A stretch of DNA of 64,000 bases from an uncultured Alphaproteobacteria bacterium (GTDB taxonomy: Bacteria; Pseudomonadota; Alphaproteobacteria; SHNJ01): NCBI GenBank assembly GCA_964647725.1, contig CAZYJI010000003.1:70121-134120 (forward strand). Reading direction: 5' to 3'. The notes beneath the pieces are model-generated. The model was not told the origin of the DNA. It did no database searches and was given only the letters and a program-made list of their open reading frames with translations. The position numbers and the translations under genes are program-made. Positions 1-64,000 of this stretch are shown piece by piece. Positions within the stretch are counted from its first letter, which is position 1; the number at the start of each line of letters is the position of its first letter.

Positions 1-2
1 CC

Positions 3-1841
3 CTAACCTCTTAAAAATTCTTCGCTCATTAACAAAGCGGCGTGCTGGTTCGCGTTCCAGGTTAAAATCGATGCGCTGCGGCTTAATTGCAGGCGCAATG
101 TGTTGACGGTGCGGTTATAAAAACTGCGTGCCGATTCTTGGCCTTGGATCAAGGCTCCAATTTCGGTTGCGATCATTATACGTTGCAGCATGCCGGAATC
201 GGTTTTCCAATCCGCGTTGCTTTGCGAATAACCGCGCACATCCGGCGCATAGCCAAGCCGCATATTTAATTTCTGCAAATATTCGAATATCGCCGTTTGC
301 AAGAGATTCCGTTGTGTATCATTTAATACGACCGGCGTGTTACCCGTGATGCGGGGAAATAAATTGGAACTGCGCAACGCGGCAATAACCCAACGTTGCG
401 GATTTTTGAATTTATGGAATAGGTAGTTATTATTTAGCGCCAATAAATTGTCATATCCGACCAAAGCCCGTGCCACCGCGCCCAAATCGCCGCCGGTATT
501 GTTCCAAACGCCCACCAAGTGATTTGTCAAGGTTGTCATTGTTCCCCAATCCAATTGATCGGAAACAAAATATTTGACGATTTTTTTAACGATATGGCGC
601 GCGCAAGCGGGATGATTCGCGATCATCCGTATGACGCGTTGCTGTTGATCGGCGACATGCCATTGAATAAAATGTGCATCCAATGGATATTCCGCCAAAG
701 TATAAGGCAAGAACGGCGTCAAATCATATCCACGGTTCAGATAATTAAAGCTGGTTGCAGATCTTGCATTGCCTGGATGCATATGGCTGGCGCGACTGAT
801 GCGGACCGTGCCGCGGGGATAAGATACGCCGCCATCCATAAAAGGCGTAAGCGCCGCTATGCGGCCGCTTATAATATAGGACAATTCTTGAATGGTTTGG
901 GTGGTATACACCGGCATTCCTGCCGGATAATTGCTAGGATTATTGCCTACGGTGTGCAATTCCAAAATTTCACGGGCATAGTTTTGATTGGGATTAGGAG
1001 CGAAAGTTTCTCCATCCAAATGAAATATCATCGCGGCATTATTAAACGACGCATAGACTAAGTCATCGAATTTTCCGAACATGTTCGGAAAAATTACGTC
1101 TTTCATAAAGCCTGTGCCAAGCAAGCCTTTTTTCGCGCTGGGCATATTCAGGCGGTCCATTTGATGGATGGTGCCAAAATGATTGAACCAGAACATCGAC
1201 CAGGCCAGGGCAAACGGTTGGCGGGTGGTGACCGCATCGCGCATGAATTTGCCCCATTCGTCGGTATAGGCATTCCAGAAAACAGCCCAACTGGTATTGT
1301 TAAAACCGCCCATTGGGTGGCGCGATTCATATACGTCCAATAATTGGCTGGTGTTGCGGTAATCGCTGCCAAAATCCCGCGGTTGTGTGGTTTGATTGCG
1401 CAACCAATTGACCGGCCCGCCAGCCTGATTAATATCGGCATCTTCGCCATAAGCAGGACCAAGGCCAAAACGATGCATCGCGGTTAAGGATGCCATTGGA
1501 ATGGCGCGGGATTCGTAGCCCGTAGTACCTTGAGGATTGGGACTGGTATTTGGGTTCAATATGGTTGTCGCGCTTAGTTGATCACTGCTGCGTGTAGCGC
1601 GTATATTCGATCGTACCAACCTGCTCATGTTGTTCCGCATGGCATCTTGTGCGGGGCGGCTGATGAAATTCTGTGCTTCTGCGGCGCTAATCGTTTTTAC
1701 AGGAGTAGCTTGGCCCAAAGCTTTGCTCAATTGCTGTTTTTCGGTGGCGGATAGAACCTGCGCTGTGGGAGATGTTATTTTGCTCAAAGAAGTTTTCACA
1801 ACTTGCCGAGCTTGTTCCGGTGACAATTGATTTTGGCTCAT
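3..1841 (-). CDS. DUF1800-family protein (3' end runs off window start)
   Basis: 612-aa ORF with a motif resembling the DUF1800 signature (ILELHTVG ... Q). No stop before the window edge, so the C-terminus is truncated. Confidence 0.5.
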   Translation of the reverse strand: MSQNQLSPEQARQVVKTSLSKITSPTAQVLSATEKQQLSKALGQATPVKTISAAEAQNFISRPAQDAMRNNMSRLVRSNIRATRSSDQLSATTILNPNTSPNPQGTTGYESRAIPMASLTAMHRFGLGPAYGEDADINQAGGPVNWLRNQTTQPRDFGSDYRNTSQLLDVYESRHPMGGFNNTSWAVFWNAYTDEWGKFMRDAVTTRQPFALAWSMFWFNHFGTIHQMDRLNMPSAKKGLLGTGFMKDVIFPNMFGKFDDLVYASFNNAAMIFHLDGETFAPNPNQNYAREILELHTVGNNPSNYPAGMPVYTTQTIQELSYIISGRIAALTPFMDGGVSYPRGTVRISRASHMHPGNARSATSFNYLNRGYDLTPFLPYTLAEYPLDAHFIQWHVADQQQRVIRMIANHPACARHIVKKIVKYFVSDQLDWGTMTTLTNHLVGVWNNTGGDLGAVARALVGYDNLLALNNNYLFHKFKNPQRWVIAALRSSNLFPRITGNTPVVLNDTQRNLLQTAIFEYLQKLNMRLGYAPDVRGYSQSNADWKTDSGMLQRIMIATEIGALIQGQESARSFYNRTVNTLRLQLSRSASILTWNANQHAALLMSEEFLRG

Positions 1842-2100
1842 GAATTACCCGCTCCCAGGCTTTTGTATACGTTTTGCCTATTAAATTAGCCTAACAGAAA
1901 AATATCTTTTTAGCAAACAAAATACATATAAAAACTCACGATAATGTTACTATTTATTAATTTTTCAGCCTTGATAAACCAAGGAAATATAAAATCCTGA
2001 GGTGAAAATATCTGTAAAATGTCAACTATATTAATACGTTGCCGTGTTAATGCAGTATGCTGGAATAATCTCGCCCAGCCCTGATATTTAAGCCCTTGTA

Positions 2101-3024
2101 TTACGGCAGGTTATTGGTTAATTCGAGCCAGAATGGCAAGGTTAATACAAAACCCACCGCCTGAAGCCGTAATGTTGCCAAGCGTAATGTGGGATCATCG
2201 TTCACGCCGCCCGTATAAAGGGTAAAGCTTACCGGCGTGACGGCAAATAGGAACACCGCAACAATCAATGAACCTGATCCAACAACGCCAAACATAGGCG
2301 CCATTATGGCGGCAAGCGCCGGCAACAGGATGGCCTTCACCGCAGAAGCCGGCAAAGCCGATTTCCAAGGCAGAGGCAATTTCGGCCCGATCAAACTTGT
2401 ACCGGCCAGAATAACGCCCAAAGGCAAGGCTGCCTTTGCAGTAGTCTTAAATGCATCTTCCAAAAGTTCGGGTAAATCAAATCCTTCGAACATCATCAGG
2501 AATCCGAACAAACAGCTAAGAACCGGCGGATTGACAATGGCTTTTTTAAAGGCCGCTTTGAAATCAACTCCCCTGCCCGCAAAACGTTCCAATCCAATAT
2601 TCAAAATATTGAGAAGCGGAATCCATATTGCGGCTGCGATAACCGCACTTTCCATTCCATCAAACCCAAGCCCAAGCAACACGCCGGCACAGGCAATAAA
2701 TATATTATGCTGCATCACGCTTTGAATACTGGCGGATATGGCTTCATTATTTGCGCCGCGCAATCGCGCAACAATACCCATTAAAACGCCTGCCGCGATG
2801 CTGGCGGCAATGATCAATTGAACCATACCCCATTGATGCTGATCGATACGGTTAATATCGGATAAAATAAAAATAATCAGGATTGGCAGTAAAATATTTT
2901 TTGCCAACTGCTCTGCGCGGAACCAAAGCTTTTCCTTGCGCACAAAAAATCGCAACAATGCGCCAAAGCCCATTAATAAAAATAACGGACCAACAATGAT
3001 AATGATTTCAATAATATTGTTCAT
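2101..3024 (-). CDS. AEC (auxin efflux carrier) family membrane transporter
   Basis: Roughly 10-TM hydrophobic profile about 300 aa long. Likely start is MNNIIEIIIIVGPLFLL at 3024; the longer ORF start at 3099 would overlap the rpsU terminator. Confidence 0.6.
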   Translation of the reverse strand: MNNIIEIIIIVGPLFLLMGFGALLRFFVRKEKLWFRAEQLAKNILLPILIIFILSDINRIDQHQWGMVQLIIAASIAAGVLMGIVARLRGANNEAISASIQSVMQHNIFIACAGVLLGLGFDGMESAVIAAAIWIPLLNILNIGLERFAGRGVDFKAAFKKAIVNPPVLSCLFGFLMMFEGFDLPELLEDAFKTTAKAALPLGVILAGTSLIGPKLPLPWKSALPASAVKAILLPALAAIMAPMFGVVGSGSLIVAVFLFAVTPVSFTLYTGGVNDDPTLRLATLRLQAVGFVLTLPFWLELTNNLP

Positions 3025-3065
3025 GCCGGAACTATAATCTGGCCGCGAATGAATGACAACAAGCC

Positions 3066-3092
3066 AAACAAAAACCCCGCACATTGGCGGGG
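3066..3092 (-). terminator. rho-independent terminator downstream of rpsU
   Basis: Stem ccccgc/gcgggg (3075-3080 and 3087-3092) with a U-run on the minus strand (the A-run 3066-3074 on plus). Confidence 0.5.
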
Positions 3093-3119
3093 TTTTCATT
3101 TAAATCTTGGACACAAAGA

Positions 3120-3338
3120 TTAAAAACCTTCGGTCTGCAGTTTTTTGCGTTGTAATTTGCGCAAACGACGAACTGCTTCGGATTTTTCGCGGGCTTTGCG
3201 TTGCGACGGCTTTTCATAATGACGGCGCAGTTTCATTTCCCGGAAAACGCCTTCGCGTTGCAGTTTTTTCTTCAAAACCCGCATCGCTTGTTCGACGTTA
3301 TTATCGCGTACGATAACTTCCACTCTAATCAACTCCAT
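3120..3338 (-). CDS. rpsU: 30S ribosomal protein S21
   Basis: [51 protein letters not shown] closely matches alphaproteobacterial S21. Start trimmed to the internal Met (MELIRVEV...). Confidence 0.85.
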
Positions 3339-3487
3339 TCTAATGTTAAATTTGGCGCGCCCGATATTGGACAGGCCAGAAATTAGGTGGACTTTGCTTT
3401 TAGCATATTTCATGCTAAATAAAAGCCGCAAAGCACATTCGCTAAACCCATTCTAAAGCATTGTATTATCACAAGGATTTATTAAAA

Positions 3488-4228
3488 ATGGCTAAAAAAT
3501 CCGCCCGAAAAACCCCGAAAAAATCCCTGAAACCGGCCAAAAAGCCTGTTAAATCGGCAAAACGCCCGGGGCAACAACCCAAACAAAGCGCCGCCAGACC
3601 CAAAATCGGCGATCAAAAACAGCAATTATTTTTGGCGACATTAAAACATGCGGGCAAACATGGATTCAGCCTGGCCGCAATTCATGCCGGCGAGGATGAT
3701 ATGAGAATGGATCGCAACAAGGCACATTTATTGTTCAGCAATCCGCAACGCGATTTGTTGAAATATTTTTTGGCGTGGAGCAATGAACAATTGGCGGATA
3801 AACTGCGCGACTTGCCGAAGAAACAATGGAAAGTGCGCGAAAAAGTTTCTTATGGCGTGAGCAAGAAATTGGAATTGCTGACACCCTATCGTGACGCGGA
3901 AAAACAAGCTTTGTTGCTGACCGCGCGTCCCATGTATGCGGACTTATCGCTGAAAACTTTATACGATACTTGCGATATTATCTGGCGCGGTGCAGGTGAT
4001 ACATCGACCGATTGGAATTTTTATACCAAGCGCACGCTGCTGGCGGGCGTATATACGACGACATTATTATTCTGGTTGCGCGATGAATCGGAAGATTACG
4101 AAGACACCTGGCAATTTTTATCGCGCCGGATTGACAATGTGATGGCGATCAATAAAATCAAGGCCGCGTTCAAAAACCGCGAGACGTTCAAAGCCGGATT
4201 CGATTTCCTGAAAAAATTCGCAGCTTAG
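3488..4228 (+). CDS. COQ9-family protein (RpsU-divergently transcribed protein)
   Basis: Divergent from rpsU as is typical in alphaproteobacteria, with a lysine-rich N-terminus and a COQ9-like C-terminal domain. Start taken at MAKKSARK. Confidence 0.65.
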   Translation: MAKKSARKTPKKSLKPAKKPVKSAKRPGQQPKQSAARPKIGDQKQQLFLATLKHAGKHGFSLAAIHAGEDDMRMDRNKAHLLFSNPQRDLLKYFLAWSNEQLADKLRDLPKKQWKVREKVSYGVSKKLELLTPYRDAEKQALLLTARPMYADLSLKTLYDTCDIIWRGAGDTSTDWNFYTKRTLLAGVYTTTLLFWLRDESEDYEDTWQFLSRRIDNVMAINKIKAAFKNRETFKAGFDFLKKFAA

Positions 4229-5307
4229 GCAACCCGGTGATGTTGCCGATTTTGCAGCCATAAATGCAAAGCCTGTTGTGACACCGCATTGGTAACCGGG
4301 TTCGATCCGCATTTACCGCTGCCGCCACCCAAAATAATCGTGGTCAAATCGGTGGTTTTCACATCGCACCCAATATCGGTCAACTGCTGTTTATATTTCG
4401 CACTCAATGCGTAAGCGGTCAAATCTACACCGGCTTTGCTCGCCAATTTTGCCAACTGCACCGCGGTTGGATCGTTGGGATTCACATCGTGCAATAAAAC
4501 CTTATTGCCCAAAACAACGCCATTAGTACCCATGGCCGTGGCATCGTGATCCGAAATATTCAACCACAATGCTTCCGGCACAACCGATTTAATCCGCGCC
4601 AAACCTTCGTCGGTGATAACCGGCCGATGAATAACCAAATAGCCGGCTTCGGATCCGGGTTGCATGGTGGCGGTGTCCATATGAAAGCCCGATTGTTCGG
4701 ATGGCGAGCTTGCCACACGCAACGGCACCGGAACCACGCGCACTTTTAAAACATCCTGCAGAAATTGCGCCGCGCCTTCATCCGAACGCGGACCGCATCC
4801 CATTAAATACGCCTGAATTTCTTGGGTTTTCGGATCGCGAATAACGACCGTATCGCCGCTGCCTTCCCAATGCAAATAGCCGGGCATTTCGACAATCGTT
4901 GCATTTAAACTTTCGGCCAATTTGCGAAAATGTTTTACTTCGCCGCCGCGATAATTCTTAAACCGGAAATTGGATAAAACCGCAATTAATTCGCCTTCTT
5001 CGGTGATGTGAAACATGCCTGGGTCGGCGGTATAAACTTGATCGGCCAAATGTGGATTGGGATCGACATATTCCAATTTTGCACCCAAGAATTGGTGCAT
5101 TAAACGATGCGCGCCTTTTAATTGTGTTTGCGTCAGCTTGCTATAGGCTGCTGGATCGGCATGATATACGCGCGCGCCTTCGCTCATATGGCTGTTATTG
5201 GTTGCGTTGATCGCAAAAAACGGCGTGTGGCAGACCGCAAACATGGCGGCCGGAGATGCCCGTAAAGTTTGTGCGGGAAGCGCCGCTTGGTAGGCGATTG
5301 CGGTCAT
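4225..5307 (-). CDS. amidinotransferase-superfamily enzyme (arginine deiminase/DDAH/citrulline-hydrolase-like)
   Basis: HxDT-like motif (SGFHMDTA) and a C-terminal catalytic-Cys motif (GGGSGKCGSNP) that resembles ADI GGPRCMSMP. Divergent from argR. True start may be an internal Met. Confidence 0.55.
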   Translation of the reverse strand: MTAIAYQAALPAQTLRASPAAMFAVCHTPFFAINATNNSHMSEGARVYHADPAAYSKLTQTQLKGAHRLMHQFLGAKLEYVDPNPHLADQVYTADPGMFHITEEGELIAVLSNFRFKNYRGGEVKHFRKLAESLNATIVEMPGYLHWEGSGDTVVIRDPKTQEIQAYLMGCGPRSDEGAAQFLQDVLKVRVVPVPLRVASSPSEQSGFHMDTATMQPGSEAGYLVIHRPVITDEGLARIKSVVPEALWLNISDHDATAMGTNGVVLGNKVLLHDVNPNDPTAVQLAKLASKAGVDLTAYALSAKYKQQLTDIGCDVKTTDLTTIILGGGSGKCGSNPVTNAVSQQALHLWLQNRQHHRVA

Positions 5308-5612
5308 TATGCAGCCATGGTTTTTTGATTTGCCCAGGCAGCATAAGCGGCCAATGCTGCATCCAACGCAACCGGTTTTTTATCAGCATCGGTAATTTTA
5401 ATTTTGACTTCAACTGGCGTTCTTCCACCTGTAACGGCTTCTCGATTATCTCTTATTATTTGTTGTTGATGAGAATCAACCACTGCGCCTGCAAATTCTA
5501 AAGTTGGCGCAATAACTTCAGGACCGATATTATTTCCATGCGGCCCAATCATCACAATAGTGAATGCGGTCGAGATCGAGAATGTTGCTACTACCCCAGA
5601 TTTTTTCTTCAT
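5307..5612 (-). CDS. hypothetical small protein, translationally coupled (TAATG overlap) to the amidinotransferase-like gene
   Basis: 101-aa ORF with protein-like composition. Its stop overlaps the downstream start codon. Confidence 0.35.
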   Translation of the reverse strand: MKKKSGVVATFSISTAFTIVMIGPHGNNIGPEVIAPTLEFAGAVVDSHQQQIIRDNREAVTGGRTPVEVKIKITDADKKPVALDAALAAYAAWANQKTMAA

Positions 5613-5659
5613 TATTATATATCCTTGTTTCTACGTTTTGTTCCAAGGCAATTTCTCAT

Positions 5660-5750
5660 AATTATGCAAAAAGCGCAATCAACCACTGATATTTATGCAT
5701 TTCTATTGACATATTATGCGTTTAGGGATATTTTATGCGAGTTTTATGCG
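5660..5750. promoter_or_regulatory. phased TTATGC(R) repeats (ARG-box-like half sites) in the divergent argR/amidinotransferase leader
   Basis: TTATGC at 5662, 5693, 5714, 5733 and 5744, with spacings of roughly 1-3 helical turns. Also a 10-bp palindrome CATAATTATG at 5657-5666. Confidence 0.35.
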
Positions 5751-5762
5751 TAAGGAGATTTC

Positions 5763-6227
5763 ATGCCACAAACCAAACCGCAACCATCTTTGTCCGGCGC
5801 ATTACTGCAAATCATTCAATCCGGCGAAGCGGGAACGCAGCAACATTTGATATCGATGCTTTCCAAACAAGGCCTGGCCGCCAATCAATCGTCGATTTCG
5901 CGGGCGCTTAGAAAAATTGGCGCGGTAAAAAGTTTGAACGCCAAGGGCGAAGCGGTGTATCGCATTCCCCACGCCGCCAGCCAGATTGGGCGCAGCCAAA
6001 CCATCCGCGATTTGGTCACCCATATTACATCGAACGAACAATTGATTTTGGTGCACACCTGTACGGGGAGCGCGAATGTGGTGGCGCAATTGATCGACGA
6101 ACAGGATTTGCCGGAATTGCTTGGTACACTTGCGGGCGATAATACATTGATGATCGTGCCGAAATCGATTCGCCAAAAATCGACACTGGAAAAGAAACTC
6201 GCGGATTTTTTTAATTTATCTTTATAA
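5763..6227 (+). CDS. argR: arginine repressor ArgR
   Basis: N-terminal winged-helix (SISRALRKIG) and C-terminal GTLAGDNTLMIV matching the ArgR oligomerisation/arginine-binding motif GTIAGDDT. AAGGAG RBS 6 nt upstream. Confidence 0.8.
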   Translation: MPQTKPQPSLSGALLQIIQSGEAGTQQHLISMLSKQGLAANQSSISRALRKIGAVKSLNAKGEAVYRIPHAASQIGRSQTIRDLVTHITSNEQLILVHTCTGSANVVAQLIDEQDLPELLGTLAGDNTLMIVPKSIRQKSTLEKKLADFFNLSL

Positions 6228-6233
6228 GCGCGA

Positions 6234-7298
6234 TTATTTTTTCATAATGCGCGTGACATGGCCCATTTTGCGGCCTGGTTTCGCATCCGCCTTGCCATAT
6301 AAATGCAATTTGGCGCATGGATCGTTTAAATAAGTCGCGAATTGATCGACCATATCGCCCAGTAAATTTTTCATTCTGGCGGGCGCAAGCATCGCCGCAC
6401 TGCCAAGTGGCAAGTCACATGCGGCGCGAATCGATTGTTCGAACTGCGATGTCACCGCCGCATCAATGCTCCAATGGCCGGAATTATGCGGGCGTGGCGC
6501 GATTTCATTCATGTAAATCACGCCATCATTGCCGACAAACATTTCAACCGCCATCAAACCTTGCAATTTAATTTGCTGTGCCATTTTGCGCGCCATCAAT
6601 GTCGCGCTTTTCACTAATTTCGGATATATCGGCGCGGGTACGATGGTTTCATCCAAAATATGATTCTTGTGCCGGTTTTCAACGACGGGATAAGTAACCA
6701 CTTCGCCGCTGGGCGATCTGGCGACAATCACCGAAACTTCCAATTTGAAATCGACCATTTTCTCGAGGATTAATGGCACGCCACCAAGCGCCTTCCAGGC
6801 ATCTTGCAAATCTGATTTCTTTTTAATTTTAAATTGGCCCTTGCCGTCATATCCCATACGGCGGGTTTTCAGAATTCCGGGAAGGCCGCTTTTATCCGCG
6901 GCTTTTTCTAGGCCGTCTGAACTATCGACCGCTTCGTATTTTGCAGTTGGAATTTTAAGGCCGCGCGCGAAATCTTTTTCGAGCAAACGGTCTTGCGCGA
7001 TTTTCAATACATTCGCTCCGGGACGAACCGGAACTTTTTTCGATAAATATTCAACTGCCTCGACCGGAACATTTTCAAATTCTAACGTTACGACATCGAC
7101 CGATTTTGCAAATGCATCCAACGCTTTTTTATCGTCATATTCGGCAATCGTGACCAGATTTGTCACCTGCCCCGCTGGCGGATCGGATTCCGGGCAAAAA
7201 ATATGGGTGCGATATCCCATTTCGGACGCGGCAATCGCCATCATCCGGCCCAACTGGCCGCCGCCCAGAATACCGATGGTGGAACCTGGCGCAATCAT
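6234..7298 (-). CDS. purK: N5-carboxyaminoimidazole ribonucleotide synthase
   Basis: ATP-grasp domain; ILGGGQLGRMM N-terminus is typical of PurK. Confidence 0.9.
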   Translation of the reverse strand: MIAPGSTIGILGGGQLGRMMAIAASEMGYRTHIFCPESDPPAGQVTNLVTIAEYDDKKALDAFAKSVDVVTLEFENVPVEAVEYLSKKVPVRPGANVLKIAQDRLLEKDFARGLKIPTAKYEAVDSSDGLEKAADKSGLPGILKTRRMGYDGKGQFKIKKKSDLQDAWKALGGVPLILEKMVDFKLEVSVIVARSPSGEVVTYPVVENRHKNHILDETIVPAPIYPKLVKSATLMARKMAQQIKLQGLMAVEMFVGNDGVIYMNEIAPRPHNSGHWSIDAAVTSQFEQSIRAACDLPLGSAAMLAPARMKNLLGDMVDQFATYLNDPCAKLHLYGKADAKPGRKMGHVTRIMKK

Positions 7299-7856
7299 CT
7301 ATGCAACGCGCCTTTTGCTTAATTTAGGATGCGCGACTTTGCCTTTTGGATTATTCGGCACGCCGGCCGTTTGCAATTTACGGAACTGCGCCAATTTTTT
7401 TGCGAGTTTTTTATCCGACAATGCCAGAACACTTACTGCAATCAATGCCGCATTTTTCGCGCCAGCCTTGCCGATGGCCAATGTGCCAACCGGAACGCCG
7501 GCGGGCATTTGCACGATCGATAATAAACTGTCATGTCCTTTTAAACTTTGTGTTTCGACCGGAACGCCAAATACCGGCAATGCGGTCAACGATGCCGCCA
7601 TGCCCGGCAAATGCGCCGCGCCGCCAGCGCCAGCGATCAATACCTGCAATCCGCGCGTATCAGCGGTGGTGGCATAATCAAACAAACGTTGCGGTGTTCT
7701 GTGCGCCGAAACGACTTGGGCTTCGAATGGGACGCCGAATTCATCCAGCATTTCCGCCGCATGGCGCATCGTGTCCCAATCGCTGGGAGATCCCATAATA
7801 ATACCCACGACAGGGCGTCCCGGAGTTTTGGAAAAAAAAACGTCTTTGCCCTGCAT
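7299..7856 (-). CDS. purE: N5-CAIR mutase
   Basis: [14 protein letters not shown] ... [12 protein letters not shown] are PurE motifs. Start trimmed to MQGKD. Confidence 0.9.
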
Positions 7857-7896
7857 GGTTCGGGTCCTTTTTTTGGTTTTGGATTTTTTCATGAAA

Positions 7897-8097
7897 CTAA
7901 GCGGTGATATCGGGAATGAGTTTGCTTTCCAGAGAAGCTATCTGGGTTTTGATTTCCAGTTTGCGTTTTTTCAAACGCGCCAATTGCAATTGATCGAAAC
8001 TGCGCTCTGCCTGCATTTGCGAAATAACGCCATCCAAATCACGGTGTTCAACCCGCAATTGATCCAATTTTTCGCGCAAAACTTCGATATTATCCAT
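7897..8097 (-). CDS. DUF465 (YdcH-like) small protein
   Basis: [22 protein letters not shown] ... LKKRKLEIK is the DUF465 pattern. Confidence 0.7.
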
Positions 8098-8305
8098 TCG
8101 TGCAATACCATAGGGCCGCGTCGATGAGTTTTGGCTCGCCTCGACACTTGTTAAACTATTCTTATATAACAATTTTTTGCAAATTTCAATCATATTTTAC
8201 AACTTTCCCTTGTAAAATATGCCGCTAAAATATTGCAATGCAACGATTTTTGCTTTAACTTTTACCCTTCCTATAACAACAAAATCATTAAGGTTTCGCA
8301 ATATT

Positions 8306-9394
8306 ATGAGCAAAATTAAACGGATCGGTGTTTTAACCAGCGGCGGCGATTGCAGCGGCCTGAACGCGGTTATCCGCGCAGTCGTACATCATGCGACATT
8401 ACATTATGGCTGGGAAGTATATGGCATTAACGATGGCACCAAGGGTTTAATGGACCGGCCGATGCGGTATCAAAAACTGACCGTAAAAGACGTCGACAGC
8501 AACGTATTGCGCATGGGCGGCACATTTTTAGGCACGGTGAATTCCGGAGATCCATTCGCCTATCCGATGCCGGATGGCAGCAAAAAAGACCGCAGCGAAG
8601 AAGTCATCGCCGGTTACCGCGAACTGGGATTAGATGCATTGATCAGCATGGGCGGCGATGGATCGATGGCGATTTTGCGCCGCATGGCGCAACAAGGCGG
8701 CATTAATTTTGTCGGCGTGCCGAAAACCATCGATAACGATTTGGGCGCAACGGAAAACGCGATTGGTTACGACACCGCCGTTCAAGTGGCGACCGAGGCA
8801 TTGGACCGTTTACAACCAACCGCCGCCAGTCATCACCGCGTGATGATTTTAGAGGTCATGGGACGCGATGCCGGCCATATTGCATTGACATCCGGTATTG
8901 CCGGCGGCGCGGATATTATTTTAATTCCGGAAATCCGCTGGAATATGGGTGCAGTTAAAAATAAAATTGAAACCCTGCGCAAAGGTGGCCGTAATTTCGC
9001 GCTGGTAGTTGTATCCGAAGCCGTCAAGACCGAGAAAAACGAACCCGTCATGCATAAATTCGCCGATGGCCAGGTGCGTTACGGCGGCATCGGGCAGTAT
9101 TTGGGCACACGCATCGCGCAAGAAACCGGCGCCGAAACACGCGTGACGGTTTTAGGCCACGTACAGCGCGGCGGTCAGCCCAGTGCGCTGGATCGGATGC
9201 TGGCATCATCGTTCGGTGTGCATGCGGTGGATTTGGTAGCGCAAGGAAAATTCGATCGTATCGTGGTTTGGCAAAACCGTACCGTGCGCGATGTTCCAAT
9301 TAGCGAAGCGATTGCATCATATCGCGCGGTTGAAACCGATGGCGCGCCAATCAAAACCGCGCGCGGTCTTGGAATTTGTTTAGGCGATCAATAA
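8306..9394 (+). CDS. pfk: 6-phosphofructokinase
   Basis: GVLTSGGDCSGLNA, GGDGS and MGR motifs present. Confidence 0.85.
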   Translation: MSKIKRIGVLTSGGDCSGLNAVIRAVVHHATLHYGWEVYGINDGTKGLMDRPMRYQKLTVKDVDSNVLRMGGTFLGTVNSGDPFAYPMPDGSKKDRSEEVIAGYRELGLDALISMGGDGSMAILRRMAQQGGINFVGVPKTIDNDLGATENAIGYDTAVQVATEALDRLQPTAASHHRVMILEVMGRDAGHIALTSGIAGGADIILIPEIRWNMGAVKNKIETLRKGGRNFALVVVSEAVKTEKNEPVMHKFADGQVRYGGIGQYLGTRIAQETGAETRVTVLGHVQRGGQPSALDRMLASSFGVHAVDLVAQGKFDRIVVWQNRTVRDVPISEAIASYRAVETDGAPIKTARGLGICLGDQ

Positions 9395-9413
9395 CCAGCT
9401 ATAAAGGTGATGT

Positions 9414-10298
9414 ATGTCCGGAAAATTAGAATCTACGCATAAACGCGATTTCTTTAAAACATTGGGCATCGGCATGATCGCCGCGCCCGTGGCTGCTATC
9501 ACTGCCGCATCAATGGACAGCAAGGAATCCGGCGGCGTCAAAACTAAAGAGTCTGCTTATCAGCGCTTATTCCGCACCCGCGTATTAAAAGCTGGATGGT
9601 TCGAAGAACCACCCTTTACCATCTACAACCCAAATACGCAGGAACGTACCGGCATCGTGATCCGCATCGTCGAACGCTTTGCCGCTGATTTCGATATCAA
9701 AGTGCAATGGGAAACGATTTCCAACTTTGCCATGATGGGCCAAGATCTGGCGACCGGGAAATACGATGCTATTTGCGCGAGCTTGATCAACATGCCGCGC
9801 GCTATGCTGATCGATTCCTGTGACCCATTTGTGTTTGTTCCAATGTACGCCTATGTGCGCGCCGACGATAATCGGTTCCATTCGCACGCACAATTTAATG
9901 ATCCTTCTATTACTATATCAGGACAAGAAGGCACGGCCGCAACCGCTATTACCCAAAAGAGATTTCCTAAAGCCAAGCATCATATGCTTACCAATGCCGA
10001 ACTTTCCGATATGCTGGTTAGCGTGGCCTCCAAAAAAGCGGACGTTGTTTATATCACGCCTTCTATATATGAAGAATTCAACAAAAATAACCCTGGCAAA
10101 TTGAAGCCTATGAGTGGCGAGCCGCTGCAATTATTCACTTTTTCCTTCGGCGTAGCGCCAGAACAAGACGGTTTGAAAAGCCTATTCAATAACTCTTTGC
10201 ATCGCATGATGGTATCGGGCGAGTTCGACGAAATTTTTGCAGAATTTGATCCAACTAAAACTTTATTACGTCCCGGCATTTCTTTTAATAAAGGCTAA
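9414..10298 (+). CDS. periplasmic solute-binding protein (family-3-like), possible Tat signal
   Basis: N-terminal KRDFFKTLGIGMIAAPVAAITAAS signal with an SBP-like fold. No transporter partner nearby. Confidence 0.45.
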   Translation: MSGKLESTHKRDFFKTLGIGMIAAPVAAITAASMDSKESGGVKTKESAYQRLFRTRVLKAGWFEEPPFTIYNPNTQERTGIVIRIVERFAADFDIKVQWETISNFAMMGQDLATGKYDAICASLINMPRAMLIDSCDPFVFVPMYAYVRADDNRFHSHAQFNDPSITISGQEGTAATAITQKRFPKAKHHMLTNAELSDMLVSVASKKADVVYITPSIYEEFNKNNPGKLKPMSGEPLQLFTFSFGVAPEQDGLKSLFNNSLHRMMVSGEFDEIFAEFDPTKTLLRPGISFNKG

Positions 10299-10572
10299 CA
10301 AAGCGGCGCATATGCGCGTATTGATCTTTTATGTGCATTCGCCTTACTGTATGCACAAGTTATTCGCCACTTATGCACATCTGCGATGCTGGACAGCGGC
10401 GCAGAAAACCGGCAGATGATTCAAAAACGATTAGAAAATTACCTAAAACTGTAATAATTTTTGTACCAAAGTTTGTTGAAAAATTAATATGCTTAGCCTA
10501 TGATAAAGATTGAGCCGCCATAGCGGACATCTTAGCCTGTTTTATAAAAAATTATTATTTTACAATGATTTA

Positions 10573-10592
10573 TTGATCGAATGATCGATCAA
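10573..10592. promoter_or_regulatory. perfect inverted repeat TTGATCGA-N4-TCGATCAA about 25 bp upstream of a DUF465 gene
   Basis: Read directly from the sequence. Candidate operator. Confidence 0.3.
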
Positions 10593-10616
10593 TAACGTGC
10601 CGGCGGGAGAGAAAAG

Positions 10617-10832
10617 ATGGATCCAACCACATCAACTACGGAGGCAATGACCTTGATCAATGACCGCATTATCACTCTGCGTGCTAAGCACGCTAATTTG
10701 GACGAAGCTATTCGTGTGGAGAGCGCACGCCCGATGCCGGATTTCTTCGTAATCTCCGAACTGAAAAAGAAAAAACTCACCGTAAAAGAAGAAATTAAAC
10801 AACTGGAAAAGAAGATTTCCGACGCTGCTTAA
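10617..10832 (+). CDS. DUF465 (YdcH-like) small protein, second paralog
   Basis: LRAKHANLDEAI ... LKKKKLTVKEEIKQLE. Confidence 0.7.
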   Translation: MDPTTSTTEAMTLINDRIITLRAKHANLDEAIRVESARPMPDFFVISELKKKKLTVKEEIKQLEKKISDAA

Positions 10833-10858
10833 CCGCAACGTAATGCAACAGAACCAAA

Positions 10859-10884
10859 CCCGGCCCATTGGCCGGGTTTTTTGT
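10859..10884 (+). terminator. rho-independent terminator
   Basis: cccggcc-catt-ggccggg followed by ttttttgttg. Confidence 0.55.
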
Positions 10885-11011
10885 TGTGTTTTCAGTCCTT
10901 TATAAGCCGGTTTATTTATCTGCGCCGCTTAAAGTTTTCTTAAACTCCATATTTTATGCTGCAAGGGTTAAATCCGTTTTTCTTTGGCCATTTCAATCCT
11001 GGTGCCCCCGT

Positions 11012-12676
11012 ATGTATTTCATCCGTTTCTTGGTTGCCCTGTTATTTTTATATGCGCCCACCGCGCAAGCAGATCCCGATTTGCCAGGCGGCGAAGGCAC
11101 GGGCGATTGTAGCGTGATCACTGTTAATTTTCCGGATTACAAAGAAGTTTCCAAAATTACTTTCGAACTGCAAACGCCGCGCCCATGCGGACAATTTGTC
11201 GATGGCAGTTATTGGGTAGTCGCGCCAGTTACCATCAAACGCATGACGCCCGATTTTATTTCTGGCGATAACAACGATGCACGCAACGGATTTGCAGTTG
11301 ATCCGAATCATTACCAAAATAATTTCGATGGCCGCGCCGCAGGTTTTGCGGCACCGGCGCAATCCTTGCCCATCAGCATTTCAAATATCGATAAACCAGT
11401 TTCGATTATCAAAGTATCCAGCCGCGCGATTTGCCGGCCATCTTGTTTAAATAGCGCCGCGATTTTAACCGTATTGCCGCGCGCGCCAGAACCATATTCA
11501 TTCCGCCCGCCTTATGTGATGGGCGATAAACCAATTTATACCGTGGCGCAGTTGGATTTACCTGCATTGCCAAAATTAGACACGGTTGCCGCAACACCGG
11601 AAGCAACAGAATTGGCGGCAAATTTCAATGGCCCATGGATCGAGCTGGGATTGCCGCAAGTATCGGCCCAAGCCTTGCGCCCACGCGCGAATTTTAACGC
11701 TAAAACCGACAGCGTGCAGATCAGCAATGCGATTTCCAGCGCCGCATTATTTTCATTGCAAGATATCGCGATTGAAAAACGCCTGAAAGTCTTAGCGCCA
11801 TTAATTCAATATGGCATCGATCAATACGCATTATTGCAAAATGGCCGGATGTGGTTTGCGCAAACTGACCGCAATTTGGGGCATAAATTGCCGATTCTGA
11901 TCGCGGGCCGGATGCTCAAAAACGCAGGCATGTATCATATCGGTTTCACGCATTCCAGCATCGGCGCGGTACTGCCATATGGCAAAAACGCGCAAAATTA
12001 TTTCCAAGAAGACGGTCATACATTTATCGGTAATGACGGTGTGGCCTTGTTCGGCGCAACTTATGGCCTGACCGGCGGCAATTTCGGCGGCAAGGGCGCG
12101 CTTGGATATGATCATTATTTACTGCATAATTGCGAAAAAGGCCCATCGGATATTCGCGATCCGGATGGATACCGTGATGGCGGCGCGATTAACGATCACA
12201 TACAACAATTGCCCGATGCGAATGGCGAATATCGCTGTGCCGCGATGCCGGGGATAAAGGCCCAAATCGAATCCGGCCAAGGATTTGGCAATCGTATCAT
12301 GGAAGACATTGCGCGGCCTTATGTTGCGACCGCCTCTGCCGCGCGTTTATGGGGCCTTGAAAAAATGTGGAACTGGCCGGCATTTTTCGAATTTACCGAA
12401 CGCTGGCACGGCGCGCCGTGGAACAATATGGGCCGCAACGCCAATCCATACGCGGAAACCATGCGCGGATTGCATTATGCGAATAACGAAGATGGTTTTG
12501 TAAAATCGATCACACTGGCTGGAAATAAATCAGCCGCGCCGATCGTTTACAAGCCAATCCCAGACATTGACGATAATAAACCCCTACCCGGTCCAGACGG
12601 TTTAATGCGACAAATCTTGGATATTATGTATCACGGCGGCAGTATTCGCGAGCTGGCGGAATTTTTACCGGAATAG
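11012..12676 (+). CDS. secreted hypothetical protein (554 aa)
   Basis: Signal peptide MYFIRFLVALLFLYAPTAQA. Gly/Asn-rich; no recognisable family. The ORF-track start at 10868 overlaps the upstream terminator, so the later start is preferred. Confidence 0.5.
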   Translation: MYFIRFLVALLFLYAPTAQADPDLPGGEGTGDCSVITVNFPDYKEVSKITFELQTPRPCGQFVDGSYWVVAPVTIKRMTPDFISGDNNDARNGFAVDPNHYQNNFDGRAAGFAAPAQSLPISISNIDKPVSIIKVSSRAICRPSCLNSAAILTVLPRAPEPYSFRPPYVMGDKPIYTVAQLDLPALPKLDTVAATPEATELAANFNGPWIELGLPQVSAQALRPRANFNAKTDSVQISNAISSAALFSLQDIAIEKRLKVLAPLIQYGIDQYALLQNGRMWFAQTDRNLGHKLPILIAGRMLKNAGMYHIGFTHSSIGAVLPYGKNAQNYFQEDGHTFIGNDGVALFGATYGLTGGNFGGKGALGYDHYLLHNCEKGPSDIRDPDGYRDGGAINDHIQQLPDANGEYRCAAMPGIKAQIESGQGFGNRIMEDIARPYVATASAARLWGLEKMWNWPAFFEFTERWHGAPWNNMGRNANPYAETMRGLHYANNEDGFVKSITLAGNKSAAPIVYKPIPDIDDNKPLPGPDGLMRQILDIMYHGGSIRELAEFLPE

Positions 12677-13633
12677 TTATTTTACATACCGCAACAAGTG
12701 ATTGTTTTTCTTATTCAACACATCATCGTTGATCAATAGTGTCGGCGCATAGATTACCGGTGGTGGCGTTGCGCCTTGTTGTAAATCATGCGCGACTTCG
12801 ACCGATTGTTTGCCGATCAAATACGGTAATTGCGCCACCGTCGCGCTAAGTTTACTTTCGAATACGGAATTGCGCGCTTCGCGACTGCCGCCGATACCGA
12901 TAGTGACGATGTCTTTTCCTTGCGCCTTTGCCGCTTCGCTGGCGGCCAGCGCCAATTTATCTTCGGTTGCAAACACCGCAACGACGTTTGGATATTTCGC
13001 TATGGCATGACCGATAATATCCGATGTGCCGCGCGAACGTTCCGGCGCGGTCATTTGCATCACCCGCATTTTTGGTAATAATCCGCCCAATTTACTGCGG
13101 AATCCATGAATGCGTTGAATATCGGTGGCGCGCACCTTGGGCCGTTGCACGATCAATATATCGCCCGTCTCCGCTGGCATAACGGCCTTGGCCAGATATT
13201 CTGCGGCTTGCTCGCCGGCGACGACATCGTTCGATCCGATGCTGAAAGCCAATTTAACGCCTTTGCCTTCGGCTTCTTTGCGATCGAGATTATTATCGAT
13301 ATCGACGATTTGAATTTTCTGTTCACTCGCCGCACGCAAGCAAGGCAACAAAGTTGCCTCATCAATAGCGGCGATCATCAATACTTCCGGATTTTTTTCC
13401 ACCGCCGCCAGGCAGGTTTGCAATTGCGCATCCGGCGTTGTTTCAGCGTCGCTGACATGCATTTGATAAGGAATGCCCATTTGTTCGGCCGCGTCTTTGA
13501 ATCCTTGCGCCATGGTCATCCAGTATGGACTGGTAGATGATTTTAATAAAATCGCATACCCGCCCTGCTCCGCAGACGATGCGGCCGGCATCGTCCCGAT
13601 TATCAATAGCATGGCGAGAATCGCACGTTTCAT
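12677..13633 (-). CDS. periplasmic sugar-binding protein (RbsB/LacI-type SBP)
   Basis: Signal peptide MKRAILAMLLIIGTMPAASSA with a type-1 periplasmic-binding fold. No permease or ATPase adjacent. Confidence 0.65.
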   Translation of the reverse strand: MKRAILAMLLIIGTMPAASSAEQGGYAILLKSSTSPYWMTMAQGFKDAAEQMGIPYQMHVSDAETTPDAQLQTCLAAVEKNPEVLMIAAIDEATLLPCLRAASEQKIQIVDIDNNLDRKEAEGKGVKLAFSIGSNDVVAGEQAAEYLAKAVMPAETGDILIVQRPKVRATDIQRIHGFRSKLGGLLPKMRVMQMTAPERSRGTSDIIGHAIAKYPNVVAVFATEDKLALAASEAAKAQGKDIVTIGIGGSREARNSVFESKLSATVAQLPYLIGKQSVEVAHDLQQGATPPPVIYAPTLLINDDVLNKKNNHLLRYVK

Positions 13634-13647
13634 TAAAAAGAACTCCG

Positions 13648-15228
13648 TTAAATATCGAACTGCACCCCTTGGGCCAATGGCAAGGTCGTGCCGAAATTGA
13701 CCGTATTGGTCGCGCGGCGCATATAATTGCGCCAAGAATCGCTGCCCGATTCGCGGCCGCCGCCGGTTTCTTTTTCACCGCCGAACGCGCCGCCAATTTC
13801 TGCGCCCGATGTACCGATATTGACATTGGCAATGCCGCAATCGCTGCCCAGGCTTGAGGTAAATAATTCCGCCTCGCGCATATCATTAGTGAAAATACAA
13901 GACGAAAGGCCCTGAGGAACATCATTCTGCATTTTTATGGCATTATTAAGGTCGGTGTATTTCATCACATATAGAATTGGTGCGAATACTTCTTCGCGCA
14001 CCTGATCGGTTTGCGATGGCATTTCAATAATCGCCGGATTGACATAAAACGCTTCGGGATAAACGTTTTCAAATACGCGCTCGCCCCCGTGCAAAACCTT
14101 ACCGCCCTGTTTTTTCGCTGCATTCAAGGCATGCTGCATATTATCAAAGGCAACTTTATCGATTAGTGGCCCGATCAATGTGCCGGTTTCCAGCGGATTG
14201 CCGACACGTACCGACGCATAGGCTTTTTTAACCGATTCCAAAACCTTGGCATAAATCGATTCATGCACGATCAAACGACGCAAAGTGGTACAACGCTGGC
14301 CAGCCGTGCCGACGGCGGCGAATAAAATCGCGCGCACCGCCAAATTCAAATCAGCCGTTGGCGCGACAATCATCGCGTTGTTTCCGCCCAATTCGAGCAG
14401 GCTGCGGCCCATACGTTCCGCCACCTTTGGCGCAACTTGTTTGCCCATGCGGGTGGAACCAGTCGCGCTGATCAATGGCACGCGCTTATCGTTGACCAAT
14501 GCTTCGCCAACTTCGCGCAAGCCATAAATGGACAATGACAAATTATCCGGCGCTTTGTTGCCGTGCGCCGCATTGAATTTCGCAACCGCTTTGTCCCAAA
14601 TATTTTGGCAAGCCAGCGCGGTGGTGCATGTTTTTTCAGACGGTTTCCAAACAACTGCATTGCCGCAAACAATCGCCAATGCAAAATTCCAGCACCAAAC
14701 CGCAACCGGAAAATTGAATGCGCTGATCACGCCGATCACGCCCAGTGGGTGCCAGGTTTCCATCATGCGGTGATTGGGGCGTTCCGATGCAATCGTTAAA
14801 CCGTATAATTGGCGCGACAGGCCCACCGCGAAATCGCAGATATCGATCATTTCTTGCACTTCGCCGAATCCTTCAGACAGAATTTTACCGGCCTCTATCG
14901 TTACCAATTGGCCTAATTCCTGTTTATGCGCGCGCAATTCTTCGCCGAAAATGCGGATCAATTCGCCGCGCACTGGCGCCGGCACGCTGCGCCAGGACAA
15001 ATAAGCCTGATGCGCCTTGGTAATTTTTTCGGTAACCGATGCGGCTGAATCGCTTTGGAATTTGGAAATTTCCATCCCATCGATTGGCGAGCGCACGCTG
15101 ATATCACCTTTGGCGATTTTGTTTTTGTCGATCGACAAAGCGGCGCAAATATCGGGCGATAATAAATTTACGGATGGCTGCATCGGTTTCGATGAATCTA
15201 TTTTTTTGGCGGATGAGGTCATGGACAT
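13648..15228 (-). CDS. aldehyde dehydrogenase, ALDH7/AmaB-like (alpha-aminoadipic semialdehyde dehydrogenase-like)
   Basis: ALDH-family catalytic region ELGGNNAMIV. Strong resemblance to the antiquitin subfamily. Confidence 0.75.
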   Translation of the reverse strand: MSMTSSAKKIDSSKPMQPSVNLLSPDICAALSIDKNKIAKGDISVRSPIDGMEISKFQSDSAASVTEKITKAHQAYLSWRSVPAPVRGELIRIFGEELRAHKQELGQLVTIEAGKILSEGFGEVQEMIDICDFAVGLSRQLYGLTIASERPNHRMMETWHPLGVIGVISAFNFPVAVWCWNFALAIVCGNAVVWKPSEKTCTTALACQNIWDKAVAKFNAAHGNKAPDNLSLSIYGLREVGEALVNDKRVPLISATGSTRMGKQVAPKVAERMGRSLLELGGNNAMIVAPTADLNLAVRAILFAAVGTAGQRCTTLRRLIVHESIYAKVLESVKKAYASVRVGNPLETGTLIGPLIDKVAFDNMQHALNAAKKQGGKVLHGGERVFENVYPEAFYVNPAIIEMPSQTDQVREEVFAPILYVMKYTDLNNAIKMQNDVPQGLSSCIFTNDMREAELFTSSLGSDCGIANVNIGTSGAEIGGAFGGEKETGGGRESGSDSWRNYMRRATNTVNFGTTLPLAQGVQFDI

Positions 15229-15308
15229 ACCCCTTGGAAAAGAGTGAAGAATAATGCCGTAGTGTAATTCATTGGCGGAACCCGGCAAGCCGGATTCCGC
15301 CATTATAA

Positions 15309-15989
15309 TTAGTTATTAACCGCTTCGGGTAAGGATTCCGAAGAAGGCGCGGTTTCCTGTTCCACAGAAACAGGCTGTTGCAACACAATCGAAGCAGCGG
15401 CAGTTGCCTGTTCGGTTTGTTGCGCGGCCAATTTCGCGGCGCGGTTGGCGGCTTTTTCCGCATTTTTAATACGGCGGCCGGCTTTGGCCACTGCTGCATC
15501 CAAATCTGGTTGCGAGCATAAGCCCAAACCAACAGGATGACGCGGTTTAATATTGGCGATATTCCAATGATTGCGATCGCGGATTTGTTTAATGGTTGGT
15601 TTGGTCGTTCCCATCAAACGGGCAATTTGCGCATCTAATAATTCCGGATGCGCCTTTACCAGCCAAGCAATACCATCGGGTTTATCTTGGCGTTTGGATA
15701 CTGGCGTGTAACGCGGACCTTTGGACCGTTTTACCGGAACCGGCAGATCGTCTTTGATCATTTTCAATTTTACTTTGGCATCGGCTTCGGCTTCGGCGAT
15801 ATTTTCTGCCGTCAAGTGGCCGTTCAATACCGGATTCAATCCCGGCATGCCGAATGCAACATCGCCATCGGCGATTGCTTGGACTTCTAATTCATGCAAA
15901 CCGCAAAATTCGGCGATTTGGTCAAAGGTCAGTTTGGTATTCTCAACCAGCCATACTGCGGTGGCTTTTGGCATTAAAGGAGCGGCCAT
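15309..15989 (-). CDS. DUF1013 family protein
   Basis: MAAPLMPKATAVWLVENTKLTFDQIAEFCGLHELEV is the conserved alphaproteobacterial DUF1013 N-terminus. Confidence 0.7.
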   Translation of the reverse strand: MAAPLMPKATAVWLVENTKLTFDQIAEFCGLHELEVQAIADGDVAFGMPGLNPVLNGHLTAENIAEAEADAKVKLKMIKDDLPVPVKRSKGPRYTPVSKRQDKPDGIAWLVKAHPELLDAQIARLMGTTKPTIKQIRDRNHWNIANIKPRHPVGLGLCSQPDLDAAVAKAGRRIKNAEKAANRAAKLAAQQTEQATAAASIVLQQPVSVEQETAPSSESLPEAVNN

Positions 15990-16159
15990 TTTATTCCTCC
16001 GTTCGCATCCATCTAAATTGGTGCCCCCATAACATAAAGCGGGAGCGGCATCGCTTTGGTCCTCCCAAAGCCAATCCTGAGTTCTTATTAAGTTGTCAGG
16101 CTGTAGACAGAATATAATCTATTTATGGCAAAAATAAAAGGCTGGAATTATTTATTAAA

Positions 16160-17155
16160 CTATTGAATTTCCAATATAATCTTGCCCACATGCTGGCCCG
16201 ATTCCAGATATTTATGCGCCTCGGCCACCTTTTGGAATGGAAAAACCTTGTCGATGACCGGTTTTACCTTGGCAGCATCGAACCAGGGCCATAATTGCCG
16301 GTGCATTTGCTGGGCAATCCGCGCCTTGCGTTCCATCGGCAGAGGGCGCAATTTCGATCCTGTGATCGTAATACGTTTATTCATAATCGTGTCGATATTC
16401 AATTCCACTTTTGCCCCGCGCAAATACGCGATTTCGATCAAGCGTCCATCCATAGCCAGGCAATCGATGTTGCGCGCAAAATAATCGCCGCCAACCATAT
16501 CCATAATTATTTCAACGCCTTCGTCGCCGGTTTCGCGTTTGCAGATTTCGATAAAATCTTCGTTCTTATAATCGATGCCATAATGCGCGCCGAGTTTTTT
16601 GCATGCCTCTACCTTGCGCGCGTCGCCGGCGCTGGCAAATACAATCGCGCCATGCGCGCGGGCAATTTGAATCGCAAATGTACCGACGCCAGATGTGCCG
16701 CCATGTAATAATACGCGCTCGCCGCGCTGCAACGCGCCGACTTCCATCAAATTGTACCAGACGGTAAAACAAGCCTCGGGAATTCCGGCCGCTTCGGACC
16801 AGGCGAATCGTTTGGGAATCGGCAGGGTCAAAGATTCCTTGACCACAGCGAAATTGGTATATCCGCCGCCATTCATCAGCGAACAAACATGCGCGCCAAC
16901 CGCTGTTGTCGCCCGCGCCCCGCGCGCGATTACGGTTCCGGAAATTTCAAGGCCCAATACATCATGCGCGTCTTTTGGCAACGTGTACCGGCCAAGGCGT
17001 TGCAACACGTCCGGACGGCTGACCCCGGCGGCGGCGACCTTGATCAGCAGTTCATCATCTTCGAGTTCCGGAATCGGCCGGCGCACGAATTTCAAAACTT
17101 CCTGCCCGCCGGGTTTTTCAGCAATGACGCCAATATATTCTGTGGGAAGGGACAT
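16160..17155 (-). CDS. qor: NAD(P)H:quinone oxidoreductase (zinc-type ADH/MDR family)
   Basis: MDR-superfamily fold with a GGxSGVG nucleotide motif. Confidence 0.8.
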   Translation of the reverse strand: MSLPTEYIGVIAEKPGGQEVLKFVRRPIPELEDDELLIKVAAAGVSRPDVLQRLGRYTLPKDAHDVLGLEISGTVIARGARATTAVGAHVCSLMNGGGYTNFAVVKESLTLPIPKRFAWSEAAGIPEACFTVWYNLMEVGALQRGERVLLHGGTSGVGTFAIQIARAHGAIVFASAGDARKVEACKKLGAHYGIDYKNEDFIEICKRETGDEGVEIIMDMVGGDYFARNIDCLAMDGRLIEIAYLRGAKVELNIDTIMNKRITITGSKLRPLPMERKARIAQQMHRQLWPWFDAAKVKPVIDKVFPFQKVAEAHKYLESGQHVGKIILEIQ

Positions 17156-17236
17156 ACGTAGACCGTAGGATGCAATAAATATGGATAGTAATTATGATAG
17201 AATATAGGATAAAATTCTGCCCACTGTCCACCATCT

Positions 17237-17422
17237 ATGGCCAATCACATGGAAGAAGATCTCCCCCGCCCAACCGCAACGCCACCGAATTTGGAAAAAA
17301 TGTCGGTTGCGGAATTGCAAAATTATATTGAATCGCTAAAGGCGGAAATCGCCCGCGCCGAAACCATGATCAAAAGCAAACAATCGGTTCGATCCGGCGC
17401 AGAGGCTTTGTTTAAAAAGTAA
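17237..17422 (+). CDS. DUF1192 family protein
   Basis: LEKMSVAELQNYIESLKAEIARAE ... ALFKK. Confidence 0.7.
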   Translation: MANHMEEDLPRPTATPPNLEKMSVAELQNYIESLKAEIARAETMIKSKQSVRSGAEALFKK

Positions 17423-17431
17423 ATTTGGAAA

Positions 17432-17866
17432 TTACGCCGCTTTGTTTACTTGAGCGGCTTGGCGTTGGCGTAACCAGGTGCCCGTGCCGGAATAACGCAC
17501 GACCAATTGGGTTGGCTTTTCATGATTTGGCGCCTCGGCACAAATCAATTCGATAAATAAATTTCCGTTATCCCAATTTGCCCCGGCAATTGTCGCCGCG
17601 GTCGACAGACGGAATTTATGCTCGCACGACATCGACGCATCGTCCTTGGCTACTGCCGCAATCGTCAAATCCATTTTATCCAGGGAAATGGTCAATTGAT
17701 CGTCGGCGCAAGGCGGCATGATCACCGATATGGTGAATACCTCGTCCGATAATTGTTCGATGGCAAACGAAGGATAGGTCTGGTGATTGGTTACACCATA
17801 CCCGGAATCCGCGAGTAGTTGGCGCGAACGCAACCACTGGGATAAAGGATGAGAGGCTTGGCTCAT
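17432..17866 (-). CDS. hypothetical protein
   Basis: 145-aa ORF with no recognised family. Confidence 0.4.
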   Translation of the reverse strand: MSQASHPLSQWLRSRQLLADSGYGVTNHQTYPSFAIEQLSDEVFTISVIMPPCADDQLTISLDKMDLTIAAVAKDDASMSCEHKFRLSTAATIAGANWDNGNLFIELICAEAPNHEKPTQLVVRYSGTGTWLRQRQAAQVNKAA

Positions 17867-17990
17867 GGATCTAGAGTCCCCCTTCAATCCACAAGGCATT
17901 TGCCATATGGATAAAGATACTATGCACAATACACCCCCCTTGCACCAGCATCATATTTCGCACTCGCAACAAACAGGTTTGCATGCGCCG

Positions 17991-18029
17991 CCAAAAAGCA
18001 ACAGCCCGCCGGATAAACCAGGCGGGCTG
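17991..18029 (-). terminator. rho-independent terminator downstream of rpmE
   Basis: agcccgcc ... ggcgggct stem with a U-run on the minus strand. Confidence 0.5.
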
Positions 18030-18050
18030 CATACAAAGATATTGTAATAT

Positions 18051-18311
18051 CTACTCTTTTTTCGCGTCTGCAGCAGGAGCAGCCGGTTTTTTGGCGCCTG
18101 GCATGCCGGCAAAACGTTTGTTGAATTTGGCCAACTGACCGCCTTCGATCAACTTCTGCTGACCGCCGGTCCATGCCGGATGCGATTTCGAATCGACATC
18201 CAAACGCAGCGTATCGCCCGGTTTGCCATAGCTGGAACGGGTTTTATAGGTCGTGCCATCGGTCATGATGACGTTGATTTCATGATAGTTTGGATGAATG
18301 TCTGGTTTCAT
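18051..18311 (-). CDS. rpmE: 50S ribosomal protein L31
   Basis: [30 protein letters not shown]. Confidence 0.9.
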
Positions 18312-18477
18312 AGCTGCCTCTAATTAAAAAAGCCTGGCTGTTTTTTTGGTACCAGGCCGGTTCCGTATTAAAATTTTGCCTTTTATAAACAATTTCAGCC
18401 GCTTATGCAAGCGATAAACCGCGTATTGCCGCGCTCCCCCGGGCTTGCTATATATAAGGCTAAGTAACGGAAAAAAC

Positions 18478-18801
18478 ATGAAAAATTTTGCCACTGCCGC
18501 AGCCGAGACGCTGGAAAGCCTGATGCATCAGCTCGAGGAGCGGTTTGGGGACGATGCGGAATTGGACCTGGAAGACGGCGTTTTACGGGCCGAATTCGAT
18601 AACGGGGTATATTTAATTAACCGCCACATGCCCTTGCAACAACTATGGCTGTCTTCGCCCAAATCCGGCGCGTGGCATTTTGCCCCCGCTTATTTCAACG
18701 ACACCAAATCCGCCGATTGGTTGTCGACGCGCGGCGAAAAAATTTCGATCTATGATTTATTGAACAAAGAATTAAAACCCGCCGAGGCATTTTGTAAATG
18801 A
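18478..18801 (+). CDS. cyaY: frataxin homolog CyaY (iron donor for Fe-S assembly)
   Basis: DLEDGVLRAEFDNGVYLINRHMPLQQLWLSSPKSGAWHF. Confidence 0.8.
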   Translation: MKNFATAAAETLESLMHQLEERFGDDAELDLEDGVLRAEFDNGVYLINRHMPLQQLWLSSPKSGAWHFAPAYFNDTKSADWLSTRGEKISIYDLLNKELKPAEAFCK

Positions 18802-20573
18802 ACCCATCCCATTCCGTTATCGTATCGTCGCGCAATGTCGGCGTTTTAAAAAATCTTTTTCCATATTTGCAAAAAAACGCGCGATTGATCATTGCCGCGG
18901 GATTGGCCATTCTGATCGCTTCGGGTGCGGTGTTGGCATTCGGCCAGGGATTGCGCGGCATCGTCGATCACGGTTTGAACAGCGAAGATACCGGATCGTT
19001 GGACCGCGCCTTTGAAATTATGCTGGCGATTATCGCGGTTCTGGCCGCCGCCAGCATGGTGCGCATGTATACCGTATCTGCCGTGGGCGAGCGCGTGGTT
19101 GCGGATTTGCGCAAGGATTTATACGCGCATTTGCTGACCCTGCCGCCCAGTTTTTTTGAAATCACCAAAGTCGGCGAAATTTTATCGCGCCTGACCACCG
19201 ATACGACGCAAATTCAAAGCGTGGTTTCGACATCATTCCCCATCGCTTTGCGCAATTCGGTGTTATTGATCGGCGCGGCGTTGATGCTGTTTTTGACCAG
19301 CACGAAACTGGCGGTGATTGTATCGTTTGTCGTTCCGATTGTGATCGGGCCATTGATTTTAATTGGCCGGCGGGTGCGAAAATTATCGCGCGCGGCGCAA
19401 GACCGCGTTGCCGATATATCATCTTATGGCGACGAGACGTTGAATTTAATTAAAACTGTGCAAGCATACACCCACGAATCGATCGACCTGAATCAATTTC
19501 AAATGCGCGCCGAAGCCGCATTGCAATCCGCGCTCGCCCGTATATCGGTGCGCGCGGTATTGTCGGCGTTAATCATTGGCCTGGTATTTTCCGCAATCGC
19601 CATCGTATTATGGATTGGCGGATATGACGTTATCAATGGTGATATGACCGGCGGCGAGTTGGCATCGTTTGTATTTTATTCGATCGTGATGGCGGGATCG
19701 GTCGCGGCCTTATCCGAAGTGGCCAGTGAATTGCAACGTGCGGCGGGATCGTTGGAACGTATTATCGAATTGCTGCACACGCCCTCATCCTTGAAAATTT
19801 CCGAAAGCCCCCTGCCCCTGCCAAAAACAGCCGGTAAATCCACGCCGATTCTGGAATTCAACGAAGTCGATTTCCATTATCCGTCGCGCCATCAACCGGC
19901 CTTGCAACAATTCAATTTGCGGGCAATGGACGGCGAATCGATCGGCATTGTGGGCGGCAGCGGCGCTGGAAAAACCACCCTATTCCAATTGGCGTTGCGG
20001 TTTTACGATCCACAAAAAGGCAGTGTGAAGTTTTGCGGTGTGGATGTGCGCGATGTAAATCCGCGCGATTTACGGGATCGTATCGCCTATGTCGGCCAAG
20101 ACCCGGCGATTTTTTCGACCTCCTTACTGGAAAATATTAGATACGGCAAAACTGACGCCACCGAAGATCATGTGCGCGCCGTGTGCAAACTTGCCAAAGT
20201 GGACGAGTTTTTAAATCACTTGCCTGATGGGATTCACACTTATCTTGGCGAAAAAGGCGCGCGTTTGTCCGGCGGCCAAAAACAACGCATTGCGATTGCG
20301 CGCGCGATGCTGCGCAATCCGGATTTGTTATTGCTGGACGAAGCGACTTCGCAATTGGACAGCGAGAATGAAAAACTGGTCCAAGCCGCGCTCGAAAAAT
20401 TGGCGCAAGGCCGCACCACCATCACCATCGCGCACCGTTTATCGACGCTGCGCAATGCCAGCCGGATTGTGGTTCTGGATGCCGGGCAAATCGTTGGCCA
20501 GGGGCGGCATGACGAATTGATTCAATCGAACCCAACCTATCAAAACCTCGCCCAATTGCAAATCGCGGCTTAA
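18798..20573 (+). CDS. ABC exporter, fused permease/ATPase (MsbA-like)
   Basis: Six-TM domain plus Walker A GGSGAGKTT, signature LSGGQKQR and Walker B LLLDEATS. Confidence 0.85.
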   Translation: MNPSHSVIVSSRNVGVLKNLFPYLQKNARLIIAAGLAILIASGAVLAFGQGLRGIVDHGLNSEDTGSLDRAFEIMLAIIAVLAAASMVRMYTVSAVGERVVADLRKDLYAHLLTLPPSFFEITKVGEILSRLTTDTTQIQSVVSTSFPIALRNSVLLIGAALMLFLTSTKLAVIVSFVVPIVIGPLILIGRRVRKLSRAAQDRVADISSYGDETLNLIKTVQAYTHESIDLNQFQMRAEAALQSALARISVRAVLSALIIGLVFSAIAIVLWIGGYDVINGDMTGGELASFVFYSIVMAGSVAALSEVASELQRAAGSLERIIELLHTPSSLKISESPLPLPKTAGKSTPILEFNEVDFHYPSRHQPALQQFNLRAMDGESIGIVGGSGAGKTTLFQLALRFYDPQKGSVKFCGVDVRDVNPRDLRDRIAYVGQDPAIFSTSLLENIRYGKTDATEDHVRAVCKLAKVDEFLNHLPDGIHTYLGEKGARLSGGQKQRIAIARAMLRNPDLLLLDEATSQLDSENEKLVQAALEKLAQGRTTITIAHRLSTLRNASRIVVLDAGQIVGQGRHDELIQSNPTYQNLAQLQIAA

Positions 20574-20675
20574 ATATTAGCCCTACGAAACGGTATTTAT
20601 TAAGGAAATAGCGCTTGACGCTGCGCTTATATTTTGCGAATTTGACGATCTATTAATTTAACAGCGAGAATAATA

Positions 20676-21911
20676 ATGACTTTTGTGTTTACCCCTGCCG
20701 ACCAAACAAAACGTATTAAGCCTTCCGCAACTTTAGCAGTTAACAATTTAGCCAGACAGATTGCGGAAGATCAAAAGAAATTGCCCGAAGAGAATCGTTT
20801 AGAAGTCATTGGATTTGCAGTTGGTGAACCGGACAAGCAAACACCGCCGCATGTCGGAGTGGCCATGGCGGAATTTGCCCATGCGGGGATCAACAGATAC
20901 TCTAAACCGGATGCGGCGACCTTGGTTCCTCTGATCCGAAAGAAGTTTCAAGATGATAACGGCTTAACCTATACCGACAAACAAGTTACTAGCGGTGTTG
21001 GTGGTAAGGAATTGGTGTTTTGGGGTATTGGCACTTGTGTGAACCCGGGCGATGAAGTCGTTATACCTGCCCCATATTGGGTTTCCTATCCTGAAATCGT
21101 CAATTATTTCGGCGGCACAGCCAAATCAATTGTGCCAACACGTTCGGATCTAAAAATCACGCCGGAAGAATTACGCGCGGCGATCACGCCAAAAACCAAG
21201 TTATTTATTATTAATCAACCTTCTAATCCTGCTGGCGTTGTATATTCTAAACAGGAATTGCTAGCATTAGCAGAAGTTTTGCGGGAAGCGGTCAAAACCA
21301 ATCCGAATCTGGTGATCATCACCGATGATATTTATGAAAAATTGGTATACGGAGCGGAGTTCTTTACATTGCCACAGTTGGCTCCAGATTTAGCCGAGCG
21401 CACCCTAGTAATTAACGGCATAAGCAAATCTCATGCTTTTACTGGGGGCAGATTTGGATTCTGCGGCGGCCCAGAGGCGTGGATTGGCGCGATTAATAAA
21501 ATGATATCGCAGTCCAGCACGCATGGACCAACCATTATACATGCTGGCGCAGCGGCGGCATTATCGGGGTCTTACGAATTTTTGGTAGAATGGCGCGAAG
21601 ATTATAAACGTCGGCGCGATTTTGTTCTAAACCGCTTGGAGGTAATGGGTATTCCGTGCGCAAAGCCAGATGGCGCTTTTTATGTATTTCCGAATATCTC
21701 CGGCGAATTAGGAAACGATCCATCCGTTCAAACAGACGAACAATTCGTTATGGCATTATTACGCAACCAACATGTTGCTTGCGTTCATGGAAGCGCGTTT
21801 GGCATGCCGGGATATATGCGTATTTCCTATGCGACATCGGATAGAAATTTAGAAGTTGGTTTAGACCGTATGGCACAATTCTTAAAAAGCCTGCGCCAAC
21901 GCGCCGCGTAA
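20676..21911 (+). CDS. PLP-dependent aminotransferase, class I (aspartate aminotransferase-like)
   Basis: Fold-type I aminotransferase; SKSHAFTG Lys motif. Confidence 0.85.
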   Translation: MTFVFTPADQTKRIKPSATLAVNNLARQIAEDQKKLPEENRLEVIGFAVGEPDKQTPPHVGVAMAEFAHAGINRYSKPDAATLVPLIRKKFQDDNGLTYTDKQVTSGVGGKELVFWGIGTCVNPGDEVVIPAPYWVSYPEIVNYFGGTAKSIVPTRSDLKITPEELRAAITPKTKLFIINQPSNPAGVVYSKQELLALAEVLREAVKTNPNLVIITDDIYEKLVYGAEFFTLPQLAPDLAERTLVINGISKSHAFTGGRFGFCGGPEAWIGAINKMISQSSTHGPTIIHAGAAAALSGSYEFLVEWREDYKRRRDFVLNRLEVMGIPCAKPDGAFYVFPNISGELGNDPSVQTDEQFVMALLRNQHVACVHGSAFGMPGYMRISYATSDRNLEVGLDRMAQFLKSLRQRAA

Positions 21912-22736
21912 TTACTTTTTAATAACGATATCGACGCGGTCTTTGGCGCCGGATTCTGGCGTGCCCATCGGCTTGACGCCCAATTGCGATCCGGAAACGC
22001 CCATGCCGATTAACGTATCACGCACTTGTAAAATGCGGGTCAATGCGGTGCGGCGCGCCTCGGCCGGGTTGTTTTTTGGCGCGGTGGCATAACCGCGCAA
22101 TTCCGCTGGGACATTCGATGCTTTTAATTTGCTGCCCACTTTTTTCACTTGGGCCATGCCGTTTGAATCCAAATCCGTTTCATCCTTATCGAATCCAACC
22201 GATCCGACCACCGTTCCGGCGACCGAATTTGGGCGCGTGACCGTAACATTGGCGCCGGCACCGCCGCGCGTGCGCGGATCAATATCGTTCCAACGGTACC
22301 CGCCATACATATTGCCGGCAATGTTAGTAACAAATTGGCCAGCAGCCGGAAAGAATCCACCAGCAGCAGCACGGAAAGAAGATTTTGGCGTGGCTTTGAA
22401 TTTACCGGATTTACGCGCGGTTTCGCCGAATACGACTTCGTTCAAATTGCTTTTCGGTTTTTTGCGCGGTGGCGGAGATAATTCACCCGAACGCGCCGCA
22501 TAATACGCGGCTTGATTCGCTTGTTTAGCGCCGGTGACCACAAATGGTTTATGCGATTGATATTCGGAATAATATTGCAAAGGCACGGTCGGTTCCGGTC
22601 CCAGATTTTGCATAATATATGGATTCACGACAACGGCATCGCGATACGGATATGCGGCCGCAGCCGATCCCGCGCAAACAGTGCCCGCGCAAATCAAAGC
22701 AAAAATCAATTTAGTTTTTTTGGACAAGAAATTCAT
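21912..22736 (-). CDS. OmpA-family protein (peptidoglycan-binding C-terminal domain)
   Basis: Signal peptide, Gly-rich middle region and an OmpA_C-like tail. Confidence 0.6.
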   Translation of the reverse strand: MNFLSKKTKLIFALICAGTVCAGSAAAAYPYRDAVVVNPYIMQNLGPEPTVPLQYYSEYQSHKPFVVTGAKQANQAAYYAARSGELSPPPRKKPKSNLNEVVFGETARKSGKFKATPKSSFRAAAGGFFPAAGQFVTNIAGNMYGGYRWNDIDPRTRGGAGANVTVTRPNSVAGTVVGSVGFDKDETDLDSNGMAQVKKVGSKLKASNVPAELRGYATAPKNNPAEARRTALTRILQVRDTLIGMGVSGSQLGVKPMGTPESGAKDRVDIVIKK

Positions 22737-22811
22737 CCCGGTTATTATAGCCATGTAAAATATAGAATTGGCAACAAACTGACAACCGATTTTTAAAATA
22801 TCCGGTAAATA

Positions 22812-23645
22812 TTAGGCTATTTTCGGTTTGGCCACCGATTCGATCTGGGCCAGGGTCTTAACACCCAACATTTCGGAAAAAGGCTTAATAATCTCGTTAT
22901 TAGCGGCAATGATATCCTTAGTCATGGCGGTCGCAGGCTGACCATTATAATCCACAACATAACCGCCCGCTTCACGGACCAATAAAATGCCTGCCGCGAT
23001 ATCCCATGGCTTCATATTCCGTTCCCAATACGCATCGAAACGCCCAGCCGCCATATAGGCCAAATCCAGTGATGCCGTTCCCATGCGCCGCACGCCGGAA
23101 ACTTGGGTCGATATGATTTCCAGTTCCTTATTGAATGTCGTGATATCGCCCTGGCCTTTGAATGGAATGCCGGTTGCGATCAAACACTGGCTGAAATCCT
23201 TGCGCGACGATACGCGTAAACGGCCCGAACGGTTGGTAAAAGCACCAGTGCCTTTTTCCGCCCAGTATGCTTCGTCATACAGCGGATGGTAAACAAACGC
23301 CGCAACAACCTCGCCCGCTTTTTCCAGCGCGACCGAAATCGCAAAATGCGGCACGGCGTGCAAAAAATTGGTGGTGCCATCCAGCGGATCGATGATCCAG
23401 CGATGCTCGCCATCGCCAACGACATCCGCGCCTTCTTCGGTCATAAAACCGAATGCGGGGCGGGCGCGTTGCAATTCTTCGCGCAAAATTTTATCGGCTT
23501 TGCGGTCGGCGGCGGAAACGAAATCGGCCGGGCCTTTTTTCGATACCTGTAAATGCTCGACTTCGTTAAAATCGCGCGTCAAGGATTTGCCCGCCTTGCG
23601 GCAAGCGGCTTCGACTACGGTTAACAGGGGCGATAATCTGGACAT
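22812..23645 (-). CDS. suhB: inositol monophosphatase family protein
   Basis: WIIDPLDGTTNF and the IMPase fold. Confidence 0.85.
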   Translation of the reverse strand: MSRLSPLLTVVEAACRKAGKSLTRDFNEVEHLQVSKKGPADFVSAADRKADKILREELQRARPAFGFMTEEGADVVGDGEHRWIIDPLDGTTNFLHAVPHFAISVALEKAGEVVAAFVYHPLYDEAYWAEKGTGAFTNRSGRLRVSSRKDFSQCLIATGIPFKGQGDITTFNKELEIISTQVSGVRRMGTASLDLAYMAAGRFDAYWERNMKPWDIAAGILLVREAGGYVVDYNGQPATAMTKDIIAANNEIIKPFSEMLGVKTLAQIESVAKPKIA

Positions 23646-24211
23646 TAGTTTTTGGCGCGTTCGATAAAGCTGCCATCGTCGGTGCGCACGACAACCATTT
23701 CGCCGCTGGCCATATATTGCGGCACCATGATGCGCGCGCCGTTCGACAATTTCGCGGTTTTAAATCCGCCTGATGCAGTTTGGCCCTTTACAACCGGTTC
23801 CGCTTCGACGATTTCCATCACTACCGATTCCGGCAACGTTACGCCCAATGGCTTGCCTTCGTGCATGGCGATTTGCACTTGCATGCCGTCTTGCAGGAAT
23901 TGTGCTGGCTCGCCGATCAAATCGCGGTCGACCACGATTTGTTCGTAATTTTCGTTATTCATGAAGGTCACTTGATCGCCTTCGGCGAACAGATATTGAT
24001 GCGCGACTTCATCGATGCGTACGCGTTCAACCACTTCGGTCGAAGAAAAGCGGAAATCTTTTTTATTGCCTGAGGCAACGTCTTTGGCCTCGACTTGGAC
24101 GAAAGCGCGCAGATTGCCTGGGGTTCTGTGTTCAACCTTGGTCACGGTCAAAAGTTTGGTTTCGACCTCGATGATATTGCCTGGTTTCAGGGCGTTGGCT
24201 TGGGTTTTCAT
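23645..24211 (-). CDS. efp: elongation factor P
   Basis: 188 aa; KPGNIIEVETKLLTVTKVEH ... KDVASGNKK. Confidence 0.9.
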   Translation of the reverse strand: MKTQANALKPGNIIEVETKLLTVTKVEHRTPGNLRAFVQVEAKDVASGNKKDFRFSSTEVVERVRIDEVAHQYLFAEGDQVTFMNNENYEQIVVDRDLIGEPAQFLQDGMQVQIAMHEGKPLGVTLPESVVMEIVEAEPVVKGQTASGGFKTAKLSNGARIMVPQYMASGEMVVVRTDDGSFIERAKN

Positions 24212-24285
24212 TTACCTACCTCTAAATAATTTGCCCGGCTTCCATGAATTTGGGGGCCGGGCCATTCAATTCTGGGGCGGAAAGT

Positions 24286-24306
24286 AGCAGAATCGCGTAG
24301 ATTCTG
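24286..24306. other. perfect 8-bp-arm hairpin GCAGAATC-gcgta-GATTCTGC just 3' of thiE
   Basis: Read directly from the sequence. Contains GAATC/GATTC (GANTC) sites. Possible terminator or operator. Confidence 0.3.
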
Positions 24307-24314
24307 CAACTTGA

Positions 24315-24935
24315 TTATATGCTTGAAATATAGAGTTTAAAGGCCTCTATGCCTGCTTTTGCGCCTTTATCATGTTCCCAAACCGCGGATACGACCGCGA
24401 TGAAATCCGCGCCTGCGTCGATTAACGGTTTGCAATTATCCGGCGTAATCCCGCCGATGGCAACGCACGGCACGGTGGTCAATTCCACCCAATCGCGTAA
24501 CAATTCAACCGTTGGACGATATCCCGAATCCTTGGTTTTGGTTGGATAGAACGCGCCAAAGGCGACGTATTCGGCGCCCGCATCCGCCGCTTTAAACGCC
24601 AGATCCTTGGAATCGTGACAAGTCACGCCGATCATTTTATTCGGACCCAGAATTTGCCTCGCTTCGGCATAAGGCATATCGCTTTGCCCCAAATGTACCC
24701 CGTCGCAATCGTACCGGTGCGCCAGATCGACATAATTATTGATGATCAGCGGAATGTCATGCGCATGGCATACTTCCAAAACCGGCTCGACGGTGCGTTC
24801 AATGGCGACCATTGGCATGTCTTGCAGGCGCAATTGGAATACCGAAATCAAACCAGTGGATAATGCCACATCCAATTCCGGCAAGAATTGGTCCAGAGAG
24901 ATTTGCGGCGGAGAGATTAAATAAAGTTGGGTCAT
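24315..24935 (-). CDS. thiE: thiamine-phosphate synthase
   Basis: TIM-barrel ThiE; MIGVTCHD ... VAFGAFYPTKTK. Confidence 0.85.
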   Translation of the reverse strand: MTQLYLISPPQISLDQFLPELDVALSTGLISVFQLRLQDMPMVAIERTVEPVLEVCHAHDIPLIINNYVDLAHRYDCDGVHLGQSDMPYAEARQILGPNKMIGVTCHDSKDLAFKAADAGAEYVAFGAFYPTKTKDSGYRPTVELLRDWVELTTVPCVAIGGITPDNCKPLIDAGADFIAVVSAVWEHDKGAKAGIEAFKLYISSI

Positions 24936-25999
24936 TAATGAATTATTGCTTGTAAACCGCGTAATATTTTTTCTGGATCGTATAGTTTGAATGCATTAAA
25001 AGCCATAATCGGCATAGCTGGATATTTACCGGCATCCGCAATCATTACAATATTAGGATAAGGATAGTATTGTGCTAGAATCCAGAACTTATCCGATTGT
25101 TCTTGTATATATACTACTCCCATTTTCATTCTTTCCTCGGCAGGGAATTTTTCAATCCAACTGCTAAAATATCTATCGGGCTTAATTCCAATTTGCGATA
25201 ACAAAACTGCATTTCCTGCAAAAATATAATTCATCCATGCTGTCAACCTGTCCGCCTGCGCTTTATATTCAGAATTACGCAGCAAAAGCTTAAAGTCTTT
25301 ATTGAATTGGTTAGAGCGGGCACATAATAACATTCCATCGCCTAAATTGTTAACCACCTTCAATTGAGGCGGTAAAGAAGTCATAGCCTGAGAGGAATAT
25401 ATAGGAAACAATTTTTCAGCCTGCTCCGCTACATCATATAACCGCTTTTGCAATTCTTTAATGTTATCATCCGGCGCATTTTTTCTAATCCACCCTTGTT
25501 GATAAACTGGAATCCGGTCGGAATTTATAAAACGCTCCCCATCCACAAAGGAAACTTTCATTATATTTGATACAATGCCAATTTGGAATACAATCGCCAT
25601 ATCATAAAGAGCGCTGTATAAAACAAAATTCTGCACTGTCGGATGGTTGATTCCTCCTACCGCAACTAATTGGGCGGTTGTAAGTATAGGCAACCAACAC
25701 GGATCAAATTCTGCTATGTCCGCGATCACCTCCTTTTTAGTTTCTCCTTCCTGTAAAATACCAGACAAACCTTTTTGCGAGGATGCTTGATGCACATTAC
25801 TCAAATACCTCAAATTGGATTGCAAGACTCCGGCTGATAACCGTGCATCAGCAACTGATATTCCAAATTTCTGTGTTAAATTGGATTGCAATTTGATCGT
25901 TTGCGCTTCGTCCAATTGTAAAATAGCTTGCGCTGTGACGACTTGGGCAAAAAACAATCCTAATAGAATTGTAAAAAGAAAAATACCCAATTTACTCAT
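24935..25999 (-). CDS. secreted hypothetical protein, low-GC gene
   Basis: Signal peptide MSKLGIFLFTILLGLFFAQVVTAQA. Sampled stretches are about 37-40% GC against roughly 50% in neighbours. 1-nt overlap with thiE. Confidence 0.5.
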   Translation of the reverse strand: MSKLGIFLFTILLGLFFAQVVTAQAILQLDEAQTIKLQSNLTQKFGISVADARLSAGVLQSNLRYLSNVHQASSQKGLSGILQEGETKKEVIADIAEFDPCWLPILTTAQLVAVGGINHPTVQNFVLYSALYDMAIVFQIGIVSNIMKVSFVDGERFINSDRIPVYQQGWIRKNAPDDNIKELQKRLYDVAEQAEKLFPIYSSQAMTSLPPQLKVVNNLGDGMLLCARSNQFNKDFKLLLRNSEYKAQADRLTAWMNYIFAGNAVLLSQIGIKPDRYFSSWIEKFPAEERMKMGVVYIQEQSDKFWILAQYYPYPNIVMIADAGKYPAMPIMAFNAFKLYDPEKILRGLQAIIH

Positions 26000-26001
26000 A
26001 A

Positions 26002-26964
26002 TCAGCTCTTCAAAATCGCGATCATATCGTCGAATAATTTCATCGCTTCGGCTTTAGGGCGTTGAAACGCGTTGCGGCCCATGATCGAACCATTACCGCC
26101 GCCCGCCTTGATCGCGCGCATTTCATCGAGAATCGAAGCCGTATCTTTCGCCTCTCCGCCAGAAAACACAACAAGGCGCCGTCCGTTGAAACAAGCCTGG
26201 GTAATATGTTTTACGCGATCGGCCAATGTGCCAACCGGAATTTTCTGTTCGGTATAGGATTTTTTCGCAGCTTCTAGCCAGATTACATCCGATGGCAATT
26301 TTACCTTAATCATATGCGCGCCGGCCTGGCATGCCATGTGCGCGGCATAGGCGACAACGTCAATCGCGGTTTCCGCTTCTTTCGGCAAAACGCCGCCGCG
26401 CGGATAACACCACACCACGGTTGGCAAGCCATGCGATTTTGCTTCAGCAATGATATCGCGCAATTCTTCCATTTGCGCGTTATAAGATTCCGATCCGTTA
26501 TACAGCGTAAATCCAACCGCCGTGCAACCCAAACGCACCGCATCCTTGACACTGCACAACACCGCTTGATCCGGATTGGTTTTATTCGACAACAACGAAT
26601 TGCCGTGATTCATTTTTAAAATTAACGGAATTTTTCCGGCAAAAGTTTCAACGCCGCATTCCAGCGCGCCAAGCGGCGCCGCATACGCGTTCAAATCCGA
26701 TTCGATGCCCAATTGATAAAAATAATGCGGATCGTAACAAACCGGATTCATCGCAAACGACCGTGCTGGCCCGTGTTCGAATCCCTGATCGACCGGCAAG
26801 ATAATCATCTGGCCGGTGCCGCCTAAGCGACCTTGCATTAAAATACGGCCCAAATTTTCTTTGGTCGCGCCACTGTCCGATTCATAATTTTTCAAAATCT
26901 TTTTTACGGTTTCAGATGGAGCAACAGATTTCGGCGGATGTTGGTTTTTCAAAACAGCGGTCAT
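26002..26964 (-). CDS. fbaB: class I fructose-bisphosphate aldolase (FbaB/DhnA-type)
   Basis: ILPVDQGFEHGP matches the FbaB ILPVDQGVEH motif. Confidence 0.8.
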   Translation of the reverse strand: MTAVLKNQHPPKSVAPSETVKKILKNYESDSGATKENLGRILMQGRLGGTGQMIILPVDQGFEHGPARSFAMNPVCYDPHYFYQLGIESDLNAYAAPLGALECGVETFAGKIPLILKMNHGNSLLSNKTNPDQAVLCSVKDAVRLGCTAVGFTLYNGSESYNAQMEELRDIIAEAKSHGLPTVVWCYPRGGVLPKEAETAIDVVAYAAHMACQAGAHMIKVKLPSDVIWLEAAKKSYTEQKIPVGTLADRVKHITQACFNGRRLVVFSGGEAKDTASILDEMRAIKAGGGNGSIMGRNAFQRPKAEAMKLFDDMIAILKS

Positions 26965-27049
26965 GGTACTACCTCTTTCAGGGCTGGTCTCGGCACTATT
27001 GGCGTATAGCGGATAATCTAGCCAATTCCGGTAATTTTGCCAAAGTTAT

Positions 27050-28009
27050 TTATGCCGATTTTTTGAATTTTTGATATTCGGGATTGACCAAAAAACGGTC
27101 TTGGCCAGTTTTCAATAAATTTAATATGCTATCTGTCGCCATGGCGCTGACTTTTCTGATCGAAGGCGTGGTATTGAACGCGGTCGACGCATTGGTCGTA
27201 TAACAGGAATAATATGGCATATTGTTCCAGCCGGAAAATTCATGGTCCGAAGCCACAAAAATTTCGCCCTTTTCAACGCGAGATTTCAACGCGGCCGCAT
27301 CGATCAATGCATTGGTGGAGATATTCACTAAAATGCTGCCTGGCTGCATTTTATGAATAATAGGTGCGGTTAATAAAGGGCTACCGGCCTTGGTATCAAT
27401 GCAAACCGCAATCACATTGCAAGTCGCGGCCAAATCCAACAAAGGCAGGAATTTCGCGCCGGTTACCGCCTCCGCTTCGGGCCGAGACGTGCGGTTATAA
27501 TAAAAAATTCCGGCCGGAGAAAAACCGCTTAGCATTTTTGCCAACGTCTGGCCGATATGGCCGAAACCAACGATGCCGATTTTGCTGTTGGCGAGGCTCG
27601 CGGCCGATCCGAACGAGGATTTTCCGCCAGCGCCGAATTTCAACAATTGACGCAATTGCATTAAAATCGTCGCCATCATGAATTCCGCAACCGCATAGGA
27701 AGGCCCACCCGGAGTGTTGCTAATTGCAATGCCTTTTTGCGTGGCAAGCTGATGGCCCGGAATAAAATCAGCATAACCCGCGCCGGTAAAAGAAATTGCC
27801 CGGAGTTTTTTTGTCGAAGCAATCACCTTGTCCGTTACCGATTCAATGCCGCCCAGAATGTACCCATCTGCATCTTGCAATGCGGCGATTAATTCATCTT
27901 CGGTGGCTTTAGGGTTATCCAAACGCGTAATCTCATATCCACCGGCGCGCAACCGCGCCTCGTCCTCCTGGTCGATAAACAAAGAGTCGGTGATCAGGAT
28001 TTTCGGCAC
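27050..28009 (-). CDS. D-isomer-specific 2-hydroxyacid dehydrogenase family protein
   Basis: GIVGFGHIGQTLAKML Rossmann motif and the 2-HADH fold. Confidence 0.75.
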   Translation of the reverse strand: MPKILITDSLFIDQEDEARLRAGGYEITRLDNPKATEDELIAALQDADGYILGGIESVTDKVIASTKKLRAISFTGAGYADFIPGHQLATQKGIAISNTPGGPSYAVAEFMMATILMQLRQLLKFGAGGKSSFGSAASLANSKIGIVGFGHIGQTLAKMLSGFSPAGIFYYNRTSRPEAEAVTGAKFLPLLDLAATCNVIAVCIDTKAGSPLLTAPIIHKMQPGSILVNISTNALIDAAALKSRVEKGEIFVASDHEFSGWNNMPYYSCYTTNASTAFNTTPSIRKVSAMATDSILNLLKTGQDRFLVNPEYQKFKKSA

Positions 28010-28018
28010 ATGTGCACC

Positions 28019-29023
28019 TTATATCATTTTTGCCATGACGGTTGCGGTATCGAGCATGCGGTTGGAAAAACCCCATTCATTATCGTACCACGACAATACG
28101 CGCGCAAGGCGTTTGTCGACGACTTGGGTTTGCGTGGCATCGAAATTGGATGAATGCGGATCGTGATTGAAATCGGATGATACTAATTCATCGGTTACAT
28201 ATCCAAGCACGCCTTTCAATCGGCCTTCAGCGGCTTTTTTCATTGCGGCGTTGATTTCTTCGGCCGTTACATCGCGCGGGCAAACGAATTTAAAATCGAT
28301 CATCGACACGTTCGCGGTTGGCACGCGCACCGATGTGCCATCCAATTTACCTTTCAATTCCGGAATCACCAAACCCAATGCCTTGGCGGCGCCGGTCGAT
28401 GATGGAATCATCGATAACGCAGCGGCGCGGGCGCGGCGCGGATCTTTGTGAATCGAATCGACCAATTTTTGATCGCCGGTATAGGCGTGCACGGTGGTCA
28501 TAAATCCACGCTCAATTCCAATTTCTTTCAAAATAACGTCGGCAACCGGAGCCAGGCAATTGGTGGTGCAAGAACCGTTCGAAATAACAATATGATCCTT
28601 CGCCAATTTATCGTGATTGACGCCATAAACGATGGTCGCATCGACGCCATCGGCCGGGGCCGATACGATCACGCGTTTCGCGCCAGCGGTTAAATGATGC
28701 GCGGCTTCTTCGCGTTTGGTAAAACGGCCGGAACATTCGAACGCAATATCGATGCCCATATCTTTCCATGGCAATTTGGCCGGATCCGGTTGCGCAACGA
28801 CAGCAATTTTTTGCCCTTGAATTTCAATCGAATTATCGGTTGTTTTCACATCGAATGGAAAACGGCCATGCACCGAATCATAACGCAGCAAATGCGCGTT
28901 CGATTTCACATCACCCAAATCGTTGATGGCGACAATCTGAATATCCTTGCGGCCCGATTCAAAAAGCGCGCGTAAAACCAATCGTCCAATCCTGCCGAAA
29001 CCATTAATTGCTACTTTTGTCAT
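28019..29023 (-). CDS. gap: glyceraldehyde-3-phosphate dehydrogenase
   Basis: MTKVAINGFGRIGR ... SCTTNCLAP. Confidence 0.95.
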   Translation of the reverse strand: MTKVAINGFGRIGRLVLRALFESGRKDIQIVAINDLGDVKSNAHLLRYDSVHGRFPFDVKTTDNSIEIQGQKIAVVAQPDPAKLPWKDMGIDIAFECSGRFTKREEAAHHLTAGAKRVIVSAPADGVDATIVYGVNHDKLAKDHIVISNGSCTTNCLAPVADVILKEIGIERGFMTTVHAYTGDQKLVDSIHKDPRRARAAALSMIPSSTGAAKALGLVIPELKGKLDGTSVRVPTANVSMIDFKFVCPRDVTAEEINAAMKKAAEGRLKGVLGYVTDELVSSDFNHDPHSSNFDATQTQVVDKRLARVLSWYDNEWGFSNRMLDTATVMAKMI

Positions 29024-29035
29024 TTTTACTCCAAC

Positions 29036-31042
29036 TTACTTTCCTAATTTAGACTTTGCCAATTCAACTACTTTGTCCGGCGTGATGCCGAAATGTTTAA
29101 ACAAATCACCCGCTGGCGCCGATGCGCCAAAGGAATTCATACCAACAAATCCGCCACCCGGACCGATAAAACCATCCCAGCCCTGACGCACGCCGGCCTC
29201 GATCGCGATTTTGACTTTGCTGTTGCCGATCACTTGCGATTGATACGCCGCATCTTGTTGTGCGAACAACGCGCAACATGGCACCGACACAATGCGCGTT
29301 GCAATACCTTGTGTATCCAATTTCGCCTTGGCATCCATCGCAACGCCAATTTCGGATCCAGTTGCAAACAACGTTACTGGCGCATTTGGTGCATCGACCA
29401 AAATATACGCGCCGCGCGCGGAGAAATTTTCGGTTGCATTATCGCGCACATGCGGCACTGCCTGACGGGTCAATGCAATCACGCTTGGGCCGTCCTGGCG
29501 GCTTAAGGCCAGTTCCCAGCATTCCGCAACCTCGACCGAATCGGCCGGACGGAAGAACCATAAATTCGGAATCGCGCGCAATGCGGCATAATGTTCGACC
29601 GGTTGATGCGTCGGTCCATCTTCGCCAAGCCCGATCGAATCATGCGTCATTACATAAATCACACGCTGATGCATGATCGCCGACAAACGAATCGCCGGGC
29701 GGCAATAATCCGTGAAAATCAAAAACGTGCCGCCATACGGAATAATCCCGCCATGCAGGCTCATCCCATTCATTGCCGCCGCCATACCATGTTCGCGCAC
29801 ACCGTAATGAATGTATGTTCCGGCATAAGTGGGCGCCGCAACAACGGTGTGCGTTTTGACCTTGGTATTATTGGATGGCGTTAAATCGGCCGAACCGCCG
29901 ACCATTTCCGGCAATAAAGGCTGAACAACTTCTAACACTTTGCCGGACGATTGACGGGTCGCCAATTTTTCGCGCTTTGCAATCAAATCGGCTTTGAATT
30001 TCGCCAAGGCTTCGGAAACATTGACTGGAATTTTGCCCTCTAAACGGCGGGTAAATTCAATGCGTTTTTCGTGGGCACCCAAGCGTTTTTGCCAAGCATT
30101 ATATTGTTCCGCGCCGCGCGCGCCGATGGTACGCCAGGCATGCAAAATATTTTGCGGAATTTCAAATTCCGGCGCATCCCAAATCAATTTCGCGCGCGTG
30201 CCGGAAATTTCTTCCGCGCCCAAGGGCGAGCCGTGCGAATCATGCGTGCCGGCTTTTTTCGGCGCGCCATAACCGATCACGGTACGACAAGCAATCATCG
30301 TCGGACGGTCGGATTTTTGCGCGCGTTGCAATGCGCCCGCGATTTCATCCGGCTTGTGGCCATCGACGCGTTCGGCGTTCCATCCAGCCGCCTTGAACCG
30401 CGCGACTTGATCGCCGGATTCCGATAAATGCAATTCGCCATCGATGCTGATGTTATTGTCATCAAACAGCACGATCAATTTACCCAATTTCATATGCCCG
30501 GCGAGCGAGATTGCCTCGTGGCTGATGCCTTCCATCAAATCGCCATCGCTGGCGATGTCCTAGGTGTAATGATTGACCAATTCATCGCCAAAACTGGCGT
30601 GCATAATTCTTTCGGCCAATGCAAATCCAACCGAATTGGCGATGCCTTGTCCCAATGGACCGGTGGTGGTTTCAATTCCGGCCGCATAACCATATTCCGG
30701 ATGGCCAGCCGTTCTGCTGCCCAATTGACGGAATTTTTTGATTTCATCGATGGTCATATCTTCATAACCGGTCAGATATAACAACGAATACAACAACATC
30801 GATCCGTGACCGGCCGATAAAATAAACCGATCGCGATCCGGCCAGGCGGGATTTTTCGGATCGAATTTTAAAAATTGGCTGAATAAAACCGTGGCAACAT
30901 CGGCCATACCCATCGGCATACCGGGATGACCGGATTTGGCGCGTTCGACCGCATCCATAGACAAAAATCGAATGGCGTTGGCCATTTGGTCATGGGGAAT
31001 GTCAATTTTAGGGGAAATTTCGATTTTCGCGGCTAACGTCAT
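29036..31042 (-). pseudogene. tkt: transketolase interrupted by a single in-frame TAG
   Basis: N-terminal 160-aa ORF ([12 protein letters not shown] ... ELVNHYT) and C-terminal 500-aa ORF (MEGISHEA ...) are in the same frame, separated by TAG at 30560-30562 where Tyr is expected. The GDG thiamine-diphosphate motif is still present. Confidence 0.7.
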
Positions 31043-31189
31043 ATATCCTCGGTTTTGTATATATTATAAGCATCACAATTAGGTCCAAAATCATCCACCG
31101 TCAACTGTTAAGCGAAAACTTTAAAGGTTGACGAAACAGAAATTCTATCCATAATTCGAAACCGTAACAATATACCACAGGGATTCCAC

Positions 31190-31447
31190 ATGACTGCACC
31201 AACCCCAGATTCTTCCAAAAGCGCGAGCGACCGTTTACTGGGCGCCTTGACCCGTTTAGAACAAGCCATTGGCGATATCGAAAAAAAGCTGAACACCATT
31301 GCTTCGGCCAATGACGACAAATTGAAAAATCTGGAACAGCAATTGGGATCGGTGAAACAGCAATATTCGCAGTTGAACGAAGTAACCCAACAAGTTGCAA
31401 CCAAGCTTGACGAAAATATGGAAAAACTGCGCAAACTGGCCGCCTAA
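31190..31447 (+). CDS. coiled-coil protein, ZauP-like (DUF4164)
   Basis: Small coiled-coil ORF immediately upstream of zapA, as in Caulobacter zauP-zapA. Confidence 0.5.
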   Translation: MTAPTPDSSKSASDRLLGALTRLEQAIGDIEKKLNTIASANDDKLKNLEQQLGSVKQQYSQLNEVTQQVATKLDENMEKLRKLAA

Positions 31448-31464
31448 TATTCAAAGGACATTCT

Positions 31465-31794
31465 ATGTCGCAAATATCCGTTCAAATCAATAATGTGCCC
31501 TATACCCTGGCTTGCGATGATGGCCAGGAATCCCAAGTGCGGGATTTGGCCAAATATGTCGACGCCAAAATTAGCGAATTGAAGAAATCCCTTGGCCATG
31601 TCGGCGAGGCGCGTTTATTGGTCCTAGCCGCGCTTAAACTGGCCGATGAACTGGCCGAAGCCTATTCCTATATCGATAAATTGGAGGGGCAAAAAGCGGA
31701 AACCCTGTCTTCAACGACCGCCCAGCTGGCCGCCAGCCAGATTGAGGGGCTGGTTAAGTCTATCGAATCTATCACCGCAAAACTAGCCGCGTAA
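31465..31794 (+). CDS. zapA: cell division protein ZapA
   Basis: VQINNVPYTLACDDGQESQVRDLAKYVDAKI. Confidence 0.75.
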   Translation: MSQISVQINNVPYTLACDDGQESQVRDLAKYVDAKISELKKSLGHVGEARLLVLAALKLADELAEAYSYIDKLEGQKAETLSSTTAQLAASQIEGLVKSIESITAKLAA

Positions 31795-31807
31795 TAACAA
31801 TTCGCAA

Positions 31808-32419
31808 TTACCTATTATTCTGACCAATCTTTTGTGCGCGCATCGCGGCCGTTTGAACCGATGGTATCACTCCGGCTTCGATGGCAGCCCTATCTACGGG
31901 GGCAATCATTTCTGGCGCGTTTCTGGTATAATAATTTTGTAACGCTGGATAATATTCCCGACCAAACCTATTGAACCATTCCTCGTTAGTCACTGCCTTA
32001 ATCAACGGTTGACTGAATTCAAAAGAAACTTCGCCATATCTTCCGTCAAAATCCAGCCTGGCTAATTGCAATTGGCCATCAATTCCTGGATAGGCACAAT
32101 ACGCCCAATAATCACGGCGATAATTATTCTCTTGTTGTTGGCATTTATTGCACCAAGAGCTAACAACCACCCTTTTGTAATACACTTCATAAAAAAATAA
32201 TGGGCTGCCTAACATTTCTGCCATTTGTTTTTCTTGAGCGGCAACCGCAGCGGCAATTTCCCGTTTTTCCTGTTCTGCCTGAGCTTCTTCCTCAGCCGCT
32301 CTTTGTTTTTCCCATTCTGCGAACTTTTCACAGCCTGATAACAAGGACAGGCTACATACCGCAACTGCTGCAGCTATTGCAGCTACGGGTAAAAAAGAGG
32401 CTTTATGCTGAATTTCCAT
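31808..32419 (-). CDS. hypothetical lipoprotein
   Basis: Lipobox LLSGC after a signal peptide (start MEIQHK). Low-GC body. Inserted between zapA and the predicted ssrS. Confidence 0.5.
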   Translation of the reverse strand: MEIQHKASFLPVAAIAAAVAVCSLSLLSGCEKFAEWEKQRAAEEEAQAEQEKREIAAAVAAQEKQMAEMLGSPLFFYEVYYKRVVVSSWCNKCQQQENNYRRDYWAYCAYPGIDGQLQLARLDFDGRYGEVSFEFSQPLIKAVTNEEWFNRFGREYYPALQNYYTRNAPEMIAPVDRAAIEAGVIPSVQTAAMRAQKIGQNNR

Positions 32420-32504
32420 AGCAATCTCCCCATGATCGAATGCGCCACATAATATCAACCATTTCTTTATTGGCAAATTTATTTTATTGGGGTCTGGATT
32501 AAAG

Positions 32505-32535
32505 TTGCCTAAAAGATTGATATGATTTATATAAT
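32505..32535 (+). promoter_or_regulatory. sigma70-like promoter (TTGCCT-N19-TATAAT) for the predicted 6S RNA
   Basis: Perfect -10 TATAAT at 32530-32535 places the transcription start at about 32542, the predicted 6S 5' end. Confidence 0.35.
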
Positions 32536-32540
32536 CTATT

Positions 32541-32705
32541 GGTAAGCGGCCTTTCGCGTTAGGGTGCATGCAACCCACCGGCCGATTAAAACTCTTCGGG
32601 AGCTGTCTCTGTCTGGGCCGTGGTTCAGGTATATGGTTCCCACCTGGTCTTTTGGGCCATGGCGGAGTTCATCGTCACCCAACGGTCACGGCGGCTTACC
32701 AACTT
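32541..32705 (+). ncRNA. ssrS: 6S RNA (SsrS), predicted
   Basis: The 5' GGUAAGCGGCC pairs with the 3' GGCGGCUUACC, and GGGUG pairs with CACCC, giving a long closing helix around a central region. About 165 nt, immediately upstream of 5-formyl-THF cyclo-ligase (the conserved ssrS-ygfA arrangement). Confidence 0.55.
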
Positions 32706-32714
32706 GGAATTTGA

Positions 32715-33293
32715 ATGACCGATCTTGAATTAGCCAAAAAATCCTTACGCGAAGAAGTTTTGAAAAAGCGCAGTGCCGTGCACAGCATGTCGCGCGAACG
32801 CGCCGCGAACACGATTCGCGATTTATTTTTACAAGCCTTGCCGTTACGCCCCGGTTCTATTGTCGCCGGATATTGGCCGTTGCCGGGCGAAGTAGATTCC
32901 ACCCCGCTTTTAAACGCGCTCGCGGAAAAGAAATTTGAAATTTGCCTGCCGGTTGTAACCGAACACGAATCGCCGCTGATTTTCCGCAAGTGGACGGTAG
33001 GGATGAATTTAGGCGAAGGGTACGCGGGTACGCGTATTCCACCAGCAGAATCGCCAATCTTAAACCCGGATATTTTGGTGGTGCCCTTGGTGGCGTTTGA
33101 CCGCGCCGGATATCGTTTGGGTTATGGCGGCGGGTTTTACGACCGCACCTTAAACGCCATGCGCGCCCAGCGGCAGATTATGGCGGTTGGATTGGCCTAT
33201 GCGGCACAACAAGTTCCCTTGGTCCCGCACGAAGGCACCGATGAAAAACTGGATTGGGTAGTAACCGAAGAACTGGCAATTAACTGTAATTAG
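32715..33293 (+). CDS. ygfA: 5-formyltetrahydrofolate cyclo-ligase
   Basis: GYWPLPGEVD ... GYGGGFYDRTL. Confidence 0.85.
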   Translation: MTDLELAKKSLREEVLKKRSAVHSMSRERAANTIRDLFLQALPLRPGSIVAGYWPLPGEVDSTPLLNALAEKKFEICLPVVTEHESPLIFRKWTVGMNLGEGYAGTRIPPAESPILNPDILVVPLVAFDRAGYRLGYGGGFYDRTLNAMRAQRQIMAVGLAYAAQQVPLVPHEGTDEKLDWVVTEELAINCN

Positions 33294-33309
33294 GCCTGTA
33301 TTCTTTAGA

Positions 33310-33338
33310 TTGACAAAAATATCCTGAAAAAATATAGT
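33310..33338 (+). promoter_or_regulatory. consensus-like sigma70 promoter TTGACA-N17-TATAGT
   Basis: Read directly from the sequence, about 28 nt upstream of the ORF at 33367. Confidence 0.4.
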
Positions 33339-33366
33339 CTCTACTATATAAAAATCAGGAGCCCGT

Positions 33367-33876
33367 ATGTCAGCCGCCATTGCCGAAGAACCACCAAAAG
33401 CAACAACATCTCCCAAACCTGCCAAAACCCAAAAAATTCTATTCCCGGGTTTTTCGAACGTAAATACTCAACCTAAGACAGCGGTATTCCGCGCCATGCA
33501 AGCGCCGCATGGTTACGATTTATCTATTTATCCCATAGTCGATGAGCCCGCGAGCCTGGAAAATTGCGCCTTGATCGTTACCGACATGCCGCATCAGGTG
33601 TTCGTTTATAATGAACTCAGTGGAGGCAGAATCCCGATCTTGTTTATCGGCGACAGACAAGCCCTGGAAAAATTGGGACCTCAATATTTAAAACTATCCC
33701 ACATACATACTTTGAAACCGCACAAAGGCGAAGTTCAATTGGGCAATCCAGGCGAACTTTTTGCCCCTACTACATACAGCGAAAGCCTGGTCCAACGCAT
33801 CAACGACAAAATCGCGCGGATCTTGCGCATTGACGCTGAACGCAAAAATCGCGCCGGCGAAAGAAGCAGCAAATAA
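33367..33876 (+). CDS. hypothetical protein with a degenerate receiver-like (CheY-like) layout
   Basis: Spacing of the conserved Asp (TDMP) and the K-P pair matches CheY D57 and K109-P110, but the N-terminal acidic pair is replaced by FPG. Confidence 0.4.
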   Translation: MSAAIAEEPPKATTSPKPAKTQKILFPGFSNVNTQPKTAVFRAMQAPHGYDLSIYPIVDEPASLENCALIVTDMPHQVFVYNELSGGRIPILFIGDRQALEKLGPQYLKLSHIHTLKPHKGEVQLGNPGELFAPTTYSESLVQRINDKIARILRIDAERKNRAGERSSK

Positions 33877-33915
33877 TAATTCGACAATAGACCGGTTTTA
33901 TTTTATTTAAACGTT

Positions 33916-34704
33916 ATGAAAATTCTTTTCCTTGGCGATGTGGTGGGCCGTTCGGGCCGTGATGCGGTGATCGGCAATTTGAGAAAATTGCGCGCCGAAC
34001 ACGCCATCGATTTCACCATTATCAATGTCGATAACGCCGCGCATGGATTCGGCGTAACGCCCGCCATTGCCGAAGATTTTTTTGCCGTCGGCGCGGATTG
34101 TTTGACGCTGGGCAATCATGGATTCGATCAAAAAGAAATTCTAACCGTACTGGACAAAGAATCCCGTTTGATTCGCGGCAATAATTATCCCAAAGGTACA
34201 TTGGGGCGCGGGCAAAATATTTTCGCCCTGCCCGATGGCCGCAAAATCGCGGTAATACACACAATCGGCCGCCTGTTCATGGATGTTTTGGATTGCCCAT
34301 TCCAACGCACCAACGATGATTTGCAAAATCTGCGGCTCGCCGGAAATGTGCAGGCGATTTTTGTCGATATTCATGCCGAAGCAAGTTCCGAAAAAATGGC
34401 GATGGGTCATTATCTTGATGGCCGCGTTAGCGCGGTTGTCGGCACGCACACCCATATCCCAACATCCGATTTAATGATTTTCCCAGGCGGCACCGCGTAT
34501 CAAACCGATGCCGGCATGTGCGGCGATTACAATTCGGTGATCGGTTTTGTCAAAGACACGCCGATTCAACGTTATGTCCGTAAAATGCCGACGATCAAAT
34601 TAGAACCCGCGCTTGGCCCCGGACAAGTGCGCGGTTGTGTTGTCGAAACAGACGATAAAACCGGATTGGCAAAATCCATAACTCCAGTTTGTGTCCGGTC
34701 ATAA
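33916..34704 (+). CDS. YmdB-family metallophosphoesterase (TIGR00282)
   Basis: MKILFLGDVVGRSGRDAV ... GNHGFD ... GTHTHIPT. Confidence 0.8.
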   Translation: MKILFLGDVVGRSGRDAVIGNLRKLRAEHAIDFTIINVDNAAHGFGVTPAIAEDFFAVGADCLTLGNHGFDQKEILTVLDKESRLIRGNNYPKGTLGRGQNIFALPDGRKIAVIHTIGRLFMDVLDCPFQRTNDDLQNLRLAGNVQAIFVDIHAEASSEKMAMGHYLDGRVSAVVGTHTHIPTSDLMIFPGGTAYQTDAGMCGDYNSVIGFVKDTPIQRYVRKMPTIKLEPALGPGQVRGCVVETDDKTGLAKSITPVCVRS

Positions 34705-34814
34705 AATAACCTAATAAACAGCGGATAAGTTTCAGGCTCGGAATCCGACCGCTTGACGAATCTATTATACAGGCAGAGTATCTTTCTAAGCTATAACGCA
34801 GCTGAGAGGGCGAA

Positions 34815-35600
34815 ATGAATCATAAAGGGCGAAATTTAGGCGCTTTCATTGCCGGTCTTGGTTTTTTGGGGCAAATTACTTCCGCCCCGGCGCGGGATAT
34901 TCCTCATCATCACACCAACATAGGCAATATTGGTTTCTTTGAACCAAAGCAAGATAAACCCGAAGTGACGCCCTATGGCATTCGGCGCAATGTCAAAGAA
35001 TTGGTTCCGATGCCGCTTGCCCCGAGGGAAGCGAGAAGAAATCAAATCGCCGGCGCGGTTGCTGATCATGAAATTTGGTTTGGCGAACAAGATGCCTTTA
35101 AGATAGAAGTGCTGCGGATTTATACGGATTGCGCCGGAAATTGGGTTGGGAATGATCCAGGACCGGTAGATCTTGAAATATCGGCATGGAAAACCGCTAT
35201 GGTAAACGGCAAACTGGTGTGGCAGTTGGTGGTCGATCCCAAAACCGGGATACAAGACGATGCGGCTACCCTTAACGCGATTAGGGATTTAAAAACCAGA
35301 ATTGATGAAGGCAGTAAAAACAATCTGAATGCTCCCACGCCCTTGCTGAGGGTATTGTATGGGGAAATAACCGTGGATTGGGTAATCCTTGGCCAAGGCG
35401 CAATACCGACTTTTGTTGTAGAAGCATTGGATTGGTCCACCACCAATGGCAAACCGTACTTAAAAGCATTCAGCGAATTCTTAGGCCAGACGATAAAATT
35501 GGGCAATCACTTACTGCCGCAATTGGGACAAGCGATCAACCTGCCGCCGTCCAGCATGGTCATTGCAGCAGCCAGAAACCGCGCCAGGCAATATACCTAA
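34815..35600 (+). CDS. hypothetical protein, possibly exported
   Basis: N-terminal hydrophobic segment; no recognised family. Confidence 0.4.
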   Translation: MNHKGRNLGAFIAGLGFLGQITSAPARDIPHHHTNIGNIGFFEPKQDKPEVTPYGIRRNVKELVPMPLAPREARRNQIAGAVADHEIWFGEQDAFKIEVLRIYTDCAGNWVGNDPGPVDLEISAWKTAMVNGKLVWQLVVDPKTGIQDDAATLNAIRDLKTRIDEGSKNNLNAPTPLLRVLYGEITVDWVILGQGAIPTFVVEALDWSTTNGKPYLKAFSEFLGQTIKLGNHLLPQLGQAINLPPSSMVIAAARNRARQYT

Positions 35601-36469
35601 GCGCTGTCCAATTTTTCGAGGAATTTGGCGATATGTTCCAACACCAAACTGGAATCATGCGCCTTGCGTTTGGCGACGACAACTTCTAATCCTTCGATCA
35701 ACAACTGGCCGATTTCGCCGCCAATACCTTTGATTTTCTTGCGAACCACAACATGCAACGAATCGATATGGAATTTGATCAGCATCATATCCATTTTTTC
35801 TGGCGCGCCCATACCTTCGGTCAGCTTGCACAACGAATCGGCGATACGGCTGATTAGCGGATATCCATACGATCCGCCACCGCTTTTGATTTCATGGGCT
35901 TGGGCAAATAATTTGGCGACATTTTCCTTGCTGCGATCCGGAAAATGTTGTAGCGCCTGAAATGTAACGCTTAGTTCACGCAGATCCTTTGGCGCTATTC
36001 CTTCGATATAAGATACGGCCAAATTTTTAATCACCTCGGTGGCGCGGATAAAAATTCCAGCCTCGAAACCTGTTGCGCCTTCACCGACTTTTTTCTTAAG
36101 CTTATTCACCGGATGCAAAAATTCGACCAGCGTTTCGGCTTTGTCCATTTGCGGCGGCGGCCCGGCATCGACGGTAAAATCCTGTACCATGACTTCGGGA
36201 CGTTTTTTACGCATCGCGCCAGAACCAGTATCGGATGTTGTTAGCGCGGAAGATGGCGTGGATTTTACGGATGACGCCGGAGAATTCTGTGAATAATCCT
36301 GCACCATCACGTCGGGGCGTTTTTTACGCATCGAATTTTGCGCCGGTCCCGCAGCAGTAGGATTTGATGGAACGGCAGGAGATTGACCGGCCGAAGATTT
36401 ATCCGCTGGCGGCTGATCCTTGGTGGCGTCGATCACATCTGGTTTTTTGCCGCGCCGGCGAAAAATCAT
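35597..36469 (-). CDS. Hpt (histidine phosphotransfer) domain protein with N-terminal Pro/Ser-rich region and tandem repeat
   Basis: AQAHEIKSGGGSYGYPLI fits the Hpt H-x-LKG-x5-G motif. Two copies of MRKKRP(D/E)VMVQD, seen as an imperfect direct repeat of about 36 bp in the DNA near 36185 and 36295. Confidence 0.55.
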   Translation of the reverse strand: MIFRRRGKKPDVIDATKDQPPADKSSAGQSPAVPSNPTAAGPAQNSMRKKRPDVMVQDYSQNSPASSVKSTPSSALTTSDTGSGAMRKKRPEVMVQDFTVDAGPPPQMDKAETLVEFLHPVNKLKKKVGEGATGFEAGIFIRATEVIKNLAVSYIEGIAPKDLRELSVTFQALQHFPDRSKENVAKLFAQAHEIKSGGGSYGYPLISRIADSLCKLTEGMGAPEKMDMMLIKFHIDSLHVVVRKKIKGIGGEIGQLLIEGLEVVVAKRKAHDSSLVLEHIAKFLEKLDSA

Positions 36470-36478
36470 CGCATCACC

Positions 36479-37069
36479 CTAAAAATCGTCGGACAGGCCA
36501 AGGCCTGGATCCGACAATCCCAAATCGCCACCCAAATTGGACCGGCGACGTTCGACACCGTCATAAAAAGTTTGTTCTTCTTTTTTGCGGCGCCGGTCTG
36601 GCCCGAAATAAGTTTTGGTGCGCACGAACGGACGCGGATTTTCAATGACCGATTGAATACGCGCGGCAAGTTCCTTGGCCGAAATCGGCTTTGCCAGAAT
36701 TTCATTGATGCCGATATCGCGCGCAGCGGTGACCCGGAATTGTTCGGTATAGCCGGTAACGGCGATGATTGGAATAAAAGGATCGGGGCTGTCTTTGCCT
36801 TTGCGCACGCGGTCGATGAAATCCATGCCACTGACCGGCTCCATCACCAAATCGCATAAAATTAAATCGTAACCGCCGGCGGCAAGTTTTATGAACGCTT
36901 CGCGGCCATCACTGGCTTCTTGGATTGCGCCCACGCCGAATACGTTTAAAAGCGAGCGGATCAAATTGCGCATATGTTTGCTGTCGTCAACGATCAGCAC
37001 GTTTAGCTTGTCTAATTTGTAAGTTTGTTCAGTCATTAAAAACAACCAGATACTAAAAAGTGCCGCCAT
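36479..37069 (-). CDS. single-domain response regulator with a C-terminal arginine-rich extension
   Basis: Receiver motifs LIVDDS, LILCDLVMEP and AKP, followed by a roughly 70-aa tail (GPDRRRKKEE ... VERRR). Lies 9 nt upstream of the Hpt gene. Confidence 0.8.
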   Translation of the reverse strand: MAALFSIWLFLMTEQTYKLDKLNVLIVDDSKHMRNLIRSLLNVFGVGAIQEASDGREAFIKLAAGGYDLILCDLVMEPVSGMDFIDRVRKGKDSPDPFIPIIAVTGYTEQFRVTAARDIGINEILAKPISAKELAARIQSVIENPRPFVRTKTYFGPDRRRKKEEQTFYDGVERRRSNLGGDLGLSDPGLGLSDDF

Positions 37070-37255
37070 TAGAAGAGCAAAATACGGATAAAAAGCGGTT
37101 AACCGCCCCTTATACCCACAAGATATAGGCGTTTACAGTATAGATCTGCCATAGTAAGTGGGCTATAAAATAAGGGAATTTGCACGCAATTGGACGCCGG
37201 ATAAAGGCCGGTTGTCGACATATTTACAACGTCTTAGCAAGGTTTTGGATCGCAC

Positions 37256-38011
37256 ATGGCAGGCCATAGTCAGTTTAAGAATATTATGCACCGTAAGGGC
37301 GCGCAGGATAAAAAGCGCGGCAAAATATTCACCAAATTAATCCGCGAGATCACAACCGCCGCCCGCGCTGGCGCGCCGGATCCAAATACCAATCCCCGTC
37401 TTCGCGCCGCCGTCACCATGGCGCGCAACGCCAATATGCCCAAAGACACGATCGAGCGCGCGATCAAACGCGGCAGCGGCGCGGACGGCGCGGATAATTT
37501 CGAAGAAATCCGGTACGAAGGATATGGCCCAGCCGGTATTGCCATTATCGTCGAAGGATTGACCGACAACCGCACCCGCACCGCTGGCGAAGTTCGCGCC
37601 GCGTTTGCCAAGCATGGTGGAAATCTGGGCGAAACCGGCAGTGTCAGTTTCATGTTCGAACATATCGGCGCGATTTTATATCCCGTCAAAACCGGCAGCG
37701 CCGATAAAATGCTGGAGGCCGCGATTGACGCTGGCGCAGGAGATGTCGAATCCACCGAAGACGGGCATTTCATTTCTTGCGCGCCCGGCGATTTAAATCA
37801 TGTGCGCGATGCCTTAGAAAAACAATTTGGCGAGGCCGAAAGCGTAAAATTATCCTGGAAACCGACCAATCTGGTTCCGGTTCCCGAAGAAGCCGCGAAA
37901 GATTTATTGAAACTGGTCGAAGTATTAGAAGACAATGACGACGTGCAGAATGTGTACGGCAATTTCGACATCGACGCGGCGGTAATGGAAAAACTGGCCA
38001 ATGCCGGATAA
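37256..38011 (+). CDS. YebC/PmpR family DNA-binding regulator
   Basis: [28 protein letters not shown]. Confidence 0.9.
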
Positions 38012-38513
38012 ACCGCAACGCATTTTGGGCATCGATCCCGGACTTGTCCATACGGGCTGGGGGATTGTCGATTGCCAAGGCAATCAATTGCGTGGCATCG
38101 CCAGCGGCACGATTTCGGCCAGCACGAAACTGGAAACCGCCCAGCGCCTGCAATATATTTTTGAACAATTATCCGCCATAATCACCGAATATAAACCCAT
38201 GGCGGCAGCGGTCGAAGAAAGTTTTGTCGCGCAAAATTCCGCAAGCGCCCTGAAATTGGGCATGGCGCGCGGGATTGCCTTGCTGGCGCCAGCGGCGGCT
38301 GGCGTGCCAGTATGCGAATACAGCGCCAAGCTGGTCAAAAAGGCGATTGTCGGAACCGGCAATGCCGATAAAAATCAAATGTTTTTAATGGTCCAGCGTT
38401 TGTTAAAGGGCCTGATAATTGAATCCGAACATGCAGCCGACGCGCTGGCGATTGCCATTTGTCACGGCCACCACGCCCAAACGCAACAAAAATTTCATAT
38501 AAAATCCGCATAA
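38001..38513 (+). CDS. ruvC: Holliday junction resolvase RuvC
   Basis: [17 protein letters not shown]. Confidence 0.9.
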
Positions 38514-38610
38514 AAACACGGTGGATGACCCAAAATAAGCGGTTGAATTCGCCGCCGATCCGGGCTATGCAATCCTTATCTTATTGATCCATTTTTACGA
38601 GGAATTCCCC

Positions 38611-39285
38611 ATGAACTTTTCCCAAATTTTGAAAGAGCGCATTGCGCCTTTGAATCTGCTCAATCACCCATTTTACCAAACCTGGAACATGGGCGAATTG
38701 TCCAACGAAACATTGCAACATTATGCCGGACAATATTTCCATCATGTGTCTGCATTCCCCCGTTACATCAGCGCGACTCATTCGATCTGCGAAGATATTT
38801 CCAAGCGTAAATTATTGCTGGAAAACTTGGTCGACGAAGAAAACCGCGGCACCGATCATCCGGAATTATGGATGCAATTCGCCGAAGCTTTGGGCGCATC
38901 CCGCGAAGACGTGAAAAAAGCGGTCTTGGCTGGCGAAACCAAGCAATTGATCGAAACATTTTTCTCGTTCTGCCGTAACACCTATGCCGAAGGTTTGGCA
39001 TCGTTGTACGCGTACGAACATCAGATCCCGGAAATCGCCACCGTGAAAATCGACGGTTTGAAAAAATTCTATGGCGTTGAATCGGACCAAGGATTGAAAT
39101 TCTTTACCGTTCACCAAGAAGCCGACGTGTTTCACCGTGAAGCATGCGAAAAATTGCTGGATCAATTGAGCCCGGCCGAACAAGAACAGGCATTAAACGC
39201 CGCTGAAACCACCGCGAAAGCGTTGTGGAACTTCTTGTCGGGCGTTCAATCGACCTACGAATGCGCCTCTGGCTGCAAACATTAA
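38611..39285 (+). CDS. CADD-family diiron protein (CT610-like; candidate pABA synthase)
   Basis: HPFYQTWNMGELSNETLQHYAGQY, LVDEENRGTDHPELW, YAYEHQIPE and HQEADVFH (H-x3-D-x2-H) match the CADD dimetal ligand spacing. RBS GAGGAA upstream. Confidence 0.7.
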   Translation: MNFSQILKERIAPLNLLNHPFYQTWNMGELSNETLQHYAGQYFHHVSAFPRYISATHSICEDISKRKLLLENLVDEENRGTDHPELWMQFAEALGASREDVKKAVLAGETKQLIETFFSFCRNTYAEGLASLYAYEHQIPEIATVKIDGLKKFYGVESDQGLKFFTVHQEADVFHREACEKLLDQLSPAEQEQALNAAETTAKALWNFLSGVQSTYECASGCKH

Positions 39286-39313
39286 TAGACTTAACAGTCT
39301 GTTATCTGGAAAA

Positions 39314-39344
39314 GGGCGGGTTTATCCCGCCCTTTTTGTTTTTA
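39314..39344 (+). terminator. rho-independent terminator after the CADD gene
   Basis: gggcggg-tttat-cccgccc followed by tttttgttttt. Confidence 0.6.
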
Positions 39345-39403
39345 TCCCAGACCCCCGTTCCCTTGTTTGACTTTATCATTTCGGCAATAGTATAGTTCTT
39401 GAT

Positions 39404-40036
39404 ATGTTCGCAAAATTAAAAGGCATCCTGGATTCAACCGATACCGATACGATCATCATCGATGTCGGCGGTGTTGGGTATTTAGCCAGCGCATCACGCA
39501 AAACCATCGATCAATTGCCGGCAATCGGCCGGCCGGTCAGCGTGATTATCGACACGCATGTGCGTGAAGACAAAATTCAATTATTCGCGTTTCTAAGCGA
39601 ACAAGAACGCGACATGTTCCGTTTATTGCAAACATTGCAAGGCATCGGCGGCAAGGCCGCGTTATCCATTCTATCTGCACTGACTCCACAACAATTAATC
39701 GCCGCAATTGCATCCGGCGACAAGGCCGCCGTTGGCGAGGCCGATGGCATTGGCCCGAAACTGGCGTTGCGTGTGGTGACCGAATTAAAAGACAAAGTCG
39801 GCAAAATGGCGCTATCGTTTGTACCAGGCAAAACTGATGGACAAAGCGGCAATGCCGCAACCAATAATAATTCCTTGCCGCTAATTCATGCCGAAGATGC
39901 GATTTCGGCGCTGGTAAATCTTGGTTATACCCGCATGGATGCGTTCCGCGCGGTTGCGAATTTGGCTAAAACTTTGGATGCGGATACGCCGGTGCAGAAA
40001 ATTATTCCCGCCGCGCTCAAGGAATTGGCCGCATGA
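39404..40036 (+). CDS. ruvA: Holliday junction helicase subunit RuvA
   Basis: MFAKLKGIL ... GVGY ... LQGIGGKAALSIL. Confidence 0.9.
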   Translation: MFAKLKGILDSTDTDTIIIDVGGVGYLASASRKTIDQLPAIGRPVSVIIDTHVREDKIQLFAFLSEQERDMFRLLQTLQGIGGKAALSILSALTPQQLIAAIASGDKAAVGEADGIGPKLALRVVTELKDKVGKMALSFVPGKTDGQSGNAATNNNSLPLIHAEDAISALVNLGYTRMDAFRAVANLAKTLDADTPVQKIIPAALKELAA

Positions 40037-40109
40037 AAATCCTCCTTCGCCAAGGCTTCGGAGGACAGGCCGCTCACGTTTGTATTTTCAGTAAGAATGA
40101 AATATTGAA

Positions 40110-41144
40110 ATGAAAACTTCTACTGTCCTTTCTGCCGAACCGATTGAAACCGACGATGGGCGCGTTGAAAAATCTTTACGCCCCAACATGCTGGCCGAAT
40201 TTATCGGCCAGGACGATGTTTGCGACAATTTAAAAATCTTTATTTCCGGCGCGAATGCGCGGACCGAGGCGCTGGATCACGTTTTACTGCACGGCCCGCC
40301 AGGGCTTGGCAAAACCACGCTCGCGCAAATTATTGCCAAGGAAATGGGCGTCGGTTTCCGCGCCACATCCGGCCCGATTATTACCAAGGCCGGCGATCTG
40401 GCCGCGATCTTGACCAATTTACAACCGCGCGATGTTTTGTTTATCGATGAAATTCACCGCCTAAATCCGGCGGTCGAAGAAGTTTTATATCCCGCGATGG
40501 AAGATTTCCAATTGGATTTAATGATCGGCGAAGGTCCATCCGCGCGCAGTGTGCGCATCGATTTACCGCCATTTACACTGGTTGCCGCAACCACGCGCAC
40601 CGGCTTGATGACAACCCCCTTGCGCGAACGGTTTGGCATTCCACTGCGTTTGAATTTTTATGAATCTAGCCATCTGCAGGATATTATTTTACGTTCCTCC
40701 AAATTATTACAAATGAATTTGACCGGCGATGGATCAATGGAAATCGCCAAGCGGTCGCGCGGCACGCCACGCGTCGCGGGACGCTTGCTTCGCCGGGTGC
40801 GCGATTTCGCCGATCATATCAAGGCCAAATCCATCGACGCCAAAATTGCCGATGAAGCATTGAAACGCCTGGATGTCGACGGCAAGGGTTTGGACAGCAT
40901 GGACCGGAAATTCCTGTCTTGCATTGCCGAGGTTTATCGCGGCGGCCCGGTCGGGATCGAAACCCTCGCCGCTTATCTTGCGGAACAGCGCGATACGCTG
41001 GAAGATGTGATTGAACCTTATTTGATTCAACAAGGCTTATTACAACGCACCTCGCGGGGACGAGTCTTGACCGATCAGGGTTTTACCTATGTCGGCCTAA
41101 CCCCGCCCCCACGTCCAACCGAGCAATTGGGCCTGACGGAATAG
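40110..41144 (+). CDS. ruvB: Holliday junction helicase RuvB
   Basis: [17 protein letters not shown] ... LFIDEIHRL. Confidence 0.95.
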
Positions 41145-41184
41145 TCATTTTAAAAACCGCCAAATCCGTCTATAACCCTTTGTT

Positions 41185-41646
41185 ATGTCTAATCCCACAG
41201 TTCATTTATCCGGCCATTTCAACGGTTTTACCCATCATCTGCCCCAGCGCGTCTATTACGCCGAAACCGATGCTGGCGGCGTGATGTATCACGCGTCATA
41301 CCTGAACCTGGCCGAACGGGCGCGGATGGAATTTTTACGTTTGCTTGGCCATAGTGTGATTGAAATTTCAGAAAAAAACGGCCTTATTTTTGCCTTAAGA
41401 CATTGCGAAATTGATTTTTTAGCGCCCGCTTTTTTGGACGATCTGCTTCTAATTGAAAGCACGATTGTCGAGATGGGTGGCGCGAGCCTGAAATTCCGCC
41501 AAGTTATCAACAGAAACGCGGAAAGCGGGCTGATACGGCTTGCGGAGTTGAATGTAACCTTGGTTGCGATCACCAAAGATGCTAAAGCAACCCGGATTCC
41601 AGATTCCTTGCGGAAGGATTTGGAAAAAATGGTAGAGGAGAAATAA
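41185..41646 (+). CDS. ybgC: Tol-Pal-associated acyl-CoA thioesterase YbgC
   Basis: Hot-dog fold (YAETDAGGVMYHASYL) at the first position of the tol cluster. Confidence 0.8.
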   Translation: MSNPTVHLSGHFNGFTHHLPQRVYYAETDAGGVMYHASYLNLAERARMEFLRLLGHSVIEISEKNGLIFALRHCEIDFLAPAFLDDLLLIESTIVEMGGASLKFRQVINRNAESGLIRLAELNVTLVAITKDAKATRIPDSLRKDLEKMVEEK

Positions 41647-42387
41647 ATGACCGCCAATATCGTCGATGCCGTGAATTTGGGTGGCAATGCGGCCGCCATG
41701 GATCTTTCGATCCTGGGTTTGTTTTTGCAGGCCGATTGGATTGTGAAAAGCGTAATGTTGGTTTTGCTGTTCGCTTCGCTGTGGAGCTGGGCGATCATTT
41801 TCGACAAAGTTTTGCGGCTGAAAAAATTATTTCGCCTTGCCGATAAATTCGAAGACACATTTTGGTCCGGCCGTTCACTCGAAGAATTGCATGACAAAGT
41901 CGGCAATCGACCAACCGATCCGATGGCGGCAATTTTCGCCGCCGCGATGGGCGAATGGAAACGCGTAGCCGGCAATGTTCGTGGTGCGGTGACGCATTTG
42001 GCGCAAACCGGCAGCGTGCAAACCCGCATCGACCGCGTGATGCAAGTAACCTTGGGCCGCGAATTGGAACGGGTACAGCGGCAAATGACTTTCCTGGCGT
42101 CGATTGGATCTACCGCGCCGTTTATCGGCTTGTTCGGCACGGTGTGGGGCATTATGAACAGCTTCGCATCCATTGCCGCATCGAAAAATACATCCCTGGC
42201 CGTCGTTGCGCCCGGCATTGCCGAGGCGTTGTTTGCAACCGCGCTTGGATTGGTGGCTGCGATTCCGGCCGTTGTCGCGTACAATAAAATTTCATCCGAC
42301 ATTGAACGTTATGCCAACAAACTCGAAGGCTTTGCCGGCGAATTCAGCGCCATTCTTTCCCGCCGTTTAGACGAAAAGGCGGCATAA
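41647..42387 (+). CDS. tolQ: TolQ
   Basis: MotA/TolQ/ExbB topology and motifs. Confidence 0.9.
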   Translation: MTANIVDAVNLGGNAAAMDLSILGLFLQADWIVKSVMLVLLFASLWSWAIIFDKVLRLKKLFRLADKFEDTFWSGRSLEELHDKVGNRPTDPMAAIFAAAMGEWKRVAGNVRGAVTHLAQTGSVQTRIDRVMQVTLGRELERVQRQMTFLASIGSTAPFIGLFGTVWGIMNSFASIAASKNTSLAVVAPGIAEALFATALGLVAAIPAVVAYNKISSDIERYANKLEGFAGEFSAILSRRLDEKAA

Positions 42388-42831
42388 ATGGCGATGGGCG
42401 GCGTCAAAAGATCTTATCGTTCCAGGCGGCATTTCACGCCGATGGCGGAAATCAACGTAACGCCGCTGGTGGATGTCATGCTGGTATTGCTGGTGATCTT
42501 TATGATCACCGCGCCATTATTGACCGTGGGCGTGCCGGTCGATTTGCCACAAAGCGATGCGCCCGCGATTAACGAACAAACCGAACCATTGGTCGTCAGC
42601 ATCGACAGTTCGGGCAAAATTTATTTGCAAGAAACGCCATTGACGCAACGCGAATTGATTCCGCGATTAAAAGCCATTTCCAAGAAAAAAGCCGAACAAC
42701 GCATTTATGTGCGCGGCGATAAAAAAATCGCCTATGGCAAAGTAATGGAAGTGATGGGATTGATCAGCGCCGCCGGATTCGACAAAGTCGCGTTAGTCGC
42801 CGAAATGCCAGATACCGGGGCAAAGAAATAG
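42388..42831 (+). CDS. tolR: TolR
   Basis: ExbD/TolR; [18 protein letters not shown]. Confidence 0.85.
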
Positions 42832-43701
42832 ATGTCCGCCGCAGCGCACGCCTATAATGGGGAATGGTTGCGAATTCCGCAAAGCGAAGGTTTGCAAACA
42901 GGATTTATATTTTCGGCCATTCTGCATGTCGCGGTTATTGTTTTCTCCCTGGTCGCTCTGCCGAACCTGACTGACAGTCTGCCGCCTTTGCCCGCGCCGA
43001 CGATTGTCGATATCGTGCCGATTGCCGATATCACCAATTTACCGCCAATGCCAAAACCGGTTGCGCAAAAGAAAATCGAAACCAAAAATCTGGAACCCGC
43101 CCCAAAACCCGAAGCGGTTCCGGCGCCGCCGCAGCCGAAAACCGAGCTGGATAAAATGACGCCGAAACCGGATCCGAAATTGAAACCGGACAAACCGCTG
43201 GAAAAATTAAAAAAAGACGAGAAAAAAGCGCAGCCAGATCCCAACGATTTCGAATCAGTCCTTGAAACGGTAGAAAAATTCAAATCGAAACCAAGCGCGG
43301 CAACCGAAAATCCAACGCCGCCCACCCCGCCAGCGGAAACGAAATCCAGCGCCGAAGGCCAGCCATTTATTCCATCGCTTCCGATCAGCATCAGCGATAT
43401 GGACGCGTTGCGCCGCCAGATCGAAGCGTGCTGGAATCTGCCGGCTGGCGCCAAAAATCCCGAAGATTTGGTGGTATTGGTTTGGGTATCGTTAAATCCC
43501 GATGGCACATTGATCCAGGCCAAAGTTGTGGATGATAAAGGCCGCGCCGCTTATGATCCATATTACCGCGCCGCCGCCGAATCCGCCTTGCGCGCATTGT
43601 TAAATCCGCGCTGCACGCCGTTAAAACTGCCGCCTGAAAAATATCAGCAGTGGAAGACCATGACGATCAATTTCGATCCACGGCAAATGCTGGGATTATA
43701 A
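42832..43701 (+). CDS. tolA: TolA
   Basis: N-terminal TM, Pro/Lys-rich linker and a TolA C-terminal domain. Confidence 0.7.
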   Translation: MSAAAHAYNGEWLRIPQSEGLQTGFIFSAILHVAVIVFSLVALPNLTDSLPPLPAPTIVDIVPIADITNLPPMPKPVAQKKIETKNLEPAPKPEAVPAPPQPKTELDKMTPKPDPKLKPDKPLEKLKKDEKKAQPDPNDFESVLETVEKFKSKPSAATENPTPPTPPAETKSSAEGQPFIPSLPISISDMDALRRQIEACWNLPAGAKNPEDLVVLVWVSLNPDGTLIQAKVVDDKGRAAYDPYYRAAAESALRALLNPRCTPLKLPPEKYQQWKTMTINFDPRQMLGL

Positions 43702-43788
43702 GGCAGTTATCCCATATTGCTTTTTTATAAAGATCCCGTACATTCTTTTTACCTTCTTCTTACCACAATTATCCGGCATATATTTTCC

Positions 43789-45108
43789 ATGAAAAAATTC
43801 CTTACCTTTATTTTTGCCTTTACCGTTTTATTGCACGCCGCTGCGGCTCGCGCCGAATTAAAAGTGGACATTACCCGCGGCGTTGCCGATCCTATTCCAA
43901 TTGCGATTACCGATTTTTACGCCAAAAATCCGGCGCAAAACCAAGCCGGCAAAGAAGTCGCCGATGTTATTCGCAACAATTTGAAACGTTCGGGATTGTT
44001 CGAACCGATCGACCAAGCCGCCTATATCCAATCCCCTGCCGCTTTGCAATTGCAACCGCGTTTCGCCGACTGGCGCGCCATCAACGCGCAGGCATTGGTC
44101 AGCGGAACGGTGGAATTGCAATCTGACGGCAGATTGCGCGTGGAATTCCGTTTGTGGGACGTATTCGCCGAACAACAAATGGTAGGATTGGCTTATTTCA
44201 CGCCGCCAAACAACTGGCGCCGCATATCGCACATCGTATCGGATGCGATTTATAAACGCATTACCGGCGAAGAAGGATATTTCGACACCCGCATCGTTTA
44301 TGTTTCCGAAAGTGGCATTGCCAACAAACGGATCAAGCGCCTCGCGATCATGGATCAAGACGGCGCGAATCACCGGTTCCTAACCGATGGCCGCAGCCTG
44401 GTTTTAACACCGCGTTTTTCGCCATCGACCCAGGAAATCACCTATTTGGCATTTTACCGCAACCGTCCGCGCGTCTATTTGTTGAATATCGACACGGGCC
44501 GCGAAGAAGTTTTGGGTGATTTTCCGGGCATGACATTCGCCCCACGTTTTTCAACCGACGGTCGTAAAGTATTGATGTCTTTATCCGACGATGGCAACAC
44601 CGACATTCATTCCATGGATTTGAACACGCGCCAAACGCGCCGTTTGACTGACCATCCATCGATCGATACATCGCCATCTTACTCACCAGATGGCAAGCAA
44701 GTGGTATTCAATTCCGATCGCGGCGGATCGCAACAGCTTTACACCATGAATGCCGATGGCAGCGATGTGAAACGCATCAGCTTTGGCCGCGGTAAATATG
44801 CAACGCCAGTTTGGTCGCCACGCGGCGATTTGATCGCCTTTACCAAGTTTCTGGAAGGCAGTTTCTATATCGGCGTCATGCGCGCCGATGGATCTGGGGA
44901 AAGATTGTTATCCGAAAGCTATTTGGAAGAAGGCCCTACATGGGCTCCAAATGGCCGGGTTTTAATGTTCTATCGCCAAGGCCGCATGGATTCCAATGGC
45001 AGCACCCAGGCCAAACTCTATTCGGTTGATTTGACCGGCAAAAATCTACAACTTATCCCAACCCCTATGGATGCATCGGATCCTGCATGGTCCCCCTTGA
45101 TTCCATAG
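43789..45108 (+). CDS. tolB: TolB
   Basis: Signal peptide followed by TolB N-terminal and beta-propeller repeats. Start trimmed to MKKFLTF. Confidence 0.9.
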
Positions 45109-45213
45109 GCTAAAAACTCTATAACTAACCACATACCGACCACATAAAAGCCACGGTTCTGGCCGATACATGCGAACCAAAGTTTTGTTTTATAACCACA
45201 AAGGGGCACTCCT

Positions 45214-45729
45214 ATGCGTTTACGTCTTCTTACCATCATAGCTGCGATGTTGCTGGTTACCGCCTGCACATCAACCACTGACTCCTCCGGATCCGTTTCC
45301 GGCGACGGTCAAGGCACCGGCGGCAAAGCCGGCATCAACCGCGCTGATGTTACACCTGGCACCCAAGACGATTTGGTATTGAATGTCGGCGATCGCGTAT
45401 TCTTTGAATATGATCGTTATGATTTGAATTCCGAATCCAAATCCACCTTGGAGCGTCAAGCAACCTGGCTGAAAAAATTTGGCAATTTGAAAATTACCAT
45501 CGAAGGCCATGCCGACGAACGCGGTACCCGCGAATACAACTTGGCGTTGGGTGAACGCCGTGCGATCGCGGTAAAAGACTATTTGGTCAGTCTGGGCATC
45601 CCAGCCGGCCGTTTGGAAACGATTTCGTTTGGCAAAGAACGTCCAGCCGTTTTGGGCTCGGATGAATCTTCCTGGACTCAAAATCGCCGCTCGGTGACAA
45701 CGCTGAAAGGCGCTTCGCCGACTTCCTAA
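45214..45729 (+). CDS. pal: peptidoglycan-associated lipoprotein Pal
   Basis: Lipobox LVTAC and an OmpA_C domain (NLALGERRA). Confidence 0.9.
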   Translation: MRLRLLTIIAAMLLVTACTSTTDSSGSVSGDGQGTGGKAGINRADVTPGTQDDLVLNVGDRVFFEYDRYDLNSESKSTLERQATWLKKFGNLKITIEGHADERGTREYNLALGERRAIAVKDYLVSLGIPAGRLETISFGKERPAVLGSDESSWTQNRRSVTTLKGASPTS

Positions 45730-45839
45730 TTCCTTAGGGAAATCCGATGAAAACAGCCGCTTTATGCGGCTGTTTTTTTGCCTTTTTTCAGGCCCAATTC
45801 TACGTTATCCTACGCTTCCTCCCAACCATAGGTTTTATC

Positions 45840-46703
45840 ATGCGCTGGATTTTTATCGTTATTTGTTTTTTGTTGCTGGCTCCTGCATTTTCCTGGGCCG
45901 ACGATTTACAAGTTGTGGTTGACCGAATCGACCGGATGGAACGCGACATGCAAAATATGCAAATGGAAGTATTTCGCGGCGATGGGTCCGCCCCCGAAGG
46001 CGCGCGCAAGGGCGGCAATCTGGATTCTTCCGCCCTCAGCCGTTTAGACAGCCGTTTGAGCACGCTCGAAAAAAGCATGCGCGATTTAACCGGCAAGGTG
46101 GAAGAATTAAATCATGGCATGGCCAACCAACAAAAATTCCAAGACAAAGCCTTGACCGATATGGAACTTCGCCTGCAAGGTCTGGAACAAAAACTTCAAG
46201 CGCTAAATGCCCCGGCGCAAAATCCGGGCGAGCTGGCGATCAATAACGCGCCTGCCGACCTAACTCAGCCGATTGTCCCGCCCACACAACCAGCCGCGAA
46301 CAGCGATCCCAAAGTATTATACGATCAATCAATCGCGCAATTGCAAAAGGCCGATTATGTGGGCGCCGAAACTGCATTCCGCGATTTTATCAAACAAAAT
46401 CCGGATCATGCGCTTACCGGCAATGCGCAATATTGGCTGGGTGAAAGTTTTTATGTGCGTGGCGATTTTAAATCCGCCGCGGTCGAGTTTTTAAAAGCCT
46501 ATAAACAATATCCCAAAGGCACCAAGGCGCCGGATAGTTTATTGAAACTGGGATTATCGTTAGCGAATTTGGAAAATAAAAAAGAAGCCTGCGCCAGTTT
46601 TGGAAAACTGTCCAAGGAATTCCCCAATGCCAGCGACAGCATAAAGGCGCGCGCCGATGGCGAGGCCAAGAAATTGAAATGCAGCGGCGCGAAACAGGGA
46701 TAA
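45840..46703 (+). CDS. cpoB: Tol-Pal system protein YbgF/CpoB
   Basis: Signal peptide, coiled coil and C-terminal TPR repeats. Confidence 0.8.
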   Translation: MRWIFIVICFLLLAPAFSWADDLQVVVDRIDRMERDMQNMQMEVFRGDGSAPEGARKGGNLDSSALSRLDSRLSTLEKSMRDLTGKVEELNHGMANQQKFQDKALTDMELRLQGLEQKLQALNAPAQNPGELAINNAPADLTQPIVPPTQPAANSDPKVLYDQSIAQLQKADYVGAETAFRDFIKQNPDHALTGNAQYWLGESFYVRGDFKSAAVEFLKAYKQYPKGTKAPDSLLKLGLSLANLENKKEACASFGKLSKEFPNASDSIKARADGEAKKLKCSGAKQG

Positions 46704-46704
46704 T

Positions 46705-48051
46705 GTGACTGAGGCGTCTCCCCTTCTGCATCAAGAATTTTCGAATCTGTTCGATACGCTGGGCCCATTTGCGGCAAAGCCGGTAATTGCCGTTGCTGTT
46801 TCTGGTGGGGCCGACAGTATGGCGCTTTGTTTGCTAGCCAATGAATGGGCAGCGCAAAAAGGCGGCAAAATCATTGCGATCACCGTTGATCATGGCTTGC
46901 GCCCAGAATCTGCGGCCGAAGCCAGCCAAGTGCATAACTGGTTAAATGCGCGCGGGATTGAACATCATATTCTACGCTGGGAAAAAGAAAAAAATCCTAC
47001 CGGCAATATTCAAGAACTCGCCCGCGAGGCGCGGTTTCAATTATTGACCGATTTCTGCACGCAAAAACAAATTATCGATTTATGTCTGGGCCACCACCAA
47101 GGCGATGTGGCTGAAAATTTTCTGATTCGCCTTTCGCGCGGCAGCGGTGTTTATGGTTTGGCGGCGATGACGCCAATTTCCAATCGCGATGGGATTCGTA
47201 TTTTACGTCCCCTGTTGGATATTCCAAAACCCCGTTTGATTGCGACATTAAAAACGCTTGGCCAAGCCTGGATCGAAGATCCCAGCAACGACAATGATGA
47301 TTTTCTGCGCGTGCAATTCCGCAAACATCAGGCCTTATTCGACTCCCTGGGCCTAACCGCGCATCGTTTGGTGGAAACCGCGAAAAATATGCTGCGCGCC
47401 AAAGATGCCATCGTCGCGCAAGTCGCGGATGCCACGGCATTATGCGTTGTGATTGACGATTTGGGGTACGCAAAAGTTGATCGTCAGAAGCTTGCTCAAT
47501 TTCCAATGGAAATCGGTCTGCGGCTGCTCGCGGATACTTTGACCCACATTGGCGGCAAAGACATAACTCCACGATTGGATAGTCTTGAAAATTTGTACCG
47601 GGAATTAATCGCACCAGGCCATAAAGCAACCAAAACTTTATCCGGCTGCATTATTGAAATGGATTCCACCATTTTCATTTATCGCGAATTTGGATTGATT
47701 GATGATAAAATTCCCATCATCCCCGGACAAAAATCGGTTTTATGGGATGGAAGATTTCGCATCGATTGGTCATTGAAGACGGCGCCAGGTAATCTATATA
47801 TTGGTCCAGTTACCGAAAAAGGCTGGGCCAATGCCGTACAAACCTGCCCCGATTTGCGCGCAGCGCCGATTCACCATATGGCGCGGCTCGGCCTTCCTGC
47901 TTTGTGGGAACAAAAAAACAGCAACGAGGACTTGTCTTTGGACGAAATTCTGGCCATCCCGCATCTAAATTATTGGAAAAACGCCGAAATTAGCGGCCTA
48001 AAACCGCATTTGCGGCTATATTTCCATCCCCAACACAAGATTGCCGCGTAA
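46705..48051 (+). CDS. tilS: tRNA(Ile)-lysidine synthetase
   Basis: PP-loop SGGADS. Confidence 0.85.
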
Positions 48052-48128
48052 CGCGGGTTTCATATGACTGCGGGGGAAAAAATTGCTATGGTTGCAGTCT
48101 ATTATTGTTCGATGAAAGGATCTGTCTC

Positions 48129-50036
48129 GTGAATCAGTTCGGTCGTAATATCGCCTTTTGGATTATTATCGGTTTGTTGGTTTTGGCGTTAGTCAATATT
48201 TTCCAAGGCTCCACGCTCCACCCGCAATCGTCCAGTATTCCGTTTTCCGAATTTCTGAAAAAAGTGCAGAATAACGAAGTCGCCGAAGTGATGATTCGCG
48301 GCCAAAATATTAGCGGCCGCACCGTGACCAATTCCAATATCACAACCTATTCGCCATATGATCCAAATTTGATCGAAAAACTGGAAAAGGCTGGTGTTGT
48401 TATCAACGCTGCCCCGCCGGAAGAAGGCGCGACCGGATTTTGGGCGATCTTTATTTCCTGGTTCCCGATGTTGTTGTGCATCGGCGTGTGGATTTTCTTT
48501 ATGCGCCAAATGCAGGGCGGCGCGGGCAAGGCCATGGGTTTCGGAAAAAGTCGTGCCAAATTATTGAATGAAAAATCCGGCCGCGTGACATTCGAAGACG
48601 TTGCCGGCATCGACGAAGCCAAAGGCGAATTAGAAGAAGTCGTCGATTTCCTGAAAGATCCGCAAAAATTTCAGCGCCTGGGCGGCAAAATTCCAAAAGG
48701 CGTTTTATTGGTCGGCCCTCCCGGCACTGGTAAAACCTTATTGGCCCGCGCCATTGCTGGCGAAGCCAATGTGCCGTTTTTCACCATTTCCGGTTCCGAT
48801 TTTGTGGAAATGTTCGTCGGCGTCGGCGCATCCCGCGTGCGCGATATGTTCGAACAGGGCAAGAAAAATGCCCCATGCATTATTTTCATCGATGAAATCG
48901 ACGCGGTCGGCCGTCATCGTGGTTTTGGCCATGGCGGTGGCAACGATGAACGCGAACAGACATTGAACCAATTGCTGGTGGAAATGGATGGTTTCGAATC
49001 GAATGAAGGCGTGATTATTATCGCCGCCACCAACCGTCCGGATGTTTTGGATCCGGCATTACTGCGTCCAGGCCGTTTTGACCGGCAAATCACCGTGCCA
49101 AATCCAGACATCAATGGCCGCGAGAAAATTTTAAAAGTCCACATGCGCAAAATCCCGTTGGCGCAAGACGTCGATCCAAAAACCTTGGCTCGCGGTACGC
49201 CTGGATTTTCTGGTGCTGACTTATCAAATCTTGTCAACGAAGCGGCCCTGATGGCCGCGCGCAAGGGCAAACGCGCCGTCGGTATGGGCGAATTCGAAGC
49301 AGCCAAAGACAAAGTTATGATGGGATCCGAACGCCGTTCCATGGCGATGAGCGATGAGGAGAAAAAACTCACCGCCTATCACGAGGCCGGACACGCGATC
49401 CTCGCGCTACACAGCCCCGATTCCGATCCGATTCACAAGGCCACGATTATCCCGCGCGGCCGCGCGTTGGGTATGGTAATGCGCTTGCCGGAAAATGACC
49501 GGTACTCGGTTTCCCGCGCCAAATTAAAGGCCGATTTATGCGTTGCCATGGGTGGCCGCATCGCCGAAGGATTGATTTTCGGCGAAGAAAAAGTCACCAC
49601 CGGCGCATCATCCGATATCCGCATGGTCACCGATATGGCGCGCCGCATGATCACCGAATGGGGTATGAGCGATAAATTAGGTTTCCTCGCCTATGCCGAT
49701 TCCGACAACGAAGTTTATTTGGGCCACAGCATGGGCCGCGCCCGCGCCGTATCCGAAGACACATCGAAAATGGTCGACGCCGAAATCAAAATATTGGTCG
49801 ATGAAACTTATGCTAAGGCGGAAAAAATCCTGAAAGACAATATGGATCAACTGCATGGCCTCGCTAATGCATTGCTAGAATATGAGACACTGTCTGGCGA
49901 TGAAATCCGCGCGGTATTGCGCGGTGAAAAATTGGAAAAAGACCGCTTATTGCATTCCGATCGCGCCGCAGGGAAACGCAAATCCAGCATCCCAGGCGCC
50001 GGTACCAGCACGCCAGATGCGCCAGCCGCAGAATAA
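48129..50036 (+). CDS. ftsH: ATP-dependent zinc metalloprotease FtsH
   Basis: AAA motifs and HEAGH. GTG start at [10 protein letters not shown] is preferred over the upstream ATG of the ORF track. Confidence 0.95.
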
Positions 50037-50062
50037 AGGCTTGGGTTTAGGAAATTAATCAT

Positions 50063-50860
50063 ATGACATTTCCCAAACCCGCCCTGATGGGTATTGTCAA
50101 CGTCACCCCCGACAGTTTTTATGACGGCGGGCAATTCACAAACTCTACCACTGCCATTCAACATGCCAAAAAATTGATCGCCGATGGCGCCGATATCATC
50201 GATATTGGCGGCGAATCGACCCGCCCTGGCGCCGCGCCGGTCAGCATCGATGAAGAAATAAAACGGGTTATCCCGCTTATCCAGGAACTGCACGATTGCG
50301 GTAAAATCATTTCCATCGACACGCGCCATGCCGCCGTAATGCAAGTCGCGTGCCAGGCGGGCGCCACGATGATCAACGACATCACTGCCCTGACCCATGA
50401 TCCCGCGTCTATGGATGTGGCCAAAAATTCTGGCGCGGAGATTGTGTTAATGCATATGCAGGGCACGCCGCAAACCATGCAAATCAATCCGCAATATACC
50501 GATGTGGTCGAAGAAATTTACGCCTATCTGGCGGAGCGAATGAATGCCTGCGTTCAATCCGGCATCGCCCAGGATAAAATTATCCTCGATCCCGGCATTG
50601 GGTTTGGCAAAAAACTAAGCCATAATTTAGAGTTACTGAAAAATATAAACCGGTTCCAGGATTTGGGATGCCGCATTTTAATTGGCGTGTCGCGCAAATC
50701 TTTTATCGGGAAATTGGGCGGCGACATTCCCCCATCCGATCGCCTGCCCGGCTCGCTCGCTGCCGCGATTCATGCCTCACAAAACGGCGCGCATATTTTA
50801 CGGGTGCATGATGTGGCGGAAACCAAGCAGGCTTTGACTATTGCGGGCGCGCTTATCTAG
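50063..50860 (+). CDS. folP: dihydropteroate synthase
   Basis: MGIVNVTPDSFYDGG ... DIGGESTRPGA. Confidence 0.9.
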   Translation: MTFPKPALMGIVNVTPDSFYDGGQFTNSTTAIQHAKKLIADGADIIDIGGESTRPGAAPVSIDEEIKRVIPLIQELHDCGKIISIDTRHAAVMQVACQAGATMINDITALTHDPASMDVAKNSGAEIVLMHMQGTPQTMQINPQYTDVVEEIYAYLAERMNACVQSGIAQDKIILDPGIGFGKKLSHNLELLKNINRFQDLGCRILIGVSRKSFIGKLGGDIPPSDRLPGSLAAAIHASQNGAHILRVHDVAETKQALTIAGALI

Positions 50861-51363
50861 CGGCCTTCTCTTTTGCGCCTGGCGGCGATCAACAAAGAAT
50901 TGACCATAAACCCGTTGCCTGTGGCCATCAGTCCGGTTCCAGCCGCCATACATGAATTGTACTGTATAATTTGCCCATGCGTTTTTTGCGTTTCGATATT
51001 ATTTATCGGCAGGCCTTGTGCCGCCTGCCGGTAGGCTTGAACGGCGTTATAGGTATAATTAGGAGCATAAATAACTCCCAAATTACATGCGGCAAAAATC
51101 ATATAAAAAGCGGGATTGCTGCAGGCCCTATCCATAAATCTCACCGCTCTGTTTTTGGCTTCGGAACGGTTTGGATCCAAGGGACGCGCAAGACCCCATG
51201 CAACATTGATCAAAGACCCAAGAGCAAATATGCAGGCACCAATAATCGCTATTGGGGTTTGCGCGGCAATCCCATAACAAGTATTAGCCAAACCCCAATA
51301 AATATGCGGTGCCTTAAAAAATCTTTTAACGATAGATTCACGTTTAACAACAGACTCAGTCAT
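50857..51363 (-). CDS. hypothetical membrane protein
   Basis: 168-aa ORF with hydrophobic segments and no recognised family. Overlaps the folP stop by 4 nt, in convergent orientation. Confidence 0.35.
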   Translation of the reverse strand: MTESVVKRESIVKRFFKAPHIYWGLANTCYGIAAQTPIAIIGACIFALGSLINVAWGLARPLDPNRSEAKNRAVRFMDRACSNPAFYMIFAACNLGVIYAPNYTYNAVQAYRQAAQGLPINNIETQKTHGQIIQYNSCMAAGTGLMATGNGFMVNSLLIAARRKREGR

Positions 51364-51521
51364 GCTCTCGTACCCTGTTTTATTTAGTAATTGTGCGGGC
51401 AGTATAATCCTTTAAGGATACTAATTCAAGCCCCAAAAACCGTATTATTTCGCAATAATTCGTCAATAATACCCCCTATACATCGATTGACCGCATCCCA
51501 TAAAAACCATAAGTTCTTGCC

Positions 51522-52886
51522 ATGACCCAAAGACAATATTTCGGCACGGACGGCATTCGCGGCAAGGCGAATGAGGGGTCCATGACCCCTGAAATCGCAA
51601 CGCGCGTCGCCATGGCGGCCGCGCATGTTTTATCGCATCAAAATGGCTCGCCCACGCGGCGCGGCCATAAACGCGTTTTGATTGGCAAGGATACACGCTT
51701 GTCGGGTTATTTGATTGAACCCGCCCTGACCGCTGGATTTATTTCTGCTGGCATGGACGTGTTGTTGGTTGGCCCGATGCCAACGCCAGCCATCGCCCAT
51801 TTAACCCATGCGATGCGGTGCGATTTGGGCGTGATGATTTCCGCATCTCACAATCCATTTCAAGATAACGGTATTAAATTATTCGGGCCCGATGGATATA
51901 AATTAAGCGATGCCAAGGAATTGGAAATCGAAGCCGCGATGAATTTACCGCCCGAACAATTGCGCGCCAAATCCGAGGATCTGGGCCGCGCGCAACGGTT
52001 GGATGACGCGTTGGGCCGTTATATCGAATTTGCCAAGGCGACATTTCCAAACGATCTGCGCCTGGATGGATTGCGCATCGTGGTCGATTGCGCCAATGGC
52101 GCCGCGTACAAGGCCGCGCCGACCGTATTATGGGAATTAGGCGCCGAGGTAATTACCATTGGCACTAAACCCGATGGTTTGAATATCAACAAAGATTGCG
52201 GCGCTGTTCACCCCAAAGCGATGCAAGAACAAGTGGTCACGCACAAAGCCGATATCGGCATTGCGTTGGATGGCGATGCGGACCGGTTGATCGTGGCAGA
52301 TGAATTGGGCAATGTGGTCGATGGCGATCAAATTCTGGCGATGATCGCCGAATCCTGGGCCAAGAACGGGCGCATCAAACAAAAAAGCATTGTGGCAACC
52401 GTTATGTCCAACATGGGATTGGAACATTTTTTACAAGGATTGAATTTATCCCTGGTGCGCACTAAGGTTGGCGATCGTTATGTGGTCGAAGAAATGCGCA
52501 ACAAAAATCTGAATATCGGCGGCGAACAATCGGGGCATATCGTATTGTCGGATTATGCCACCACTGGCGATGGCCTGATCGCGGCATTACAAGTACTGGC
52601 GGTATTGGTGCAATCGAAACAAAAAGCATCGCAAATTTGCCAGCGTTTTAAACCCTATCCGCAATTGCTGAAAAACGTATCAACGGCCAATTCCAATGTG
52701 CTGGATCATAAAGACGTAAAAATCGCCATTCAAACTGGCGAGCAAACATTGGGTAGTAAAGGCCGTTTATTGATCCGCAAATCCGGCACTGAACCATTGT
52801 TGCGCGTGATGGCAGAAGGTGAAAATCAAGCTATGTTGGATAAAGTCGTCGACGATATCATCGCCGCCATTAAAAAAGCGAGTTAA
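51522..52886 (+). CDS. glmM: phosphoglucosamine mutase
   Basis: YFGTDGIRG ... SASHNP. Confidence 0.9.
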
Positions 52887-52889
52887 TCC

Positions 52890-53726
52890 ATGCAAGGCCG
52901 CGTCCTTATCATCGCCGGATCCGACAGCAGCGGTGGCGCCGGGATTCAAGCCGATATTAAAACCGTAACCGCCCTTGGCGGATATGCGATGACCGCCATC
53001 ACTGCCCTGACCGCGCAAAATACGTTGGGTGTTACCGGTATTCATCCCGTTCCAGCCGATTTTCTACGTGCACAGATTGATGCATGCATCAACGATATTG
53101 GCGTCGATGCGATTAAAACCGGCATGTTGGCAACCGAAGAAAATGTTGCGGTAATTAATGATGCAATCGAAGATTATCCGGAATACGTACCATTGATATT
53201 GGATCCCGTTATGCTGTCGAAAAGCAAGGCGCTTTTAATCGACCCGGCCGCCATTAAACGCATGCAAAAGGATTTGTTTCCTCGCACCGCGGTTTTAACC
53301 CCTAATATTCCTGAAGCCGAATTACTAACCGGCATGACCATTAAAACGCTGGAAGATATGAAAGAAGCGGCGTTCCGCCTACTAGACCAGGGCCCCATTA
53401 CCGTTTTCATCAAAGGCGGGCATTTGGAAAGTACCGGCAGTGAAGTTGTTAATTTGGACGTTATTGACCGGGAACATATTATAGAATACCGCACCCCGCG
53501 CATCGACAGCCGGCATACCCATGGCACAGGTTGTACATTAGCATCAGCAATCGCAACTGGATTTGCACAAGATCTGTCGCCAACTGAATCATTACAGCGT
53601 GCACAGGATTATGTATTAGAAGCCATTAAAACCGCGCCAGGATTTGGTCAAGGCAATGGGCCGTTGAATCACGCCTGGACGGTTCCGGAAGAAATTAAAA
53701 ATCCAGGCAAGAAATCAGCGGCTTAA
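52890..53726 (+). CDS. thiD: hydroxymethylpyrimidine/phosphomethylpyrimidine kinase
   Basis: VLIIAGSDSSGGAGIQADIKT. Confidence 0.85.
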   Translation: MQGRVLIIAGSDSSGGAGIQADIKTVTALGGYAMTAITALTAQNTLGVTGIHPVPADFLRAQIDACINDIGVDAIKTGMLATEENVAVINDAIEDYPEYVPLILDPVMLSKSKALLIDPAAIKRMQKDLFPRTAVLTPNIPEAELLTGMTIKTLEDMKEAAFRLLDQGPITVFIKGGHLESTGSEVVNLDVIDREHIIEYRTPRIDSRHTHGTGCTLASAIATGFAQDLSPTESLQRAQDYVLEAIKTAPGFGQGNGPLNHAWTVPEEIKNPGKKSAA

Positions 53727-54313
53727 TTCGCGCGCTGCGCAGTTATATTCAAATGCACTTTAATGGCATTGCCGATCATTTTATCATCGGCCCATTGTCC
53801 TTCGCCAACTTTAAAATCGCTGCGATTGATCGTGAAATCGGCCTGCATGACCGCTTTGATGGATTTGGTGGATTCATTCACCATCCATTCGGTAAAATGA
53901 AAATCGAATCCGAACGGTTTGGCAACGCCTTTGATCGTCAATATGCCATCGGCACGATAAGATTGCTCGCCGGTTTTGGTAATTTTCTGGGATGTAAAAA
54001 CCGCCTCCGGATAGGATGGACTATTAAACCAAGGCTCCATCTGCACCGTCGCATCGCGTTCTTCGTAATTGGTTTGGATCGACGCGATCGGAATTCTTAC
54101 CGCAATCATGCTGGCGTTTAGATACTCTGGATAGAAAATGATATTGGGATAAAACTGGGCAAAAGATCCTTCGATCGGCTCGCCATTGTAACTAGCGGTA
54201 AAGCCAATTTTACTTTTGGTTTTATCCACTTCCCATTTTTGCCCAACCGGCGCAACGCCGCACAGCATGACCATAGCGACCAGAGTGAATAATAAACGCA
54301 ATAGTTTTTTCAT
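53723..54313 (-). CDS. YceI-family periplasmic protein
   Basis: YceI fold motifs. Paired with cytochrome b561 as in E. coli yceJ-yceI. Confidence 0.8.
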   Translation of the reverse strand: MKKLLRLLFTLVAMVMLCGVAPVGQKWEVDKTKSKIGFTASYNGEPIEGSFAQFYPNIIFYPEYLNASMIAVRIPIASIQTNYEERDATVQMEPWFNSPSYPEAVFTSQKITKTGEQSYRADGILTIKGVAKPFGFDFHFTEWMVNESTKSIKAVMQADFTINRSDFKVGEGQWADDKMIGNAIKVHLNITAQRAN

Positions 54314-54846
54314 TAGAACCACATCCGGCGCAATACATTATCTTTGCGAATAAAATGATGATACAACGCCGCGCCGGCATGCGCGCAGGCGAGTAAAATT
54401 ACCGTCAGCGCGAAATACCAATGAAAGTCTTTGACTTGTTGCACCATGGTTTTATCGGGCGCGGTCAAATGCGGCAAAGTGAATAATCCAAAAACCGATA
54501 CAGGGAACCCGGCAAAAGAAGACATCGCCCAACCGCTTAGCGGGATTAAAAACGCCAACGCATACAGGGCATAATGCACCGTGGTCGCGGTACCGGTTTC
54601 CAATTTACTCAATCCCGCTTCGTTTTCCGGCACCGGATTCGACAAGCGCCAGATCAAACGAACAATCACCAACCCAAGCACCAGAATGCCAAATGATTTA
54701 TGTAGCCCGTAAATCTTCAATTTGTCCGGCGACATTTCCAAATCCGCCATATACACGCCCATCCCAAACAGCCCGATGATCAAAACGGCCATCAGCCAGT
54801 GTAAAACCTTGCTGGGCAAGCCATACGATGTTGCAGAATTGCGCAT
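54313..54846 (-). CDS. cytochrome b561 family protein
   Basis: Four TM helices with conserved His (HWLMAV ... HKSFG). Confidence 0.8.
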   Translation of the reverse strand: MRNSATSYGLPSKVLHWLMAVLIIGLFGMGVYMADLEMSPDKLKIYGLHKSFGILVLGLVIVRLIWRLSNPVPENEAGLSKLETGTATTVHYALYALAFLIPLSGWAMSSFAGFPVSVFGLFTLPHLTAPDKTMVQQVKDFHWYFALTVILLACAHAGAALYHHFIRKDNVLRRMWF

Positions 54847-55054
54847 TTGGACACTCCTTCACGAAAAAGACAGAGGATTTTTATATGCATTGCACTATAG
54901 ATCAAAAGCCCCATGGTACTTGAATAATTAGCGTATCTTCCGCCATTTTCCAAGGGGCGGTTCATCAAAGCTTCATAAATATTTCACTGACTTTTAAAAT
55001 AACTTTTGTTAACTGAAACAAAGATATAACACAAATTCGATCAGGGAGTCCCCA

Positions 55055-55627
55055 ATGTCCAAATTACATTATTTACCGCAAAATAACGATCCACCCAATC
55101 ACTATGGCCTGCACCCCGCCATTGTTAATTGTTCCCACCATTCTTTACGAGAAATATCCAGGCCAATAAATCTTAACAACCGATCCGAAGCCGAGCAAGT
55201 TTGGCAAAAGATGGAAGCTATTATGGAAGATCTGCGCAACGTGCATGATTTCCGCAATTCGCTTGGGCTTTCCGCCTCTCAAATTGGCATTCCCTTGCGC
55301 ATGTGCATAATCTGGACGCCGCAACGCGGATATATTCATATGGCCAACCCCGAAATTTTGGAGGCCAGCGCGCAAGTGGCCAGCGAATATGAAGGCTGTT
55401 TAAGTTTCTTTGACGTACGCGGTCGTGTTTCCCGTCCCTATGGAATTTTAGCGCGGTATTTGCAACGCGACTTCACCATCAAGGAACAGGCATTTACATC
55501 TTGGTCAGCACGAATCATTCAGCATGAAATCGATCATATGAATGGGATTTTATATACCGATCGCATGCAAGCCGGTGAAAAACCGATCGCGTATGAAGAT
55601 TATTTGATCCTGAAAATGGCGGGATAG
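55055..55627 (+). CDS. def: peptide deformylase (N-terminally extended)
   Basis: GLSASQIG, EGCLSF and QHEIDH motifs. About 25 extra N-terminal residues; no fmt adjacent. Confidence 0.8.
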   Translation: MSKLHYLPQNNDPPNHYGLHPAIVNCSHHSLREISRPINLNNRSEAEQVWQKMEAIMEDLRNVHDFRNSLGLSASQIGIPLRMCIIWTPQRGYIHMANPEILEASAQVASEYEGCLSFFDVRGRVSRPYGILARYLQRDFTIKEQAFTSWSARIIQHEIDHMNGILYTDRMQAGEKPIAYEDYLILKMAG

Positions 55628-55630
55628 AAC

Positions 55631-56437
55631 TTAGCAATATTGCCGGATCAATTGCCGGTGATATTGCAAGGAACCGGGCGGCATTAATTCTGGCGCGGGC
55701 TCTATGATTGCCTTCTCACCGGCTCTGTTGATCATTACTATTTTACCATTTTTATATATGGCCGCCATGCTTGGCGAGGCTGGATCGGCCTTTGCTTCCT
55801 CGGATTCTGGTAACTGCCAATAATACATTGTATGCGATTCCTGGCCATCCTTATACACCGTAACCATAAAATTAGGCAGTGTTGTGGCCGCCATAAATTC
55901 ATCCGGGTTTTTAGAAAAAGGTTCCAGCGCCTGCCGCAAACTTACAGAATTATTTTCTTTAGTATATACGGCTTCCGCATATTCTTCTGGCCGAAGATGA
56001 AAAATTGCTTTTAACGCCCGGCCTTTTCCGCCCTCGCCTGATTCCAAAACCTGCTGATGCGTAATTTCGATTTCAATCAACCCCAAATCCGGACGGGAAC
56101 GCACTTGAATACTGCCTTGTTCATCCGGGAAAATTTCCGCAGGGTATTTAAGGCGCGATTCTTCCCAAGTGTGAATTTCTTCGGCAAAGGCTTGCGGGTT
56201 ATCGATGCAATTTCCAGTCAAGCCTGACATGATAGGGCCTTCTACGATGATGGGCGAAGACACGGGTTGTAATGGCGCGGTATGTCCCGGTAATGTTGTG
56301 GACGTAGATTCAGGAATAATAATGGGGTTAGAAGACGGCGGCGTATAAGAACGTGTGTGATGCCAAACTGCAAACAGGCCGATGGCGGCGGGAACGCTTA
56401 GAAAGCTTATTGCGGCAACAACACGAGGGCGGCGCAT
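55631..56437 (-). CDS. hypothetical membrane-anchored protein
   Basis: N-terminal TM segment then a Pro/Ser-rich linker; no recognised family. Confidence 0.4.
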   Translation of the reverse strand: MRRPRVVAAISFLSVPAAIGLFAVWHHTRSYTPPSSNPIIIPESTSTTLPGHTAPLQPVSSPIIVEGPIMSGLTGNCIDNPQAFAEEIHTWEESRLKYPAEIFPDEQGSIQVRSRPDLGLIEIEITHQQVLESGEGGKGRALKAIFHLRPEEYAEAVYTKENNSVSLRQALEPFSKNPDEFMAATTLPNFMVTVYKDGQESHTMYYWQLPESEEAKADPASPSMAAIYKNGKIVMINRAGEKAIIEPAPELMPPGSLQYHRQLIRQYC

Positions 56438-56464
56438 AATGAACTTTCGCTATATGATAGAATT

Positions 56465-56539
56465 TGGTGGCGGAGAGTGGGATTGAACCACCGACCAACG
56501 GCTTATGAGTCCGCTGCTCTACCACTGAGCTACCCCGCC
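56465..56539 (-). tRNA. tRNA with anticodon CAU (elongator Met or lysidine-modified Ile2)
   Basis: The reverse complement folds as a cloverleaf: GGCGGGG acceptor, GCTC/GAGC D-stem, CUCAUAA anticodon loop, GGTGG/CCACT T-stem, and an encoded CCA. G27-U43 pairing; one A-G mismatch at 31-39. Confidence 0.8.
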
Positions 56540-56575
56540 ACATCGGATATTATTTAACGGCCAAATCGGATTTCG

Positions 56576-57760
56576 TCAAGCTTTTGCTTGAGCCGAAGAA
56601 CCTGGTTTTGGCGAATTTTGCGCTATTTTGCAATCACTTATGCCATTATCGCGCCGGATCCATCCGCCACCCAGCATATGGGAACCACGATAAAATACAC
56701 ATGCCTGACCCGGCGCGATGCCAAGGCGTGGTTCGTCCAATACCACTTCGACCATGTTATTCTCGCGCGGATATAATGTCGCGCCTTGCAATGGTTGCAT
56801 AGACCGCATTTTGACCAAAACTTTTTCGCCATCCGCCATCGGCGTTGTGCCCAGCCAGTTGATTTCAGCGACCATAAACTGGTCCCTGCCCAACGCTTCG
56901 CGCGGACCGACCACAACTTGCTTGGCTTCTGGATTTAAGCGAATCACATATAACGCATCGCCGTCACTGTCTTTGCGACCACCAATACCGATGCCTTTGC
57001 GCTGGCCGACCGTGTAATGCAAAATTCCTTCGTGACGACCCAGCACATTGCCCGACAGATCGACGATATCGCCGGGATCGGCCGCATCGGGACGCAGTTT
57101 CATCACGACACTGGCGTAATCGCCGTTCGGGACGAAGCAAATATCCTGGCTGTCTGGTTTATCGGCGACTGCCAATCCCATGCGCCCGGCCATGGCGCGG
57201 GTTTCGTCCTTGGATAGATCGCCAAGCGGAAAGCGCAAGAAATCCAATTGATCTTGCAAGGTCGTATATAAAAAATAACTTTGATCGCGATTCATATCCG
57301 CGCCTGCATGCATTTCCGCGCCATTCGTACCCATCACGCGGCGCACATAATGCCCGGTTGCCAAACAATCCGCGCCCAATTCCCGCGCGGCCTTGACTAA
57401 ATCGCGAAATTTCACGGTTTGATTGCATTTAATGCATGGTACCGGCGTTTCACCGCGCAAATAACTGTCGGCGAAATCGTCGATCACGTCTTGTTTGAAA
57501 CGGGATTCATAATCGAGCACATAATGCGCGATGCCCAATTTATCCGCGACCATCTTGGCATCATAAATATCCTGGCCGGCGCAGCACGCACCCTTTTTCC
57601 CAACCGCCAGACCGTAATCGTATAATTGCAAGGTAATACCGATGACTTTGTACCCTTGCTCATGCAATAACCCAGCCACAACAGACGAATCCACGCCGCC
57701 CGACATCGCCACAACGACCAGCGTATCTTTTGGTTCTTTGTTAATGCCAAGCGAGTTCAT
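56576..57760 (-). CDS. mnmA: tRNA-specific 2-thiouridylase
   Basis: PP-loop MSGGVDSSV. Confidence 0.9.
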
Positions 57761-57772
57761 ATTACTTTCACG

Positions 57773-57979
57773 TTAATCGCGTTCATCCAGCCATGTCATT
57801 TGAATGGCTTCTAAAATCTTTTCATTCGATTTATTCGGATCATCCGCAAAATCCGGCAATTCGCGCACCCATTTGTGCAAATCGGTAAAACGGATTTGCA
57901 TAATATCGACATCCGGATATTTTTCTTCCAGAGCAAAGACAATATCGCGCGTATCGGTCCAGCGGAGCGGTTTAGCCAT
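57773..57979 (-). CDS. iscX: Fe-S assembly protein IscX
   Basis: RWTDTRDIVFALEEKYPDVD ... SNEKILEAIQMTWLDE. Confidence 0.75.
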   Translation of the reverse strand: MAKPLRWTDTRDIVFALEEKYPDVDIMQIRFTDLHKWVRELPDFADDPNKSNEKILEAIQMTWLDERD

Positions 57980-57980
57980 T

Positions 57981-58325
57981 TTAGCTGGCCTTTTTATCTA
58001 CCTGCATATTGCGCGTCGCGGCGTGCAATGTGACGGTCAGACCATCTAACTCATCTTTCATGATGATTTGGCACCCAAGGCGGGAAGTATGCGTTAAGCC
58101 GAACGCCAAATCCAACATATCTTCTTCCTCTTCGGTCGCGGGTTCCAAACGTTCATAATCTTGCTGCGCAACAACACAATGGCAGGTCGAGCAAGCGAGC
58201 GAACCTTCGCACGCACCTTCCAAATCCACACCGTTGCGGTGCGCGATTTCAAGGACGGATAATCCGTTCGGCGCCTCGACTTCTTTGCGCGTTCCCGATT
58301 GATCGATAAAAATCATTTTTGGCAT
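57981..58325 (-). CDS. fdx: [2Fe-2S] ferredoxin of the ISC system
   Basis: [12 protein letters not shown] ... LGCQ. Confidence 0.85.
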
Positions 58326-58348
58326 TATTTTTTCTCCATCTTTCTTAC

Positions 58349-60181
58349 TTAAGTTCCTAATTTCACATCGCCGATTTTCCGCCCCTCTAAATTCTGCGCG
58401 ATAGCGCGGTCGAGCCGCAATTGCGCGAAGGGTAAAAATTCATGTTCCAAAGCCTCTGCCGCGGCGGCGATTTTCTCGCGGCTGCCACCCAGCAATAAAT
58501 CCGCCAATGTTTTAGCAGATTCCGTCAATTTTGCATACTCCGCAGCGGAGAGCATATTTCCATCCAATTTTAACGCTTCCTGGATGGTGGAAATCAATCT
58601 TTCCGCTTCGATCCGCGCCTCTGCCAATAGGCGTTTTTGCATGTCTTCTGCCCCATGGATCATCGAATCGCGTAGCATTTGCGCCATTTCATCTTCGGTG
58701 ATGCCATAGGTCGGTTTAACCTCGATCCGCTGGGAAATACTAGTGGTTTTTTCAGACGCGCTGACGGTCAAAAGCCCGTCGGCATCGACGGTAAAGGTAA
58801 CCAAAATTCGGGCAACACCCGCGGTCATCGGCGGAATACCTTGTAATTCAAATTTGGCCAGCGACCGGCAATCGGATGCGGCTTCTCGTTCACCTTGCAA
58901 AACATGAATCGCCATCGCACCCTGGCCGTCTTGGTACGTTGTAAATTCTTGCGCCTTGGCGCATGGAATGGCCGTATTGCGATCAATAACTTTCGAAACC
59001 AATCCGCCATAAGTTTCAACGCCCAGCGATAATGGCAAAACATCCAGCAATAAATGATCGCTGCCTGCCGTTAAGGCTTCGGCCTGAATCGCCGCGCCTG
59101 CCGCCACCACCGTATCGGGATCTAAATTGGATAACGGCGCCTTGCCGAAAAATTCCTGCAATTTCTGACGTACTAATGGCACGCGCGTCGATCCGCCGAC
59201 CAGAACAATATCTTTAATATCGGTTTTTTCGAATTGCGCGTCGAGCAATACGCGCGCGAATATATTCAATGTGCGGGCGATCAATTTTTCCGCAAGTTTT
59301 TCAAATTCCGCGCGGGACAATTGTAAATTCTCGCCAGTCCAAGAATCTTTTGCGGTTAAAGATTCTTTCGCTTGCCGTGCCAACATCAATATATTTTGCA
59401 AATTGTCGCCGGTCAGTTTGATTTGATTCTGCGCGGCCCAAAATTCTACAATCGCCTTGTCGAAATCATCGCCGCCCAGCGCGGTATCGCCGCCGGTTGC
59501 AATCACGCGGAATACGCCGCGTTCCAATTTCAAAATCGATACATCGAACGTGCCGCCACCCAAATCGTAAATTGCATACACACCTTCGGACGCGTTTTCC
59601 AATCCATACGCAACCGCCGCCGCGGTCGGTTCATTCAAAAGACGCAAAACCTCAATCCCCGCAAGCCGCGCGGCATCGCGCGTTGCGGTGCGGGCGGCAT
59701 CGTCGAAATAAGCGGGCACGGTGATAACCGCGCGGTCGACTTTTTTATTCAATGCTTGTTCTGCTTGGGCCTTAGCCAATTTTAGAATTTCTGCCGAAAT
59801 CTGAATCGGGGTTAGTGTGTGCCCCGCTATATTCAGCCGAATAATACCGGTTTGGGCGCGGTCGATGGGATAGGCTTCGATTCCCTGCACCGCCGCAATT
59901 TGATTGGCGCTTTTGCCCATCAGGCGTTTGATCGAGCGGATTGCGGATGCTGATTTCGCCGCCGCAACGCCAACGCCGGAAACGCCGTCTTTATCATATG
60001 CAACTACCGATGGAATCAATGCCTCGCCCGCCGCATTATGGATAATTTCCACCGCGCCGCCGTGCGAAAAACCGACGACCGTATTGGTCGTGCCTAAATC
60101 GATGCCAATCGCTACACCTTGCTCATTAGCATGCGGCGCAGGGGTTTGGCCGGGTTCATGGATTTGCAGCAAATGAATCAT
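58349..60181 (-). CDS. hscA: Fe-S cluster chaperone HscA
   Basis: Hsp70 fold; [10 protein letters not shown]. Confidence 0.9.
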
Positions 60182-60705
60182 GCCGCACCTTCCAATAAAT
60201 TGGATTGTTTTTGCCGGATTTCGACCAGCATTTTTTGCAAATATTGTTGACGCAATATCATCGATTTGACGGCATCAAAATTATTTTTCTGCAACTCGCC
60301 GGATAATATTTTATAATTCGCTTCGATTTCCGCACTTAATGTTTTAACCAGTTTCTGCAAATCGACCGCATTGGTAATATCGGCCAGTTCTTCACGCCGC
60401 TGCATCATTTCCATCAACAAATCTTGATCGAAAATGGTTTGTTCTTTTTGAAGATCGAATTCCACACCCGACAGGCGCAGCAAATATCCCGCCCGCTGCA
60501 ACGGATTTTTCAAGGTTTGATAGGCGGTATTCACATCCACCGCGCGGCCTTGGGCGGATAGTTTTTCCTGACCGGATTTTGATGCAAATTTATCGGGGTG
60601 TAATTGGCGTTGCAGTTCAATGTAACGCGACTCCAGTTGCGCCATATCGATATCGAACTGGCGCGGCAGACTGAATAAGGCAAAGAAATCGCTGTTTTCT
60701 GTCAT
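60178..60705 (-). CDS. hscB: co-chaperone HscB
   Basis: J-domain with HPD and a C-terminal helical domain. Confidence 0.8.
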   Translation of the reverse strand: MTENSDFFALFSLPRQFDIDMAQLESRYIELQRQLHPDKFASKSGQEKLSAQGRAVDVNTAYQTLKNPLQRAGYLLRLSGVEFDLQKEQTIFDQDLLMEMMQRREELADITNAVDLQKLVKTLSAEIEANYKILSGELQKNNFDAVKSMILRQQYLQKMLVEIRQKQSNLLEGAA

Positions 60706-60721
60706 GACACACCCCGCCTAT

Positions 60722-61051
60722 TTAGACGTGGAAAGATTCGCCGCAACCGCAACGGCCTTTTTCATTGGGGTTGGTGAATTTGAAACCGGATTGCAATTTA
60801 TCTTCGACATAATCCATCACGGTGCCGAGCAAAAACAAGGTCGCTTTCGGATCGATCAAAACCGTCACACCTTTATCCTCCACAACCTCATCCATCGGAT
60901 CGCGCGCATCGGCATATTCCAGAGTATAGGTCATGCCCGAACAGCCGCGCGCCTTCACGCCAATGCGAATACCGGCCGATGGCTTGCCGCGCGCATCCAA
61001 TAATTTGCGCACGCGTTCGGCGGCCGCATCGGTGATTTGCAGCGCCGGCAT
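60722..61051 (-). CDS. iscA: iron-sulfur cluster assembly protein IscA
   Basis: GCSGMTY ... CGCGESF. Start trimmed to MPALQI. Confidence 0.85.
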
Positions 61052-61132
61052 TTTCGGCCGCGCAGCGCGGGTTTTCACGGCCGCTTGCGGTGCGGCAGGA
61101 AGTTCCTTGGCTTCGGTCGTGCAATCGGTCAT

Positions 61133-61528
61133 TTACGCGGCGTCCTGTTTATCGTTTTTCGCTTTGTAATCGTTGATTGCGGCCTTAATTGCGTCTTCGG
61201 CCAGAATCGAACAGTGAATTTTCACTGGCGGCAAGGCCAAATGCTGCGCAATTTCGGTATTTTTGATTTGCGCGGCATCATCGATGCTTTTGCCTTTGAT
61301 CCATTCGGTCGCCAGCGAAGACGATGCAATCGCCGAACCGCAGCCGAATGTTTTGAATTTTGCGTCTTCGATGATCCCCGCATCATTTACTCTGATTTGC
61401 AGTTTCATCACGTCACCGCAAGCCGGCGCGCCGACCAAACCAGTGCCGACATTTTTATCGTTCTTATCCAAGGAACCGATATTCCGTGGATTTTCGTAAT
61501 GTTCGATCAATTTTTCGCTATATGCCAT
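61133..61528 (-). CDS. iscU: Fe-S scaffold protein IscU
   Basis: GAPACGDVMKLQ ... LPPVKIHCS. Confidence 0.95.
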   Translation of the reverse strand: MAYSEKLIEHYENPRNIGSLDKNDKNVGTGLVGAPACGDVMKLQIRVNDAGIIEDAKFKTFGCGSAIASSSLATEWIKGKSIDDAAQIKNTEIAQHLALPPVKIHCSILAEDAIKAAINDYKAKNDKQDAA

Positions 61529-61548
61529 GTTGATTCTCCTTTAGAAAA

Positions 61549-62772
61549 TTAATGTTCCGCCCATTGGATAGATTTCAAATCAATGCCCTCTTGCACCATT
61601 TCCCATAACGGGCTCATGGCGCGCAGTTTTTTAACGGCGGTTGTAATATCATGTATCGCTGTATCAATATCTTTTTCCGTAGTGAATCGGCCAAAACCTA
61701 AACGCAACGATGTGTGCGCCAATTCTTCCTCAACACCCAATGCCCGCAATACATAAGATGGTTCTAATGACGCCGATGTACAGGCCGAACCAGACGATAC
61801 CGACAGATTTTTAATACCCATCATCAACGATTCGCCTTCAACGAAGGCAAAAGAAATATTCAAATTGCCCGCAATGCGCTGTTCCATATCGCCATTGATA
61901 TAAATTTCATCCAACTCTTTCCGAATACCGGCCAAGAAACGATCTTGCAGTTTTTTCAAACGCGCGGATTCCGTAGCCATTTCATTTTGCGCAATCTCGC
62001 ACGCGGTGCCCAGACCAACGCATAATGGGGTTGGCAAGGTGCCGGAACGCATGCCGCGTTCCTGGCCGCCGCCGGAAATCAATGCCATCAAGCGCACACG
62101 CGGTTTGCGGCGCACGAATAACGCGCCAATACCCTTTGGCCCATAAATCTTATGGCCCGAAATCGACAGCAAATCGATATTCATCGCCTCGACGTCAATC
62201 GGCATTTTACCGGTTGCTTGCGCGGCATCGGTATGGAAAAATACACCACGCTCGCGGCAGATTTTACCAATCGCGGCCAGATCCTGAATAACGCCGATTT
62301 CGTTATTAACCGCCATGATGGAAACCAACACGGTTTTATCGATGATGGCGGATTTCAATTCATTCAAATCGATCAAGCCATTTTGTTTGACCGGTAAATA
62401 CGTAACCGTGAAACCTTCTTGTTCCAAATGGCGGCAAGAATCCAGAACACATTTATGTTCGGTTACACAGGTAATAATGTGATTTTTTTTGTCTTTGTAA
62501 AATTGCGCAACGCCCTTGATCGCCAAATTGTTCGATTCGGTCGCGCCGGATGTGAACACGATTTCCTTGGCATCCGCATTGATCAACGATGCGATTTGTT
62601 CGCGCGCGGTTTCAACCGCATCTTCCGCTTCCCAGCCGAATAAATGGTTACGGCTATGCGGGTTGCCGAATTTTTCGGTGAAATACGGCATCATCGCGTC
62701 TAACACGCGTGGATCCATCGGCGTAGTTGCCTGATAATCCAAGTATACTGGTTTCTGCGATGGCGCGGCCAT
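61549..62772 (-). CDS. iscS: cysteine desulfurase IscS
   Basis: [14 protein letters not shown] with a C-terminal SSGSACTS active-Cys loop. Confidence 0.9.
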
Positions 62773-62836
62773 TGTGCGGTTTTGCGCGCGCTCCAGATTG
62801 ATTTCTTTTTTTACTGCCATTCCCATAACTAAGTTC

Positions 62837-63961
62837 CTATCCTGCTGCTTTTAAATTGGATTTAGAATAATTCTGATCTAACGATAAATAATTAACCAAA
62901 AATTCTTCGATATCGCTCGCGCCGCTGTTCCATCCAGCCGATACGCGCAAAGCGCAATCGGCGGCATCCGCGCCATATCCCATCGCCTGCAATACATGCG
63001 ACGGTTTAATTTTACCCGATGAACAAGCCGATCCGGCGCTAACCGCAACACCGGCCATATCGAGACGCATTAATTGCATATCGCTTTTCATCGCGGGCCA
63101 AATCAAACAAGTCGTGTTCGGCAAACGCTGAACATCCGATGCGATTACCTTCATCGCGCTGTTTCTGGCAATCGCGGTTTCCAATTGCTGTTGCAACCGG
63201 CGCATCGCCAGAATTTCGGCGGGCATTTTTTGTTTCAATTCCTGAATCATCGCGCCGAAACCGGCAATCGCGATCACATTCTCCGTGCCCGAACGGCGCG
63301 ACCGTTCCTGACCGCCGCCACGAATCAACGCAGTCAACGGTACCGCATCGGTAAATACCAACGCGCCAATACCTTGCGGGCCGCCGGATTTATGCGCGGC
63401 GATAGTCATTAAATCGACGCTCAATTGCGTAAAATCGATCGGCATTTTACCAATCGCCTGCACCGCATCGGTATGAACCAAAGCGCCGTATTTTTTGGCG
63501 ATCTCCACAATTTGTTTTACCGGCTGTATCACGCCGGTTTCATTATTCGCCAGCATCACCGACACCAGCGCCGGTTCCGCATTCGCCGCCAGCATTTGCT
63601 CCAGTGAATCCAAACGCACCACACCATTATGATCGACCGGAATAATTTCCGCGTTTTTATTCACCAGGCGCACCGAATCATGTTCGATCGCGGACACCAA
63701 AATCTGTTTGCGACCAGTGCATTGAATGGCGGTATTATTAGCCTCGGTCCCGCCGCTGGTGAAAATAATTTGATTTGCAATCGCGCCGATGAATCCGGCA
63801 ATTTCCAGCCGCGCCGATTCCACTTTTTGCCGCGCTTTGCGGCCGGATGCGTGAATCGACGACGCATTGCCGCAGGTCAGCATCGATGCCGCCATGGCCT
63901 GCGCCACCGCGGGACGCAGCGGAGCAGTTGCATTGTAATCAAGGTAAATCGTATCACGCAT
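62837..63961 (-). CDS. second cysteine desulfurase (NifS-like paralog upstream of iscS)
   Basis: Class V aminotransferase ([13 protein letters not shown] ... SAGSACSSG). Confidence 0.85.
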
Positions 63962-64000
63962 TGGCTAATTTTTCTTCCTCAAGCTTGATGAATTTTACGT

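Follow-up and report, generated by a model that had tools for sequence, protein, structure and literature searches.

What does an arginine repressor control when its gene stands back to back with that of a guanidino-modifying enzyme, and what might this enzyme do? The question is raised by a locus from an uncultured alphaproteobacterium, which we analysed within a stretch of 64,000 nucleotides (64 kb; hereafter, the window). The original prediction had read it as an ArgR-controlled hydrolase module for an arginine derivative, of unclear specificity. Our analysis supports this reading and refines it as to the closest known relatives of the enzyme, its likely reaction and the coupling to the small ORF. 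The locus is genuine and neatly organised, but it varies a known theme of arginine metabolism and is not new in kind.

Layout and conservation of the locus

The ORF listing and the sequence bear out the proposed arrangement, in which argR (5763-6227, plus strand, 154 aa) is divergent from a minus-strand pair formed by a small ORF (5307-5612, 101 aa) and the enzyme gene (4225-5307, 360 aa). The stop codon of the small ORF overlaps the start of the enzyme gene in a TAATG (5305-5309). The absence of neighbouring arc, ast and agmatine-pathway genes, also part of the prediction, extends across the whole 64 kb: the window lacks arcB, arcC, arcD, ast and agmatine-pathway genes, genes for OTCase or carbamate kinase, argH, a second pentein gene and the citrulline-consuming genes ctlX, arcB/arcC and argG.

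Two other lineages (L001/L002 and L006) repeat the order purK, argR, small ORF, enzyme gene, COQ9-like gene and rpsU. In L003, argR adjoins the enzyme gene and the small ORF is missing; in L004/L005, the small ORF and the enzyme gene are retained and argR is not adjacent. A relative with 29% identity to the enzyme is likewise encoded divergently from an argR, with ARG boxes in between. Since the gene order is repeated in further lineages and this distant relative is also paired with argR, the pairing is more than chance.

The argR product, which ends in ...LLGTLAGDNTLMIV, has the expected architecture of a winged-helix DNA-binding domain followed by a C-terminal arginine-binding and oligomerisation domain, and both pass their Pfam models (Arg_repressor PF01316, E 8e-13; Arg_repressor_C PF02863, E 1e-18). 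With TIGR01529 it scores 122.1 bits, just under the cutoff of 130.45, with both Pfam domains present and a GDN motif; PRK05066, the E. coli-type model, ranks second among the NCBIfam models with 107 bits. In an alignment with four solved ArgRs, residues 125-127 are GDN where the solved proteins have GDD. Because GDN thus stands in place of the GDD arginine-binding motif, the ligand response of this ArgR is not certain.

A predicted pentein fold

The AF2 model of the 360-aa enzyme is confident (pLDDT 93.9, pTM 0.91) and describes a five-fold alpha/beta propeller of the pentein, or guanidino-group modifying, superfamily. The fold proposed in the original prediction therefore stands with this model, although the length given there, roughly 340 aa, does not. 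Among PDB structures, 98 matched the model at E<=1e-3, and the best 50 of these were almost all penteins. The top Foldseek match was ArgZ (6jv1; TMt 0.93, rmsd 2.1 A, E 2e-20), followed by DDAH-1 (E ~1e-12), and phmmer also related the enzyme to ArgZ (E 1e-8). Highly diverged as it is, the enzyme has ArgZ/AgrE and the Rv2323c-type 'DDAH' as its nearest known kin, and not ADI, CtlX or AguA.

Profile searches recovered the pentein relationship at scores below those used for assignment. PF19420 gave 19.4 bits (cutoff 23). The best NCBIfam match, NF052232 (arginine dihydrolase), gave 70.8 bits where the cutoff is 450, NF052231 gave 66.8 against 1025, and the dimethylargininase model NF045659 gave 60.2 against 300. 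The other two dimethylargininase models (NF045658, NF045660) and TIGR01078 (arcA) had no match at E<=1, nor did the CtlX model NF046062 match. At 360 aa the enzyme is indeed too short for a canonical ArcA, as had been proposed. Its family is small, 5.8 billion proteins yielding five close members, and carries a specific insertion of 26 residues (residues 276-301; 4405-4482, minus strand), modelled by AF2 as helices at 280-291 and 296-299, in a region where fewer than 30% of the relatives have residues.

Active site and substrate-binding residues

The catalytic signatures that had been predicted are largely present: the HxDT motif occurs as FHMDTA and C-x-S-x-P is exact within GGGSGKCGSNP, where the 'G-x-x-C' part is merely approximate. 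The predicted nucleophile, Cys333 (codon 4309-4311, minus strand), aligns with Cys264 of ArgZ (GGAAKC) and is invariant in 112 aligned relatives. The HxD residues His209-Met-Asp211 (4675-4683, minus strand) align with ArgZ His168 and Asp170, and each of H209 and D211 is kept in 107 of 108 relatives. Together with E148, C333 and H209 are invariant or nearly so in 112 sequences, and these three residues align with ArgZ E118, C264 and H168. Compared with 108 relatives, the conserved residues are N38, D89, D95, R120, E123, E148, D152, R174, H209, D211, N262 and C333, and the numbering of the enzyme maps onto ArgZ D65, N71, R90, E118, R139, H168, D170 and C264. The enzyme has all the catalytic and amino-acid-binding residues.

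The situation with the guanidino-binding position is different. Asp95 (codon 5023-5025, minus strand), which we assigned by alignment to wild-type ArgZ (TAN) and its N71S mutant 6juz (TAS), corresponds to Asn71 in ArgZ and to Asn in CtlX, and the same column holds 75 Asn and 33 Asp among the relatives. According to Price et al. 2022 (PMC9007349), penteins acting on guanidino groups have two substrate-binding Asp residues, whereas both positions are Asn in the putative citrullinase CtlX. We used this rule as a guanidino versus ureido test, with Asp/Asp (FTRD and HLD in ADI) set against the Asn/Asn of CtlX. The enzyme has Asp at both positions (D95 in YTAD, D211 in HMD) and so falls into the guanidino class by a rule that is itself a correlation from a few characterised enzymes; ArgZ has Asn at the first position and Asp at the second.

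Relatives of the enzyme

In a neighbour-joining tree the enzyme family falls in a clade that counts 24-26 sequences of the Asp type and 0 of the Asn type, and its nearest neighbours were mostly Asp-type in 181 of 200 bootstrap replicates. By identity the family is equidistant from the two groups (~24-25% to each), and its Lys332 is typical of the Asn type, most Asp-type members having His there. The first domain of P0013, which passes NF045659, has Asn at the Asp95 position.

The genomic neighbourhoods of the Asp-type relatives are informative. One (P0010, locus L009) lies next to argR with ARG boxes, another (P0011) directly after argG, and a third (P0040) between argG and argH. Two more (P0017 and P0029) have a CtlX-like gene immediately downstream (311-313 bits; FCNN and YHTN motifs, carried by the CtlX-like genes of L011 and L016), followed at the P0017 locus by a gene for ornithine aminotransferase (RocD). 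ArgG and CtlX both consume citrulline. The presence of argR, argG/argH, and CtlX with RocD beside members of this clade suggests a hydrolase that would form citrulline from L-arginine or a close derivative.

Predicted ARG boxes between argR and the small ORF

A pattern match identified tandem ARG boxes of 18 + 3 + 18 bp at 5684-5722 (minus-strand reading AACGCATAATATGTCAAT-AGA-AATGCATAAATATCAGTG), overlapping the -35 hexamer of a promoter-like site for argR (5706-5734, plus strand; TTGACA, 17 nt, TATTTT), which is a consensus match only, scoring 10/12 in the scan. The E. coli-type tandem pattern has two matches in 64 kb, this one and another at 14623-14661 that is without a GCATAA cluster. A third ARG-box-like site (5653-5670, minus-strand reading TTTGCATAATTATGAGAA), found by pattern and PWM scans, lies 41-58 nt upstream of the start of the small ORF; it is kept in L001, and L003 has a collinear ATTGC...GCGAAT element. 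Two more GCATAA half-sites (5726-5753, minus-strand reading TTACGCATAAAACTCGCATAAAATATCC) lie between the promoter-like site of argR and its start codon. In all, GCATAA occurs at 5 sites in 5662-5744, where ~0.08 would be expected from the window density of 61 sites per 64 kb, and no comparable cluster of ARG boxes and GCATAA is present elsewhere in the window. The consensus scan placed no promoter confidently for the minus-strand genes; upstream of the small ORF start there is a Shine-Dalgarno-like AAGGA (5622-5626, minus strand) that is conserved in L001.

The 21-bp-phased pair of boxes is also present in L001, L003, L004 and L006. In L004, where argR is not adjacent, the tandem pair is directly upstream of the enzyme gene, and L006 has a second, separate cluster between the terminator-like hairpin of the small ORF and the enzyme gene. 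The predicted boxes have the 18-bp palindromes, the tandem order and the 3-bp spacing that mark promoter regions of the ArgR regulon, and their conservation supports the control of the enzyme by ArgR that had originally been proposed. Since they span nearly all of the 150-bp spacer between argR and the small ORF, they favour repression on geometric grounds.

The small ORF

The small ORF is a real gene under coding selection: compared with its counterpart in L001 it has a dN/dS of 0.32 (dS 0.99), and the indels between the two, of 6, 30 and 3 nt, are all multiples of 3. Its family has four members in 5.8 billion proteins, every one at this locus, and the small ORF itself had no match in Pfam, NCBIfam or the PDB. 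We also considered whether the small ORF and the enzyme gene could be a frameshifted or split arcA, and rejected this: none of the arginine deiminase models matches the small ORF, and the complete fold is accounted for by the 360-aa protein by itself.

The prediction had treated the two minus-strand genes as a coupled unit. The TAATG overlap agrees with this here, but a conserved functional pair does not survive the comparison with L003, L004 and L006. In L004 and L006 the two genes form separate transcription units, the small ORF with its own terminator-like hairpin and the enzyme gene with its own ARG boxes, and in L003 the small ORF is absent. Because it varies in this way, it is not an obligatory partner of the enzyme. 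It is a fast-evolving, lineage-restricted orphan and an optional accessory, not a needed enzyme subunit, that in this lineage has been drawn into the enzyme operon.

Discussion

What, then, is the enzyme likely to do? We propose, with a probability of roughly 45%, that it is a Cys-dependent pentein hydrolase of the Asp-type ArgZ/Rv2323c branch, converting L-arginine (or a close N-omega-substituted derivative) to citrulline under the control of ArgR. It would thus be a short arginine deiminase-type enzyme other than ArcA, and not a dihydrolase of the ArgZ type. In the proposed reaction, Cys333 would attack the guanidino carbon with the help of His209 and Glu148; Asp95 and Asp211 would hold the guanidinium, and Arg120, Arg174 and Asp89 the alpha-carboxylate and alpha-amino groups. 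Citrulline formation is the likely reaction because of the two-Asp signature and the neighbours of the clade relatives, and the characterised relatives ArgZ and AgrE act on free arginine, as their PDB titles state. The divergently encoded ArgR would act on the enzyme gene through the E. coli-type ARG boxes, and would also autoregulate argR.

The relatives beside argG and argH provide a counterpoint. As arginine deiminases they would run a futile cycle, which argues that at least P0011 and P0040 use a substrate other than arginine. A repressive action of the ARG boxes would leave the cell expressing an enzyme that destroys arginine during arginine shortage, an odd physiology. The futile cycle speaks for a salvage of the DDAH type, in which an N-omega-substituted arginine, such as mono- or dimethylarginine released when prey or host proteins are turned over, would be hydrolysed to citrulline and returned to arginine by ArgG and ArgH, with ArgR-arginine repressing when arginine is plentiful. 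DDAH is the second-best structural class, and with boxes at 5653-5670, 5684-5722 and 5726-5753 any sigma-70-type minus-strand promoter in the 150-bp spacer must overlap a box, the usual geometry of repression. However, with no such promoter placed confidently, repression is a geometric argument only; argG and argH are not in the window, the characterised family members (ArgZ/AgrE and Rv2323c) act on free arginine, and the enzyme reaches at most 60 bits where the curated dimethylargininase cutoffs are 300-450, so that we regard this salvage as unlikely. We are more doubtful still of a single-enzyme arginine dihydrolase like the N-terminal domain of ArgZ, which would take arginine to ornithine, CO2 and two ammonia in an ArgR-activated catabolism. 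In sequence as in structure the enzyme matches ArgZ/AgrE best, the best NCBIfam match is named for this activity, and no separate citrulline-using gene is nearby; against this, Asp95 occupies the position of ArgZ Asn71, the family nests in an all-Asp clade away from ArgZ-like sequences, the 70.8 bits stand against a 450-bit cutoff, and two Asp-type relatives precede a separate CtlX citrullinase that would be redundant for a dihydrolase.

An amidinotransferase, moving the amidino group between arginine or ornithine and another amine and so making a guanidino compound or, from another guanidino donor, arginine, would have this fold and rely on the same Cys-His-Asp machinery. The structural and profile matches include SxtG, AGAT and StrB1, and the argG and argH found beside relatives could renew the arginine donor. 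These matches are nevertheless much weaker than those to ArgZ and DDAH (Foldseek E ~1e-8 to 1e-9, TM ~0.55), no biosynthetic-cluster genes are nearby, and the CtlX neighbours of relatives point to citrulline and not ornithine as the product, all of which makes this reading very improbable. It would be even more surprising if the boxes served only argR autoregulation, with the enzyme gene and the small ORF adjacent by chance. The strongest boxes do overlap the argR promoter-like site, and the minus-strand promoter was not identified; yet L004 keeps its tandem pair directly upstream of the enzyme gene, L006 has its separate cluster, and the 29%-identity relative is independently paired with argR and ARG boxes.

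Returning to the citrulline-forming hydrolase that we prefer, a bolder extension, to which we give little credence, would see in the Asp-type clade a hitherto unrecognised group of arginine deiminase-like enzymes, short at 290-400 aa, that form with CtlX a 'split arginine dihydrolase' route of two enzymes. Within one family, Asp/Asp would then denote a deiminase, Asn/Asp (ArgZ) a dihydrolase and Asn/Asn (CtlX) a citrullinase; in this alphaproteobacterial lineage the orphan small protein would also work with or modulate the enzyme, and the GDN-type ArgR would sense a ligand other than, or besides, arginine.

If true, our proposal would assign a function to a branch of ArgZ/DDAH-like penteins that curated models miss or label loosely as 'DDAH', and offers a testable sequence rule, as having Asp or Asn at two sites may tell enzymes that hydrolyse arginine once from those that do so twice. 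Pathway prediction for arginine and citrulline would also gain from this in uncultured Alphaproteobacteria, Micavibrio-like lineages included, in which, to our knowledge, an ArgR with E. coli-type operators has not been described. The small ORF illustrates the capture of a young orphan gene into an operon. Current understanding is not overturned; the value of the locus is in annotation and enzymology, not in concept.

Comparison with known systems

On the regulatory side, the closest parallel is the ArgR/ARG-box system of E. coli, with which the locus shares 18-bp imperfect palindromes, in tandem, with a 3-bp gap and overlapping the argR promoter, here a promoter-like site. The E. coli box has the consensus TGAAT-N4-ATTCA, which the consensus across the loci studied here (AATGCATAATAATTCATT) resembles. 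In contrast to E. coli, the half-site is TGCAT instead of TGAAT, the right half is weakly conserved, and the ArgR carries GDN, not GDD, in its arginine-binding loop.

On the enzymatic side, the N-terminal arginine dihydrolase domain of the cyanobacterial ArgZ (Sll1336) and AgrE (Alr4995) is the best match in sequence (E 1e-8) and structure (TM 0.91-0.93, rmsd ~2.1-2.2 A), with the same catalytic Cys/His/Glu, the same Arg/Arg/Asp for the amino-acid moiety and, by analogy, a predicted free L-arginine-type substrate. In spite of these similarities there are important differences: (i) identity is 21-22%, Asp95 replaces Asn71 and the clade is separate; (ii) the enzyme has the 26-residue insertion and N- and C-terminal extensions; and (iii) it stands alone, without the ornithine cyclodeaminase-type C-terminal domains, and is under predicted ArgR control. 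The Rv2323c-type 'dimethylargininase' of M. tuberculosis (NF045659) shares its ArgZ/DDAH-like family with the enzyme and has a similar size. Rv2323c is induced by arginine, needed for growth on arginine and encoded beside a regulator (PMC4569260); unlike the enzyme gene here, it is part of a roc cluster that includes rocD and rocE.

The DDAHs of P. aeruginosa and human (DDAH-1) share the fold, as the second-best structural class (Foldseek E ~1e-10 to 1e-12), and the single hydrolysis to citrulline that we propose here. DDAH structures have Asp at the guanidino-binding position. Identity to DDAH is however 12-17%, TM relative to the query is ~0.57, and PF19420, NF045658, NF045659 and NF045660 are all under threshold. 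With ArcA the enzyme would share the reaction from arginine to citrulline and ammonia, the two-Asp/His/Cys chemistry and control by an ArgR-family regulator, which is frequent for ArcA; ArcA is longer (~405-420 aa), has an extra helical domain and is a weak structural match (TM ~0.42, E ~1e-7). Finally, CtlX is a member of the same superfamily encoded directly downstream of Asp-type relatives, and differs in having Asn/Asn (PMC9007349; FCNN and YHTN in L011 and L016) where the enzyme described here has Asp/Asp.

Gene organization of the locus

The original prediction placed argR divergently from a two-gene unit, and both the ORF listing and the raw sequence agree with this arrangement: argR (5763-6227, plus strand) encodes 154 aa, and on the other side a small ORF of 101 aa (5307-5612, minus strand) is followed by the gene for a 360-aa enzyme (4225-5307, minus strand), the stop codon of the former overlapping the start codon of the latter in the sequence TAATG (5305-5309). 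The enzyme gene converges with a COQ9-like gene (3461-4228), and their stop codons (TAA on the minus strand and TAG, respectively) overlap by 4 bp at 4225-4228, leaving no space for a terminator between them. In L003, the locus of a close relative, a DUF1800-DUF1501 gene pair (2048-5150) is inserted between the enzyme and COQ9-like genes; the DUF1800 gene of the window lies further away (3-1841), which points to local rearrangement around the locus. The remainder of the 64 kb consists of ordinary alphaproteobacterial housekeeping genes (purEK, PPi-PFK, TrcR, gap, tkt, ruvABC, tol-pal, ftsH, folP, glmM and hscA-iscS), and neither other arginine genes nor a second pentein were found within the window. 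Recent horizontal transfer was rejected, as GC content runs across the locus without anomaly.

The enzyme is an extremely divergent pentein

The enzyme is an extremely divergent pentein of the ArgZ/DDAH-like type, predicted to be ArgR-operated. It scores below threshold with PF19420 (DDAH_eukar; 19.4 bits, cutoff 23) and with the NCBIfam models for arginine dihydrolase (70.8 bits, cutoff 450) and the Mtb-type dimethylargininase (60.2 bits, cutoff 300). Only five close relatives (59-100% identity), all from uncultured Alphaproteobacteria, turned up among 5.8 billion proteins searched by word index, and when 1.84 billion cluster representatives were searched exhaustively with a profile, this family alone scored below 1e-30; the next match outside it had an E-value of 5.6e-27, and about 250 distant relatives fell below 1e-3. 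For one close relative, at locus L004 (5857-6951), the database gene call (P0004, 316 aa) is probably truncated, since the frame stays open further upstream, where an earlier Met brings in the conserved YAVCHTPFFAINATNNSH N-terminus; the annotated 66-aa ORF that overlaps in another frame (L004 5793-5993) looks spurious.

AlphaFold2 gave an unusable model from the five-sequence alignment (pLDDT 43), a failure cured by an alignment of 112 sequences, from which the model was confident (pLDDT 93.9, pTM 0.91). In a Foldseek search of the PDB, its best matches were the N-terminal arginine dihydrolase domains of ArgZ/AgrE (E ~1e-20, TM 0.91-0.93 relative to the target, rmsd 2.1-2.2 Å, 21-22% identity), with DDAH ranked second (E ~1e-10 to 1e-12), followed by amidinotransferases, ADI and AstB. 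Model and structural search thus concur with the predicted amidinotransferase/ADI/DDAH fold, and the protein, as modelled, is a complete pentein domain. The possibility that the small ORF and the enzyme are one frameshifted arcA was rejected, since none of the ADI models detects the small ORF and the entire fold is already spanned by the 360-aa protein on its own.

Predicted control by ArgR

The 150-bp spacer between argR and the small ORF contains five GCATAA half-sites within 83 bp, against an expectation of about 0.08 from the density of the window. Two 18-bp ARG boxes in tandem, 3 bp apart (5684-5722), overlap the -35 hexamer of the single good promoter candidate from the consensus scan, which lies on the argR strand (TTGACA-17-TATTTT, 5706-5734, plus strand); as read from the sequence, this layout is that of classic autoregulation. 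Additional sites are present at 5653-5670 and 5726-5753. The tandem pair is kept in L001, L003 and L006, all loci of close relatives. At both L006 and L004, a terminator-like hairpin with a T-run follows the small ORF, and a second ARG-box cluster comes next, directly upstream of the enzyme gene. Since L004 has no adjacent argR and yet carries this cluster, the enzyme appears to have its own ArgR operator, which argues that its pairing with argR is regulatory rather than accidental and supports the proposed ArgR control of the module.

Consensus scanning detected no minus-strand promoter for the operon, and hand-picked candidates were not conserved in L001 or L003. The boxes cover nearly the whole spacer, so that any promoter there would overlap a box; this favours, and does not prove, repression of the operon by ArgR. 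No other convincing ArgR target was found in the window, where the scans yielded a weak pattern match at 14623 and a single, isolated ARG-box-like site (24990-25007, plus strand, AATGCATTAAAAGCCATA, PWM score 16.6). The latter lies near the junction of thiE (24315-24935) and an unannotated 354-aa ORF (24935-25999), inside the 3' end of that ORF, and is probably a chance match.

ArgR itself matches both Pfam arginine-repressor domains. Its residues 125-127 (6135-6143) read GDN, whereas the arginine-binding loop has GDD at this place in each of the four ArgRs of solved structure used for the detailed alignment (those of Vibrio and M. tuberculosis, AhrC of B. subtilis and one more); the loop is also GDN in L001 and L006, and GDG at L009, the locus of a distant relative. 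This change may alter the affinity or specificity of ArgR for its ligand.

The small ORF

Several sequence features mark the small ORF as a real gene. Its dN/dS relative to the L001 counterpart is 0.32 (dS 0.99; dN/dS of neighbouring genes, 0.03-0.08), its indels (6, 30 and 3 nt) are all multiples of three and a Shine-Dalgarno-like AAGGA is kept. The gene is evolving very rapidly (~50-57% identity over aligned residues versus 89% for the enzyme), showing weak homology to syntenic ORFs of 97 aa in L004 and 82 aa in L006 (shuffle z-scores 2.0-4.0; HMM E-values 0.048 and 2.8 among 1678 ORFs), and a profile search of 5.8 billion proteins recovered four syntenic members only. No match was obtained by sequence or profile in Pfam, NCBIfam or the PDB, nor with the N-terminal extensions of longer pentein relatives or the ORFs of other loci. 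A transmembrane segment or signal peptide was rejected because the property is not conserved (best Kyte-Doolittle 19-residue window 1.68 here, 0.9-1.5 in the homologues), as was an RNA element in its place (no Rfam match at E≤1, no riboswitch).

In L003 the small ORF is missing and argR diverges directly from the enzyme gene, 155 nt away, so on gene content the small ORF would not be an obligatory partner of the enzyme. The coupling originally proposed therefore stands for the TAATG of the window, but not as a general property of the family, given its absence from L003 and the separating hairpin in L004 and L006. The most economical history would start from the order argR, ARG boxes, small gene, terminator, ARG boxes, enzyme; loss of the spacer in the lineage of the window and L001 would have created the operon and the TAATG overlap, and the small gene would have been lost in L003.

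Other features of the window

A single in-frame TAG (30560-30562, minus strand) interrupts the transketolase gene, separating ORF 30560-31042 from ORF 29036-30538, and the surrounding sequence reads LVNHYT, stop, DIASDGDLMEGISHEA; the position is presumably that of a conserved Tyr in transketolases. The TAG could reflect a nonsense mutation or pseudogene, an assembly error or read-through. The 5-formyltetrahydrofolate cyclo-ligase gene (32715-33293) is directly preceded by a 6S RNA gene (32541-32701, plus strand; 49.1 bits against a gathering score of 46.4), as is usual for ssrS and ygfA, and there is one tRNA gene (56468-56539, minus strand). After the PFK gene lies a lone gene for a family-3 solute-binding protein of the amino-acid ABC type (9414-10298, plus strand), with no permease or ATPase partner nearby and no ARG box upstream; it is present in L001 and absent from the same place in L004.

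Active site and the Asp-type clade

Residues N38, D89, R120, E123, E148, D152, R174, H209, D211, N262 and C333 show little or no variation among 108 distant relatives, and the ArgZ active-site counterparts are D65, R90, E118, R139, H168, D170 and C264 in a phmmer alignment. By analogy with DDAH and ArgZ structures, the two Arg and the first Asp would bind the α-carboxylate and α-amino groups, so that the substrate should be a free L-amino acid. The single differing position is Asp95, which aligns with ArgZ Asn71, the residue mutated in PDB 6juz, 'ArgZ(N71S) covalently bound to a reaction intermediate'; the presumed role of this Asn is taken from PDB entry titles. As a strict discriminator between DDAH and dihydrolase, Asp versus Asn was rejected, since Asn occurs in one sequence that the Mtb 'dimethylargininase' model accepts.

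The distant relatives fall into two motif groups, 'DQV[FY]TAD ... GGxxHCxxN' (Asp-type, n=33) and the ArgZ-like 'DMVFTAN ... KSGGSAKCLTL' (Asn-type, n=75). The window family is about 24% identical to both and has Lys332 where most Asp-type members have His; in a neighbour-joining tree it is nested in a clade made up of 24-26 Asp-type sequences and none of the Asn type, its nearest neighbours being mostly Asp-type in 181 of 200 bootstraps.

Gene neighbourhoods were inspected for nine Asp-type relatives. P0010 (L009) is divergent from argR, with strong ARG boxes between; P0011 (L010) is directly downstream of argG; and P0040 (363 aa; region 571-4498 of L019, also L020) sits between a divergent argG and a convergent argH. 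P0017 (L011/L012; region 1782-4876 of L011) is followed by a CtlX-like gene (311 bits; FCNN, YHTN) and then by that of the ornithine aminotransferase RocD, and P0029 (region 6001-7828 of L016) likewise by a CtlX-like gene (313 bits; FCNN, YHTN). The neighbours of P0016, P0018 and P0022 (L013-L015, L018 and L017), P0018 being divergent from an AlaDh/PNT-family gene, and of a Micavibrio relative (L008) are uninformative. Guanidino-acting enzymes have two substrate-binding Asp, and the putative citrullinase CtlX has Asn at both positions (Price et al., PMC9007349). On L011 and L016, which are unrelated metagenomic contigs, an Asp/Asp pentein is directly followed by an Asn/Asn CtlX-like citrullinase, a pair suggestive of a catabolic operon in which two enzymes form a 'split arginine dihydrolase'.

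Proposed function

The recurring immediate neighbours of the Asp-type relatives, ArgG and CtlX, both consume citrulline, and it is mainly for this reason that the clade is proposed to make it. The enzyme would then be a citrulline-forming hydrolase of arginine under ArgR, the reading that best explains the data (probability about 0.45). In the wider family, ArgZ/AgrE and Rv2323c have been characterised, and they act on free arginine; Rv2323c is induced by arginine, and growth on this amino acid depends on it (PMC4569260). Beside argG and argH, however, the work of an arginine deiminase would be futile, which hints at a different substrate for P0040 and P0011; salvage of an N-omega-substituted arginine feeding ArgG/ArgH is the foremost of the serious alternatives, though of lower probability. 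Somewhat less probable still is a true arginine dihydrolase, to which the ArgZ/AgrE fold match would lead and from which Asp95 and the Asp-type placement lead away. An amidinotransferase, a fold that Foldseek ranks behind both ArgZ/AgrE and DDAH, seems improbable.

Taken together, these results uphold the original prediction of an ArgR-controlled arginine-derivative hydrolase module as a real finding. The locus is conceptually not new, but it can inform annotation and serve to test the Asp/Asn rule: at the two substrate-binding positions, this enzyme has Asp/Asp, whereas ArgZ has Asn/Asp and CtlX Asn/Asn.

Follow-up and report, generated by a model that had tools for sequence, protein, structure and literature searches.

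The DNA analyzed here, a stretch of 64 kb from an uncultured alphaproteobacterium that is hereafter called the window, carries on its minus strand a gene for transketolase (tkt, 29036-31042), which starts with the ATG at 31042, ends with the TAA at 29036-29038 and comprises 668 codons besides this terminator; minus-strand translation reveals a single internal stop, at codon 161. This codon is an in-frame TAG at 30560-30562 (CTA on the plus strand), directly followed by GAC, encoding Asp162, at 30557-30559. The initial annotation had described the frame as continuous across 29036-31042 but for this TAG, which is borne out both by the translation and by matches in register to the TIGR00232 profile. 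The 160-residue N-terminal part covers profile positions 2-145 and the C-terminal part of about 500 residues covers positions 154-651 (232.5 and 563.9 bits, respectively, when scored separately), so that the two parts belong to one split gene.

A protein equal to that of the window but with Tyr161 and Val162 (P0121) scores 831.5 bits against the TIGR00232 cutoff of 682.25 and thus qualifies as a full-length equivalog. The gene product contains all of the Transketolase_N, Transket_pyr and Transketolase_C domains, as well as the motif binding thiamine diphosphate (ThDP) and the divalent cation (SDGDLMEG...DDNNISIDG in the window), and the best PDB match of the repaired protein is 4xeu_A, aligned end-to-end over its residues 14-669 (E = 4.6e-222). 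In domain composition and in this end-to-end alignment the protein is equivalent to bacterial transketolases of the TktA type (TIGR00232; 4XEU, 2R5N). It differs from them by the TAG of codon 161 and the GAC of codon 162, in the window assembly alone, and, together with its whole clade, by a metal-binding loop reading SDGD instead of the commoner GDGC, which is a normal minority variant.

Residues around the internal stop and the two gene fragments

The interruption falls on a conserved Tyr of the ThDP segment, as had been proposed from the DNA alone: codon 161 aligns with the second Tyr of the HYTY stretch in solved transketolases, and the equivalent residue is Tyr in 120 of 121 full-length homologues, the remaining one having Phe. 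The residues flanking the stop had also been considered unusually divergent, but this holds for Asp162 only. Position 162 is occupied by Val in 92 of the homologues, Ala in 27 and Thr in two, never by Asp, whereas the SDGD form of the metal-binding loop is normal for the clade, being present in 20 of the 121 sequences (GDGC in 99, SDGC in two). Judged from these alignments, which for the flanks also included the closest relatives with 98%, 76% and 75% identity, the abnormal residues are exactly two adjacent codons, Tyr-Val being replaced by stop-Asp.

The split gene corresponds to two protein records, namely an N-terminal fragment of 160 residues (P0127; 30563-31042, minus strand) and a C-terminal fragment of 499 residues that starts from the ATG at 30535 (P0122; 29036-30535, minus strand). 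The former ends ahead of the SDG...NN motif that binds ThDP and the metal, while the latter begins past the metal-binding Asp, as placed relative to the ATG at 30535 by translation and by established knowledge of the ThDP motif. The 499-residue restart product is therefore predicted to be one that could not rebuild the cofactor site and, since the shorter product is devoid of the cofactor motif altogether, neither fragment would be expected to be active.

Gene neighborhood and strain variation

The tkt gene heads a string of genes of central metabolism, all encoded on the minus strand. Located 12 bp downstream is the gene for type I glyceraldehyde-3-phosphate dehydrogenase (gap, 28019-29023; TIGR01534, 437.6 bits versus a cutoff of 367.2), followed in the same string by that for class I fructose-bisphosphate aldolase (fba, 26002-26964; NF006704, 475.9 bits versus a cutoff of 277). 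The succession of tkt with gap and fba is also found in related strains. No gene for tal, rpe or rpi and no second tkt was found within the 64-kb window, and a scan of genome contigs with the transketolase protein returned relatives of at most 64% identity among the matches listed.

Two genes of the string vary among strains. One encodes a D-2-hydroxyacid dehydrogenase (27050-28009, minus strand) and lies between gap and fba; the other encodes a protein of 354 residues with no match in Pfam or NCBIfam (24935-25999, minus strand) and lies between fba and thiE. Both occur in the strain of the window and in the SRR2852027x contigs; a strain with 92% identity (L001) lacks them and has gap, fba and thiE directly adjacent to one another. 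These two genes constitute strain-variable gene content inside a string of central metabolism. A comparable situation is found at pfk, which is adjoined by a gene for a solute-binding protein of the SBP_bac_3 family (9414-10298) in the window and in contig L102 but not in contig L101 (SRR27901409). Elsewhere in the window, positions 3461-4228 encode a protein with a COQ9 domain (PF08511, E = 1.2e-29).

The sequence identity between the window and a second strain (L088) varies along the DNA, being 100% over 21615-21917, 96.7% over 21912-24937, 92.7% over 26001-26964, 93.6% over 28020-31772 and 99.7% over 32539-43293, with a similar mosaic in another contig (L083). From these identity values, we read the mosaic over 21615-43293 as the probable result of recombination between co-existing strains.

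The locus and its private substitutions in independent assemblies

We retrieved contigs for comparison by exact-sequence look-up of the GAPDH of the window and of neighboring proteins. At the site where CAT TAC ACC TAG GAC ATC stands in the window, five contigs with 99.7-99.9% identity all have CAT TAC ACC TAT GTC ATC. The two differences, expressed on the plus strand, are C instead of A at 30560 and T instead of A at 30558. The TAT GTC form is present in more than 10 other public assemblies, including eight Logan assemblies from runs SRR28520271-79, and also in two contigs of the 92%-identical strain; further contigs encoding the intact protein P0121 derive from six sequencing runs. In all these other assemblies the frame is uninterrupted, with Tyr at codon 161 and Val at codon 162.

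The closest comparison is provided by assembly GCA_013565695.1, two contigs of which (JACCDT011895317.1 and JACCDT010270191.1) span positions 12410-30869 and 31248-43293 of the window, 30,506 bp in total, and differ from it at 30558, 30560 and 17103 only, without any indel. (This metagenome assembly is interrupted at 30870-31247, where tkt begins and its upstream DNA lies, the gap being about 300 bp away from the TAG; strain heterogeneity may be the cause.) For the part of the window beyond 43 kb, only short contigs were retrieved, four of which match it completely over 51292-56373 and 56485-57823.

Protein records show the same distribution. In the protein-cluster index, intact P0121 is found on 6 contigs, the longest of 380,240 bp, while the fragments P0127 and P0122 are on record on one NCBI contig only, of 172,521 bp, from which the window evidently derives. 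On the strength of these sequence records the TAG GAC variant evidently stands in the deposited record and nowhere else, the other assemblies of the same strain being in mutual agreement. Neither allele was encountered when JGI metagenome contigs were scanned for degenerate exact matches to the site and its surroundings, and a search of the literature gave no match for the assembly, run or protein accessions.

The two bases in tkt are not the only ones private to this assembly. A cluster of four substitutions lies within 31 bp of purK (6889-6919, minus strand), comprising L127S, E128D, a synonymous GCC>GCG and I137S; it is restricted to the 172,521-bp contig, all other assemblies agreeing with each other, and a contig of 1,803 bp from GCA_020049755.1 (L107) is identical to the window except for these purK substitutions. 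A single private change at 17103 lies in the gene for an NAD(P)H-quinone oxidoreductase (qor, 16160-17155, minus strand), where CCG>CAG produces P18Q in a GGPEVL stretch, the Pro of which we take to be conserved in the quinone oxidoreductase family. The Gln form (P0125) again occurs in the 172,521-bp contig only, whereas the Pro form (P0124) occurs in 8 contigs. (The gene purE, adjacent to purK, shows a variation of another kind: at 7439-7443, a compensating pair of 1-bp indels 4 bp apart distinguishes the window from contigs of SRR28520271 and SRR28520277, with restoration of the frame, and is not seen in the same-strain contig L107.)

There are thus seven private substitutions, which form three patches within about 38.7 kb of DNA of the same allele and are accompanied by no indels. 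Six of the seven change the protein, at positions that are conserved or, in the case of the qor Pro, presumably so, while 19 of the 153 natural differences in tkt (12%) are non-synonymous. Six of the seven are also transversions, compared with a natural transition to transversion ratio of about 2:1 (76:39 and 103:52). If the sites are taken as independent, the natural spectrum would yield each of these patterns with a probability below 1%, a value weakened by there being only three patches. This excess of transversions and of protein-changing bases indicates that selection has not acted as a filter on the private changes; besides being private, they are clustered.

The sequence context of the private sites was also considered. 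All seven lie 1-11 nt 3' of a GGC, a triplet found within 8 nt of 34% of random positions. The nearby DNA offers no convincing donor or template from which the mutant 12-mer could have been copied, the matches having two mismatches and being no better than chance, and template switching is not supported either, since inspection of the flanks by eye indicates that just one of the two changes extends an ATCGCC...GGCGAT stem. Of note, the tetranucleotide CTAG is strongly depleted in the window, with 19 occurrences versus about 249 expected from base composition, and the only CCTAGG of the window results from the private change to TAG GAC.

Origin of the TAG codon and its significance

The hypotheses initially advanced for the interruption were a recent pseudogene, a sequencing error or a read-through site. 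Our analysis retains the error, or else a very fresh null allele, but neither read-through nor an old or decaying pseudogene; these two, together with reassignment of the codon, are collectively very improbable. A programmed read-through or suppression of TAG, by a suppressor tRNA or near-cognate pairing, would produce full-length transketolase and would agree with the perfectly kept downstream frame and with a stop that is one base away from a Tyr codon. However, the stop is conserved in no relative and not even in the same strain, for the codon is TAT in the other assemblies and the residue almost invariably Tyr in the homologues, and the read-through product would carry Asp at position 162 where all 121 homologues have Val, Ala or Thr. 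Additionally, the site has no match in Rfam, its local fold is unremarkable, with a z-score of -1.25, and the sole tRNA of the 64-kb window is a tRNA-Met. TAG also works as a genuine stop elsewhere, as had been noticed at the outset for folP (50063-50860), since it terminates about 17 other ORFs. All this makes recoding highly improbable.

The same termini bear upon a reassignment of TAG to a sense codon in this organism, the least credible of the explanations considered, in favor of which there is nothing beyond the single in-frame TAG. The ORFs ending in TAG do so at lengths typical of their families, for example RuvB with 344 residues and Def with 190, and reading TAG as sense would merge just three other pairs of ORFs (purE with purK, exbD with the next gene and a response regulator with the next gene), the members of each pair being neighboring genes that were called separately and represent different families. 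With one gene affected and TAG in use as a terminator, reassignment is refuted within the window.

The internal stop and the lack of tal, rpe, rpi and a second tkt in the 64 kb could be accounted for if tkt were an old pseudogene, or a redundant paralogue in decay once the non-oxidative branch of the pentose-phosphate pathway had been lost. Against this, the gene is under strong constraint, with a dN/dS of 0.034 in the comparison with the 92%-identical strain, a value similar to those of its neighbors in the same comparison (0.019 for gap and 0.022 for fba). The ratio is equally low before the stop (0.029) and after it (0.035), which excludes an old pseudogene; moreover, there are no indels or other lesions, two bases are the sole difference from intact copies of the same strain and the gene order with gap and fba is conserved. 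The near-identity with intact alleles refutes this explanation, to which we assign a negligible likelihood. The locus does resemble the nonsense pseudogenes of bacterial genomes in having one premature stop and a conserved enzyme gene divided into two called fragments, but it differs from them in that selection is not relaxed, other lesions are lacking and sister assemblies do not have the stop. The TAG allele, if real, is no older than the sampled population.

A real allele of such recent origin would have arisen by a single multi-nucleotide mutation, for instance through error-prone translesion synthesis, that converted Tyr161-Val162 into stop-Asp and inactivated tkt in the sampled population. 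We regard this as possible though rather unlikely. The variant is present in a deposited NCBI assembly and not in one read, the private purK and qor changes might be the trace of a mutator lineage or of one exposed to damage, and the absence of indels speaks against crude long-read error. On the other hand, it would have struck a strongly constrained gene, leaving one product lacking the cofactor motif and another lacking the metal-binding Asp, and, as we infer from the gene order, a stop at the head of tkt-gap-fba could lower downstream expression by polarity. The allele is present in no other sample, and, if real, it could be tolerated only with a paralogue or with another route to ribose-5-P and erythrose-4-P. 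Furthermore, three damaging patches in about 39 kb, if real, imply that several hundred such lesions have been fixed genome-wide. That TAG GAC and the purK and qor changes together represent real mutations, clustered, rich in transversions and unselected, which became fixed in one natural sub-population (following, for example, a burst of SOS or translesion synthesis, or a severe bottleneck), is a doubtful proposition.

The explanation we favor, with a probability of about 0.65, is that TAG GAC would be a consensus or base-calling error of the deposited assembly; from the sequence comparisons presented here, the TAG interruption is most likely not a real feature. Under this explanation, the gene would be that of an ordinary functional transketolase heading the tkt-gap-(2-hydroxyacid dehydrogenase)-fba string of an uncultured alphaproteobacterium, TAG would be half of a two-base difference from TAT GTC that is present in the deposited assembly only, and the window would contain at least two more such small patches in which substitutions are erroneous. 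The two changes are 2 bp apart in otherwise identical DNA, which points to one local event rather than two independent mutations, and the strong constraint on tkt counts in the same direction, as does the number of lesions that would have to be fixed across the genome if the three patches were real.

Other considerations weigh against an artefact. A short-read consensus at normal coverage seldom contains substitution errors, and errors of the Illumina type are normally lost from the consensus unless coverage is low or strand-biased; the usual signature of long-read error is missing, given that there are no indels versus other assemblies; and error-prone translesion synthesis can also generate clustered transversions in a lineage that really exists. 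The private changes nonetheless share several features with the sequence-specific errors of Illumina sequencing, for which GGC is a known context (Nakamura et al. 2011; PMC3141275). Like these errors, they are clustered substitutions without indels, private to one assembly and lying a few bases 3' of GGC, near short inverted repeats; they differ in that the putative miscall equals one of the two preceding reference bases in just four of the seven cases, which is not above chance. The proximity of the private sites to GGC offers weak support for an error of the Illumina type.

The significance of the split gene resides mainly in quality control. Calls of this kind can be unmasked simply, by comparing the locus among independent assemblies of the same strain and by examining the private differences for signs of selection or of its absence. 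A real allele would represent an ordinary knockout of very recent date and of limited general interest, and its fixation in a natural sub-population would mean that a free-living alphaproteobacterium has newly given rise to a transketolase-null lineage. The split tkt of the deposited assembly provides no ground for postulating loss of the non-oxidative pentose-phosphate pathway, recoding or a change in the genetic code. Under either of the leading explanations, the transketolase of this organism is a standard enzyme and the TAG codon carries no biological signal.

Follow-up and report, generated by a model that had tools for sequence, protein, structure and literature searches.

A gene between ruvC and ruvA of an uncultured alphaproteobacterium probably encodes a self-sacrificing 4-aminobenzoate (pABA) synthase of the CADD/PabS family; profile searches, residue alignment with characterised enzymes and a predicted structure lead us to a probability of about 0.8 for this reading. 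A preliminary description of the window, the 64,000-nucleotide stretch of DNA analysed here, had marked the range 38514-39344, which comprises the CADD gene and both its flanks. The open reading frame runs from an ATG at 38611 to a stop codon at 39283-39285 and specifies 224 amino acids. Every motif that had been quoted from it is in place: HPFY at residues 19–22, W25, GEL at 28–30, DEENRGTDHPELW at 75–87, YAYEHQIPE at 133–141 and HQEADVFH at 168–175. The features discussed below are as follows.

38001..38513, + strand: ruvC, the upstream flank (PF02075)
38543..38573, + strand: candidate promoter block of the CADD gene itself (TTGAAT, 17 nt, TATGCAAT), conserved 5′ of the gene
38599..38604, + strand: ribosome-binding site GAGGAA, 6 nt 5′ of the ATG (read from the sequence)
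38611..39285, + strand: CADD/PabS-family gene, predicted self-sacrificing 4-aminobenzoate synthase, 224 amino acids (HMM, PDB matches, residues, model)
39309..39344, + strand: intrinsic terminator with a 12-bp stem, a 5-nt loop and a T tract
39367..39409, + strand: promoter-like site for ruvA (TTGACT, 18 nt, TATAGT) and GTTC-N7-GTTC over the start codon (consensus scan; putative function)
39404..41144, + strand: ruvA and ruvB, the downstream flank (RuvA and RuvB Pfam domains)
50063..50860, + strand: folP, dihydropteroate synthase, which would consume pABA (PF00809 Pterin_bind, 300 bits)

Family assignment and catalytic residues

The NCBIfam model of the CADD family, TIGR04305, scored 310.1 bits against a cutoff of 200, with protein residues 3–213 covering positions 1–211 of the 212 in the profile. 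Among proteins of solved structure, the best sequence matches were 9pj4, deposited as '4-aminobenzoate synthase' (E = 9.5e-53), 1rcw (CT610; 1.3e-49) and 8va9 (CtCADD; 7.5e-49). Subtracting a 21-residue tag from 9pj4 reproduces the published Tyr25, Lys159, Phe148 and Phe177 numbering, which identifies this entry as NePabS of Nitrosomonas europaea. Identity to the characterised homologues is only 40–44% (CtCADD, 40%; NePabS, 44%).

We aligned the window protein with CtCADD, NePabS and 120 close database homologues. The alignment recovers the published Tyr/Lys numbering of both reference enzymes: Y22 falls on the sacrificial tyrosine (CtCADD Tyr27, NePabS Tyr25) and K146 on the amine-donor lysine (CtCADD Lys152, NePabS Lys159), Tyr27 and Lys152 being the residues that CtCADD sacrifices (PMC9522330, PMC13108848). 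The proposed metal ligands are E76, H83, E136, H168, D172 and H175. Together with the tyrosine and the lysine, these six residues do not vary among the window protein, CtCADD, NePabS and all 120 close homologues, so that the dimetal ligand pattern seen in the preliminary description is borne out by alignment as a predicted site. For CtCADD, we take the corresponding ligands to be E81, H88, E142, H174, D178 and H181 (1RCW). Of 119 complete representatives of clusters at 50% identity, 98 retain all eight catalytic residues. The dimetal site of CADD is composed of three histidines and three carboxylates (PMC11965152, PMC13108848).

An AlphaFold2 model built with 37 sequences (mean pLDDT 91.8, pTM 0.89) is all-helical, and the predicted fold is a heme-oxygenase-like seven-helix bundle. 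Its top Foldseek matches were the CtCADD structures 8vag, 1rcw and 8va9, with TM scores of 0.91–0.95 and an rmsd of 1.4 Å over about 213 residues; PqqC, TenA and UndA followed with clearly lower scores, much weaker E-values and 15–21% identity. Thus, the CADD/CT610-type assignment made in the preliminary description agrees with the family profile, the closest solved proteins, the residues and the predicted fold. Against the orthologues in two related metagenome-assembled genomes (MAGs), L014 and L026, the CADD gene gave dN/dS values of 0.054 and 0.076, and values for the flanking genes were higher (ruvA, 0.13; ruvC, 0.13–0.26). Values in this range indicate a functional and tightly constrained gene under strong purifying selection.

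It is very improbable that the protein is instead another enzyme of the TenA/PqqC/heme-oxygenase-like group, be it PqqC, thiaminase II/TenA or an HDO that acts on a free small-molecule substrate in the manner of BesC or UndA. Pfam matches the protein to broad families only (PF14518 and PF03070, TENA/THI-4/PQQC), JGI labels many homologues 'pyrroloquinoline-quinone synthase', the window carries thiE (24315-24935) and thiD (52890-53726), and Foldseek retrieves PqqC and TenA structures with TM scores of 0.7–0.88. The curated models, however, place all three candidates far below their cutoffs, at 51.7 bits against 240 for PqqC (TIGR02111), 28.8 against 500 for BesC and 18.7 against 130 for TenA (TIGR04306), the last as a partial match confined to residues 16–144; we rejected the TenA and PqqC assignments on these scores. 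A best match to TenA or PqqC, which would have counted against the preliminary description, was not obtained. The 15–21% identity to PqqC and TenA structures also compares poorly with the 40% to CtCADD, and in the protein the Tyr/Lys pair specific to CADD is joined by all three histidines and three carboxylates of the proposed site. Nor did the annotated open reading frames of the 64-kb window contain a pqqA, pqqB, pqqD or pqqE domain that would provide a pqq context.

Proposed chemistry and pABA supply

The scheme that we propose for the CADD/PabS-type protein follows the mechanism of the characterised enzymes (PMC9522330, PMC11965152, PMC13108848). Two metal ions would be held by E76, H83, E136, H168, D172 and H175, and the reduced dimetal cluster would activate O2. 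An oxidising hole would then hop through aromatic residues, Y135 among them, to Y22, which lies some 14 Å away. Excision of the Y22 side chain at the Cα/Cβ bond would leave a glycine behind, K146 would donate its ε-amino group, and both carboxylate oxygens would derive from O2. The reaction would be a single turnover that yields one pABA per protein molecule and consumes the protein, and the released pABA would be condensed with pterin diphosphate by FolP (50063-50860). Activity of the window protein, the metal it uses and its role as the source of pABA for the cell are all predicted here by analogy with these homologues.

Metal preference in the family is set by two positions, occupied by Tyr141 and Tyr170 in CtCADD (Mn/Fe) and by Phe148 and Phe177 in NePabS (Fe/Fe) (PMC11965152). 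In the alignment, the window protein has Y135 at the Tyr141 site and F164 at the Tyr170 site. These positions bear on metal preference and not on family: NePabS is active with phenylalanine at both relay positions (PMC11965152), so F164 does not exclude membership, but its presence in place of Tyr170 means that the radical pathway and the use of metals need not match those of CtCADD. An engineered NePabS variant with the Tyr/Phe pair, F148Y, is cambialistic and shows similar activity with Fe/Fe and Mn/Fe (PMC11965152). Among the 98 complete cluster representatives with all eight residues, 68 have the Tyr/Phe pair, 19 are Y/Y like CtCADD and 2 are F/F like NePabS. Should behaviour follow from sequence, the majority of natural pABA synthases, including the window protein, might be metal-flexible and both studied enzymes atypical, a proposal that we regard as possible but doubtful. 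The Tyr/Phe pair, the commonest natural state, has so far been studied only as an engineered variant, which makes a protein of the window type a sensible enzyme to characterise.

The folP gene, which the preliminary description had cited as the pABA-consuming step near at hand, was indeed located 10.8 kb downstream of the CADD gene, but in an ftsH-folP-glmM arrangement. The same gene order is found in E. coli and is ancestral, so the proximity carries no weight, and we rejected it as a sign of a folate cluster. The CADD gene itself is not clustered with folate genes, its neighbours being ruvC and ruvA. Folate clustering is seen in Chlamydia and Wolbachia, but NE1434, which encodes NePabS, is also unclustered; such linkage is thus not a defining feature of the family. 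In line with the earlier remark that no pabA, pabB or pabC is visible, PabA, PabB and PabC domains were absent from the annotated open reading frames of at least 140 amino acids across the 64-kb window, and no chorismate-binding, class IV aminotransferase or PabA-type GATase domain occurs among its annotated frames. The titles and abstracts listed for Micavibrio and folate contained nothing relevant; among named organisms, Micavibrio sp. is the nearest relative found for this lineage (57% RuvA identity).

The protein could belong to the CADD family and still not be the main source of pABA, in a genome that has pabABC or imports pABA or folate and in which the protein is redundant or has a moonlighting or regulatory role. 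The presence or absence of pabABC was assessed in 64 kb only, linkage to folate genes is lacking, the closest homologues occupy unrelated and variable contexts, and a single-turnover enzyme is costly to run. CtCADD was originally described as an apoptosis-related protein, and NePabS in vitro yields under 0.1 pABA for each monomer; its authors discuss possible alternative roles and activators (PMC11965152). Yet the dN/dS of 0.05–0.08 indicates very strong purifying selection, and the sacrificed tyrosine and lysine are invariant in 120 of 120 close homologues, a combination difficult to account for unless selection acts on the pABA chemistry itself. A folP gene is also present in the window, and characterised carriers lack pabABC (PMC4161248). 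On balance we consider such a redundant or secondary role unlikely.

Insertion into the ruv locus

The gene order around the CADD gene is yebC-ruvC-[CADD gene]-ruvA-ruvB-ybgC-tolQRAB-pal, with ruvA at 39404-40036 and ruvB at 40110-41144. Nine public contigs encode the identical protein, and among the six listed, all of the same species (L001–L006), the order ruvC-CADD-ruvA is found wherever the contig reaches that far. In a RuvA scan of species-representative genomes, the sole genome with ruvC-CADD-ruvA was L014, an uncultured alphaproteobacterial MAG (RuvA 82% and CADD 92% identical); a further MAG, L026 (GCA_004295055.1; CADD 94% identical), has ruvC-CADD up to its contig end. By contrast, ruvC adjoins ruvA in the next three lineages, across a spacer of about 100 bp in L015 (RuvA 73%) and L016 (RuvA 64%) and with overlapping genes in L017, Micavibrio sp. 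UBA2400 (RuvA 57%). As the gene is at this site only in the closest relatives (RuvA identity of at least 82%), the insertion is real and restricted to a shallow clade. CADD homologues of 68–80% identity are free-standing genes in four unrelated neighbourhoods.

Splitting of the ruv locus had been taken to argue for acquisition. The comparison with L015, L016 and L017 upholds an insertion, but a foreign source finds no support. GC3 of the CADD gene is 0.564, compared with 0.544 ± 0.046 in 24 neighbouring genes (z = 0.4), and its lower overall GC stems from codon positions 1 and 2; composition thus carries no sign of a foreign origin, and this line of argument was dropped. A mobile-element signature was likewise dismissed, as flanking direct and inverted repeats are short and at chance level only. 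Synonymous divergence of the CADD gene is comparable in magnitude to that of the neighbouring genes, although somewhat lower, which fits residence at the site since the ancestor of the clade. The gene would thus have entered the ruvC-ruvA spacer recently, in the ancestor of a small group of uncultured alphaproteobacteria, and a move within the lineage is no less likely than an import. Contrary to the preliminary description, the block that it interrupts is not universal: E. coli K-12 has yebB and yobI between ruvC and ruvA.

Other ruv spacers of these relatives also hold additional sequence. In L015, the ruvA-ruvB spacer contains a 95-aa frame (969-1256) that is GIY-YIG-like by eye (MRIFVYILKCQDGSYYVGT...), and in L016 it contains two uncharacterised reverse-strand frames of 207 and 201 aa (1901-3135); ruv spacers thus seem to be simply permissive. 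L026 carries an extra stretch of about 170 bp between ruvC and the CADD gene (~5735-5910), with G+C-rich inverted repeats (CCCTCCCCTTGAGGGAGGG ... GCCCTCCCTCAAGGGGAGGGC). This stretch is absent from the window and L014 and looks REP- or MITE-like.

Several elements make the CADD gene look like an independent transcription unit. Its GAGGAA ribosome-binding site recurs in L014 and L026. Outside the region of the ribosome-binding site, no stretch of the ruvC-CADD spacer is conserved over a greater length than the block at 38543-38573, which the window, L014 and L026 have in common; in its 5′ part the spacer has diverged. The consensus scan called no sigma-70 site at this block, which we consider a candidate promoter because of its conservation. 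Downstream, the terminator hairpin, called at 39309-39337, begins 23 bases 3′ of the stop codon and has 7 G-C pairs among the 12 bp of its stem, the longest among the terminator-like sites called between 37100 and 41300. Its predicted folding energy of −26.3 kcal/mol (z = −5.1 relative to shuffles) and the position of GAGGAA agree with the description of the gene as having its own ribosome-binding site and a strong terminator. L014 has a stem-loop and T run at the equivalent place, with a different stem sequence. The conserved upstream block, the ribosome-binding site and the terminator together suggest a separate transcription unit. In carriers, the terminator is predicted to cut ruvAB off from ruvC transcription, and the locus offers a clean and datable case of a housekeeping-type gene put with its own terminator into the ruvC-ruvA spacer.

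Between this terminator and ruvA, positions 39367-39396 form the best sigma-70-like match in 37100-41300 (10 of 12 positions). The match ends 7 nt before the ruvA ATG, so that an mRNA starting from it would be leaderless. GTTC-N7-GTTC, which we take to be the LexA-box consensus of alphaproteobacteria, overlaps the promoter-like site and spans the ruvA start codon (39395-39409). L014 retains the motif, which is missing from L015 and L016, both of which are without the CADD insert; with three occurrences in the window against 1.25 expected, it is weak evidence. A promoter for ruvA and a regulatory role of the motif are both putative.

Could the placement itself be functional, with the supply of pABA and folate, and hence thymidylate, co-regulated with recombination repair? 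We find this hardly credible, even though the arrangement is retained in three diverged members of the clade, the GTTC-N7-GTTC motif lies at the ruvA start, and the locus would echo the nudB-yebC-ruvC operon of E. coli K-12 (L031, NC_000913.3 1944346-1948632). There, nudB, which encodes the folate-pathway enzyme dihydroneopterin triphosphate diphosphatase, lies directly upstream of yebC-ruvC, so that the E. coli locus hosts a folate gene as well, probably by coincidence. The conserved upstream block and the strong terminator point instead to separate transcription, homologues of 68–80% identity sit in unrelated neighbourhoods, and the sister lineages L015 and L016 bear unrelated insertions in their ruvA-ruvB spacers. 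Most likely, the position between ruvC and ruvA is incidental, and no functional link is evident.

A search of the whole window at Rfam gathering thresholds returned only a tRNA and a 6S RNA, and thus no riboswitch or other known RNA in the CADD leader. The 6S RNA (32541-32701, + strand; RF00013, 49.1 bits, gathering score 46.4) is flanked by zapA and the gene for 5-formyltetrahydrofolate cyclo-ligase (32715-33293); zapA-ssrS-ygfA is the classic 6S RNA arrangement. The transketolase gene (29036-31042, − strand) has an in-frame TAG at codon 161 (30560-30562), where the window reads 'YT*DIAS' and the same-species contigs L001 and L007 read 'YTYVIAS'; the difference reflects either a nonsense mutation or a fault of sequencing or assembly. 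L007 (GCA_013565695.1, JACCDT011895317.1) is an 18-kb contig with the gene order of window positions 12410-30869 and an identical aminotransferase. Contig numbers in its assembly run beyond 11 million, which suggests a highly fragmented assembly, probably of a eukaryote or a metagenome, that includes this bacterium as a contaminant or associate. The near-identical strain L008 differs from the window in the segments 24935-25999 and 27050-28009. Around the genes deoC-gap, the window and L007 have a 354-aa frame without Pfam match and a 2-hydroxyacid dehydrogenase that L008 lacks; L008 carries an HTH protein and a 319-aa frame that the window lacks.

Comparison with known systems

The window protein is an unremarkable representative of a family that has been described before and has a curated NCBIfam model; a 94%-identical relative is named 'CADD family putative folate metabolism protein' at NCBI. 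The suggestion that a CADD route outside the chlamydiae would be notable has been overtaken. Both CT610 and NE1434 rescue E. coli mutants in pabA, pabB and pabC, as reported for NE1434 in 2014 (PMC4161248), and the biochemistry of NePabS followed in 2025, with Wolbachia, Rickettsia, Chloroflexi, Sphingomonas and Nitrosomonas among the carriers (PMC11965152). In the 90%-identity database we counted 3,426 CADD homologues, including some from Candidatus Fonsibacter and Oligoflexia, and the family forms 174 clusters at 50% identity (E ≤ 1e-30). The present gene adds an uncultured alphaproteobacterial lineage to the known carriers of pABA synthases, which matters little beyond annotation.

[quoted passage not shown]

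CtCADD/CT610 resembles the window protein in its fold, in sequence without large indels, in the proposed ligands, in the equivalents of Tyr27 and Lys152 and in the tyrosine at position 141. It differs in having Tyr170 where the window protein has a phenylalanine, in its Mn/Fe cofactor and in its place within a folate gene cluster (PMC9522330); no such cluster surrounds the window gene. A 359-aa homologue, P0002 (L013, 971-2050), at first appeared to be a 'Death domain + CADD' fusion. The Death hit is faint, and the protein owes its extra length to a partial tandem duplication that repeats the residues equivalent to CADD 78–212, so this candidate was discarded. CtCADD reportedly acts on host death domains.

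NePabS (NE1434, PDB 9pj4) is the best match among solved sequences and shares with the window protein both the Tyr/Lys pair and the proposed ligands. Like the window protein, it has a phenylalanine at the position of CtCADD Tyr170 (F177 there, F164 here), and like the window gene, its gene is free-standing and outside any folate cluster. The two proteins differ at the Tyr141 position (F148 in NePabS, Y135 here), and NePabS has an extra loop of about nine residues, absent from the window protein, after the helix that ends at window His57. The activity of NePabS has been measured, whereas the window protein is known here from its sequence and predicted structure.
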